This document shows, in pieces, positions 1 to 64,000 of a stretch of DNA of 64,000 bases; positions within the stretch are counted from its first letter, which is position 1, and each line of letters begins with the position of its first letter. The stretch is from Lingula anatina (taxonomy: Eukaryota > Animalia > Brachiopoda). The stretch lies in NCBI GenBank assembly GCA_051362555.1, contig CM120642.1:16182001-16246000 (forward strand), read 5' to 3'. Below the pieces are notes generated by a model, which made no database searches, was not told the DNA's origin, and saw only the letters and a list, made by a program, of their open reading frames with translations. Position numbers and translations under genes: made by a program.

Positions 1-113
1 CTGTAAGGGGGTAATTAACTATAGTGCACGCTCGGCTGACAGCAATTTAGCATGAACCCCTAGGTAGTTAGGTCCATCCAGATGGATCGATCTAAATCTG
101 TGGGAATGCAGTC
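1..113. mobile_element. Partial Harbinger/Tourist-like MITE
   Basis: Reverse-complement match to the copies at 22680 and 33712. Confidence 0.75.
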
Positions 114-881
114 TTAATCTCTAGCAGGATAGTGACTTCCAAGTATAATGGTGTCACTATTACAAGACAAGGTCTCATTAGCCTCATGGATGGTTATAGA
201 CTCTCAAGGCATTCTGGTCGCTTAACTTTTGAGTTATATTTTTATTTACAGAGAGCTTTTGGGTATAATGAAACATATTACTTGAAAGTAATGCAAATAG
301 CACGGTGTATGACTTGAAAGTGAATTATGACTTGAGCAAAAATGTTCATTAGCTTGGTAGTTGGATCATACATGAGAAATATCGAACACAAGCCGAAATA
401 TTTTCATACTGTTAGCTTATGGCCGACCTGGTCAAAGGCCTTCATCAGACATTAGGGGGAGTTTCATATTATGCCCTTGTATTAAATTTGACAAAGTACA
501 AGGGCGTAATATGAAACTCCCCCTTCTGTGCAGCACATGACTATGTTAAATGTCAGGAGGACAGATGGAGGTTTAAGATTCATTTAGAACATAGTTACCT
601 TTGTCAAGGAATTTATGTTTTTGGTTCTGTCTTTTTATCTGCATGTTAGCAACGTAAATGTTACAGACATATTTTCATTCTCCTTTTAAAAACTATCAAA
701 GGTGCTTTAAGTAACAAAAGATTAGATTTTGGAGGTGCTCAGGACTATCAATTGTTATATTGTGTATTGCAAATATGAGGAAATTGGCAGATATTTTTAC
801 TTTGTTTAATTAAAAATGGTACAAAATAATCCAAGTGCAGGGACAGGACATGCAGTGATTTTTGAAAAAAAACATTACCTT

Positions 882-3800
882 TTAACATAAAAAAGGGATG
901 TGAATTAAATTGCTCTGCAACAGCTGATTAGCCGCAGCCTCAATCTGAGGTATCCATAGCAACAGGCGACCAAGACGCATTGACCTTTGAGGGTGCTTGA
1001 TCTCGATGACCTCCTGAAGTATCTGAACAAACTGATCTTGTAAGGCTTGTCTCTCTTCTTCTGCCTCTTCGCCTTCAGCTGGAAAATAAAAAGCAGATTA
1101 TAGGTTATCTACATGTCACAAGTGTTTTCCTGTGATCATGATTAAGGGCCAGGAAAAGAAAGCTGTGAATTACGTTACCTGTTAATAATGGTGGAAGAGT
1201 CATAGACAAATATCAAGGATGCAAAAAATTTCTCATCAAATAAACAAATAACCATTGTAGCGATTTGGGGTGAGTGCAGAAAAATCACCGACCAGACCAG
1301 GAATCGAACCCGGGACCCCTCGCTTACAGGGCGAGTGCTCTTACCTACTGAGCTACCCGGCTGGTTCTACCTGCCCCTGGCACTACACTCCTCCCCCCAA
1401 ATGCCGAAAGACGCAAACCCTATCTCGCACAACCGCTGCCACCATTGTATTTATTGACTGATTATTTAATCAAATAATTAATAAAATGTTAAAATCGAAT
1501 GAATATTTTGCAAATTCTGGGAATGATAATGATATCAAACTTTACAGAAATTACACCAAAAGCAAATTCTCCTGTCATTTCTTGAAAAATAACTTTAAAA
1601 CCCTTTTTCTTAGGCAAATTACTCATCCCAAATGCCTTTCAATCAAACAATGCTTAATAAATGCAGATATCACCTAAAATAATCTTTACAGTATTCATTT
1701 CAGAATATGAATTGGACTACTAGTTCATGAACTCGAATCCCTTCAAATCATGACATATTATGATGTACTGGTAGATTCAAAACTGGAAGCCATAATTTGT
1801 TAAAATCTATGCTGATAATTAAGAGCTAAGTTTGGAACACGCTGTACAGAGAAAGATGGAGAAACAAATTGCTTTTTGTATATTGATCTTATTCCTCTTA
1901 ATGAAGTCAGCTTTCAAAGCAATTCCAACCACAATGCAGGGCTTAGGGATGAAAGGAGTAAAGATTTGTTTGCTGCGCTTACCTAGATTGAGCAGAAGAA
2001 CCAGTTTTAGGCAGACATATTCCTCAAGGGTTGGCGCCAGCTTACAAAGGGCCTGCATCACCTGCGCGACACGGTCCACTGTGTCTCCGGCCTCGGCACG
2101 AATCTCACTCTGGGTAACTGTTCGCAGAAAGGCACAGCTCAGCATCTGCTGAATTTTGTGCATGCAAACCTCATGTAGATGGCGCTGATGATTGGATGAT
2201 GAGTTTCCCTGATGTAAAACAACAGCCTCACATCCACTTGAGTTGGACTTCCCATCTTTGCCACCACCACTGTTGCTACTGTCTAGTTTCCAACAATGGT
2301 GGGCACAGAGAGAGAGCAACAGGACGTGATGCCATTTCTCCTTAGTCAGATTCACCAGTGCTTGCTTCTGGAACTGCAGTTTGTTAAACCAACACATCAG
2401 GTTGTTCTGGTACTCTTTGCTGCGATCATTCAGCATGATCTGGCCCGAGTCTCCAGGTGCAAGGTTGGAACAGTAAATGGACATGAGCTCGCCATGATTG
2501 TCTATGTTGACTAATAACTGAAGCATGTGAAATGCTGACAAGATTGGGTTGACAAGGAGAGTGTTGGGACTCTGTACAGTCAACCAGCGTGCATCTTGAC
2601 TGGATGACTGGGCTACAGCACCTTCGCTCGGCACCTTGCGAGTGGCTGGGGGTAGTGCTGGGACGAGGAATCCATTATGCTTGGAAAGAGTAGATAGTTG
2701 CTGGACGGATGATTGGTATCGCTTCGCAACTTTTGTTTCTTTTTTCTTTGTCTTTCTTTTTATCTGATTTAAAATTAAGATCAAGAGATCACTGATACAA
2801 TGGTCCTGTATGAGCTGAGGCTTGTTTTAAAAAAACATATTTTTTTCAAGACTGGAAGACTCATTGGTTTACTATCTCAAACTTCTATCTTTCATCTTAC
2901 TTGCAATAAACTTGCATTTAAACCACCATTAAATATAACCATGATTAAATAATAATTACTTCAAGCCCCTTATCAATTTAGCTACTCGCATGATTTCACA
3001 CACACGCACTCACACACATGCACACATCATGACTGTATTTCAGGCACGTTACCTTATAAAGATCATACACTGGTCCTGTTGTTCTGCCGCCTGGCATCCT
3101 GTCCTCACGAACAGCTACATCAAAAAATTTTCTTTAATGATTAATAGATTCAATTATGATTGCAGCATATCCTGGCCCTTATGTGAGAAACTAAAAGGTC
3201 ACAGGAAATTTGCATGTCTTTGCTAGGAAAAATATCTGTAAGAAATGGCTATCAAAATTATCAAGTCATAAAAAAGCACTGTTGTTTTCAGATCTTCAAA
3301 TTTTGACTTTAAAATTAGTTTAAAATGAAAAATATCATCTAGCCTTTTTTTCAATCCTTGGAACCTCTGTAGAGATCCCCATTGTACCTTTATGTTAGGG
3401 TTATAAACATTATCCATTAGTTATTTTTTGTAAAATGGCCCAAATATTCTCAACACAGTAGACCACTAAATAAATTAATCTTCGCTCAATTAAGCTATCT
3501 AAATAGTAGAAAAATTTTATCCATCATATTTACAGGTAGAACTCTCTGTGTTTAAAGCCAATTTTGTCATACTTTACATTAAATAGCTGGGGTTTGCTAC
3601 CTAAAAGAGTAATGAATGTTTAACCAAGGGTATTTTAAAAGTAAGCTGAGACTGTACACATACAAAAACTACCAATATGAGTAAATATTAAAAAAAAACA
3701 ACATATCTTAACATTGCCTCATCTAATTTATTCCACATTTTCAGAAAGGTTGCTTGAATAAAGTGAATTTCAGCTACTGATTGTGTAAAATCAATTATTT

Positions 3801-6357
3801 TCAATGATATTTAAAGTTCACTATCTAATGATTAATTTTCTATTGTTATCTTACCTGCTACAACCATTCCCTGCTGAAGACATTTCTTAAAGCGACAATA
3901 CTGGCATTTATTTCTCTCCAGTTTATTAACATCACAGTGGCCTTGGCTTATACAATAGTAGATGCGACGATTTTGGACTGTGCGTTTGAAAAACCCTTTA
4001 CACCTGAAAACAAGTACAAATAGAGTATGACAGTGGTGATACGGCCAACAAGCAAGATTAGCCTCATTCATGTTAAATGGTAGCTAAGGACGTATCTGTT
4101 TTAGTTGTAGAGAAAAGCATGTGGTACTTAAAGGGATAATAACTCTTCGTATTGGCCAAAAAATGAATTTTCCTGGAATAAACAACAATTTTCCCATACT
4201 TACCAATGGTTAATGAATCCATTTTTACATTCAAAGTTAGTCCCTGTTTTTTTTCTAAAAAGTTTGGTTTTTTGTTAAAATCTCTTAAGAGATTATAACA
4301 CAGTATAGCCATCAATGGAGGTCACGTGGTCTGAAGACAAGCTCAGATATCAGAATAATGGCTATTACTGCTGTTTTTGTCGTAAAACAGAATATATTAT
4401 ATTTCTACGAGTTATTCACAATGTTTTTATTGTGAAATATAGACCTCACACGAAGGGTTATTATCCCTTTAAAAACCCAATGACTAGATACCTTTACCCT
4501 CTACCAGGGCCACAGATAAATTTTCACTCGATATTCACAGATACCACATGTCTCTGGCTAATTAATGACACATTTCATTACTCTCAGAAGAGAAAATTGC
4601 CATAAATTATCCAGAGACATATTTTATATACGTTTGTGACTATTGGTGGCCCTGGAAGAGGGCAAGGAATGTTCACAATTCCATGGTTACAGTTGTCAAG
4701 AAGAGAAACTGGATGCTCTGGAAAGTGCAATTTCGTTCTAAAGTTGTCAAATCAAAATCTAAAGAAGCGAAACTGAATGCTCTGGAAAGTGCAATTTTGT
4801 TCAAACATTGTCAAATCAAAACCTAAAGAAGAGAAACTGAATGGTCTGGAAAGTGCAATTTTGTTCTAAAATTGTCAAATCAAAAACTAAAATGTTTAAA
4901 AACTATACACTGCATCACTATGATATCTATTTCAATTCATTTATGGAACCACTAAATGAAACAAAACTAACAAACTTTAATATATGCTCATAACAATAAG
5001 AACATTTTAGAAGAAGTCTCCTTTCTCATTTCAATAAACTTTATTTTTACTGTCTCTGAACTTATTATCTACGGAAATAAAAAAGAAAATAGTTGAAGAT
5101 CACTGGCATCTTTAGTACATACCCTTCACAAGTAATAATCCCATAATGTAAACCAGACCCACGATCTCCGCAGATCCCACATACAGAACGATCCTCGACG
5201 CAGCCGGTTTTCGAAGTGGCTATTTTTGCAGCCCCTGGGCTTCCATTCTCGGAATCACCTGCTGAATCGCACTGCTGGTGACAATAAGCCATGCTTTCCA
5301 CATCAGTTTTCGAGAAAGGTGATGACGTTTGACTGTTTCCTTGACCCTTATTGTCCTCATCCCTTTCTGGTCTGCCACTGACAGGTGCCTCCCCAAACTG
5401 AGGGACACTGAAGCCACCTGATCGATGCTCTATAGAGGACTCAACTCTGGGTCTCTTCTCAAAGCCCCAGGTTGCACTTGGCCCAGGCATTTTTCTTAAT
5501 GTTTCCGCAGTGACTGTCATGTTAGGAAAACACTGCATGGCGATCATCTGGTTGTAAAACAACGGTGCCATCACCATGGAAGGGCTGAATCCATAACATG
5601 GCAGTGAGTTATTCAATGAAGCAAAGTCAGGGTTGATCGATGGAATTTTACGATAATCCCCTAGGGCATGGCTGACTAGAGGCTTGTTGTTCTCCACATT
5701 AGGATAGCGACTTGAATTAGAGGTGCTGCAGTGCGCACTGTGTGACCTTTCCTGAAGTAGTGGTCTGGGCAATGGTTCCCAATCTTCTCCTTGGGCCATG
5801 TTCTCAGTTGCATTTCTTCTTGTTGCATTCCAGGCTTCACACATATCATTACGATCCCTTTCTGTGGACACTGCAGACTGTAAATGCAAATCTGCTTTCG
5901 GTGGGACACCACCATCAGAAGACAACAGATCTTTGTTATCTGATATTGATGAGTCCAGACAAAGGTCAGAGTTCATGGGCTCGCCAGCTGGACTACCATC
6001 GTCTTCAGTGGACGTCCCTTCGTAGCCACTGTCTGTGGAGACACCATCTCCAATGTCACTTACAGGAGATCTGGCACGCTCCACAAAACGCAGTCCTGGG
6101 AATAAATCTGTAATTTTTCTCTTCTTCAGTTTGAAGTCACGGAACAAATGCATGTCCTGGTCCTGTTGAGTGTCCTGATCCTGCTGGAGCTCCTGCTCTC
6201 GTGGAGTGTCCTGTTTCTGCGGTGTGTCCTGTTCTCGTTGGTTGTCCCTCTGTGTGTCCAGATCCCGCTGGCTCTCCTGGTCCTGCTGCCTGTCCCGGTC
6301 CTGCTGGCTGTCCCGGTCCAGCCGGGTTGTGGGCTCTGTGAAATATGACAACTCCAT
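882..6357 (-). CDS. Nuclear receptor, HR4/NR6A (GCNF family)-like. Coding exons 6357-5123, 4003-3855, 3114-3053, 2763-1983, 1078-882
   Basis: GT-AG introns with consistent phases. The DBD reads [20 protein letters not shown]|[17 protein letters not shown]...[14 protein letters not shown], followed by [21 protein letters not shown], which is HR4-like. The LBD contains [13 protein letters not shown] and ends [13 protein letters not shown]. The start is ACCATGG at 6357 with an in-frame TAA upstream. An acceptor at 6482-6483 implies upstream UTR exons. Confidence 0.9.
1256..1444 (-). mobile_element. TRIM (Helenus-like) remnant: PBS, short internal region, PPT and a 132-bp LTR containing a tRNA-like sequence
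   Basis: Minus strand: PBS TGGTGGCAGCGGT (1444-1432, complementary to a tRNA-Leu 3' end) and PPT GGGGGGAGGAG. The LTR runs TGTAG...CTACA (1387-1256) and contains an A box (TAGCTCAGTAGG), a B box (GGTTCGATTCC) and a cloverleaf. Confidence 0.8.
4132..4468. mobile_element. Kolobok/T2-type MITE, copy 1
   Basis: TIR AGGGATAATAACTCTTCG with a TTAA TSD. Confidence 0.85.
4495..4664. mobile_element. Small MITE (TIR TACCCTCTACCAGGG)
   Basis: Inverted ends. A second family member lies at 23384-23507. Confidence 0.6.
4698..4890. repeat. Three tandem repeats of about 64 bp
   Basis: AAGAAGAGAAACTG..TGCTCTGGAAAGTGCAATTT..TTGTCAAATCAAAA repeated three times. Confidence 0.85.
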
Positions 6358-8145
6358 GGTAGTTTGCCTGTGACCCTGAAGGCTCAATTTTTACAATGTC
6401 CACTGTCACAGACACCAGCTCAGCAGAAAATGCTTTGATCTAGCAGCAGGCTATGCTTGAATTGGTGTTTCCTACTTTGATCTAAAAAAAAAAAATTGTC
6501 ATTTTTTTTTTTATTTTATTTTTTTTTTTTTGGGGGGGGGGGGCAGAGGGTACAAAAACACCCTTTTCAAATCAAAACTGTGTCTAGGTTCTTGGTCCTA
6601 GGTAAGGGTATGTGTTAAAAAAAAAAAAAACAACTTTTTTTGGAAAAAGAACCTATCCTTAAAATTGTTAAATATACAGGCCTGTTAACAGATAGTAAGG
6701 AAAGTAAGGATTTATTTTTCACCCTTGTCCCCCCAACCACACAAAACTCTGGATTGGACAATGTGATGATAATGCCAACTACAGCATTAGTTGTCGAATT
6801 TTCTATTATCCCAAACATGAATTACAATGACGGTAATTACACCATCTCTTCATTAGATACACAATTTCATAATCAAAAAAAATTATATTTGTGGTGCCTT
6901 TTCCTGCACAGAAAAGAACTATGAAGTAGCCTGCTTTTTAATTTTGGTGCTATCTCTCAATAGGAATGTTCTAATTAAAAAAAAATATGACTTAAAAATG
7001 CTGTATAAGTAAAATTCTCAATTTTTCCCCATTCAGTAATTACCGTAAGAGCTATTGGCTCTGTGTTACTAGTAAAGATCTATATATAAAATACCACTGA
7101 TGATGTAAGGGAACAGCTGGAACACTTTTGTCATTTGTTATGGGTTGGGTGTGAAAGTCCGTGGAGCAAAGTGAAGTAAAAACTGGAAATGTATGCTGGT
7201 GTTAATGACTTCCTATCCAAAATTTTTCAGCCAACTCTATCTTCTCCGAAAAAATAAGTAATTAAGAATGCCATGTATTCCTGTACATAATACAGTATGT
7301 TCTTGTACATCTCAGATGTCAGACATTTACATCAGGTACTTTATTTGACTGATTTTATCATTCTATTATGTTTGAATTTTGAAAGATAAGTATCTTTGGA
7401 GAGTATGAAGACGAAGAACATATGACTTTGGGATATTTTCATATGCAAATACCTGTAGTATACTCTTCAGTAATAGGCCATTTTGTTGATAATAAAAATC
7501 TAAAAGAAGATTATGTATGAAAAAAGATATGTGTTGTCCTAAAATACATCTTAGCAAACAAAGAGTAAACAGTCCCAAACTCACTATTATACAACAATGT
7601 ATATGGCACCTTAAAAATCCAGCATGCAGGCCTCAATACCCAGGGCACTAGCACACCTGGTGGCACCCAGATGAACTACAAGTCCATTCTAACCTGCTTT
7701 TGGATAGCAAATCAGATATCTTCTTGCATACAACAACTTGAAATTTAAAACACAGCCAACTTCTCACATGCTCACTATAACACATACACACACATATACA
7801 GACAGACACACACACAGTAATTTTGAGTAAAATAATAAAATTAAACATAATATACGTAATTAATAAATTTCTGAGGTTCACTGCTGTGTTTAGTACATAA
7901 GCAGATTTTGACCCGAGGCTGAAAGTTGAAATTATAAAATAGATGTGTACAGCAGCCCCAAAGGCAAATATTAATACCTCGGGGACATCTCGATAGTCCA
8001 AAGATTCAGTGGTCCGAAGGTTCATTGGTCCACAACATTGTAACATTTTCATCAGTTTTAATATCAAGGGTTCGTTGGTCTGAAGGTTCTATAGTGAATA
8101 TTTGGACCAATAAACCGTCGAACTACATGTATTGCTACGGCCACA

Positions 8146-8797
8146 TTACCTCCACCATTCTTCATTACTGTTTGTTTGTTTGTCTATCAGCAGCTTTATG
8201 CAAAAAGTAATAAAGGGATTTTGGTGAAATTAACAGGATAGGTCATAAATGTGTCAAGGAAGAAATGATGAGATTTTGGTGATGATCCTTAAATTAATCA
8301 ATGGTTAAGTGTGAATTAATTAAATAATTAATGGTTAGGTAATTAATTGATTGATTGATTAATTAAGGGGGGGGAAGTGCCCAAACAGGGCTAAAAATCA
8401 CATTTTTATAGATAAAATCAACAGTCTTTTAAAAAATCCCTGAACCCCATTTAGAGTAGTTTGTTCATTTGTTATAATACCATCAAAAGCATGTTTATAG
8501 CTTTCCAGGTGCCTGAGAAAATCAGGGAACCAAAATGATGTTTTTGCCCCAAAAATCCTAATATTACATCACATGATGAACTTGGAGCTATGTTTCAAGC
8601 ATAATTGGATATTTTGAAGATACACTTAATGAATGCAACAGGAATAAAAAATTAAAGACCTTTAATTTAAGATAAAATCTCCAACCTGCAGTCCACAATT
8701 AAAAATTAATGGTTAAGTGATTTATTGATTGATTAATTGTTAATTTTAGTTGTCTTTTTCCCGGCAGAGGTCTGTGCTTTCTAAGTGCTCTTGTTAG
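8146..8797. mobile_element. Helentron-associated (HINE-like) element
   Basis: Starts TTACCTCC, followed by (TGTT)n, and ends GGCAGAGGTCTGTGCTTTCTAAGTGCTCTTGTT (subterminal inverted repeat plus a short hairpin). Confidence 0.55.
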
Positions 8798-8824
8798 TGT
8801 TTAAAACTATATACATACATTATA

Positions 8825-8864
8825 CATATAATGATACATTATTAGCAGCCTTTGGATTTGCAAC

Positions 8865-8948
<84 letters not shown>

Positions 8949-9655
8949 ACAAAAAATGAACAAGGTTAAACTGTTCTCTCCATTATAATTTACATAAGTC
9001 CCTACAGCTGTTTCGGCCCGGAAGCCTTGTCAGGGGCGCAAACAGAACAAAATACAAAAAAAAGACTGATTAAAAATGGTCAATGTGAAACGTCGCTCAA
9101 AATATACGTTAGCGCTACATCGCGCGTACAGGTAACAAAGGAATGCGGTTACATTACATAATAAAAGAATGTGATTATATAAGCAACTTTTCAAAATTAG
9201 TGCATATAATCAATGTTTTTCAGCAACTATTTTCTGGAGTGTCGGCATTTACTGACGAGTTCATTTTTAGAGTTCAGCGTTTTCTGTCTTTCCGCAGTAA
9301 TGATGTAAAACTTTTCCCACAGGCAGAGCTGACACCATTTGGTTATGTTTGAAAATGGTCGTGCTTTCCTTAGTATTGACCACTTCAGTCCATAGTTGAT
9401 TTTTTGTCCTTAAAAGTCCAAATATAGTTGCTCAATGAGGTATGGTGTCATTTGGATAAGCAGCCGAAACAGCTGTAGGGACTTATGTAAATTATAATGG
9501 AGAGAAACTTGTTCGTTTTTTGTCTTTCTATACTAGCTCCCCATGGTCCGTCACCATGGGTAGAGCACTTTTCCATAGTGTATCAACTATATTCTCCGTG
9601 ATATATATTATATACGTTGTAAATCCAAAGGCTGCTAATAATGTATCATTATACC
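8825..9655 (-). mobile_element. 5'-truncated Penelope-like element with inverted pLTR copy
   Basis: Minus-strand 9450-9225 encodes a frameshifted GIY-YIG C-terminus (SLSNYIW..KD...LKWSILRKARPFSN..KWCQLCLWEKFYII...LNSKNELVSKCRH). 8825-9015 and 9462-9655 are inverted copies of each other. A hammerhead-like motif lies at 9000-9036. Confidence 0.8.
8865..8945. repeat. (GT)n(TA)n microsatellite. Others: (AAAT)n about 9890-9926, (GT)/(GA)n about 26295-26370, (AC)n about 29120-29160, (AAT)n about 32264-32296, (TA)n about 34326-34381 and 52237-52286, (TTAA)n about 53847-53882
   Basis: Read directly from the sequence. Confidence 0.95.
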
Positions 9656-9889
9656 ATACAAATCTGGTTGCCAATCAGATTCATCCCTTATCGTAAAGCC
9701 CTAACAACTGTAGCAGTCTAAATATGATCAATAAAATGAGACTATCAAGACTGTTTACTCAACTGCTAGAACATTGCTTTGCCTGCAGTAACATATATCA
9801 TTTGCTAATAAATACTTATGTTCATGGTTTAAATTTTTCTCTCAGAAATCATAGCTTCTTAGATCATTCTGAAAAATACACACATATAT

Positions 9890-9925
<36 letters not shown>

Positions 9926-10022
9926 ATATGGATTCAAATATTTTGAAAAGATAAATGCATAAAAAGACTCAAAATATGAGTTTCCTTTAGACTGCTAACC
10001 TTGGACAGGTGACTACCTTATG

Positions 10023-10174
10023 CAGGGGCGGATTTAGGCCGTCTTCTGGGTCTTCCGCAAGACGGATTTTCAAGTGTACATTGACGGGTATCTATTTTTT
10101 TCTGTCGGAAGAAAGGTTGAAACAACAAAGATAATTTGGAAGACTGTCAGAAAATATCTCTGGATCTGCCCCTG
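10023..10174. mobile_element. MITE with CAGG termini and 5-bp TSD (TTATG)
   Basis: CAGGGGCGGAT...GATCTGCCCCTG flanked by TTATG. Confidence 0.75.
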
Positions 10175-10663
10175 TTATGTGTTAGTCTACTGCTAATCAC
10201 ATATCATGAAAAATACATGTAAGACCTGTAACCAGAATTTTAGTTTTTTTTTTTTTTTTTTTAAGACAGAGAGGGAAGACTGTAGGGCCTACACATACCA
10301 TAATATGACAGTGGTGAAAATTCACATTTTAATCTTTTTCTGGCTGTGAGAACTATATGAGATAAATGCTTTCATTAAAATCATTTGATTTTGGAGATTA
10401 GTATTATTTCTTTGAGTTAAAACAATGGCTTCACTCCTTATCTACACTGTGTAATTGTCATGCCTACCAATGTTACTGGTTAATACTGCTTCTTGTGACA
10501 ATTAAATTAAATCCAACTAAAATTATTTCAGTAGAGGTTCAATGTACCAGTGCATGCAATAAATATAATTAACAAAACAATTGGTGCATTACCATGGAAT
10601 TTAATAGTGTAGCTCGTTTCTAGGTCTATCAGCTAAAGGAAATAAATTACCGTTACCTGGAAC

Positions 10664-10910
10664 ACAGAGATGCCAACCTCCGGAAAACTAAAATCTGGAG
10701 AGATTCTAAAATTTTGCTCAAATTTGCCCCAAAATGAATTAGGAGAGAATTATTACGTTTACAAAAGCTCACCCCACTATTCTGGGGGACAATTTGTGTA
10801 TTTGAGACAGGACGCTTTTATCAGGGAGATTTGGTTACTCGTACGGGAGACCGGGAGGTTCGTTCTCTATCCGGGAGACTCCCGGATTATCCGAGAGAGA
10901 GTTAACACGT
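10664..10910. mobile_element. Degenerate hAT-like MITE
   Basis: CAGAGATGCCAAC start and repeated CCGGGAG motifs. Confidence 0.4.
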
Positions 10911-13900
10911 ATAGGAACATCAATAATATTTACACGTTGACAAGCGACATTTTACTGCCTGGTTAACAATTTACATTTGTCTCAAAGTGCCGCAGGCCGA
11001 CACGGGTGTAGCGTGACGAAACTGTCCCGTGTTCAAACAGTACAGTCTTATCTCTGGTTGCTCACTGTAGTATAACAGACGAAATAAAGATTGTTTTAAG
11101 GAATAAATATTTTGTTTATACTATCAACATATTTTGTTCTTGTTCATGTACAAGATATTTTTAAAATGCTGATGAAAAGTATGTTTAATTAAATTTTACA
11201 AAAGAATCATAAAAAATAACGTATTTTTTCAAGGCGTCAAGACGGTAAGAACTCCTGTTAATTTAAGTAAAACATGAATCCTGTTAAATCCGCAATGGTC
11301 ACTATTTCTGATTTTTTAAAAATCAAACCCATACCTTAGAAATGCGATAAAAAGAGCCGGCAAACATATCCACAGATTTGTTAACGACGATCTCAGGCAA
11401 CAAGGCAATCCAAGTACGTGACGAAGAGACCTTCATTCTCAGACACATGCTCTGACAATGTGATATCGGCGCACTGCACTTCAAGATCGAGAAATGATCG
11501 AGAGTATTGGTTCTGCATTACTCACCTTTATGAAGTTTCCACCCTCGATCTCTAGGAACTGTCTTTCGGAGAATATAGTCCGTTTGTTCTGATTTCATTT
11601 GTAGTACTGATTCACTAGTTTCAGTGCGGCAAGTTATACACGACCCTGACCTACTGATGATATGACCTTTAACCCCGCACGAGCACGAGAGCTGATCCAC
11701 GTGAGCCGTGTGACAGCCGTTTCTCCGTTAATAATCAGTTCATCGTTTTCTCCAAGACACATGCGAACAGCAATTAAGTGAAAACCTTTGGATTTTCGTC
11801 GTAAATATAAGCATACATGTGGACCTATAAACCACACCAATATACCAGAGCTGTTCACCTTTGATAAAATACAATTTGAATAAAAAATTGCTGGAATGTT
11901 CAGGATTTTTTTTTTCCTAATGAAAGGACCTGTTGAATGTTGAAAACCAGTCTGACGTTAATCTGGGCGAATGTGGACCTATTGGTTCTAGTAATTATGT
12001 TTGATACATTCCTAATAATAATAATAATAAAAATAAAATACTATTAAAATCAATACTAGTGTCTTTCTTCGAGATGGATAAGGGCTACAGTGTATTTTAA
12101 TGAGGACATGACTTCACCTGTTCTTGGTCAGGATAAACGGAATTAAGATTATGAATAACGTTAAGACTTTTGATCTTAAAAAAGAGAATTGAAGGAAGGA
12201 TAGGGAGATACGCAGACGACCATAGAATGCCATCTGATAAAAAAAGTGTCCAGTGCAAAAATAATTTTTTTCTTAATTTAAGAAAAAATATCATCAGAGA
12301 TCCCAGCTATCATGCTCCGTACGTGTGATGCATAGATAACATACAATTTCGACACGACATAAAAAGTAATTTGAGTATTCAGGCAATCATAATCTAGCTG
12401 CTTATATAAAACCTAGCTGCTTGTTTCTGATAAAAATAATTTATGGGGTTTCAAATGGATCTTGATAGAAAAAGGAATAGAGAAGATAAAGGATACCATA
12501 GTACAATCCCGTCTCCTCCATTTAGATCTGAAAGCCAAATAATGATCAGCTAGTGTATGACCACTGCATTCTACGGTGGTGAGACCACAGCCGCTGTGGA
12601 ATCTCCTTCTCATTGCATTTACTTAAGTGAGCATTAGTTGACGTCAGTTTCCTTTAAAACTGGGATTTAAAGTGCTGTAGCTGAGACGCTAAAAACGCAA
12701 TCACCACTGATCACTAAGCTCTTCTAGAAAACACAGTCACAGACTTGTAACAACTGGAGACACCTCGGTTTATTTGTGGGTATAACGATACAGGGGCGGA
12801 TCCAGTATTATTTGAAGGGGGGGGGGGCGCAGATGCAAAGCCGACCCCCGTCCCCCTGGAAACTAGGCGTGGGGTTAGCGGCCCGCTGAAGGGCCTGAAA
12901 AATTTTGGTATTTTGGAGGGCAAATTAACGGTGCCATTTGGTACGGTTTAGAACATTTAGTGCATTTATAACAAGAGGAACATAACTCATATTATAAACC
13001 AATTTAAATTTTAAGTAGACTGCCTTGGATTTATCTTGAACGGGAGTTGACCAAGTTCTGGATGAAAAGATCAGACCAATTTTGGAGCTAAAGTAATTTG
13101 GTGGTAGCTGCTTCTTGCACGATTATTACTTCCGTAACCATCATTCTGCATTTTAGTATCTTAAATAGCTCCTTTTAATGTCACGGAAGAAAAACTGGCA
13201 CTTTTCCTAAAAAGCTATAAAAATGCCAAAATTAACAAACATTCTTATTGGGGGGGGGGGGGGAGTACAATTTTGTTTGCCTTTTACTAGCAATGAATAC
13301 AAATTAGACAATATGACACCAGAAAGCTTTAACCTTTATTTCTAATTAAACATTACAAAAATCGAATACAGAATTAAGAGAAACACGATTTATTATTTAT
13401 TTTCAAATGTTAAATTGCAGATTGGTGCAGATTGTCTATTTATATGCAATTAATACTCTTCAAAAACTGCATTCTGGATTAATTTTTTTCAACATCCCAG
13501 GAACAAATAATTCTTTAATGAATAAGGAAAACTTCTTTAAGGAAAATGATCGACCCACCTTTGTAACAAATGTTATAAAAAATATACACTTTAATTCAAT
13601 TCTTTTATTTTATTGCTCTTTACTTTACATAAAATGTGCAACAACAAGTAAGAAAGCTTGCTTTGGAATCGTTTGGATCATTGGTATAATCTCAAGTAAA
13701 TGTCCACTTATAATTTTTGATTTAGAGAATAAAATGTACTCATGTAAAGTTATTGCTCAACCACACTTGAGAAAATCGGGAAAGCAGTGACATGCGATCC
13801 TCCCTTGAGGAATGACTGTGTGCACCCAGCATTCATCAGGAGGAAAAGGATTAGAATTAGTAAGGGTAACGGAAAGGACTTAAATTATGATTTTCTCGAA

Positions 13901-14179
13901 TGCTATGCTAAACAATTCCTCCGTCATCAAAGGCAAACATTTTATAAATACTTATTCCAAACGACTGGCTGAAATGTGGACAACAATAACTGTAGGCAAT
14001 ACCAATGTTTCTCATGAGAAATTAACCTTGCATATTTCTCATATAGACCATGGTCCAAAATGTTTCAGTTATTCTCAACATGGATATGAACTGGGTACAC
14101 TATTCGATGCATTCCTTAAATTATATTTGGTGTTTCGCAAGTTATGAGAAATGCCTCTAAATACACAATATATAAAATT

Positions 14180-16602
14180 TATTAACCTTAAATTGTTGAT
14201 CCCAAGAGTAGTTAAAGGGATAATAACTCTTCGTTTCGGCCAAAAAATGAATTTTCCCAGAGTAAACAAAAATTTTTTTCTCATACTTACCAATGGTTAA
14301 TCAATCCATTTTTACATTCAAAGTTAGTCCCTGGTATTTTTCTAAAAAGTTTGTTTTTTTTCAAAATCTCTTAAAATCTCTTATAGCCATCAATGGATGT
14401 CACATGGTCTAAAGAAAAGCGCAGATATCAGAATAATAGCTATAACTGCTGTTTTTGTGGTAAAACAGATTATATTTCTATGAGTTATTCACAATGTTTT
14501 TAGTGTGAAATATAGATCTCATACGAAGAGTTATTATCCCTTTAATGTCCAAGTGGAGGCCCTCATCATCTTCTATGTCCTGTAAAAAGAAATAAAAACA
14601 AGATTAGATATTGTTCAATTTACCTTTCTCTTCAAAATAAAACTTTACTAACCTTAATTTGTTGATCCTGCATGTGTGGAGACGATGTCCAAGTGGAGGC
14701 CCTCATCATCTTCTATGTCCTGTAAAAAGAAATAAAAACAAGATTAGATATTGTTCAATTTACCTTTCTCCTCAAAATAAAAGTTTACTAACCTTAATTT
14801 GTTGATCCTGCATGTGTGGAGACGATGTCCAAGTGGTGGCCCTCATCATCTTCTATGTCCTGTAAAAAGAAATAAACACAAGATTAGATTTTGTTTAATT
14901 TACCTACGCTCCCACCAAAAGAAAAAAGTTTACTAACCGTAAGTCGTTGATCCACCCATTGTAGTCTATTTCCATGTGCATGCACTCAAAATCTTCTATG
15001 TCCTGTAATAATAAATAAAAACAAGATCAGATTTTGTTCAATTTACCTTCCTCCTAAAAATAAAAGTTTACTAACCTTAATTTGTTGATCCTGCATGTGT
15101 GGAGACGATGTCCAAGTGGTGGCCCTCATCATCTTCTATGTCCTGTAAAAAGAAATAAAAATAAGATTAGATTTTTTAAATTTACCTACATGTACACTCC
15201 TCCAAAAGAAAAAAGTTTACTAACCGTAAGTCGTTGATCCGCCCATTGTAGTCTATTTCCAGGTGGAGGCCCCCATAATCTTCTATGTCCTGTAAAAAGA
15301 AATAAAAATGAGATGAGATTTTGTTCAATTTACCTCTCTCCTCAAAATAAAAGTTTACTAACCTTAATTTGTTGTTCCTGCATGTGTGGTGTCGATGTCC
15401 AAGTGGAGGCCCCCATAATCTTTTTTGTCCTGAAAAAAAGAAATAAAAACAAGATTAGATTTTTTAAATTTACTTACACTCGCCCAAAAGGAAAAAGTTT
15501 ACTAACCGTAAGTCGTTGATCCGCCCATTGTAGTCTATTTCCAAGAGGGGGCTCTCATCATCTTCTATGTCCTGTAAAAAGAAATAAAACAAGATTAGAT
15601 TTTGGTCAATTTACGTTCCTCCTTGAAATAAAAGTTTACTTACCTTAATTTGTTGATCCTGCATGTGTGGAGACGATGTCCAAGTGTAGGCCCTCATCAT
15701 CTCCTTTGTCCTGTTAAAAGAGATAAAAACAAGATTAGATTTTTTAAATTTACCTACACTCCCCCAAAAGAAAAAAGTTTACTAACCGTAAGTCATTGAT
15801 CCGCCCATTGTAGTCTATCTCCAAGAGGGGGCACTCATCATCTTCTATATCCTGAAAAAAGAAATAAAAACAAGATTAGATTTTTTTAATTTACTTACAC
15901 TCGCCCAAAAGAAAAAAGTTTACTAACCGTAAGTCGTTGATCCGCCCATTGTAGTCTATTTCCAAGAGGGGGCTCTCATCATCTTCAATGTCCTGTAAAA
16001 AGAAATAAAAACAAGATTAGATTTTGTTCAATTTATGTTCCCCCTTAAAATAAAAGTTTACTTACCTTAATTTGTTGATCCTGCATGTGTGGAGACGATG
16101 TCCAAGTGGAGGCCCTCATCATCTCCTTTGTCCTGTAAAAAGAAATAAAAATGAGATGAGATTTAGTTAAATTTACCTTTCTTCTCAAAAATAAAAGTTT
16201 ACTAACCTTAATTTGTTGATCATGCATGTGTGGAGACGATGTCCAAGTGGAGGCCCTCATCATCTTGTATATCCTGTAAAAAGAAATAAAAACAAGATCA
16301 GATTTTGTTCAATTTACCTTCCTCCTAAAAATAAAAGTTTACTAACCTTAATTTGTTGATCCTGCATGTGTGGAGACGATGTCCAAGTGGAGGCCCTCAT
16401 CATCTTATATGTCCTGTAAAAAGAAATTAAAACAAGATTAGATTTTTTAAAATTTACCTACACTCCCCTAAAAGAAAAAAGTTTACTAACCGTAAGTCGT
16501 TGATCCGCCGATTATAGTCTATGTCCAAGTAGAGGCGCTCATCATCTTCTATGTTCTGTAAAAAGAAGTAAAAATGAGATTTGATTTTTTTTTTTCACTT
16601 CT

Positions 16603-16633
<31 letters not shown>

Positions 16634-16820
16634 CTAACCTTAAATTTTGATCCTGCGAGTGCAATCGATGTCCAAGTGGAGGCGCTCATCATGCTCTATG
16701 TCCTGTAAAAATAAATAAAAACGAGATAAGATTTTCTTTTCAATTTACCTCCCCCCTCGCTTCCCCCCCCCCCCCCCCCCAAAAAAAAAAAAAAGTTTAT
16801 TTACCTTAAATTGTTGATCA
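14180..16820 (-). repeat. Tandem array of about 16 units of about 140 bp, each an exon (65-67 nt) plus intron (about 73-77 nt), in two subtypes
   Basis: Each unit on the minus strand has AG|GTTAGT or GTAAGT, a CTAAT branch-like motif, a pyrimidine tract and TACAG|. Confidence 0.9.
14216..14541. mobile_element. Kolobok/T2-type MITE, copy 2
   Basis: Same TIR and TTAA TSD. It interrupts the last unit of the tandem array. Confidence 0.85.
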
Positions 16821-16967
16821 GGTGTGTAGTTAAGTTTTTTTTATTGACACAATACATCACAAATGCATGACAATACAAACAAGTCAAATGTACAGACAAA
16901 AAGCACAAAATAAAAATGCACAAAATAGGATACTGTCAATTCTGATGCAATAATGCATTATGCTTAA

Positions 16968-17314
16968 AGGGATAATAACTCTTCGAAGGAGATCTATATT
17001 TCACAATAAAAACATTGTGAATAACTCATAGAAATATAATATATTCTGTTTTACCACAAAAATGGCAGTTATAGCTATTATTCTGCTATCTGAGTTTGTC
17101 TTTAGATCACGTGACCTCCACTGATGGCTATACTCTGTTATACTCTGTTAAAATTAAGAGATTTTAACAAAAAACCAAACTTTTTAGAAAAAAAAAAAAC
17201 AGGGACTAACTTTGAATGTAAAAATGGATTCATTAACCATTGGTAAGTATGGGAAAATTGTTGTTTACTCCAGGAAAATTCATTTTTTGGCCAAAACGAA
17301 GAGTTATTATCCCT
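16968..17314. mobile_element. Kolobok/T2-type MITE, copy 3 (inverted orientation)
   Basis: Same TIR and TTAA TSD. Confidence 0.85.
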
Positions 17315-18268
17315 TTAACTGCATACCTAACATCAAATTTTAAGTCTGCTCAATGGTTAATAAAGATGAAAGTAAAATGTGTAACAAGCATTAGACTGGG
17401 TTCCCATACCTAGATCAATTTAACAGGATTGATCCACCTCCAAGGGGTTTCTCACTAAATTGCTTTCAGCTTAAGCGGCTTGGCATTCTGGCGTGACAGA
17501 CATCTAAGCCACTTACATTGATTTTAATTTAGCTAGAATCCCCCCGGAGACAGATCGTTTCATAGTTAGCACAATAGAGTCTGGAAATTGTCCCTAAGGC
17601 TTCAGGCTGATAAGAGTTCAAGTTCATATTTTTAAAATGCAAGAATGAGAAAAAGGGGAAAATTTCAAAAAAAAAAAAAAAATTGCATAAATTCAATAAA
17701 AATTTTCTAATATGAGCTGTATGTCAATCCTCAGAATCATTCTCATAAGTTAAAAGATACAGAAAAAGTTACTTGTGCAGAGCTCCTGATGGATAGGAGT
17801 GAAAAGTGACATCTTGAAAATGCCAGTTTGAAAAATGAAAGATTAAAAAAGGAAACATTACAAAAATATTTCACTAAAGCGTCCATTCCATCTAGCTGTA
17901 TTACCATGATATGAATCATCCCACTTATCTTTGAAGATAATAAAATCTCAACATGTGTGTTTTATGTTAGCTCATTTAATGGCCACTTCAGACTTAATTA
18001 GGCAAGTGACTTAATAGCTCTGAACCTAACTTATGATTACCCAAGGGACTATTACAGACTGACCACCCATCTTATCCATATATCACAAACTAAGTACTAC
18101 AAGTTAACAGGCAGAAGACTTCAGGCCTATGAGAGTTCAACTTCACACTTTGAAAATGCTAGAATGAGAAAAATGAAACGTTCACAAAAATTCAAGAAAA
18201 AAACAGAAAATAATAATGCACAAAAAAAAAGGATGCTCAGTTCTGATGCAATATTACATAATACTTAA

Positions 18269-19220
18269 AGACAGTCTCAGCGCGTTAAACCCTTAAAATA
18301 GCACGAAAATGAATTTTCCTGGAAAACTCACCAATTTCCCCATAATGACCAAGGTATATCCTATCCAAAACCGTCCAGAAAATGAAGCTACCTAATACCG
18401 TTTTTAAGTTCCATTAAATAATAAAAGACGACTCGTCTTAAATACTCAGCTACCACCTCACAGTACGGCTTCAGAACGCGCAATTTCTCGCTAAGTCTCG
18501 CGGTTTACTATGAATGAAGTACTACGGCTGAGACCCTGATGTTACTATTTGGCGCCAAAACAGCAAACATGGCTCAGACGCGCGTCAAGTCTGAACAGGA
18601 GAGCGACAAAAGGGGGCGAAAGAAAATAGCCACTCCAGTTCGAAAGATACGAAAGAAAATTAGAGACAGACGAAGAAGCACTCAGACTGTGTATGTTGGG
18701 AGGGAGGTGGGGCGGTGGAGGACACTTAAAGCTGAGTTAGGACTCACATACGCTTCACAGGTCTCAAGTGTGTCTGATTATCATATTATCCTGTTCACAA
18801 TAAATGACAATATTTGTGCTCATACAAAGTTGGTTACGTGTGTAAGAGCGTTTTGGGCTTTACGTTTTCTGTTTTTGATCGGTACATGTACCGAAAAGAT
18901 GGACAGGCGGCACTTACATGTCTGACAAGTTACGCTGTGTAGTCGTGACGTCTATCTCATTCTGACTGAAGCCTGCTGTGATTGGTCGTAAGCGTGGGAA
19001 AATCGAGGTCGTGACCTTGAGCCGGAAGTACTTCTGGCTGTGCTCCGAAATCATGATAAATAGTTTTCGCTTTCTAATTCTTTATTCTTGTTGTCTTAAC
19101 AGGACTTTTGTGACCCAGACTTATTCATATAATAATAAACAATCTCCCAAAACACAAATCTGATCAAAGTTTTACATAGAACCTGCTTCTATACATTAAT
19201 CTAACCCACTGAGTTGTCCT
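18269..19220 (+). mobile_element. Non-autonomous Kolobok-like DNA transposon with a short basic ORF (18539-18925)
   Basis: Imperfect TIRs AGACAGTCTCAG / CTGAGTTGTCCT and a TTAA TSD supported by an empty-site paralog near 19541-19585. It shares the subterminal motif AAAATGAATTTTCCTGGA with the MITEs. Confidence 0.7.
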
Positions 19221-19685
19221 TTAACAGCATAATCACTAGCAAATTTTAATAATAAAATAAAAGTATCATGGATATTCAGATAATGTGACTGGCAAAGGTC
19301 TTTAAGCCAGTGGAAGTTCAAAGTCGCACCTTGAAAATGCCAATATGTAAAAAATTTAATTTTCACAAATAACTGCATAACTTCCAGAAAAATTAACCAA
19401 TAAGACAAAATTTCCAACTACAGCTGTATTTTAGTCCTGTGTTTCTTTCCTGTAAGTGTGAGAAGAGTAAGTGACATGTTTTTCCTTTAATAGTCACTAT
19501 GGAGGCAGTGCCCAAAATAGGGTTTTCTTCAATTTTGGTGCAATATTACATAATGCTTAACAGCATAATCACCATCAAATTTTAATATTAAAGTAAAAGT
19601 ATCATGGATATTCAGAAAATGTGACTAGCCAAAGCCCATGGAATTTCAGAGTCGCATCTTCAAGTCTTGAAAATGCCAAAATGTA

Positions 19686-20205
19686 AACAAGAGCTAACTG
19701 TACTGAAATGTGTTTATTTCCATTATCAACACCTGTTTTACGTAAAGCAAAATATTCAATTGTGGATTTCAAGACAATAGGCTGATCGGTTTACCTTGAA
19801 ATGTGTTACCAGTGTTGTATATATGCTAAAAAAGCGAAAAAGAAGCATAACTTTTATGAAAATGGCGTGATCATGCTGATTTTAAAACTTGACCTGTGTA
19901 TTATGCAAATTCATCGGTTCTGTAAGTTTCAAGTCAAAAGATAATACGGTTTTCCACTTATCGTGTTTTCGGTGTTGCATATATGTTGAAAAAGTGAAAA
20001 AAAACAGCATAACTTACATAAAAATGGCGCGATCATGCCGATTTTCGAACTTTACCTGCGTATTATGAATATTCATCAGTTGTGTAAGTTTCAAGCCAAA
20101 AAGTAAAATGGATTTCTACTTATCGTGTTATCGGTGAAAGTGCACTGCGACGACGGACGCAGGTGACGGCTATATGTACAGACACATCTGTGTCTGTACA
20201 TAAAA
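19686..20205. mobile_element. HINE-like element with internal tandem duplication
   Basis: Starts AACAAGAG, has two roughly 165-bp internal repeats, then GACGGACG and the palindrome ATGTACAGACACA-TC-TGTGTCTGTACAT, ending in an A run. Confidence 0.55.
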
Positions 20206-21849
20206 AGGGAACAACACTCAATTACACTTGAGAGAAAATGTACATCAGCCGCAGAAGAGAAACAGAACAAAACACGACGAGCGTGACCTAAATAGGGCAT
20301 ATGACTCTTGGTTCTAGCCTCAAAGGGCAATTTAGAACGACCTAGAAACATGGACGTAAGTTGAATATGAGAGAAATGAAAAGAGAGAATGACATGGTGG
20401 CACTTACCCATCTCCAGTAGCTTGGATTTCAGTCTATTGAAGATGAATTTTCCTGTGGCGGTTATTTGACATCCGGGCTAAGAGCTGAGTGTTATTTGTA
20501 CATGTACATTTCCCAGAGCGACGAGTCCGCATGGATTGAAGAGTCGAATTCACGGAGACACACTATATTGAAGAAAGACGATACATTCGGTGTTTTGTGC
20601 TAGTAAAGAAACTATCCTCAACTGCGATACATTGGCGTAGGATCACACGAGATTTAAAGGCGGTTCCCCAAAGAAATTCGCGCTCACTTCGCGTCCTTTG
20701 TTCTCCTCTGGTGTGCAACGCAATATGTCCATCATGCTGCTCTGTGTGCTGTTAAGTTATTACACGTTCACAATTGCCCGCTCTTAGACTTCCAATCGTA
20801 GATTGTCGGCTGGGGGCGTTGCTGTCGTCACCATGCTGTCAGTTTCAACACGGGGGTGTCGTATGAGAGTGAGACCCAAATTTCATTTTTGTAATGTATA
20901 GATACACCTACGTTTGAAATGCATTCAGCATTTTCATACCTCAACTTTTTTTGTATAAAATGAAAAGAAAAACACGCATTTAATTCGGAGGGAAGAATCA
21001 ATGTTATAATAGTTTTCGGAGGGAACCCACGCATTCCTCTCCCCCAGTTATGTTTGACAGTATCCTTGCATCTTGTTGACATGATATCAACCTGATGTTT
21101 ACTAACCTGCCCCAGGCCATCATTGGACTACCGCGTACACTGCAGGAACACTTATCCACAATATACACTGAACCACAGTGGACTTTGAAGAAACTTGCAT
21201 TTCATTTCTTGCTTCACAGATGATGTTTTAACATCATCTGTTAAAATATATCATCACTTTATCTTAATCAAAATTAAGATAAAGTGATGATATATTTTTT
21301 GCTATAAACATTTATGTGGAGTTGTCCATTTTTTTTTTTTTTTTTTGTAGCTTTAATTTTGCAAGGAGAAAGGATAACAAAAGGATAACATACTTGGTGT
21401 AATTCAATGTTTTAGTTACTTTTTACATTTGCTTAAATATTTTTACTACTTCTTATATTTGCTTGAAAGAAGATGGCATGCAGGGCTCCTTAGTCACCCT
21501 TTTCACTGTTCAGAACTGGCATGGTTAAAAAAAATCGCGTATGTGTGGAGGGGGGGGGAGTAACCTTCCTCAGCTCCTGTGATCTTTTGTTGTTTAATTA
21601 CCAAAATAAACAGGTATGTAGCCGGAAAAGGGGGGGGGGGGCGAACCCCAGATGAAGGTTGTCTGCTTAGGGCAATTTATGAGTTGTGTACACGGAGGTT
21701 TCATGGGAAAAGGTCAACTTTTTCAGGAAATTACACCCCTCCTTTGAAATGGCTGGGTACAGACCTGATAGTCTGCAATTTCTTTTTCCAACTTCTTTAC
21801 TAATTTACTAATCAACCAGTCGTTTCTTGGAAAGGGGTCGTTTTGAAAA

Positions 21850-21980
21850 CATCGCCGCCATGTACCTCCCTTTTCAAAGCGTGTATATCGTCATGTGACG
21901 TCACTTGTAATTACTAAAGTGCAGATCGGCGCTGATAACATACAGTAGACATTAATATTTGATTTAAGCGCCATTTTCGC
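21850..21980 (+). promoter_or_regulatory. CpG-rich SLC44 promoter with overlapping M-box/CLEAR-like and CRE motifs and YY1-like motifs
   Basis: GTCATGTGACGTCAC at about 21889-21904. CCGCCATGT and GCGCCATTTT lie just upstream of the ATG at 22012. Confidence 0.55.
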
Positions 21981-22011
21981 GGAAATAAACTCGTAGAATT
22001 AACAGTATAAG

Positions 22012-25000
22012 ATGGGGAAGGATAGTAAAGTGGATGACAGCGAAAATGCAGCTGAAAAATCAGAAGAGAAGAACAAATACGGTAAGTTTTGAAGACCTGC
22101 CTCGCAGCAGGTGTGATCCGATTGAGAAATCAAGTTGAAGTTGGTTGTCGATTACGCCTCACTTGAAGTAACTGCTAATTGATGTTTGAATTAAGATTTA
22201 ACTCAGGTGAACTAAATACAACTATTTAGCGTGGAATTATAACAGTTAAAAATAGAAAAGTAATAGCTGTCTTAGATATATCGTTTTCGTCCGTCTTCGT
22301 CAGAGACATTCACTAAGAGAGGTTTTGTATACGGCTTGGAAACCTGAAAAAATACATAACATTGTAAAGTTGACAGTGATCTATGATAAAACACAAATTT
22401 GCCCCCATTATTTCCAGTCGTGTGTCAGTGTTACTTAGACTGATTACTAAACATTGTCTTTTCAGCTTTGCTTAAATGAATTTATTGACTGTTGACAAGA
22501 TGAATAGACATGTATTACATAACTTATTCATAGCAATGCTATTGATCACCTAGAGTATTTATTGCAAACGTGATTTTAAAAAAGCCATGTATATGAATAT
22601 TTCAGCTTTCATATATGTCATTTTAACGGTCATGTAGAAAACAGGTCAGCAATTAAATTTATATGCAACTGTTATGTTTGACTGCATTCCCAGAGATTTA
22701 GATCGATCCATCTGGATCAACCTAACTCCCTGGGGGTTCACGCTAAATTGCTGTCAGCAGAGTGCGCACGAGAGTTAATTACCCCCTTACAGCTTTAAGT
22801 AGGCGGGACAGACATTTAAGCCGGTTAAGCTGACACCAATCTAGTGAGACTCCCCAGGGGGATAGATCGATCTAAATATCTAAGGGAATGGGGTCTTTGT
22901 GAAAAGTTATGTGATTATAACTAGACATACATAAAGTTCTGAATTGTTGGTACGTAGGAGACTGTTATAGTTGTTATTTTTAAAGATCAGATACAGATCA
23001 GCAATTAAATTATGCAACTGTTATCATAGTGAAAAATAAATAGACATCTGCTTTTTGGGCCTGTATATACCTGTTCAACATGTCTGCTTAAAACGAAAGC
23101 AGAATTCCTCATCTACGTACCCACATCTAAAATGGTACATACACTGTAATGAATAATTCACATAATTTCATTTCAACTTCCTGATTTTGGCCAAGATTAA
23201 GATAAGCAATGTTTATCCTGTATCCAGGCAACTGACAGTTATTTATTGGTCAGTTTATGTGCCTTACTACATATCTTATCTCAGCTGCAATCAGTGCTGT
23301 AATATAGATGAATAGATTTGGTTTTAATGCTGATAAACACAGAAGCAGAGACAGCCCTCTAGGCTGTTTGCATGTCAACCCCATACTCTACCAGGGCAAC
23401 AGATTGGTTTTTACGGATATTCACAGATATGTCTCTAGATTAATAGACACTCAGTGTCTGGATTTTTCCGTTTTTCCCTATATAATCTGCCACCCTGGTA
23501 GAGGGTATCAACCCCAAATAAAGTCTTCAGCACTATCTTGGCTATAATCTGGAAGATCGTGTAGATATTTATTGATGCCATACTGCAACTTGTTGTTCAT
23601 AAGGATAGTGACCAGATATTTAAAAAAACTTAACATTCTCCAGACAGAACTTCTCAGAGTGTTTGTATAATGTGAATTTACTTACTTATTTAAAGGAAAA
23701 ATAAAATGAAGTAAAAAAAAAAATCAAGAACTATTTAGATTAATTATTCCTTGCAAAAAATCTGAAACTGATATAAATTTATATTTTTTGTATGTGATAT
23801 TTAAAAGATTCTTATCACTAATTCAATATAAATATAGTAAAATTTGGATAAAAAGACATGTTATATCAAATCATATGAAATAAACATATATATATATATT
23901 GCGTCTTATTTTTAGATTATGTACAATTCAGAAGGTAAAGAGAAGTCACAAGGCGTAATCCAATGTGATCAGAAACACAACCAACATTTAATGAAATATT
24001 TAATGCAACCCATTTCATTATTCATAATTCAAGTGCATATCTGCATCAGAATCTAATAGTAACATAGCAGCTAGTGTCTAATTTGAAATGAAAATACAAA
24101 AGGAGGACAGAATTCCACTCTTAGGTAAGCAATATTACTTTAAAAATACTACATATTTATTCAAGGAAGTTTTCCAGTTTGTATTTTCCAGTTTGTCTGT
24201 CAACACAAAAAATGATTAATACAAAATTAACAGCCCAAATGTGATTGGGCTTTTGTGAAGGTACAAAATCCACCACCTGTTAATTTTACCAACACAAAAT
24301 GAACAGTTTTACAAGCTACAAAGTGCTGGGATATTTGAAGTGCCAAAACTAAGAACAGTGAGAGTTTCAAGGATTTTTATTTCCTGGAAAAGTGTCAACT
24401 TTTAAGTAATTTTATGATATTACCAAAAACATCCAAAATTTTAATTCTAATGCAGTTTTTGAAAATGTATTATAGAAAATGTTGTAATATCCTATGTCTC
24501 TTCTTTAGAATTACCATTTTTTAGTATTATAAATTTACGTAACTTTTCGTTACAAATGTTTATAAAAATAATTATTTAAAAAAGATACTAGTACAGTTGT
24601 CACATCACATACAGTAGTTCACATTACTTTATGGTAGTTTACCTTTATAATTATTATTATACCATACAGCAATAAAATTTTTGAGAAACATAGATACAAG
24701 AGCCATTAACAAATTGTCTAGTTGTCTGGGTGTTATCAGTGATAAATAGGTCAGTTGAGGTAAATTGGAACAGGTACAGGTACCTGCTGCTGATATCATA
24801 TACTGCTCTACTGGCAATGTGTGAACGCCCCACTTTATGTTTGAGACAAACACACACAGTTTATCACATCGTGACAAGAAAAATAATTTATACTACTTAA
24901 AATCAAGAGAACATTATCAGAGATTAATGAGCTGAGCTTGTTAAAAAAAAATAGTGCCCTCATTTTGAGTCACGTAGGAAAATAATTGAAGAAGTAAATA

Positions 25001-26294
25001 ATGTAAAATATATTTTAAGGGACACTGGCTTGCTAACGTGGACAAATGACTAAATGTTCATAAAGACTTGGATGATTATAGTAATTAAGAAGATATTGTA
25101 CAAAAGTTTAAAAAATATAGTGATTTATGCTAAGAAAAAGGATGATTATAGTAATTAAGAAGATATTGTACAAAAGTTTAAAAAATATATTGATTTATGC
25201 TAAGAAAAACTGTACATCATGTGCTTAAGTCTGCAAAAACAAATTACAACGGTGCAGTTAAAATACCATGATATTTACTACTAAGCTAATGTCTAACTTT
25301 CTGTATTCTGAATATATATGAGACTGAAATTTCTGTTGACAGACGAAGGTAGATATGAGTATAGGATAATGGTCTATTTTGAACTCAGATGTAGATGTTT
25401 TGTACATGTAGTTTTTCAAAATTTCATATTTCTTGTCAAATATTTTAATTGCTGTAAAAAGCAATGAATGGAGCTGAAGGAAAATCTGAAAAATCACTTG
25501 TTATTAAGCAAAGAGTAGTCCTTGTGTGAGGAAAAAAACCTCTTAACATCATCATAGAGGCAGGGAAGTCAATGTCAGATGATCATGGCACATGGCATAT
25601 CTTTGTGCTCAGGTGTGCTCTGCAGATAAGACATTGGCATGAAGAGATATGACTCAGTGTTCCCTGGTTTCTGTTGGTATAATATTGGATTGAGACCCAT
25701 TTCTTAACAAACTGAGCTGCATGTTGTAGAAAATCTCTTGTATAAAACAGAAGGGCATGATACAACTGTTGGTATCGTGCCATATTTGTAGGGAAAGTAC
25801 CCAGTCTCACTGTTGTGACAACTATCTTGTTTTAATTGTAACTTTCAAGAATATTTTAATATTTATTAAAATGCCAGAATGAGGTTAAGAGCAGTGTTTC
25901 ATGCATTATTTTGGCAGTGATTTAAACCCAAGCCCCCAAATTGCATCTCTCACTTCCTCTTTCTCTTTCAAACACAGTTACGCTGGGACACAAACAAGCA
26001 AGCATGTACTGTACTTGGGCACCCACACACACACATAAAATAATTTTATGTCGAATATATATTATTTCTTTTAAGTTTTTTAAATATTGTGTATACTAGT
26101 AAGTGATAAACTTGTATATTGTGTATACCTGATGTCTACAAAAGTAACATTGTATATCCTTGATATACCTGTACAGTACACTTTATGTACCTGATGTAGA
26201 AATACCTGAACAGTCATATTTCACCTGATTAGCTTGGCAATATTCTGGTATGTATGCAAATGTGTGTACTAGTATGCGTACATTCATGCATGTT

Positions 26295-26327
<33 letters not shown>

Positions 26328-26330
26328 GTA

Positions 26331-26374
<44 letters not shown>

Positions 26375-29118
26375 CAAAAATAAAGATATGGCAGTAATTT
26401 CAGAAACACAGTATCAGTTTAGGTAAAGTGGAATACTACGGCTTTGAATGTCTTGATTACATCATAAAACATTTGCATTTGGGATTTAGTGACAAAGTGT
26501 AAATATTATATGAGGGTGTCAAACTTGGTCCTGGAAAATTCCTCCAAAAATGTGGAGAACCTAATTAGGTACCTGTATATATATATAGCTCTATATATGT
26601 GTATAGGTACCTGTATAGTCATATATAGCTTTCTCTTGTCACAGTTTGATGTCAATTATGGTTGTGAAAGAGGAAAATTTTCAGGCTTGTTCAGCATTGG
26701 CCCAACATGAACCAAAAGTTTCTGAACAATCAACATAAAGGGATGAATAGATCATGTGTTTGTTAATATGTGGGTATTTACAAATAAAAGATAATGTGGG
26801 GTGGGGCCAAGACTTTAGCCTTTGATTTTCAGTGTCCGGATAGTCAGCTAAGTTCTGGGTTCATGGTGTAGATGGCAGAATCACTAAAACAGTTACCTTA
26901 TATATGATATTCAGCAATTAGTAACCGTCAGGTTATTTGTTTATTGCTATAATCTGCCATGCATGAGTAAACAGATTGAGATAAAGGTTTCCAGAAAACT
27001 GAAGTAAATATTATTGTGGGATGGAAATTAGTCCATATGCTTTTATTTATTTATGTGATTTCTTGCCATGTGATTGCATTGAGAAAAAAATTCCATGTAT
27101 TTTTGATGCACATCAGGTGCTCATGTTTTATTCAAAAAGCACTTTTCCCAGTTGCATTAGTAAGCAAAATTCAACGTAAATAAAACGTAAATATTTTGAA
27201 ATCATATTCCAGTAGGTTGCCATATGATTAAGAAACACTAGGGCTGTCATTGAACTTACACTGAAGCTTAATAGGAATTTTAAAAAAGAATGTGAAAGCA
27301 GGAACAGTGTAATTCTATATATACTAGATGTGGTTAAGAATGGCTACTAGAGTGACAATAGACCAGCAGGCTGGAACTTGAATAGGATCAATGAAGTATA
27401 CGGCAGCGTATTATGGTAACGCCAATCAGTTGTCACAGCAGCTATATTGTGACCCATATATGGCATAACTATATATATATATATCTTTGTATGTTAGACA
27501 AATATACCCAATCGTGGTCAGTACTAGTAAATTATATTGAATTGGGCGTGACCATAACATCCATTTAGGGACCATTTAATCATATACCTATGTGTATACT
27601 GTAGACATATGGTTTTGCATGTTATATCATTATTGAACAATTAGTGAACAATTTTGTGCATGATTTTCATACACTTGATAACCAGTGTATGATAATTCAC
27701 AGTGTATGATAATTGCTTATTTGGCATTAAAATGAGGTCATAGCGCTTGCTCTTTTACCAGTAAATATTTTTGGGAATTCATTTTAATTCCTCATCGGCT
27801 TTTTATTATTAGCTTGGATACTAGTAGGGGCTCAACAGTACTAAAAAATTCAATCGATTTGAAGGACAAAAATACCACCTGTTCTACTTTATGGAATCAT
27901 TCATTCAATTATTTGAATCTTTTTCTGAAATAAACAAGTGGCCCTGATTAGAAGATTGATTCATCTCTTTTTCCAAGAAAAAAGGTAAAACTGAATCCAT
28001 TTTTAAAACAGGATATAAGCATTAAATCTTCTCTGTATGAGGGGACTCAGACCTACATGTGCGTCATGGTTAAGTCTTGGGGCTGAATCACCTGTTTGAC
28101 AGGTATGTTATTACAACGTTTTTATTGACCTGCATAATTACACAGTTTAGTAAGAGTCACGAACTGTATTATGTGGCCTGTCATGATCTCCTGAGTGACT
28201 ACATGATTTAGGAGTTAACTGTCACTCACCCTGATAAGAACACACAAATATTGATGATGAATACTGCCCACCCCCCTCCAGTCATACTTGCATTCAGTCC
28301 AGAAAGTGACTTTTTTTTTCAAATGTTTGTAAGACAATAATGTGATTTAATAACATGAAGTTACTTAAAGTAAAGTTTGTATTTGATGTAATTGAACACA
28401 ATTAATATGAAATTTTGTAAACCGCACAAATGTAAAAGTTTATGATACCCTTTTTGAGCTTCAGATCTCAGGCTCATGTTGACCCTTAAAAGTGTGCCTA
28501 CATGAGAGGAAAAAATTAGATTAATTCATTATCCAATAAATCAGTCTGTGGAGATGATAAAAGGGCCCTTATTTTTAATCAAAAGATTAATGTTGTACCT
28601 GAGCAGGTGAATGTTGAATGGTTCACAAACTTAACCAGATATATAATAGGCTCGTTCAACAGATAAAATCACTGGTTTATTGGTTTAATCTGATGATTAG
28701 AGTTGGCCCCATTTACCTTATGATATATATCTGATATATTATAGTAAGGTCAGCTTATTTTTCAGCATGGCTGTAAAGTCATAAAGGGTAAAAATTGTTT
28801 TGTCCTGATAGGGTAAAACATGAATGTGTCTTTTACTGGTTGATGGCGCAATCTTTTTCAAACTCACGCATACACATATCTTAGTCATCTTTTCGAGATG
28901 TGTATGTACTAGTACACAAGCACCAGGCCCGTAGCCAGCAAGTTCAAAAGGGGGGTTCTTTTTCTGAAAAAATGGACCTTTTCCCATAAAAACTTCATGT
29001 ACCTAGATCAAATTTTACCCAGAGTGGACCTTTTTCCAGCAAAAGGGGCGGTTCTTTCGAACCCCCCGAACCCCCCCCTGGCTACGGGCCTGAGCACCCT
29101 GCATGTATGGGTGTGAGT

Positions 29119-29161
<43 letters not shown>

Positions 29162-32100
29162 TGCACGCACGCACGCATGCTGTATATCATGTATTGTTTA
29201 ATACATGTGCTCTGTTGATAAGTTCCAACTTCTTGAAAAAATTAGGTGATCAGTTATCACATATTCATGTACTAGTATGTGATGTGTTTAAAACATCAAA
29301 TGTGATCCCATTTTTGAAACTTAATCTGAGACTAGTATATATTCAACAAAGGTAGACATATTAGGTGCTGTGATGCAGTAAGGAATGTGTGGTTGAAGTA
29401 CAATGGCTGCATGTCTAAAATGTCATCTGTGTAGTGATATCCTGGTGGTAGGAATACGGTAATCACTTGATCTTTCAATGGGGGAAAACTGTGAATTTAG
29501 ATACTTTATTTTTTAAGTCATAATTTCTTAAAATTAGAAACTTTCTATTAAGTGGTAGTAACAAAATTCAAAAGCAGGCTTATCTGTATTTCCATCAGTA
29601 AAAGCACCTCAAGCTGCATAGAAAAATTTTTTTGTGATTATAAAATTATGTATCTGAAAATTTCATAATTTTTTTCCATTGAAAAGCTTGAGTAAATTGC
29701 TGTAAGTGTACCACTCAGAGTGGAGGTGTCATGTAGTGCTAGCAGGTGCTATGTCATCTACTCAACATTGATAGTAATCAGCTAAAAGCTTTTATCGCTG
29801 ACAAAACATCACTGCAGTGTGATTAAGTACCAGTACATGTTCATTATCTACACTATACCCTTTATGCTGCATATAATCTTAAAGACAAATATAAAATAAA
29901 ATATTTTTTTCTTCTTTTGAAGTGATTTATGAAGAGCAACTTATTCTCTGTATTACATTAATGACATAGGGTGGTTTGATGTAAGAAAATGAGGGGAGTT
30001 AGACATACATGTATCTGTTAGTGACCAATTACTTTTTTTTCGTAAAAATGCAACATGTTTACAAAAGCCTTGCCAGGAAACAAGTGTATAAATATGCCTT
30101 TTACTGCATATAAAACGTTTAAAAAGAAAAGTAGCAAATAAAAAGCTTCAACTTTTATGATAAAATTATGACATTGTGTAATTTCAGGTGAACCTGCCAA
30201 GTTTGATCCTACTTTCAATGGACCTATCAAGAACAGGTGGGTATATTTAACATTGATTTTGAATGATTTAACTTCCTGGAATGTTTTGAAAGATCAACTA
30301 AAATTGGCCATATATACATCCTGTTTACGTAGAATATAAATATTTGAAATGAAAAGATAAATCCTGAACATCTTTGTTCAAATATGTGTTTTGGGTTAAA
30401 TATTTATATTTAGCAGTCTTCTGTTTTAATTTTGATAATTTTGTCAATTTTTTTGGAAAGAAAGGTAATTCAATTAACCAGCTAAAATAATAAGTTGATG
30501 CTCAATTAACCATCGTATTAAACATAAATTCATCACTTATAAATATAATTTGAAATAAATAGTTGTACATAGTCTTTAGCAAAAAGCCTAAAGTTTTATC
30601 TCTGTCAATGCCTGAATATTGCTGTTGTTTTCCAGGGGCTGCACAGATGTAATATGCTGCATCCTTTTTATCATATTTTTCCTGGGAATGGGCGTGGTGG
30701 GCTACTGGGGTGAGTACCAAGAGTGACCTGAATTCCTAGCAGAATTTTTTTAGAATTAAGGGTAGAATATTGTAGTGGCAGAGATGTATTGAAGAAGTGA
30801 AATAATATATTAGATTGTATTATTCATGATAAAGCCTAACAGCATACATGTGGATTGGAACTGGCTTTTTAACACTTGCGGGTAGGTCAAAGGAGGGTAT
30901 GTATGATATTATATAATATATAATAATAATATGTAGTAGTACAGGATATGATATATATATAATAATAAATGTATTTTATAAGATGTATGCAGCATAAATG
31001 AAGATGAAATATTATATTTGTTATTTATAAATTGAAAAAAAAAGCAACTTGTCTTTTAAGTAATATTTTTCTGTTAATTTGATATTGATAAGCATTGCCA
31101 AGAGATGGCAGTTGTTAATCTTATATAATTCAAAGATTTGCGACATGGATAAGAGACCTGTACATTACCAGTGTCTTTTCTAAAATAATCAATAGTTCAT
31201 TTGAGACTGTGATAAATCATGCTGCTTCCATGTCTCCAGTTCCATAAATAATTGTTCAGTATTTGTTTCCTGGGGTTCTTGTGCTCTAGAACACAGCTGT
31301 AACATGTGACAGTTGTGTGTGACACATGTCTCATTAAAAAAGCATTGCTCAGATATGCTTTATATAAATCACTGTGTGCCATCTGCAGACTCTTTTGTAT
31401 GATAAATTATTTGATTTGTATGTTCATTTGCAATGAGACACTGCACTGTAAACGTTCTTGGTAAGAATTGCATGTGAACAAATCAGTTTCTTATCAAACG
31501 TGCACAGGCCTGGCTTGTGGTCGGTATAACTATGGAACTGGTCCACAGGCAAACTAATATATCTGTTATGTGATGGCCATTGTTTTTGTAAAAACAGAAA
31601 AAAAAAACTTTTTGTCTCTGACACCTTTTCTCATACAGCAGTTGTTTCTGAAAATTTGGCTATTTGTCCCCCATCAAAATTACCCCCCTAATAATAATAA
31701 ATAATATTAATAATAGTAATGCAAAAGTTCACTCAGTTTCTTGACATGCATACATTATACGTAACAGTTCAAACCAGATAAAATGATAGTGATCGAATGA
31801 TAATGTTTTAAATTATATGAAACATAATGAAATCATTCTGTTTACTTGTATGGACATGAAATACTTGATTGATAACTAAAAGCTTTCACTCTATTGGACA
31901 TGTCACCATAGCAATTGACTAAGTGTTGCTATGGAGATATAAAGATGCCTCTAGATTTGCATCATGCTCTGTATTATTGGACAAATATAGTCTGTCATGT
32001 ATGGATACCATTCCTCCCAAACAGTTACAACGTTTAACCAGGGGACATTGACAGCAATCCAAAACCATATAACAAAAAAATTGTTTTTAGTGTCACATAA

Positions 32101-32263
32101 CCCAGTATCAAGGTGTCAACCTCTTCACATAATATTCAACCTAGTCACGCAACCCACTTGATCTGCTTAGGGTTTTATTCATCCAGTTTCACAGTTATGC
32201 CTGTCAAGATAGATAATTGTTTTCACCTCCCTTGTTCATAGCTTAGTGTGCCACATTGAACAC

Positions 32264-32296
<33 letters not shown>

Positions 32297-34321
32297 TGTT
32301 TTCTGCACTTTTGCCCTAAAAAATTAATTTTCCTTGCCCAGCGACCCCCCCCCCCCCCCCCCCCCCCCCATCAGACCTTTGTTAATAGCTCTAGATCTGC
32401 AGGTCAGAATATAATTGAGAGAATTTCCTGCAGTACAGTAGTACCAGGTAGTGCTTATTAGAAGCCAATTTATGTAGCAGTGGTATTAATAAAATTTGTT
32501 GAATTAAAAAAACAAAACAAAATGCAATTAACATGTCTGTTTTAACTTTTTGGGTGTGCATGTCAGTTATCTCAATTCATTGTAGAGACATATTTAACTG
32601 CTTTGGCAAGGAATAAATGAGAGTTAATAGGTATATTATACACCACAAATTTAAAAGAAAGTTTTTTATGTATTTCTTGCAGGCTACAAAGAAGGGGATC
32701 CTACTGTCCTGATATACCCGTCTGACTCCGAGGGAAACCTGTGTGGTTATGGGAATTTTGTGTGAGTAAAATTCAGTGAAACCTTGGATGAAGGCGGAAA
32801 GGTTTATTTGATTTATTGATGATGTGATCAAGGGGTTAATAGTTCAGTTTTCATATTGTAAATGATGCCCATCTGTGTAAATAAATGTATTTATGAATCT
32901 GTATGAAGAATTTACAAAACAACACTGTACATCAAATTACGTAGGTCAGTGGGAGTCCTATTCAGATTATTTATGTATTGGTACAGCGCATATGATGTAT
33001 GAAGCTGATTTTTTAAAAAATCACTTTGAACATGTTTCCCACAATTTTCAGAAACAAGCCAAACCTGTTTTTCTTTGACTTGTTAAAGTGCACCAATGTT
33101 GCCCAGAATGTTGCTGTCGGGTGCCCTACCACACAGGTAAAGTAACCATTTGCTTTATATTCATTTGTTAATAAATTACTATTTATCTGTTCAGAATGTT
33201 TGTCTTTAGGGATAAAGTCAAATGTAATGTCAGCCCTGGAAGCAGATAAAAACTCGCAGAAAAAAATAGTTTCTTTGTGCCATTGAGACTGGCTCCTTGC
33301 CAAATGGCAGTTAAATTTTAACTGGACCTGTAATAATTTTAAATTATGTTCAGTTTATGGCCACAGTTTCTGCTTTAAACCACTAAATTCTTGGATATAA
33401 CCTGGTGTCCTAAAGGGCTTCAGCCTTTTGGGCACTGATTAGAGAAACAAATCAGTCACTTATGCAGTGATTTTGGCTGTCTTCAACCTTGGGATCTTTT
33501 TACATCAAGTGGTGATGATACTCTGTATCATTTCAGTAAATTTCTGTCAATAGCTATAGAAATTATTAATTGATATTTATCAGCCATTGTTTCATCTGCT
33601 GATAGTTATCCAACCTCTATCATCTGCTCCTTAGGGAGGGGGAGGGATGAAGAGGAGAAGGGGGCATCTGACTAGACAGCACACTTGAGTGGTGAAAGGT
33701 GAAAATACTTAGACCCCATTCCCAGAAATTAGATCGATCCAACTAGATCGACCTAACTCCCTGGGGGTTCATGCTAAATAGCTGTCAGCCGAGCGGGTAC
33801 GAAAGTTAACTACCCCCTTACAGCTTGTAGTAGGCGGGACGGACATTTAAGCTGGATTATCTGACAGTAATCTAATGAGACTCCCCAGGGGGATAGATCG
33901 ATCTAAAATCTATGGGAATGCGCCCTTACACTCATTTCCCTGATGAAGTCCGACTGTCACAGATGAAATATTGGCTGGAAAGATCAGTTTATTATTTTTA
34001 TAGCTATTGATAAATTTTGATTTAAGAAATTTTAAATTAAAAAAATTTAGTGGTCATTTCAAACACAAAGCTAATGAAACTGTCCAACATCTGTACTGTT
34101 TCACTTTGAAAGTTAATATAAGTCCAGCTATTACGTAAAAAAGCCACCTAGTGTAGCCCAGTGTTCAATCCGGCCAGTTAATGAACTTCTGCACAAACAG
34201 AGGGAAGCCAACTTGTGAAACCTGAAGTAGCTTAATTACATGTCTGAATCTTTCAGAATGTACTGTAATACACCCTAAATTGCAAAACTATACTGCGCAA
34301 AGTATAAAGTATTAATAATAG

Positions 34322-34383
<62 letters not shown>

Positions 34384-37300
34384 TCACGGCTGCACAACAG
34401 TTGAGTCAAATTTTTTGTTTTTGAGTATTGAATCTTTGTATTAATGTGTACATCTGCTGCTGATGTTGTGAACTTGACATTTTAACTGACAAATGATTCA
34501 AAGTACATGAAGTATTCATAATTGCAGCTTTTTTTCAGGTTGCCACATTTATTCCAGCATTTTGATAAAACTTGATTTCAACTATTCTAATATATAGGAA
34601 GACATTTAATCCGATTAATATGTAGTATAATTTGAGAATTTCTTTCAGGACTACACAGCAAATGCTTTAATTGGTATTTTGTATATTGAATGTGCAGCAA
34701 ATTTGTACTTAGGTCAATTGAATGATGTGATTGAACATTTTTTTTATTTATTCTAAATAATATATTGACCTGCAATATCTCCAATAGGTTTGTGTTGAAA
34801 AATGTCCAGATAAATACTGGGCATGGCTACCTGATTTCATCATTGAGACAACCACTGGAGTACGGACGCGGGGCAATCTGATCTGCGATTACACCACTCA
34901 AGCTATTCTTTCAACCACTACTCTTGTAAGCTGTAGACCACTGAGGATCGTGTGTTGATCCAATATTTTCTGGTGTGAACTAATTCCTTTGTAAACACTG
35001 AGGATCGTGTGTAGATCTACTCTGCTGTTGTATGAACTCATACCTCCATGAACACTGTTTGTAGGGTGTAGATCCATCGTGCTGTGGTGTGAACTAATCC
35101 TGTGACTTTGTTGTGCTGTGTGTAGTCTTGCTAACAGGTTGCTGTCAACATTATCAACTTTGCTACGTACAGAATGAAAATTGATAAAGATAATTTTTCA
35201 TTTTTTGACCATGTTTTTTTGCAAAAATGTTTTTATATGGTTAAAAAAATTGAATTATTGTTTGGCTACAAAAATCAATGTGCTCTGACAGCAAGTAGTG
35301 TTTTATCACTAGGTGTGATGATAAAGTTATGATAGACTTTATCATATTGTTTTCTAATGGCTGGAAATATTGTACAACTGGGATGTCATAGTACAACATT
35401 GTCATTATAATAACATAGTCATAGTAACATTTCCTCTGGTTGCATTGGTCTACTTGGCCCCTTTATGTTGCTTTTACAGTAGTTCAGTAGTAACAATTAA
35501 TGCAGCCCTTGAATGTGACTGGCTATACTAACCTGAGCTATCTTTTCTGTATTTCTAGATCTCTAGCATGTCACTGTATAAGAGTCATGAGTGTTGTGTA
35601 AGAGTTCCTGTTATTAAAGGTATGAGATGTGAGAGCGTCACAGAATGTTGTACATGTATTTATCATATCTCGGGCACAGTATGATGCCATCATGGGCTGT
35701 TGAGCTGCCATTGTGGCTGTTTTTGGATATTTGGAATGGTTTTGAAGTTTGACAGCTGATTTTATCGCGTTCCTGTATTCACTGTTAGAATGTGCCTTAT
35801 GTGTAATGTTGTCTGAATGTGATGAAAAAATGAACCTCAACAGTAGGACATGGAGAGTTTTCCTTCATACTTCATCAGGAGCTTATACATCTCTCAAAAC
35901 TAACTTTTTATGGACTCCATGCATCTCCCAACATGTTAGGAATTTTTTCACTCGGTGTCCACAAAACTGTGTTTTGTGGTATAAAGTTTTAAGCTTGCTT
36001 CTCAGTCCTAATGCCAATAAGAATGATGGTGATGGGTTGACTTTTGCTTTTAAAGGTCCTGTAGCAAAAATATATGGCTTGGTACAATGTAGGACCTGGT
36101 TCTGATCATATCTAGGCTTTTAGAATTTGTCTTTCATATTACTTCTCTATGACTTGTAATACTTGTGATGCACCGAAAAGCGTTCCATGTAGAGGTTCTG
36201 TATTCTGCGCTTGGTTCTTCAAGCTGATAAAACCTGGTGTTCAAGATACATTTATGCTTATCAAACAAAGGTTGCCTTCTTTGAGAGTACAGCTTTCTCT
36301 TGTAGTTATCAAGATGCTGTTCAATGTCATGGCTGTAAACTGTTTAAGGACTCTTCTTCCTCCTTTTCCATTTTCCAAGATGATCACAGTTTCAGGTACG
36401 TCTGCCAAAATGTATGTAAGTGGATAGTCAGAGTTTCCCCAGTTTTACTCAATCTGTTTATCATGATATTTTTCTTTGCCAATGCATTAAGGCATAGCTG
36501 TCATGTATACCAAAGAAGCATGCAGGGAACCCAGGCAATACACTTCTCAGTGTCCACGTACACCATGTCTCCACACCATTGAGATCATCTCTCCTTACAG
36601 ATCTGTGTCAGTTCTTGCCCTACCACTTACTGGACATGGGTTCCCAGCTATCTCCAGGAGCTGGCCTCTCTTACTGGTGCCAAGTACAGGGATGGTATGA
36701 TCTGTGACTACGCCACACAGGATATCCTACTTACTACCACCAAAGTACGATCTCAGAGAAGATGAGGATCATCCAACAATGATTATAGTGTACATGTGTA
36801 GCTTCTGTGCATAGCTTAGTTTTCCTAGGTGCAAACATCTTCAGAATCTGTGCTTTTTGCCATTGAGCTTTTTTTAGCCTTGTTTTAAAGATATTGGACA
36901 GTGAGTATATATGAAGAACTATTGCATAAGCTTACTGTTTGTTGGCTGTGAACTGCTTTCTTTGTACGTATACAATTTGACATAAGGTTAGACCCATATG
37001 AAGTGGGTCTAAGACAAGGAATTCACAAATGATAAACTAATGACACTGAATGCGTTAGCTCTCTTTATTTTTGCGGCTTGACTCCTATAGTTCAATGCAT
37101 TGATAAATTTTCTGTGCTTTGACTAATCTCTTAGGCTACTGGAATTATATCTCATATCGATGACCTAAATTGCCTGTTCTGGTGATTACTGATTTGTTTT
37201 CTTCTCAATCTTGACAATTGTTGCTGACTGCCATAGCAATTAACTGGTTACAATGTACCACATTGGAATTATCTCATGCTTTATCCTTTGCTATGGCAAC

Positions 37301-40300
37301 ACCATCTGGTGGAAATGTTATTGATGGTGACTGATAAATGCCATGAAGTGAATTTTCATATGGATGAGCTTGGTTTGGATTCTCAAGTGTTTTGATTGAA
37401 AAGCTTACTATATATATATATATAAACCTGAATGTCAGGGCTTTTCCCTGGAATGGGGGTACAGGTTGTCCCAAATTGCCACCTGTGGTTTCCTACAAAT
37501 TTTCAGGGAGTCCAAGTATGCCTAAAGCCGTCATGTTTCCAAAAAAAATCCATAGGCCATCAAGCTGTTTTTGAAAATATATGTCATACAGTGCTGCTGG
37601 CAGCCATCCAAATGACATTAGATAGTCACCTGGGAAAACCCTTGCTGAATGTCAATTTTCTCAAAAATAACATCTGATTGCAGCATATGCTGTCACGTGA
37701 CGCTGCTGTTGTTGTCTGATCCATGTCTCTTTTTCTCTGGTTGGTCCTAAAATTGGCAATTGTGTCATCAATATCTTATATGGTGATTGCATTATCAGCC
37801 AATTTTATATTTTATTGAGCCTCAGATAGCAGGATGTTAGATCATAATTTTTGCTAATTATATAATAAATCACTACCATTTATTTCATCCTTCCTTTGTG
37901 TCCTTTTTTTCCATACATTTTTATTTCAGAAACTTTACTACTAGAATATAACTTCTGCCCATTTATATGTATATATCACCTGCTCTCTGATAGATCAATA
38001 ATAGCACTGTTATTTATGACCTTTTACTTTTTTCTCATTTTTCCAGATGATTCTGTGTGCAGTGATACTTTGTGTGTCATTTTGTCACTTTATTTGTAAG
38101 CAGGTTTTATAGTTAAAATACTTACACTTTGAACCTGAAACACAAAAAGAATGATTTGGTATTCAATATGATTTTTTTTTAAAGGAGATGACAGAATGAA
38201 AAATTCAGTTATGGAGAATAAGCTAAAGAAAGGTCAAAAGAGAACTCTCATCAATCATGATTACAAGATCCTTGAGGGTAGTTGAGTGAAAGTTATAAAT
38301 ATAAAACCTGCTACTCGGTGTGTCTTTCTTGAAAACTAATCACTTCATTTTCCAAAACAATCTTCAGACACAAAAATGGCCAACAGAGATGCCCTCAATC
38401 CCACAGTTTGGCATCAGTCTAATATATTTCAAGTAAAAATTTAAGAAAATACAGAACTCTGTTAGTCAGACAATAAGACTCAATTTTAGGTGTGCGTGTC
38501 AAAATGTCCTGACAAGAATTGGGTGTGGGTGGCTGCTGCTGCGCAGGATGCTAACCCCTTGCTCAGTACCGAGGAAAGGAGAAAGTTAAAAGAGGACATG
38601 TATTGTACTTATAATATAACCACGCAAGTTAGAGATGAAAAGGTAAATTGAGGAGGGATGGGGAGGGGGCTGGGAAGGGAGAGCAATGGCAGTAAATGGA
38701 GCAAACTGGAATATGGACTTTTAATTAAAATTATCAAACATGGATAGTGATGGGATGTAGTAATGGCCTATCTGTCTAAGGGAGCATTCACATCGAGAAG
38801 AGCCAAGGTTTAGTAAGGCCGTGACCTAAGTATGTTGGACCAACATGAAAGGAAGACCGCTTATCTTTTGATGGTCTCTCCGCTTCTGACACCCCCCCCC
38901 CCACGCGTTGTTCCTCGAATGGTTGAATTGAGCTGAGATTTAATTACTTCCTTTCATGTAGGTCTGCATATCTAGGTCACGGCCTTACTAAACCTGGAGA
39001 AACTGAAGCTGTAGTTGATTTGATTTCTTATATTGTTGCTTATTGGCTTGCTAGTAGGAAAAAGGTATTTCTGTGTGCTTGCATGAAAACTGTAAGTTGT
39101 ACTTAGTGTTTGTTTTTGCATAATTTTATTTCATTTGATCCTTTTTATTTTCAAAACTTTTTGTTAATTCTGCACAGCAAATTGTTGTGTTACTAATTTT
39201 GAAAATAAACTTCATAGTAAAAACTAAAAAAACCAAATAGCTCTTTTATTTCAAATATTTTATTGTATCAATTTTAACATATAGTAAAAACTGAATAACT
39301 TTTAGATAACATATCGACTTGTTGATAAAAAAAATGTAATTTGTGAAGGAAAAACTTAGTTTTGGAGATAATGATGTGTATGTGTTGTTTTATTTTAATA
39401 AGTTTACTCAGGCAGCAGTTAGTTTTAATTTGGCATTGTCGTAAAAGAAAACTTGCTGCTTTTAAGTAAATTTTGAATTAAGATTTATTACACAAAGAAA
39501 AAAAATTGAAATATTTTCAATGAATTTTGTTTTATATAACATGCTAGCTTGCTTTAATTTTGTTCCACTAGTTGCATGCATATTTATTTTTCTCCATTCA
39601 GTCAATTAAAGAGCTAGTGGAAGGAGGCAACTGTGCTTCCTATTATGTCAAGAGCGATGCAGGTATGAGCTTGAATGTCTTAAGTTTTTATTGCAAGATT
39701 TTTATGAAATATGTCAGTATCTTTTCATTTTGTTATCACTTTTATAATGTCTTTAAAAAATGTGTTATTCAAGGTTTTTTTTTTTTTTTTTTTGATGATT
39801 TGCAAGTTACATTAGACATTGTGTTTTGTTTTTTTTTTCAAAGTGTTTTCAGTTAACTTATAACATTGCACAATATTGATGTATGTCACCACTGTTTTAT
39901 CATTTTTTAGACAATTCTACGCTTGTAACAAAGATGCACCTTTTCTTGCATTCACATTGCACTGATTGAGACACAACATCAATTTTTGTTCCAGTTGTTG
40001 GCAGGTGCGTTCCCTCGGCTATTTCTACTCTCATAAACTCTGCCTCTGGTCTCTTGTCTGATGCTGGCAACACCACCCTGGTGGCAGCCGATAACACTAC
40101 TGTCACAGGTGATGCACTTAGTGCAGCCTCCAAGTAAGTTCTCAGTTCGTCTCTTATTGTGCAAAGATTGTAGACACAAGCGTAAGCTCTTTGCCTTGTA
40201 AGCATGTTATGTATTTGTAAATGTGCACAGTTTTGTAATTATGAGGTGAAAGTTGAATTATATCACTGTTGCTAATTTGTTGCCTGTCTTGTAAATATTA

Positions 40301-43300
40301 TGGACACTTCTTGAGCAGAAGAACAATTTCCAAATCATGAAGAAACTAGCTTTAATATGGTTCTAAATTCATAGTTTTGTAATTATAATTAACTCATATG
40401 TTGTATTTTCATTCAACAGAGTACTGGCTTACATCCTGAATGCTAAAGAGTATGGTGAGAAGATCTTGGCTGATGTCAGAGCCTCCTGGTGGATGATTTT
40501 GGTGTAAGTTTTCATAGCTAACATAATAAGTTCTGAACTTTAACACATTTTATCCCATTACATCTTTTAGGGATTTTGTGTCAGTTTACAAAATGTTACA
40601 ACTTGTTATGATGCATGCAATATTTAAGACTCGGAATTTATCACATATACTTTTTTCTGTGTGCAAATGTGAAAATCTGTATATATGTTTCGTTACCCAA
40701 TATCAAATGACATCTTGTTAAAATGGATGAAATTTTTATCCCCTTTTGTGTCACTGCACAGTGGTCTACTTAAACAGATGTAAAGGGTACCAAACAATAC
40801 ATGTGTCTGTAATTTTATTTTGTTTTCAGTGGCCTTGGCATTTCATGTGTAATTGCCTTCATTTGGATTATCATCATGAGATGGATAGCTGGAGTCATTG
40901 TCTGGTTCACCATATTTGCCTTCATTGCTCTATTCTCCTTCTGTGAGTATAATGAAATTTGAACATTTGAATTGCTTCCCATTGATTAGGAAAGAATGCC
41001 TAGTGAAGTTCTGGTTAATTCTTATTTTACAACTAAGCCATTCAGTGGATTTTTAGGTAATTTTTTTGTGTATCATTTTTGAAATATTTTTTTATATTGA
41101 AAAAAGGAAAGAACAAATTTCTTGCGGATGTGGCATTATCTTATGTAATAATTTGAATAGATTAGAATATAGATACTAAACAGTTGCTGCTTTCCATATT
41201 GAATAATGTTTATTCTTTTAAAAAAATGAGAAAAACTTCTGATCACCAGCTAGTATTAAATCAAAATCTGGAATTTTTCTCCACCAGCCACATACTACAC
41301 ACTCAGCAGGTACTTTGAGATGAAGAACAACTCGTCTGCCAGTCTAAACAGTGTCACGGACATAGAGTTCACCACAAATTTGGACTACTACTGGAACCTC
41401 AGCACCACCTGGCTGGTCTTTGGTGAGTGGGGTTTGTGTAGTAGCTGCTAGTGTATTCTCAGTTGTTTGTTTATTGCTGCTGACTCATGTTGCTGTATTT
41501 GTATATGTGGATGGTTTATGTGATTTATGTCATTACATACTTGAATATGTGTGGTTGGGGGTGGAAAGTCTATGGGTTTGATTCCTTTAAGTGTATTTCA
41601 ATTTAATTTAGATTAGGAATTTAATATAAATTTAATTTTATTTTAACTCTGGCATTAAAATTTCAACTTAGTCTCTGAGGTGGAATTTGCAATATTCATT
41701 GGATTTAAAATATAATTAAATTATACATGTATAATAAAGAAAGCATAATTGATGTCTGTTGGTCATAAAATTCCAGATAAAATGCTGCAGTCTATTAAAC
41801 CTTTACTTCTTTTCTATAACCTAATCCAAACAAAATAATTAAATTGCTTCTCGTGCCATTAATGAAATTTGATATTCTTCTCATCCTCTGCAGGCATTAT
41901 CTCTGCCACCATCCTTGGCCTGTCCATCCTCATCCTCCTCTTCCTCAGGAACAGAATCCGCATCGCCATTGCTCTCATCAAGGAAGCCAGCAGGTAAAAA
42001 TTAAAGCCAGAGCAAGGTTTTATTTAGAATCTATCACTTATGATGTTCAACAAATTTGGTTGAATTTGGCCAGCAAAAATTAAACTCTCAAACTCTCAAA
42101 CATACCTGGGAAATTTAAATGCTGCTATTATGAGGCCTTATACCTCATACTTAGAGCTGTTGAATTTACAATCTTTTCAAAGATCCACCAAGAAATATAG
42201 TTTTCCTCAAAAATCGACATTGAATTTTATGTTTGTAATGAAATTTATATATGTACCTAAGTGAGCTGTGCAGAAAGTAGTAGGGGCCATGGCACAGTGT
42301 CAGTTGTAAGCTTAATATTATAGCAACACAAACCATAGGAGAGGGATACTTTCACTCCCTTAGAGTAAGCCCCAATTTGTTAAGCTATGGTGAGCTTGAT
42401 CTATAAGAAAAACTACTGAGCTGGGTCTTAATGAGTGATATCAACCTATCTTGGTTTGAAAGGAGGCATGAGCATCATAAGAAAACATTTTTCTCTACAT
42501 CGCTTCATTTTTACATTTTATCCAGAGCTGTGGGCAACATGATGTTCACCCTACTGTGGCCCATCATCCCATTCTTCCTCCAAGTGGTCCTGTTTGGATT
42601 CTGGGGTGCAACTGCCCTCTACCTGGCCTCGTCAGACAAGAAGAAGTATGCTAGCTCCTCTGGGAACCTGACCAGTAATGTGACGGCAGCAGATAGTTCC
42701 AATCTTGTCACAACGTTTGCAGCATCATGTGCTGTGAGTATCAAGAAGTCTAACAAAATTATCAGCAATATATATTGCCTTATTTAGCCTGAGTTTCAAG
42801 GTGTGCTACAGACACGCCCCTTTATCTGTGCTATAACTTGGTTTCATATACAAACCGATTGTATAAAAGTGTGATGTATACTTATATGTAAAGATAATGG
42901 TAATAATGTGAAAATATCTTCAGCTGTATCAGTTACTGAGTTACTATAAGAATTTCTTCTAACATTTTAGCAGCTAAGATTAGATAGAAAATATTGGAGA
43001 CCAATACATTTGAATTTTCTGCCTGTAATTGAAGAAACTATCATTGCTACAAAAGTATTAAAATGGCTTATTGAAAGTCTATGTTATATTTGTAATACAT
43101 TAACCATGATTTCTTTTCAGGCGGATTATACCAACAGTACCCTGGGCCAGTTCTGTGGATTTGTGGGCTATGATGTCCAGGAGTAAGTCTGACAGTTCCC
43201 TAATAAGCATGTATCACCATAACTTAGGCTGCATGCAGTACAACAGACTTACTAGTCTGTGGGCCAAATATGGCGGCCGACTGAAAATCTTGCCACCTAA

Positions 43301-46282
43301 TCCGCTAATAAGCACTGAAAAGATTCTTCATGGGGAAGAATGCTTCAAAACTGAATTAGTAGTTCGAAATCTTGTGAGAAATGCTATGCTTACATATCAT
43401 TAATTTGGCATTTCAGGCATTCACCACACTTGAATATAGATATATATTATATATTAAACTGCCCATGTATGAAATAATTTCAAAATTTGGTGAAGCCAAA
43501 GATCTTTAAACTTATATATTTCAGCTGTAAGTCTTCATAAAGGAATTCAAATGTTTTTATCACTTTGCATATGTATTTTAATACATTAAAATGGTAACTA
43601 TGGATACAAAGGAGTTTTATTTATTCCTGTATCCATTGTTTTTTTATTATTATTATTCCAGGTACACCATATACTTACAATTCTACATGTTATTCATGCT
43701 GTTCTGGGTGATGAACTTCATCATTGCTCTTGGACAGCTGACCCTGGCAGGGGCCTTTGCCTCCTACTACTGGGCCTTCTCCAAGCCCCAGGATATCCCT
43801 GCCTTTCCTGTCACGGCTTCTTTATGGAGATCTTTAAGGTAAAAATAGCTCAATATTTTTGGCTGGGCCAGGGTTTTCTGAAAGTGGTGGGGTTGACATT
43901 GATTTTTTTTTTCAAAGTTCAAATAAAAATAAAGTGAATGGAGTGTATGGAGATATTGTTTGGGTTCTATCCTAAATTTGCTTGTAACAGTATGTTTTTT
44001 CTTAAAATATTGGATAATATTTTTCTCTGTGTTATGTTTTTCTTCCTCCTTTGAATCTCTCAATGAAGAAACTGTTTTGAAAGCTTCAGAATTGTGTGTG
44101 AGGATTCAAAAAGAATTTTGCACATGTGCAAGCTTATTGTTGTTTATTCTCTTATTACTTTGATGACAAATCCAAAGTAAATATCAAATTCTTTTGTATT
44201 TTCAGATATCACTTGGGTTCAATAGCCTTTGGTTCTCTGATCATTGCCATCATTCAGATTATACGGGTGATACTAGAGTACGTAGATAACAAGCTAAAAG
44301 GCTCTGAGAACCAAGTGGCCAAATTCTTCCTCAAGTAAGTCATTTGTAACTTAATGTTTAATCAGAATCTTACTTACATGTTTAATTATATAAGTCAATA
44401 ATAATCAAACTGACTTTTCTGGAAGCCAGGTTTGCTACGATGGGGTCTGACATCTTTTCATTAGAAAGCTTTCCTTTGTGATCTGTTTTATTTTGTGATT
44501 TCATTTTGACTGTTTCCTGCTTGAATGATTCCATTTCAATTTACAGCTTTGAACTTTTTACCTTTGTACTGTTGTCAGTCTGGCAGCTGACTGCAGATTA
44601 TGTAAAATATAGTAATTTAAAAATCAATGAATAAATTTGTCATGAAGTTAATAAAGATATCTTGGTTCTACATTTCTTTCCTGCATTAAGGTATGCATGG
44701 TGTTCCTTAATTCTAATTGTCAGTACTAACAATTGAAATAACTTGAAGCCTGTACTTCAATGTATTAAACTTGATCATCATTAATACAGTCATATATTAA
44801 TTTTACAGGTGCCTGAAATGCTGTTTCTGGTGCTTGGAGAAGTTTATGAAGTTCCTCAACAAAAATGCTTACATTCTGGTAAGTTTCTATAGAATATCAC
44901 AGTATTAAGGTTCACTTCCCTAAGATTTAAAGTGAGAAGTAGAAGGCAATTTTGCATATGAAAAACTACATGATCTATGTTATCAAATATAAAAAAAACA
45001 ATAATTAAAAAGTAATGATGTAAAACATACTTTGATTATTATTAAAAAACACAAAAAAATCTTAAAAAAAAGATAACTTCTGAATCAGCAGGTAAGGAGA
45101 AAAGTTTTGCTTTCTAAAAAAGTAGTTATCAGAAATTTAGTCTTCATTAAGCTAGATCAGAAATTATTCTTAATTTCACTTTCATAATTTTCATTGGCAT
45201 ACTTCTTTTTTAACCTTACATATTGACTTTCAGATTGCAGTTTATGGAAAGAATTTCTGCACATCTGCGAAAAATGCTTTCTTCCTTATAATGAGGAACA
45301 TAGTGCGGTAGGGGAATGGATTTTTTAGATTGGATAATATCTACATAAAGGAATCTGTTAATAACTTTTTGAGACATGTATAGTCTTATGCTTATTTTTG
45401 TAAGTATGTGTCTTATGCTTATTTTTGTAAGTATGTGATAGCCTCTAAATTTTTACCTTTTCAGAAAGATCTAAAAAGTATGAAAAGGTGCTGAAATTCA
45501 GAAAAAATTCTAAAAAGTATTGCTTTTTATCTTTTGCTTCAGGGTTGTTGTCATAGACAAAGTCGCCGATTTCTTGCTGCTTATTGCAAAGTTGGTGGTC
45601 GTTGCAGCAACAAGTAAGTAACCAAGATATATTGTATTATCTTTTTAACAATTGCTGAAGATGATTTTTTTATCCTGAAAGTAAATTAATTAAAAATTGT
45701 GATCTGTTTGAAATAAAGGTTTTGGTTTAAAGTGCATTTAGTATAATTAACTGTATGATACTCCAGGTTAAAGTAATAATACAGTAATCAGCTGCAAATG
45801 ATGCAGTGGATTTTGATTTTCTCAGGTTGTAAAGAATGTAAGAAATGACAGAGTTTATTGGACTTATAAATGTATAATGAATTCAAAATTATGGGCTGCA
45901 GTGAAATATTCATCGTAGCTGTCAATTTCAGATGCAAGACAAGATGCCACATGCTTTTAATTATTGCTATCATGCAACATGGGCCCTGCAGAATGGCAGT
46001 TTAGGATTTTACTTATATATTTATAATTTATATTATTACAACAAGCATATTTTATTTAAATGCTTTCTGAATGCTTCATTGTGCATTTCTATATTGTATA
46101 TATAAATCAAATACAGAATTCAAAGTGAATTGAAGAAAAAAAATAAAATTATTTCTCTTCCAGATGTAGTTGAAAGATGAAAATCTGTGAATTAGTTGTA
46201 TTGTTTAAAATAATATCTTGCCATTTCCCCTTTCAGATATTTGCTGTATTATAAACTGAAAAGCAACATATTTATCCCCCCC

Positions 46283-46319
<37 letters not shown>

Positions 46320-49300
46320 AGAGAGAGAGGGAAATAAAAAAATTAATTTTATTGACTAATTTTCATTATCTTTTTTTGTCTTTTTGTCTGCCAGCCATTC
46401 TGGCATTCTTCTTCTTCAGTGGACAGGTCCCTATCCAAGTCATCAACGGTTATGTTCCCTCACTACACTACTACTTGATCCCCGTGATGGTATGTACCAA
46501 GTATTGCTGACAGACACCTGACCTCACGCCGTCATTACAAATGCATACTAATCCTCACCTCGTTGGCCTGTTCTGATTGAGCTTTTTGTACAGGAATGAG
46601 AAGTATCCATTGATTGCATATTGAATAAATCTTGCCCAGTTTTAACTTTCAATTAAAATTGATTTATTTTGGAATTGACCCTGGGATATTGGAATAATCA
46701 GCAGATCCATGATCTTTCCTGTTTATTTTTTCGCATCAAAAGTCATATTTGGTTGGTCCCTGCATCCCTATACCCTGGCAAAATTTCTCAGTATTTATGT
46801 AACTTTTATTTGGTTTAAATGCCATTTTCATAAAATGGGCCGTTCCTCCTGCATTTCCTAAGCCATATTCTGAACAGTTTCTGTCACCATAATTCTCATC
46901 CCTGTAAATTTTATAGTGTGAGACAAGACTGGAAAGTGCATTATAATATAAGAACATATACTTGATGCTTGACTGTTCTTTATAAATGGTAATGATTCGA
47001 TCTTTTGAATGGGCAAAAATTATCAAACATTCATGTACATGATTGTATAAGTGCAAAATTATATTTCCATAAAGCATTTTGGCACTTTTACTGCATAGAA
47101 TAGAACTACAGAGTAACATGCTTTTTAATGTTGTTATTACCACTTGATAGGAATGTTCTAATTTTAAGAAATTATGCCTTAAATATACTGTATCTTTAAA
47201 ATTCACAATTCTCCCCCCATTGAAAGGATCGAGTTATTACCTTATATCTGATATATATGTGGCATGCTGCATGAAGCCAGTGTAATAAGTCATTGCCAGC
47301 AATGCATGTGGTACACAAAGATGAGGTGAATTGCATGAGTCCAGAAATGGAAAATATAAAAATCTTTTTTTTTTCTTTTTTTGCATCCACTAACATCAGC
47401 TTGTAAAGATATTTAATTTCTTTGCAAAATTTGTTTTGTACAGATTGAAAAAGTTATTAGATTTTAATTTTTTTTTTTTTTTTTTGGTAATATGTGAAGC
47501 TATGAAATTGGAATACGCATATTTTTAATATAAAGGGGTTATTCTGAGCACAATTAGAGTAAGTAATAAAGGAAATCAAAATAATGACATGTATTGAGGT
47601 TGCATGGATTGTAATTATTGATACTGCATAAATGCAGCATGCACATCATACTTAACTAACATCTTTCCATGATACTAACATTTATTTCAGCATATTTAGA
47701 ATCAGAAGAAAAAAAGAATTCTGAACAATTGAAACTTTCAGGTTTTACTATTACACTTTGTCTACAATGAAGATGGATCTTTATACTGTGTGGTTTTATT
47801 ATGCAGGGAAAGATTTACATGACATCAGTACTTGGCTTTCATTGTACCTTGTACAATTTGAATTTAATTCAAATTTCCATCCTTTTCTGTCCAAATTTTT
47901 TTCTTCATTGGCATAAATTTTCTGTGATTTCAGAATCACACAGATCATATTGCAGCTAAATTATCTTATCATTAAGACAGAACAAATTTTCTGTATATGT
48001 GGTATAATTAAGCCACTTAAAATTTCTTAAAGGCATTACACTGGAAGCTTGAGTATGCAACGAACATGTCTGTCTTTTCTGTTTGATGCTATGCTTTTAC
48101 AGGACAGTTCATACTGAGGTTAGAAGCTGCTTTTAGAACACTACACAATAAGATTGAAACTGTGCCAACTTTTATGTGCAGTTGTTATAGATAAATAGGC
48201 TCACTGAGTTTCAGAGTTCTATACAGCTTTTGCTTTGATAGATTTCTATTTTAGGTTTTTGCAGTTCTGTGAATATCTCTGTATCTGTTTCTTATATACA
48301 AATAAAAGAAAATGGTACTTTTTTTTACTTTGGACACTGTCGAACTCTTTTGGTGTCGCAAATCTTTTTGGTTCCACTTTGTGTAATAACAGGGCATATG
48401 TTGTCTGTGGAGGTGTAACACTGCAAGCATGTGAACTGTAGAAGTTCAGGGTTGCCCACAGTTTAGTTCTGTTAATTTGTTTTTCATAATTATTAGTTAT
48501 CAATATCGATTATGAACTATAGAATGACACTGCAAAACAATTGAAACTGATATCCCCCCACACCCTGTCTCATAAAAAAAGAACAAGAAAGAAAAAAGGA
48601 ATTAAAAAATCGAGAAAAGTTACAGTTAGAAAATGCATTCATGAATATTGTTGGCAGCCCAAGAACTGTACACTTTATGTGAACTATGTTGCATGAACAG
48701 TCACACCCTGCAAGAAAGAATAATCATCCTGTTACAGTATTATAGTTTCTTCAATCAACAGCCAAAATCAGAATTATTACCTGTAGCTGTTGTATGAATG
48801 AGCTGTCTAGTAAGTAGCAGTGGATGAAGTTCATAATTTACACCTGCTTTTACCATTAAACTGCATTGAGAATGATACATTGTATCAGTGTATATTGTAC
48901 GGAGAATGATACATTGTATCAGTGTACATTGTAGGGAGAATGATACATTGTATCAGTGTACATTGTATGGAGAATGATACATTGCACTAGTGGACAATGT
49001 ATTGACAATGATGATTCACATTTCCTTTCCTGTGTTACCAGCTGCCGGAGCTTACTTCTTCTTTGATGGGCGCATCTCTTTCCTCAGCAACTACACTCCC
49101 TCCCTGAACTATTACCTAGTCCCCGTCATCGTGAGTAATCGTGCATCATGTGATCACACACACATTATTGTAACAAAGAATGTCCCGATAGTGAAACTGA
49201 ATTGTCTTGTTTATTACTAACTTTTTGGTGTTTGTGTCTGGTCTTCATTTTTTAATTCACTTTTATTATTTCACAAAGATTGAGGTTTTGCTCTTAAAGT

Positions 49301-50361
49301 AGATTGTTTTGTGTTTTATTTTCATAGTTCTGTGTCCAAAATTTACTTCATACTAACATTTATCTGTAATATTTTGTTGCATTGTGGTATGTTGTCAAAT
49401 TATTGTCCATATTTTTGTCAAACTCATTTAATAATTTTTTATTTTTGTTGGTAAAATGTGTATGTCTACTGATTTTTGAAATCTAACAAATATTTGTTAC
49501 ATGTTTTAAGTTACTGTATTAGCATTTTTTTTTCAAAAAGTAGTTTTTGTGGCCTTTTTAACACAAAAATGTCAGAAACACTTGATTCATGTGAACAGAT
49601 CAGTTTCATAGTTCTCCATTCATAATCTTCACAAGATACCAAAGTCAATTCACAAAGTATGCCAACAAGCATTCATACATCAAAACAATGTCAATCCACA
49701 ACATTTGTTTATCAAAACCAATGTGCCAACAAAAACATACACAGCACACCAAAATGCACAATATGTCACACAATATGCCATTAAGAAGTTAATGTGTTCT
49801 CAGTATAATCAACAAATTAATGAAGATAATACAACACACATGACCAAAAAACAAACTGCAACAAATCATGAAACAAGAGCACCATAAAAATTTAACAAAT
49901 CAGTAGAAACAAGATTGGCGAAGAGTCTTCAAGAACCCAGTACAACACTGTAGGTGTTCTGTTTCAGATCATATCCCTGGGGTCCTATGTGATAGCAGCA
50001 GCTTTCTTCAGTGTATATGGCATGGGTGTGGACACTCTGTTCCTTTGTTTCTGTAAGTATATGTGCATCAACCTTGGGGATATGGTAAGCTTTAAAACTT
50101 CTGTTAATGATGAGCTTACTCTTGTTTTGTACATATATTATCATTAAAATGACTATTGATTGGCTGATTCATCAGGAAAGTTTCTCTTGCTGGAAAAATA
50201 AGCTGTTTGACAAAATGTTTTTCCTTCCAGTGGAGGACTGTGAACGCCATGATGGCTCAGCAGAAAAGCCTTACTACATGAACAAGGATCTCATGGGTAT
50301 TCTGGGGAAGAAAAACAAATTGGAAAGTACAGAGGGTGACAAGAAGGGAAAGAAGGGATAA
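22012..50361 (+). CDS. Choline transporter-like protein (SLC44A2/SLC44A4 family). Exons 22012-22081, 30188-30236, 30636-30709, 32683-32761, 33052-33136, [6a/6b/6c], 39602-39662, 39995-40133, 40420-40503, 40830-40942, 41288-41422, 41894-41993, 42526-42733, 43121-43182, 43662-43838, 44206-44334, 44809-44878, 45234-45307, 45543-45613, [20a/20b], 49968-50052, 50231-50361
   Basis: All exons are AG/GT bounded and phase-compatible. Family motifs include [123 protein letters not shown] and [20 protein letters not shown]. Confidence 0.95.
22680..22895. mobile_element. Harbinger/Tourist-like MITE
   Basis: TIR GAC..CATTCCC.AGA.TTTAGATCGATC with 3-bp TTT flanks. Confidence 0.8.
23384..23507. mobile_element. 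Small MITE (TIR TACCCTCTACCAGGG family)
   Basis: CTCTACCAGGG...CCCTGGTAGAG. Confidence 0.6.
24088..24124 (+). CDS. Candidate alternative first coding exon of the SLC44 gene ([13 protein letters not shown])
   Basis: AAAATGA start, then 12 codons plus G and a strong AG|GTAAGC donor. Phase 1 matches the exon at 30188. Confidence 0.55.
25070..25209. repeat. Tandem duplication of about 70 bp
   Basis: GATGATTATAGTAATTAAGAAG...GCTAAGAAAAA occurs twice. Confidence 0.9.
28924..29092. mobile_element. MITE with CAGG termini and 5-bp TSD (AGCAC)
   Basis: Perfect 15-bp TIR CAGGCCCGTAGCCAG. A related degenerate copy lies at about 21611-21768. Confidence 0.8.
33712..33925. mobile_element. Harbinger/Tourist-like MITE
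   Basis: Same family, TTA TSD. A degenerate copy also lies at about 17394-17580. Confidence 0.8.
34788..34925 (+). CDS. SLC44 alternative exon 6a ([46 protein letters not shown])
   Basis: TAG acceptor, GTAAG donor, 138 nt, phase 0/0, open frame. Confidence 0.9.
36601..36744 (+). CDS. SLC44 alternative exon 6b ([48 protein letters not shown])
   Basis: CAG acceptor, GTACG donor, 144 nt, phase 0/0, paralogous to 6a. Confidence 0.85.
37436..37647. mobile_element. MITE with CAG termini and 5-bp TSD (AATGT)
   Basis: CAGGGCTTTTCCC...GGGAAAACCCTTGCTG flanked by AATGT. Confidence 0.65.
38490..38642 (+). CDS. SLC44 alternative exon 6c ([51 protein letters not shown])
   Basis: TTTTAG acceptor, AAG|GTAAAT donor, 153 nt, phase 0/0, same Cys/Trp pattern as 6a and 6b. 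Confidence 0.85.
38803..38997. mobile_element. MITE or foldback with about 30-bp TIR
   Basis: AGGTTTAGTAAGGCCGTGACCTA ... TAGGTCACGGCCTTACTAAACCT. Confidence 0.7.
46395..46489 (+). CDS. SLC44 alternative exon 20a ([32 protein letters not shown])
   Basis: CAG acceptor, GTATG donor, 95 nt, phase 1/0. Confidence 0.9.
48868..48995. repeat. About four copies of a 33-34-bp minisatellite upstream of exon 20b
   Basis: Unit GAGAATGATACATTGTATCAGTGTA(C/T)ATTGTA. Confidence 0.9.
49042..49130 (+). CDS. SLC44 alternative exon 20b ([30 protein letters not shown])
   Basis: CAG acceptor, GTGAG donor, 89 nt, phase 1/0, paralogous to 20a. Confidence 0.9.
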
Positions 50362-52232
50362 TCAGTGTTCAACAAAACTACAGTACCTAATCATTTCAAG
50401 AAAAGAGGCAATCCGTAATGTGAGGAAATGCTTTATATAAAAAAAAGGTGAAAATCTGATTTTTTGTACATCCATGAGAAGAGGAAAAAATAAGACGATG
50501 CAAAGAAACAAATGGTTTTGTTGACTGCATTTATTAGTTTCTGTATTAGGTACTGAGTCAGGTTCACAGAAAGCGAGTTTATTGGACCAAATTTTTGGAA
50601 ATTAATTCACAATTACAAAGAGAAGGAGAAGGACAAGAATGCCCGCATAAAAAACGTACTCGAATTGGCTATCTGTACCATATTAAGGATGAAATATTCA
50701 TTGAAGGTGAGAAAAAAAGTAAAATGTGATCAGGAATAGAACTAGTAAACTTGAACATTCCAAGAGAGAAACCTATTTGGAAGAGAAATCCAATTTTTAA
50801 TTCAAGCAATAATTTTATAAAGGAAAGGAAATTACACCAAAATATGTATATGTGATCTTTTTAATTCTTATTCATTCCCAATTTTTTGTTCCCAAGGAAG
50901 TCAGTATTAATAAGAATTGCTGTGATTTTTTAATACTTTATCCAGTTTTTTATTTTATTAATTTATTTCATTTTTGTACAAGTCAGGGGACAAAAAAAAA
51001 AAAACAGATGGGATCAACCTTGTGTTCCTGATGTCTCGGTAAAATACAAACAAATTACAAATACACTGACCAATACACATGCACAAATACCATGCACAAA
51101 GTATATACAAATGTGGCTGGTTTTTTCTTTTTTTTTTCTGCAGTGATTTGGTTTAATCACAGTAAGAAAATGAAGTAACAATGTTCCTGTTTTTCTTAGT
51201 AATTTAATGCCTATTTCAAATTCCAGTGCAGACTTTTATCTGTGTACACACTGCATTTAAACTTGCTTTGTAACAACTAAAATATCTGTTTTAGTAACTT
51301 TTTAGGATACTGATGATGTATCATCTGATAATACCTTATATATTTTTCAGTGTTTAGAATCAGTGAATTTGTTTCTTTTTATTGAGTGTCCAGTACAATA
51401 CATCCAGCTTATTAAAGCTTTTAAATCACTTGTGATATATCAACATTCCATGTGTATATATATTCAAATTTTGAAAAGTGTTTGACACACAAAGGAATTT
51501 TAAAATTACCTTTTCATAAAATAACACGCTCCTTTATATGCACATATTAAAATGTATATAATCAAGAATTTTATCTTTTTTTTTTTTTTTATTGTATTAA
51601 TTGGATTTGTTGTTGAACTGGTTGTTAACAACTTTATATTGGAATTGTTTATGTGCTAGTCATTTAAGATTATCAGGCACATTTATGTATGTTTATAAAA
51701 CAATATTGACTTTGTTAATGATTAGATCTCTTAACTTGCATGTATCTACTACATCCGTCTGTATAATGATTAAGATTTCATGTAGGAACACTTTTATACT
51801 TGGAAATGCTATGTACCTAGAAGAAAGGTAAAATAAATTACCTTAGGTCTATCAGTTGTTTTATGGAAAGTAATACAAGGTGTTGATTCAAAGAAGTTGA
51901 ATGTACACCAAAATAATAATACTTTTATTTAGGGGTCACTGATATGCCTTAAGCATGGAAATGTGTCAGCAAACAATATTGTGCTGCCACTATAACATTG
52001 CTTCTATCATGATAAGCCACCCAGGACACAATAGAATCATTAGGAATTGCTCCTATTAGTAAACATTGTTGTATAAATAAACCGATCAAGAAAAATGTTA
52101 GAGACTGAAATGTGTATGTGTCTTCTCTCGTACTCTATTTGATGGTGTGTTTTTCGGTGAAGTTCGATGATTATTTCTTAGCGGTATGTATGCTTTGAAA
52201 ACCTCTCGCTGACGCTCCAGGTGTTTTTGCGT

Positions 52233-52287
<55 letters not shown>

Positions 52288-54804
52288 CCGTTATTATAAG
52301 CAGTTGGGGCGAAAAAATAAAAGCGATCCAGTTTGCGCCTTCTTTTGAGAAATGTGCGTCGCGATAGCCCAACAGTTCATTGATCCGAATAATCGTAACA
52401 TTTTTATCAGTTTTTTGATAAAAGGGTTCGTTGGCAGGGGGGGGAAATTTTGACGTGGGAAAATTTAGGGATTTTAGAGGGTAAGCTGTGCCATTTGGTA
52501 CGGTTTAAGCAATGATTCAGCTAGTCAAAATTCTAATATTAAGAGGGGACCATTGGTGTGATTTTTTTCAGAAATCGAAGGGGAGGTCAGGACTAGTTGA
52601 TCTGAATGGTTATAGTGAAGATTCAGACCAATGAACCTTCGGCCTATTGCCATGCACCCTTCGGGACAATTATGTTTGAAAACGTGTCGTCACTTCACTT
52701 GACTATCACATCGAGCTAGTCACAGTGAAGAACTGTGTGTGTGTGTGTGGGGGGGGGCGGGGGTGGAGGGGGCGTATCACGTGTACAATCTCCCTGGGGC
52801 CTTCCAAGGCTGTCTGGGATACTGTGACATGGACTGAGTTGGCTGCAGATCTTCCGCTACCAAAGTGGCGAAGAAGTCATTTGGTAACATGAGATTACTT
52901 GGATTACACCAGTGTTACAATGTTTGACGTCGTCTCACGCCTGAAGAATAACGAGTGTTAGCTTGGATTGGACTCATTTTATTCCAGTTCGATGCTTATA
53001 ATAGCATTATATCAATAAATACTACAACGCATTTCAAAATTTCTCATTTTTAAATTTTTTACTTAAAAGTTCAGTTTGGACAAGGAGGTGTATTCAGATT
53101 CTGGTGAATAAATTTTTAAAAAAATATTCAGATAGAATCCCTTGATTCATATTTAGAGCACATGTACATTTATTTGGTTAGATATGAACAGGCGTCGCGA
53201 CAACCGGCGTTTATCTGTGTTTTCTTTCTGCACATCCGCGTTCTAATCAAACCGACGAGCTGCTTCGTTATCAGCTTTAGTTTGATTTCAAAGTCAAATT
53301 TAAAAATCCCACATACCCCCACTAAGGAAGTAATTTGAGTGTACATGTGTTTCCTCATAACTCTTTTCATGACAATCTCGTGATAAATCATTATCCCACG
53401 CGTCTCTTTCCTTCAAAGAGAATTTACACCAAAATGAAAGTTGCATGATTTCACATATGTGGACTTCAGATTCGACAAAGCATTCATGCCTCTCGCTCTC
53501 TCTCTCTCTCTCCTATGGTTCTGTATTCTGTGTGTGTATTATGTTGTGTTGATAATTTCATGTCGACGATACAGAAGTTCAATATACTAGTAACGTACAC
53601 GTGCATGTCTTTGACCCTATTTGTTCGTCAATCGTGTGCAAGGAAAAACCGAGATCCACCTTGCTGTTTTTCTGTCCCTCCTTCGACATATTAAGCACCT
53701 GATGAGTATCACCGTCAGAATCACTAGTGTCAATACTTTGGAGAGCCGCAGCCGTTCTGAAGTAGAAATATTACAACACATTTTCATTCACCAAAATTAC
53801 CAATAATTTCAACAAAGAATGCTGACTCCTATGTCAAATACTAATTTTAATTAATTAATTAATTAATTAATTAATTAATTAAAAATCAAATCGATAGGTC
53901 ATGTGAACTTTTCGAAAGCACGATTGATAATAGTGGTCTGTAATAGACAGTGTCAAAATATCCGTCCCATTGTGGTAAGAGATAAAAAGCATTCAAAGTC
54001 ATTTAAATGACAGTATTAGATTTTGCTGTGTCATTTGATTATGGAACGTATGAGGACATTAACGTTAACATAGTTCACATGTATATGTCTAAAAGTGAAA
54101 GATAATAAGGAAGTGCATAGCTGTCAAAAAGTTTCCCCTATTATCAATAAAGCCTTTCAAGCCAGGGTTTTCCAGCCAAAAACCCATATTTAACGTAAAC
54201 GGTATTTCCCCTCGATTTGTCAACCTTTAACTTTCCTTTTTTTGACACTCGCCATAACTCTGGGTGGATTCAGAACAAACTGATCCGCGGATCAAATATG
54301 GCTGACTCACTTAAAAGCAATGCTGGCTTATCCCCTTATGGTCTCCCCGCCTTCCATACGTGCCGTGTAATTTTCAAACTTTATCAAGATGGCTTTATGT
54401 CCTTATCGGCCTTATGTCCCACACGGGACGAAGAGCAATGATGATGATGATGATGATCAAGATGGCTGACTACCGAGGTTGAACAGGGGTTATGAATATG
54501 ATTATTTTTTGCAATACTGATTTTTTTTTGCAATACTGATTTAAAAATCTGTCTTTGTCTGTCAATTTACATATGATTTACAAGTTTTAATTGTTCAACA
54601 AGATTCATGCTCTTGAAATGCGTACAAATTAAATCCTGTCCTGGGTCACTTTAAACGTCGCAGTTTTGTTCTTGGAAAAGAATATTACATGTATGAGGTT
54701 AACACCAACCTAGAGGTCGATTACTATTGATGGCATCTTGTTGCTCAGTCCCTGTGTACTTGACTAAACTGTACTTTGGTAGACCATGATGTGACTGCTC
54801 AACG

Positions 54805-55047
54805 TCACCGCTGTCTTCGTTCTGATTGGCTAACTGTGTTTGGCCGCGGATCATGATCCCAAATCCAGAAAATATCCCACTGATAGCCGGGATTTCCAAA
54901 GTGGTTATTCCAAGTCGTTGGCTCACCCAATAAACGTCTCCAGCCAAATGAAGTGAGCTGAATGACAGGATTAATATCTTCGCAAGCCTGGGAATTGTAT
55001 AATTGATAAATACTTGCAGCTAGGATTATAATTCTCATAATGATCAT
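54805..55047 (-). CDS. Candidate small secreted Trp-rich peptide (80 aa) or frameshifted gene remnant
   Basis: Signal-peptide-like N-terminus MIIMRIIILAASIYQLYNSQA-C and a locally higher-GC body. A CRE palindrome (GTGACGTCAC, about 55420) lies upstream. Confidence 0.4.
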   Translation of the reverse strand: MIIMRIIILAASIYQLYNSQACEDINPVIQLTSFGWRRLLGEPTTWNNHFGNPGYQWDIFWIWDHDPRPNTVSQSERRQR

Positions 55048-56685
55048 AGGGCCTATATGTACCAGTAATTACATTTTATTATTAAATAAGTCACTACCAA
55101 TGGAAAACGAAACGTTTATTAACTGTGATGTATGAGGGTTAATGAAAACTTACATCCACAAATCCATAGTGACACATGTATTGTAAGGTGTCGATCTTCA
55201 CTGCTTTCACAAAATTTTACTGGGATTATTTTCTTCTTCACAGTGTATTTTACTATTGTCCATTTTGGGAAGCTCCATTTTTCTTCAGTTGTCCCTTGTA
55301 CTGTTACATATGTTCAAGCTCCAGGTCCTTCTATCTTAATTCAAAACTATATAACTTAAACAGTCCGCAGTATATCAGGACGCCTCTCAGTACCAAGTCC
55401 TTGCTACGGTCATTCACAGGTGACGTCACGCGTCCCCAGGCACTGGACCGTCACAAATGACATTTTACTTGACCAAGGTGATACTCAAACCCAGGAAATA
55501 AGTCCAAGAATTATATAGGACACATGTAGTTCCTCGGGCATAATTAACAGCGTTGACAGAGGCTATGAATGTGACTCCGTCCATTGTATCTTTAAAGTAA
55601 CACGTTCAACTAGGTTATGATACATATTTTATGTGGCCAGGTTATCGCTGACATCTACCAGTTAATTGCCATTGACATTGGACGGGGCAGAAAAGAGGGG
55701 CAGCGAAGGTGGGCGGAACTACGTGCTCTATTTCAGACATTTCAATTGCTTATGTTAGTCTCTATTTGAATTTCAATTTCATATCAATTCTGAATTGTCC
55801 AAAGTATCTTACTCCATCTTATCCCTTTTTTATGAATGCACAATGAAACATTCCCCGCCTCTCTTCCCCGGTATTCAATAAAGTAATTCTAGGTGCGTAT
55901 GGACGGTGTGTCTGTAGGATCATGGACCTTCTAATGATAGTCACCACGAAAATTATACAGAGCCTAAAGCGCCACCCTCTCAAATATATATATAAACCAT
56001 TAAGCCCTCACTACGAGCAAAGTTAAGATCATGGTCAACAATATTCATACTCGAGTGCGGTGCAAAATTGAAGTTGACATGACACCAAATTCAAAGCACG
56101 AGATAAGTTCAGACGAAATCTTTTATAAACAAAAATACACGAAAATAGGTCTTGCAAGCGTCATCAAAAAAAAAAAAAAATTAAAAACAAACAAAAAAAA
56201 AAACGATAATGCAAGAAACTATGTAGGATAATTCCATGGATAAAGTTATCTTTTAGATAACGGTCATAAGAGTCAAAATGATATAGAGGCAAGAGAGTAT
56301 CTTGGGGCATCTCATAGTAGCTCCCCTTTCCGGTCTGAAGCATGTCTCGTCTGAACAAGCTAACCGACTTTTTTTTTTTTGCAATGAAAAAGATAGAAAG
56401 TTTATTTAAGGATTCAAAGAACTGCAATAACTTGCTCTCACCGTAAAATCTCTAATAACGATGGAAGGAATATTTTGATATGAGTACACTTATTTATTCG
56501 AAGCAAATGATAGTACTTTCATATTGATTGGCAATGATATGAGATAGTAAGAATCCTTACCCAATATACATGTACACTTATGTGTATGCATGTGCATTGT
56601 AATATACTATGTACTACATGGTTGTCCCATAGCCCTCCTTCAAGTAGAAAAACAGGTAGCTTGTGAACAGATAATTCGAGTAATA

Positions 56686-56950
56686 AAAAAGCACCAAGAG
56701 ACCGTAGACTCCGCCAAAACAAATAATTAACTAATAATTAACATTACATTAATTAATGGATCACAACCAAACATTTAAAAATTTGTGATTTTGTGATAAA
56801 AGTGATTAAATCACTTTTCAATAAGCCCTTTTCTGACCTCTCTTTGTTATTTCATCAAAATCCTGCCATAACGCCTGCATAATGCAATCAGACAAACTAA
56901 ACTAAGCAGCTAACGGTCCCAAAAACATTAGCTTCTTGTCGGAGACAAAA
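56686..56950. mobile_element. HINE-like remnant downstream of the TLR
   Basis: GCACC..GACTCCGCCAA start and GTCGGAGACAAAA end. Confidence 0.4.
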
Positions 56951-57096
56951 TGCAGCTACATATACATTGTTAAAAGCCGTTAGCTACAAGCAATCCCATT
57001 CATTCAGGTGAATATCAGAGCTAATTCTTTATCCAAAACACCGCCTTAGGAGGTGGTTTTAAGCAATTCCATTTAAGCGAATGAAATGCAATTGCT

Positions 57097-59784
57097 TCAT
57101 CTCAACAAAGCTAATCTGATCTTTTTCCAAAACACCGTCTTTTGGCGCATCGTGCCATTTTCCGGCCAACACAAACAGGTCGTGTGACGCATCATCGTCT
57201 GCATATTATCTGGGATCGTTTTCTTATCTACATCCTCGTGAAGAATGAAAATGATACTGGTTATGCGTTTCTCAAACAGTTTGTTTTGGGCTACCTTAAA
57301 CTCGTGGTCGCACAGTCTACTTTGAAGAGAGTCGCTGGTGACAACAAACACGACCCTGGTCGTCTGATTCATGTACTCTTCGATATTGTCCACTATAGGG
57401 TTTCCACAGATAAAATCTCTCTCGTAAATGCAGAGTCTTAACGGCGCGCCCATGTCGTCACTCTCTTCTACGTTTTTGAGGAGTTCATCTTTAATCCATT
57501 TTGTATTTTTACTACAATACGAGACAAAAGCGGCGTACCTCTCGTCAGGTATTTCAACGTAGCCGTTGCGTAGGCGCGCATTCCGTCTCGTTTTTCGAAT
57601 AACCCAGGCGTATTTTATATCCCAACGAAATATGAAAATCAAATAAGACGTAAGCGTAATGGCAACGACGGATGATGTCAATCCAGCGGTCAGGTGTAGT
57701 AGGTGATTATCGCATTCTATCCACGCGGGACAAAAATCCACCAACTTGAGCTGCCTTAGATCTGAAGGCAAGTTACAGTGCTCCTGTTTGCCTTTACTGA
57801 GCAGCACCCGCGTATTCCGCAACCAATGGACAAACCACCGAATATCGCAGTCACAAGTCCATTTATTGCCGCTTAAATCCAATTGCCTCAGTGACCCACC
57901 TGACGTAGGTAAAATGGCCCATAAAACTCCCTCACTGATGCTGATTATTTTATTGTTTTCCACGTTAACGTGTGCCAGTTTTTTACATTTGTTAAAGATA
58001 CCGGCCGGGAGAGTCGTGATCTGATTCACCTGCAAATGTAAGTCTGTCATTTGAACTAAGTCGTCAAACATCCCCAGAGGGAGCTCCACCAACCCGTTGC
58101 CCGAAAGGCGAAGTTTCCAAATGTGTCCTAGGTTTTTGAACATCTTTTTGAGGATGGCCGGATTTGTTTGACCAAGGCTGTTGTTAGCCAGAGATAAGGT
58201 ATTCAAACTGGGAACCGCGCTGAATATACTGGCGTTTTTCAAATCACACTTGAGATAAGCATTGTTAAACTCGAAAGTTAGGTTTACTAGGCTTGTCATA
58301 TTCTTCAGAGTCAAGTCAATAAGATTAAAACCACCTTTCCGGTCAACAACACTATTTAAATGCAAAGTCTTTAGCGAACTAAGGTCGTGGAACATTATTT
58401 TCGGAGGGAGACGGTTTTTTGATAGGTTTAAAATTTGAAGTGATGTGCACTTTTTGATGACAACATAAGGCTTCTGAATGCCAAGGCCATTGCCACTGAT
58501 ATCTAGGAATTCAAGGTGTTTTAATTTTGGTATAAGGTCCAAAACAGAAACTTTTTGGATTTTATTCCCTTTCAAATTAAAGTTTCTCAATCGATTTCTT
58601 TTCGAAAACGCCAAGGGAGAAAATTCTTTAATATTGCAATTTGCCATGTCTAAAGTCTGCAGTTTCGTCATATTTCCCAGGGCACCTTCACCAACGCCAC
58701 CTATACTATTGCCCTGGATGATCAGAACTTCCAGGCCTGTTCTTCCTAACATGTTCATCATCCTTAGGTCCAATCTGTCCGCTTTCCAGCGTATCTTAGA
58801 CAAACTCAAATTCGTCAGCTGTGTCCCTGCCATACCGAGGCCTTCCGTGAGGTTACTCAGGGCGGGACAACCGGCGCCATCTTTTCCAGCATGCAGTCGC
58901 CTACAGAGAGGGTTCTTTGACAAGTCCAGAAGATGTAGACTCTTCATCTTAGAAAAACTATCTCTTGCAATCACGCTGATATTGTTTGAATTTAAATGTA
59001 ATGTTAACGCCGTTGTTTCTTCATAGCCTACGAGATCCAGCTTGCTGATGCTACGTAAGCTGTTGCCACTGAGATCCAGCTCTATGGTGTTGGCGTATAT
59101 TTTATTATTGCCTGGTATTCTCAAAGATTCAATGGAGTTGTTGCTGAGGTTCACGAAAGACAGAGATCGTGTTTCATTTTGAGCAATGGCAGACAGTGCC
59201 GCTCGTGTAAGCTGGTTGTCGTTAAGAGACAGACGTGTAAGTCTTTTGTTTGTCAGGAATGTATACCTTGGAAGATTTGTCAAACAAGTTTTATCCAAAT
59301 AAAGCTCCTGGAGGCTTTCTAGCGAGGAAAACCTAGAGAGAGGGTAGGTGTTCATGATGCCACAGTTTGATGTAAGCCATAGCTTTACTAATTTTTTTAG
59401 AGGATTGAATATTGCCGCGTTAGCACGTGTTAGATTATTCAAATCCAAGTGCAGTTCTTGAAGGTCACGTAAACATTCAAATGCATCGGGCGCCAGCTTT
59501 GAAAGCTGACAGTTTTTTAATTCCAGAACTTGTAACATTTTAAATCTAAATCTACAAAATACGTTGTTCGATATATTTTGTAGCGGATTTTGTGAAAGTA
59601 CCAGATGATTAACGTCTTCTGGAATTTCCGGCAGTGACGTCAGATTAAGACCACTGCAGTCTACAAAAAGGGTTCCTCCGTTTTGGACTTTTTCTTTGCA
59701 AACGCCCGAACGCTTACACTGCCCTCTGTTACTGATGTATAAAACCACCAGGTAAGCAATGATCAGTTGAGGAAGACGAAGCAT
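57097..59784 (-). CDS. Toll-like receptor, single-cysteine-cluster type, 895 aa, intronless CDS
   Basis: Signal peptide, LRRNT (VDCSGLNLTSLP), many LRRs, LRRCT (NKWTCDCDIRWF), TM helix and a TIR domain (YAAFVSY, LCIYERDF, FWKKIRLAL). The ATG at 59784 directly follows a TTTTACAG acceptor, so the listed TTG start at 59817 is intronic. A probable 5' UTR exon donor lies at 61217. Confidence 0.95.
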   Translation of the reverse strand: MLRLPQLIIAYLVVLYISNRGQCKRSGVCKEKVQNGGTLFVDCSGLNLTSLPEIPEDVNHLVLSQNPLQNISNNVFCRFRFKMLQVLELKNCQLSKLAPDAFECLRDLQELHLDLNNLTRANAAIFNPLKKLVKLWLTSNCGIMNTYPLSRFSSLESLQELYLDKTCLTNLPRYTFLTNKRLTRLSLNDNQLTRAALSAIAQNETRSLSFVNLSNNSIESLRIPGNNKIYANTIELDLSGNSLRSISKLDLVGYEETTALTLHLNSNNISVIARDSFSKMKSLHLLDLSKNPLCRRLHAGKDGAGCPALSNLTEGLGMAGTQLTNLSLSKIRWKADRLDLRMMNMLGRTGLEVLIIQGNSIGGVGEGALGNMTKLQTLDMANCNIKEFSPLAFSKRNRLRNFNLKGNKIQKVSVLDLIPKLKHLEFLDISGNGLGIQKPYVVIKKCTSLQILNLSKNRLPPKIMFHDLSSLKTLHLNSVVDRKGGFNLIDLTLKNMTSLVNLTFEFNNAYLKCDLKNASIFSAVPSLNTLSLANNSLGQTNPAILKKMFKNLGHIWKLRLSGNGLVELPLGMFDDLVQMTDLHLQVNQITTLPAGIFNKCKKLAHVNVENNKIISISEGVLWAILPTSGGSLRQLDLSGNKWTCDCDIRWFVHWLRNTRVLLSKGKQEHCNLPSDLRQLKLVDFCPAWIECDNHLLHLTAGLTSSVVAITLTSYLIFIFRWDIKYAWVIRKTRRNARLRNGYVEIPDERYAAFVSYCSKNTKWIKDELLKNVEESDDMGAPLRLCIYERDFICGNPIVDNIEEYMNQTTRVVFVVTSDSLQSRLCDHEFKVAQNKLFEKRITSIIFILHEDVDKKTIPDNMQTMMRHTTCLCWPENGTMRQKTVFWKKIRLALLR

Positions 59785-61074
59785 CCTGTAAAATTTGAGA
59801 ATTGAGAAATACAACAATAATGCGACTGCTCTGCAACAACTTGTGCCTTAACCATACATTCAAATTTTGTTTCTAGTTTTCTTAACAGTCCATTTTGAAA
59901 ATAATACATGTAGGCCTATCATTTGAAGTAGGCCTATAATACGCACTCACAAAGAGAGAGAAAGTAGCATGATATACTCATCCAGTTGCTTGTTATGTGC
60001 TCTAAAACAGTATAGCCATGTCCTAATCGCAACTTTAAAGATCGATATTATACATATACAGTGTACGTACTTGGATCACAAACTTTGCGCAGCCTAAGTT
60101 TTCCTTTGTAGAATGGACAAACGAATAAAACGACAGAAAGTACGAATGAGACTCCTAATCTTTAAACGTTGCACTGCAGAATGAGAATGTGAAACAAGGA
60201 AGCCAAAGGTGTGCGCTGAGTAAGGTATTTACACATTTCAATCAATATTTGCACGCATCCTATGGTAAAAAAACTTATCTTTTCTTCCGCGTTTTTTCAA
60301 TTCAGTCTGATTTTAGTTCTTACATTTTGTAGCAACGCGAAAGTCTGTTATATTAAGTTGAGTAAGAGGTTTTTTAAAGGATTTAATCAACGGTTTCAGG
60401 TCTTCATTCTAACTCATTTTTTAAAAATATTTAAGCCCTATCATTATTTTATTGTATGTTTATTTTATTGTTTGTACAGTATATATTGACCGTGCTTGAA
60501 ACTACATGTAACATTTGATTATTTTCAGAGCTCGTGAAGGAAATGTCACCCAACTGGTTGACAAGCAGATAAAAAGCAGATAAAGTCTACCATTTTTTCT
60601 ACTCTGTCGACGGGAAAAATACATGGTTCCCCGTACAGGAGGGTACGAGTTGAGGAAATGAGAGGCATGGTAAAAAATTGAGAATTCCCGCTTCACGGTG
60701 GATGCACAAGTATTCATTTTACATAGTCTAGATGACTGGTGCAAAAATTGCTCAAAAGGTGGAAAAAGCATGAAACTTGGCACAAATGTTCTTTGGACTA
60801 TGCTGATCATTTTCAAGGGTAGTGCCCAAAATTTCAAAGTTTTTGGACTGTTTGTTTTCATGCGTAAACATTAGCGCAGCCAGTACATATCAGAAAACGT
60901 GTATAACAGTGCACGTATACGTATAAAGACAACTGCAGCGGTCACTTTCACTGAAAAAAAACTATATATATAGGACGGACGGTAAAGATATTGATGATCC
61001 CCCATCATTAAACCTACCAAAGCTGACGAAGACGGATCGAGCCAAGCTGATATCTAACAGAAAGTGCTCTCAGT

Positions 61075-61084
61075 GGGATTTCCC
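61075..61084. promoter_or_regulatory. Possible NF-kB site in the TLR first intron
   Basis: GGGATTTCCC matches the kB consensus. It may instead be a MITE terminus, since a similar sequence occurs at about 54163. Confidence 0.3.
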
Positions 61085-62046
61085 AGCCAAAATGTATTTT
61101 TTAGTTTTTCTTCACTCATTTGAAAATCTCCCACAGTCACAAATATGTTCTGTAAGGCGTTATATATTCCCCAATTTAAAGTTTAAAGACAATTAACCCC
61201 CAAAAATAAAAATTACCTGTAGCGTACCTAGTGTCGTTGTTATCTTCTCAGTCTCCCCAGTGCGTCAAACTCGTTTTAGGGCAATGTGGTGAAAATATTA
61301 GGGGTAAAATACAGACCGCCGCTGTTAAACGCACGGCTTGGTCCCTAGAACTTCGATCCTCGCTGAATCTCTCTCTCACAATGGTGTATTCATGGTCCTC
61401 TTCCCTTTATTACGGATGACATAATACTGTAGAGTTCGTGGTCTTCTCCCCTAAACTACATATTAACATTTTACTTGCACAGTTTGTCCTTTTCCCGAAA
61501 ATACACGACATCACACTGGTCCTTTCCTCTAAATAGCATTCATCATACAGATAGGCCTACATAGTGACAAAGGGTATAGGCACATTTGCTGAAAAATTCA
61601 GTGTACAATATGTAGAAGTAAATTTTTGGGATATAAAAACATACACATTCAAAGCTGTTAGCTAAAAAGATTTAAATCTTTATTCCAATTTTGTTTTTGT
61701 GAATATACAACGAGAATAAATGAATCGTCGCTTTTTCTCACATTATTATCTATATTTTCTCTCAATTCGAAATCTCTCGGGTGTTCTTCAACAATACCAG
61801 AGTTTTAATTGATTTGTATCAGGAAAAGAATGAGCATGAACATCACTGATTTTTTTTTTATCCGGTCCATTTCAAATCAGCATTGTGCTGACAATGGAAA
61901 AATGTCAATTTTCATTCATGTTCTTTTAATGTTACTCAGGTAAAACATAATTCTAGTGTTTCAAAAGGCAAGAGTCAAAAGCGGAACAGGAAATGTTAAC
62001 CAATAAATATAAAATGTATTAAATAAATGAGTGTAAGAATTGTCGT

Positions 62047-64000
62047 CTATTTCTTTCGGGGTTTCTTCTTTTTGGGCTTTAGTTTAGCGTCGGCCAATTC
62101 CTGACCTTGTCTTTTAATGTCGTCTCGCGTCAGAACGTCCGTGTCATCAGTGTGGCTATCGTAGTGGAAGTCTGGAATTAATTAAGATGATAGCATGATT
62201 ATGTTTTGGCGTGTATATTAGTAATGCTGTATTAAATTAATTTATTTGTCAACTCTTGGGTTCAGAGTTTCAACAAGGGCCCAGGGGTTAACAAATGACA
62301 AATTAAGCGGGTCAAATGATTGGAATACACTAGTAGGCTACATTCCCTGCAAAAAGGTCGCATACATATATAAATAGAGAAATTGTATTCTTTTATCGAT
62401 TCGTCACATTCGTCAAATTAATAATTGACATACTGTGTGCGCGATGTTTGTCAAGTGGAGCCTAAAGGCACACAGTGAGTGTTTTAACATTAAATCAAAC
62501 CCTTATGAAGACAAACAATTTAAAATATCTCCACTTCAAGAAACCATACCCAAAGCCACTGTGCAATTACAATATCTAAAACTTTGTGCGTGATCTTATT
62601 TTCTCATCTTGTAGTTACCCTCATAAATGACCAGAAACAGTCGTGATAATCAGAATACATAACTCTACTTTTCAAATTAGTGGGGTAACTTTTAGTGTCA
62701 GTGAGTTGGCCTACCTGTGAGAGATCCCAGGCTTTCAGCGAGGTGGATCCTCACATTGGTGGAAGGAAGCCTGGACTCCAGGAACTCATGGTACTGTAAG
62801 GAGAGTTAGAGGTGAACGGAAAGATATCATACACTGAAACCCATCATTTCATTTTGTTTTTCAAAACTTTCAAGTATCACGCTCACTTTCTGAAATGGCA
62901 GTGGGGTTGTGCAATGTTTTTTCTTATTCCATACATATTCTGTTTAGGTGGGGCATTTTTTGTTAAATAGTGACACCGCACAATGGGTTCTAACCATGCG
63001 AACGACTTTATTAAAAATGGTATCAAAATGTTCAATATAATGTGGATAAATAGCATGCTTACGCAGCAAAAACGACCTAGTGCCTACTGCTTTAAACAGC
63101 TTACTGTAATAATTAATAAACAGATAAATAAGGCTATTACATCTCTGAATTGATCCCAATTTAATATTGTTCATAAACAGCAAAACCGAAATCCTATTAC
63201 GATGGGTTGAATCATACATGAATCCCAATATAGATTATAGCGATAGCGACTTCAATTACTAGGGCGATCCATAACATCTACATTTACTTTTTTGCCCTGC
63301 ACTTTAATAAAAGCAGCTAGATATATACGCGTCAATACCAGATATATCATAAAACAATATATAGCATAAGTGCGCACCGAAAATAACAGAAAACAGTAAA
63401 TGCTTTTTATCTTGAAGAACACTTTATAACTCGAAGATCTATGCAGCTGTAAAACACGTCGATACATTACCTCAGGTGCCGATATATTTTCCTCGGCGTC
63501 CTCTATCTGTTTGACGTCAACAGATTCCAACAACGCGGACAGCTTTGCCTTGCACAGCTCTAAATCGTGCTTTAAGTTACCAGTACGGGGACGATTGTGT
63601 GGCTGAAATGGAGATGAAATTGTGACACTTGTTTACTTGTGATCCTTCTCATAGTTGCTGAGATTAATGAAAAGTTAACACGTTTTCTTTGCAGACCATT
63701 TTCAAAAAATAAAAAAAAGGTTCATTTAAAGCTAACAAATTTTTGTAGCGCGAACATTTTACTTCGCAATTATTTAACGCTAGTATATCGGCGCCCATGA
63801 TTGCTCACTGGTTCAAAAGAAAATGAGAAGTTAAACTGATTAATATAAAAGAAAGAGATTCTTAAGAACGGCTGCAAAGAGTCATGTTACGTACCGGCTT
63901 TAGTGTGATACCATGCAGCTTCTTGAGAAGGTTGTCAGTGGCGACGGACAGGGTCTGGTAGAGTTTCTTCCCATTAAGAACTTTCTTCTCTGTTCTCCAA
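62047..64000 (-). CDS. ODAD3: 3' exons of an outer dynein arm docking complex subunit 3 (CCDC151)-like gene. Exons 64000-63895 (partial), 63602-63471, 62793-62715, 62171-62047
   Basis: Phase-consistent exons give ...NLLKKLHGITLKP|PHNRPRTGNLKHDLELCKAKL...|YHEFLESRLPSTNVRIHL...|DFHYDSHTDDTDVLTRDDIKRQGQELADAKLKPKKKKPRKK*. This resembles the CCDC151 C-terminus as recalled, not as searched. Confidence 0.75.

Follow-up and report, generated by a model that had tools for sequence, protein, structure and literature searches.

Three mutually exclusive copies of an outer-domain exon in an SLC44-family gene of Lingula anatina

Results

The window analyzed here, a 64-kb stretch of the Lingula anatina genome, contains a gene that matches the L. 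anatina "choline transporter-like protein 2," for which RefSeq has six isoforms (Table 1). The gene product belongs to the SLC44, or choline transporter-like (CTL), family: it contains the PF04515 domain (369.8 bits; cut-off 26.9), and its membrane fold matches human CTL1/SLC44A1 and yeast PNS1 (7WWB, 9QU3, and 9F63; Z 33.5 and 33.7). Foldseek comparison to the CTL1/PNS1 structures gave E values of 1e-15 to 4e-12 for whole models, a measure that barely probes the outer domain. In a family tree, the Lingula protein was placed in a lophotrochozoan clade (branch value 99), apart from six vertebrate-like rows (100). Because these rows are labeled by resemblance, co-orthology of the gene to the SLC44A2/A4/A5 group is likely rather than proven. 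A preliminary description of the locus had called the product an SLC44 transporter. The family assignment stands, but the transporter role is disputed for CTL proteins in recent papers: choline or thiamine-pyrophosphate transport is contested for CTL1, CherI, and PNS1 (PMC13160678), and so is choline transport by CTL1 in the accessible text of a 2026 preprint.

Table 1. Features of the SLC44 gene in the 64-kb window
Feature	Position	Strand	Remarks
SLC44 (CTL2/4/5-type) coding span	22012..50361	+	22 exon positions, 742-747 aa
First coding exon	22012..22081	+	RefSeq X1-X4, X6
Alternative first coding exon	24088..24124	+	RefSeq X5
Constant exon 5	33052..33136	+	Upstream of the exon 6 cluster; C-terminal residues CPTTQ
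Exon 6a	34788..34925	+	138 nt, 46 aa; RefSeq X4; alternative outer-domain cassette
Three imperfect 57-nt tandem repeats	34939..35109	+	Right after the 6a donor; two with hexamer TGAGGA
Exon 6b	36601..36744	+	144 nt, 48 aa; RefSeq X3; alternative cassette
TGAGGATC octamer	36763..36770	+	19 nt past the 6b donor; candidate shared splicing element
Exon 6c	38490..38642	+	153 nt, 51 aa; RefSeq X1, X2, X5, X6; main cassette
Constant exon 7	39602..39662	+	Holds invariant Cys181 and E177
Exon 20A	46395..46489	+	95 nt; last outer loop and flanking helix parts; RefSeq X1, X3, X4, X5
Exon 20B	49042..49130	+	89 nt; paralogue of 20A; RefSeq X2

Exons 6a, 6b, and 6c are tandem homologous exons of similar length and the same phase with intact splice sites. 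As the preliminary description had stated, three intact phase-0/0 exons of 46, 48, and 51 aa follow the residues CPTTQ; all are open and have AG/GT borders, in agreement with a full 22-exon model with AG/GT at every junction. Pairwise identities are 23/46 (6a-6b), 16/46 (6a-6c), and 16/48 (6b-6c), and for each pair, the alignment score was matched by none of 2000 shuffles. The N-glycosylation sequon NIT is present in 6c and in neither other copy, also as described. A family profile of exon 6 gave exactly three matches in the window, corresponding to 6a, 6b, and 6c (E 1e-12 to 7e-11), the next-best match having an E value of 0.089. With this profile, no fourth or degenerate copy was found in the 64 kb. 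When 20 exon profiles were run on the window, duplicates were detected only for exon 6 (three) and exon 20 (two).

Each of the six RefSeq isoforms contains exactly one exon 6 copy. In raw RNA reads (4 of the 9 listed runs, 6-25% of each run), 15 reads from three runs linked exon 5 to 6c, 7 reads from two runs linked 6b to exon 7, and 15 reads from two runs linked 6c to exon 7. The first joint bypasses 6a and 6b, and the second bypasses 6c, ruling out constitutive tandem inclusion of the copies, which the preliminary description had named as one outcome contradicting its reading. Among the 15 of 27 joint rows listed for the four runs, there were no 6a junctions and no 6a-6b, 6b-6c, or 5-7 joints. 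Of the junctions proposed for checking, both of 6c and the downstream one of 6b were seen, and those of 6a were absent among the rows listed; rare joints that include two copies or skip all of them may occur. One exon 6 copy per transcript is the rule and tandem inclusion is not, so the paralogous exons are used in the mutually exclusive manner that had been suspected. In run X7, the depth estimates of 6a (7.9), 6b (12.2), and 6c (20.5) add up to 40.6, with flanking exons at 29-43.

The proposed location of the cassette in the first, cysteine-rich outer domain is supported by structure models. Its cysteines C121, C125, and C158 are invariant in all 129 aligned proteins, and its core has the lowest conservation (0.21) among the 11 regions measured; the distance from the second to the third cysteine ranges from 15 to 44 residues, single-copy relatives included. 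AlphaFold2 models with 6a and 6c, two of the isoform models the preliminary description had called for, reached pLDDT values of 92-96 for ten-residue blocks across the cassette in both cases, predicting with high confidence that the two occupy the same folded position. Because the cassette core is variable in single-copy genes as well, the divergence among the exon 6 copies may reflect relaxed constraint. No Pfam family was found for the exon 6 cassettes, and an atlas search with the outer domain returned no named look-alike outside SLC44.

Human SLC44A2 contains a single segment of the cassette type, as previously noted. The further link drawn from the cassette to the HNA-3 alloantigen and to ligands held in part. 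According to the accessible text of PMC7253179, the human first loop carries R154Q and binds ligand, but residue 154 (HNA-3) aligns to E177, which lies in constant exon 7, seven residues past the cassette. The sole mapped human functional residue thus falls outside the Lingula cassette.

Exon 20 is a second mutually exclusive pair in the gene and affects the last outer loop; the preliminary description had missed this pair, as well as the recurrence of exon 6 duplication in other phyla. The use of 20A and 20B is taken from RefSeq models, the sampled reads having no coverage there. Joint inclusion of both exons causes a frameshift that runs into a stop at 49105, as in RefSeq X6, and the pair is likely policed by nonsense-mediated decay. 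Together with the exon 6 trio, it would provide 3 x 2 outer-surface combinations. Counterparts of the pair were found in two nemerteans and a bryozoan.

Exon 6 is also substituted between annotated isoforms in three Branchiostoma species and two hybrids, and both amphioxus types persist across the three species. The gene models of the annelids Capitella and Dimorphilus contain four and two copies, respectively. Tandem exon 6 copies were detected in 3 of the 258 proteins with a profile match. No exon 6 substitution is annotated in 9 of the 15 isoform sets, namely those of two nemertean species, a bryozoan, oysters, abalones, and a sea urchin, nor was any seen in the Dreissena annotation. A search with exon 6c alone retrieved only the Lingula cluster among four candidates. 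Elsewhere in the SLC44 family, exons 3, 19, 20, and 22 are duplicated.

A segment tree based on 48 columns, in which 18 of 39 branches are open, grouped 6a with 6b (98/98), the six Branchiostoma copies (98/99), and the Dimorphilus pair (93/77); 6c was unplaced, and the four Capitella copies were not grouped. One of the three cross-phylum copy groupings tested was not rejected (p 0.063). Judged from these sequences, the copies appear to group mostly by lineage, with duplications that are likely independent in amphioxus and annelids. The recurrence of the duplication suggests that the outer surface encoded by exon 6 was repeatedly retuned for what it binds.

Steric block acting through a distant branch point is unlikely at exon 6 because the introns are 1675 and 1745 nt long and the AG-free zones measure 19 nt before 6b and 14 nt before 6c. 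Nonsense-mediated decay does not guard the choice, since double, triple, and zero inclusion all remain in frame (790, 841, and 696 aa). Minor-spliceosome incompatibility was rejected as well, the exon 6 donors having no match to the U12 consensus. A docking-site duplex scan in three layouts gave nothing stronger than shuffled sequences (19, 12, and 4 of 20 shuffles were as strong), and the inverted repeats found were microsatellite, transposon-like, or AT-rich pairs only, with no docking site. The octamer TGAGGATC also occurs 17 nt past the 6a donor, and a hexamer of the motif is located 7 nt past the 6c donor, at 38649; this motif was picked after inspection of the data, and a hexamer common to all three donors of a triplet is found in 10 of 1771 triplets. 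Because steric block, frame-shift decay, and the minor spliceosome do not fit and no docking structure was found, we infer that the choice of exon 6 copy may depend on splicing proteins that act at weak donors and at the shared purine-rich motif.

Discussion

We consider it probable that the Lingula isoforms share a disulfide-fixed outer-domain scaffold and swap its most variable surface, thereby tuning binding, with copies that arose by duplication within lineages and are chosen by splicing proteins. The shared scaffold with a swapped surface is likely because each annotated isoform contains one copy and 6b and 6c are joined as alternatives. The exon swap would leave the scaffold constant while exchanging the surface, and the exchanged surface would tune what the outer domain binds. 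Duplication within lineages would have been repeated in amphioxus and annelids, and selection may have retained the copies where the outer surface has several jobs across cells, such as contact with a partner protein or a lipid head group, or glycan display.

Alternatively, the copies could be near-neutral: a symmetric phase-0/0 exon is easily duplicated, any copy completes the fold, the copies drift, and the isoforms are equivalent. The core is least conserved even in single-copy relatives, with its wide range of cysteine distances, and duplication of four other exons in the family is consistent with such redundancy. The window and RefSeq proteins differ at three amino acids, all of them in 6b and 6c, a pattern that relaxed constraint also predicts. 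We nevertheless regard near-neutrality as unlikely. All copies are open with intact splice sites, even though their third codon positions match at only 9-16 of 43-46 codons; both amphioxus types were kept in three species; and the 2 of 20 tested exon positions that are duplicated in the Lingula gene are both on the outer face. It is very unlikely that 6b and 6c alone are used and that 6a is a decaying copy, its isoform being an annotation artefact or splicing noise. The lack of 6a joints among the rows listed, its zero depth in three of four runs, and the tandem repeat directly past its donor point in this direction. However, 6a is identical in the window and RefSeq X4, keeps its three cysteines, and gives a confident model; in run X7, it was present at 2.4 per bin versus 0-0.9 in most intron bins and 2.6 in one repeat-bearing bin.

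The same window-RefSeq differences could be read as diversifying selection on a recognition or escape surface, driven by pathogens or self-recognition, since they affect 3 of 145 cassette residues versus 0 of 726 others (Fisher p 0.0045). The human first loop, an alloantigen and ligand site, and the recurrence of exon 6 duplication also fit this reading. In contrast, among the 38 exonic variants in the rows listed for run X7, amino-acid changes fall 11 times in constant exons, twice in 6c, and never in 6b, and the amphioxus copy types are conserved among species, with no turnover. The polymorphism evidence is thus mixed, and the pathogen-driven divergence raised as a possibility in the preliminary description is not upheld. 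Neither is its term "Dscam-like," given three variants, six outer-surface combinations, and a docking site that was not found. Altogether, we judge such diversification to be highly improbable.

Returning to the scaffold with a swapped surface, a broader proposal appears rather doubtful to us but worth stating: SLC44A2/4/5-type proteins would serve in recognition at the cell surface instead of acting as plain transporters, with exon 6 as a specificity cassette whose alternative copies evolved separately in brachiopods, annelids, and amphioxus, so that different cells show different ligand or lipid faces, with Lingula adding a second swappable loop. If true, natural isoform sets would be ready probes of SLC44 outer-domain function. 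The isoforms differ by about 50 residues only and therefore offer a clean test of outer-domain binding. Three phyla have duplicates of an outer-domain exon, and three have duplicates of a second outer loop, the surfaces being varied and the scaffold kept. Two 2026 studies (PMC13160678 and, in its accessible text, the preprint) report no choline transport by CTL1 and draw attention to the outer domain as well as to lipid binding.

Comparison with known systems

We know of no ligand for invertebrate SLC44 members and of no counterparts of the human SLC44A2 ligands for the Lingula protein. The structures 7WWB, 9QU3, and 9F63 share the membrane fold of the Lingula protein; their outer domains are either missing or not built. 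The accessible preprint text describes the CTL1 outer domain as disulfide-stabilized and phospholipid-binding, with a fold unique to CTL1. For these reasons, none of the CTL1/PNS1 structures found provides a solved model for the segment that is swapped in Lingula. The first outer loop of human SLC44A2/CTL2 is a homologous cysteine-rich loop with cysteine spacing equal to that in Lingula, and in mammals it is ligand-binding and glycosylated (accessible parts of PMC7253179 and PMC4636594). Human SLC44A2, however, has one copy of the segment, with residue 154 corresponding to a constant Lingula exon.

The splicing mechanism is of a well-known kind, recurrent tandem exon duplication. In Dscam, tropomyosin, and ion channels, the same exon was duplicated across separate lineages and is alternatively spliced (PMC3342872); the accessible part of this review does not mention SLC44. 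Exon 6 differs from Dscam-type arrays in having 2-4 copies (three plus two in Lingula) rather than dozens, and docking/selector pairing was not found. New are the exon 6 duplication in amphioxus and annelids and the exon 20 pair with its nemertean and bryozoan counterparts. The preliminary description knew of no report of the exon 6 trio; all three exons are already in the automatic RefSeq annotation, but no description of such outer-domain exons was found in the literature covered, subscription papers and preprint supplements being outside its scope. A close parallel is in the same gene family and uses the same mechanism: human SLC44A2 and SLC44A5 have tandem-duplicated, mutually exclusive homologous exons (PMC4494069 and PMC8373072, accessible parts). 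Alternative first exons are common to Lingula and these human genes, and Capitella has two last exons in its gene model. Among the events listed in the accessible parts of these sources, the human swaps fall at the cytoplasmic N- and C-termini and none is internal, whereas the Lingula swaps affect the first outer domain and, with exon 20, the last outer loop.

Three copies of exon 6 in an SLC44 gene

The preliminary description placed three paralogous exons in an SLC44 transporter's first extracellular loop. Their positions proved right: each copy (6a, 6b and 6c) is open, with AG/GT at its edges. Residue identities among the copies are 23/46, 16/46 and 16/48, each score exceeding all 2000 shuffles, and the sequon is limited to 6c, as had been claimed. 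Profiles from 129 relatives matched exon 6 three times in the window, exon 20 twice and each of the other 18 tested exons once.

A search with exon 6c retrieved Lingula anatina "choline transporter-like protein 2," and SLC44 membership is supported by a Pfam match and a fold match. In a tree whose vertebrate-like rows were labeled so by resemblance, the Lingula protein fell among its lophotrochozoan relatives and outside those rows, suggesting that "A2" is likely a similarity label and not one-to-one orthology. The retrieved Lingula cluster contained six RefSeq isoforms, which we take to be automatic models. The segment encoded by exon 6 (the cassette) is 6a in isoform X4, 6b in X3, and 6c in the remaining four. 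At exon 20, X2 uses 20B, X1, X3, X4 and X5 use 20A, and X6 uses both; X5 has a different first exon. The 22-exon spliced window model equals X1, X2, X3, X4 and X6 except for three residues; 6b holds two of these and 6c the third.

Features of the window
Feature	Position	Strand	Remarks
tRNA-Thr(TGT)	1288-1363	minus	
Nuclear receptor gene	1819-6390	minus	long N-terminal exon ending in C4 zinc finger; weak ligand-binding-domain match further on
Inverted-repeat element	33700-33930		short; intron 5
Exon 6a	34788-34925	plus	46 aa
Exon 6b	36601-36744	plus	48 aa
Exon 6c	38490-38642	plus	51 aa
Second hairpin element	38806-38995		29-nt arms
Exon 20A	46395-46489	plus	last outer loop
Exon 20B	49042-49130	plus	last outer loop
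Toll-like receptor	57097-59847	minus	single exon; leucine-rich repeats and TIR domain, about 900 aa

Exclusive use of the copies

RNA reads from four of nine listed runs (X1, X3, X4 and X7, named separately from the isoforms; 6-25% of each) were analyzed over positions 30170-43600. Among the 15 of 27 joints that were listed, exon 5 to 6c had 4, 0, 1 and 10 reads in these runs, 6b to exon 7 had 0, 0, 3 and 4, and 6c to exon 7 had 0, 2, 0 and 13; the listed joints included none with 6a, none between copies and none from exon 5 to 7. Read depth in the 6a bin was confined to run X7. There, exon depths converted from bins were 7.9 (6a), 12.2 (6b) and 20.5 (6c), and their total of 40.6 compares with 29.1 for exon 4, 42.9 for exon 5 and about 32 for exon 7, as one-of-three use predicts (intron background, 0-0.9 for most bins and 2.6 for one). 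The proposed mutually exclusive cluster is real, solidly for 6b and 6c and probably for 6a, which had depth in run X7 but no listed joint. On 3-4 reads, run X4 may favor 6b and run X1 6c.

Run X7 carries many fixed exonic differences from the window despite the same species label, including a three-base change at 39629-39631, and may represent a divergent population or cryptic species. The intron 5 element, likely a widespread miniature transposon, attracted hundreds of partly matching reads in all four runs.

Including exon 6 zero, two or three times keeps the reading frame, and joining 20A to 20B brings in a stop codon at 49105, with two junctions still downstream. The introns around the exon-6 copies are long and their AG-free zones short. 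In three layouts, a scan for a docking site common to the copies gave scores that did not exceed those of shuffles. The plus strand of the window contains the hexamer TGAGGA 16 times, and all four occurrences from exon 5 to exon 7 come after the donors of the three copies (at +17, +74, +19 and +7); some hexamer was common to the donors in 10 of 1771 triplets. As a post hoc lead, TGAGGA may point to regulation by splicing proteins.

Nature and variation of the cassette

The expected location was borne out by AlphaFold2 models for the isoforms with 6a and 6c, in which the cassette (residues 120-170) forms a strand, a helix and a loop within the outer domain, flanked by helices 1 and 2, at pLDDT 92-96. 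Its three cysteines are invariant in 129/129 aligned proteins, and three more lie in constant exons; we infer disulfide pairs and surface exposure. The core between the cassette cysteines shows the lowest conservation among 11 regions (0.21), and its length varies from 15 to 44 residues. The Lingula isoforms may differ in binding.

Human SLC44A2 has one such segment, as stated previously (supplement sequence of PMC8373072). The suggested link to HNA-3 held for the loop but not for the cassette: according to that sequence and a primer in PMC7253179, residue 154 lies in the homologous first loop, four residues before the cysteine matching C181, and corresponds to Lingula E177 in constant exon 7. 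Excerpts of the literature describe the human loop as bearing the R154Q site and binding activated integrin (PMC7253179) and as glycosylated (PMC4636594). They also report that choline transport by CTL1 was not found (PMC13160678; bioRxiv 10.64898/2026.10.02.755950) and describe its outer domain as disulfide-stabilized, with a phosphatidylserine pocket (the same preprint).

Between window and RefSeq, 3 of 145 cassette residues changed versus 0 of 726 others (p 0.0045). Counting against this excess, the 38 exonic variants among 40 listed for run X7 (two intronic omitted; 352 further variants outside the list) yield 11 residue changes in the constant exons against 2 in 6c and none in 6b. Third codon positions between the copies are near saturation, indicating that the copies are old and were kept open.

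Duplicated exons in other animals

Among 337 fetched proteins, 258 matched the exon-6 profile and three had tandem copies in their gene models: Capitella teleta (four), Dimorphilus gyrociliatus (two) and an older model of Branchiostoma floridae (two). RefSeq isoforms alternate the same two B. floridae copies, and likewise those of B. belcheri, B. lanceolatum and two hybrids. Because of the B. floridae case, joined copies can be a prediction artifact, and by analogy the annelid copies are likely mutually exclusive. Exon 6 was swapped in 6 of 15 isoform sets compared and unswapped in 9.

A copy tree (42 rows, 48 columns) grouped copies by lineage (6a with 6b, 98/98; six amphioxus copies, 98/99; the Dimorphilus pair, 93/77); 6c sat on a long branch, and the four Capitella copies did not form a group. 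Constraining the three Lingula copies together was not rejected (p 0.47), and pairing 6a or 6b with an amphioxus type was rejected in two of three tests (p 0.036, 0.006 and 0.063). Old gene conversion may lie behind the by-lineage grouping; independent duplication in each lineage seems likelier.

Exons 20A and 20B form a second homologous alternative pair. This site was swapped in 4 of the 15 sets: Lingula, Tubulanus, Lineus (three variants) and Watersipora. By eye, 20A looks like the annelid forms and 20B like those of molluscs and nemerteans, so the pair may predate the exon-6 copies. Relatives also have duplicates of other exons: Branchiostoma of exon 19, Tubulanus of exon 3 (first helix) and Capitella of the last exon.

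Relation to known systems

Literature searches turned up no description of these outer-domain exons, and the preliminary description knew of none; the exons are already in automatic annotation. Term look-ups for SLC44 in the main text of PMC9741552 and PMC9013439 gave no match. The interest lies in the duplication of exon 6 and a second outer loop in several phyla, in a family of unsettled function. Mutually exclusive splicing of exon 6 is of a known kind, and recurrent exon duplication has been reviewed (PMC3342872). Homologous exon swaps are known from human SLC44A2 and A5, where those listed in PMC4494069 and PMC8373072 lie at the N- and C-termini.
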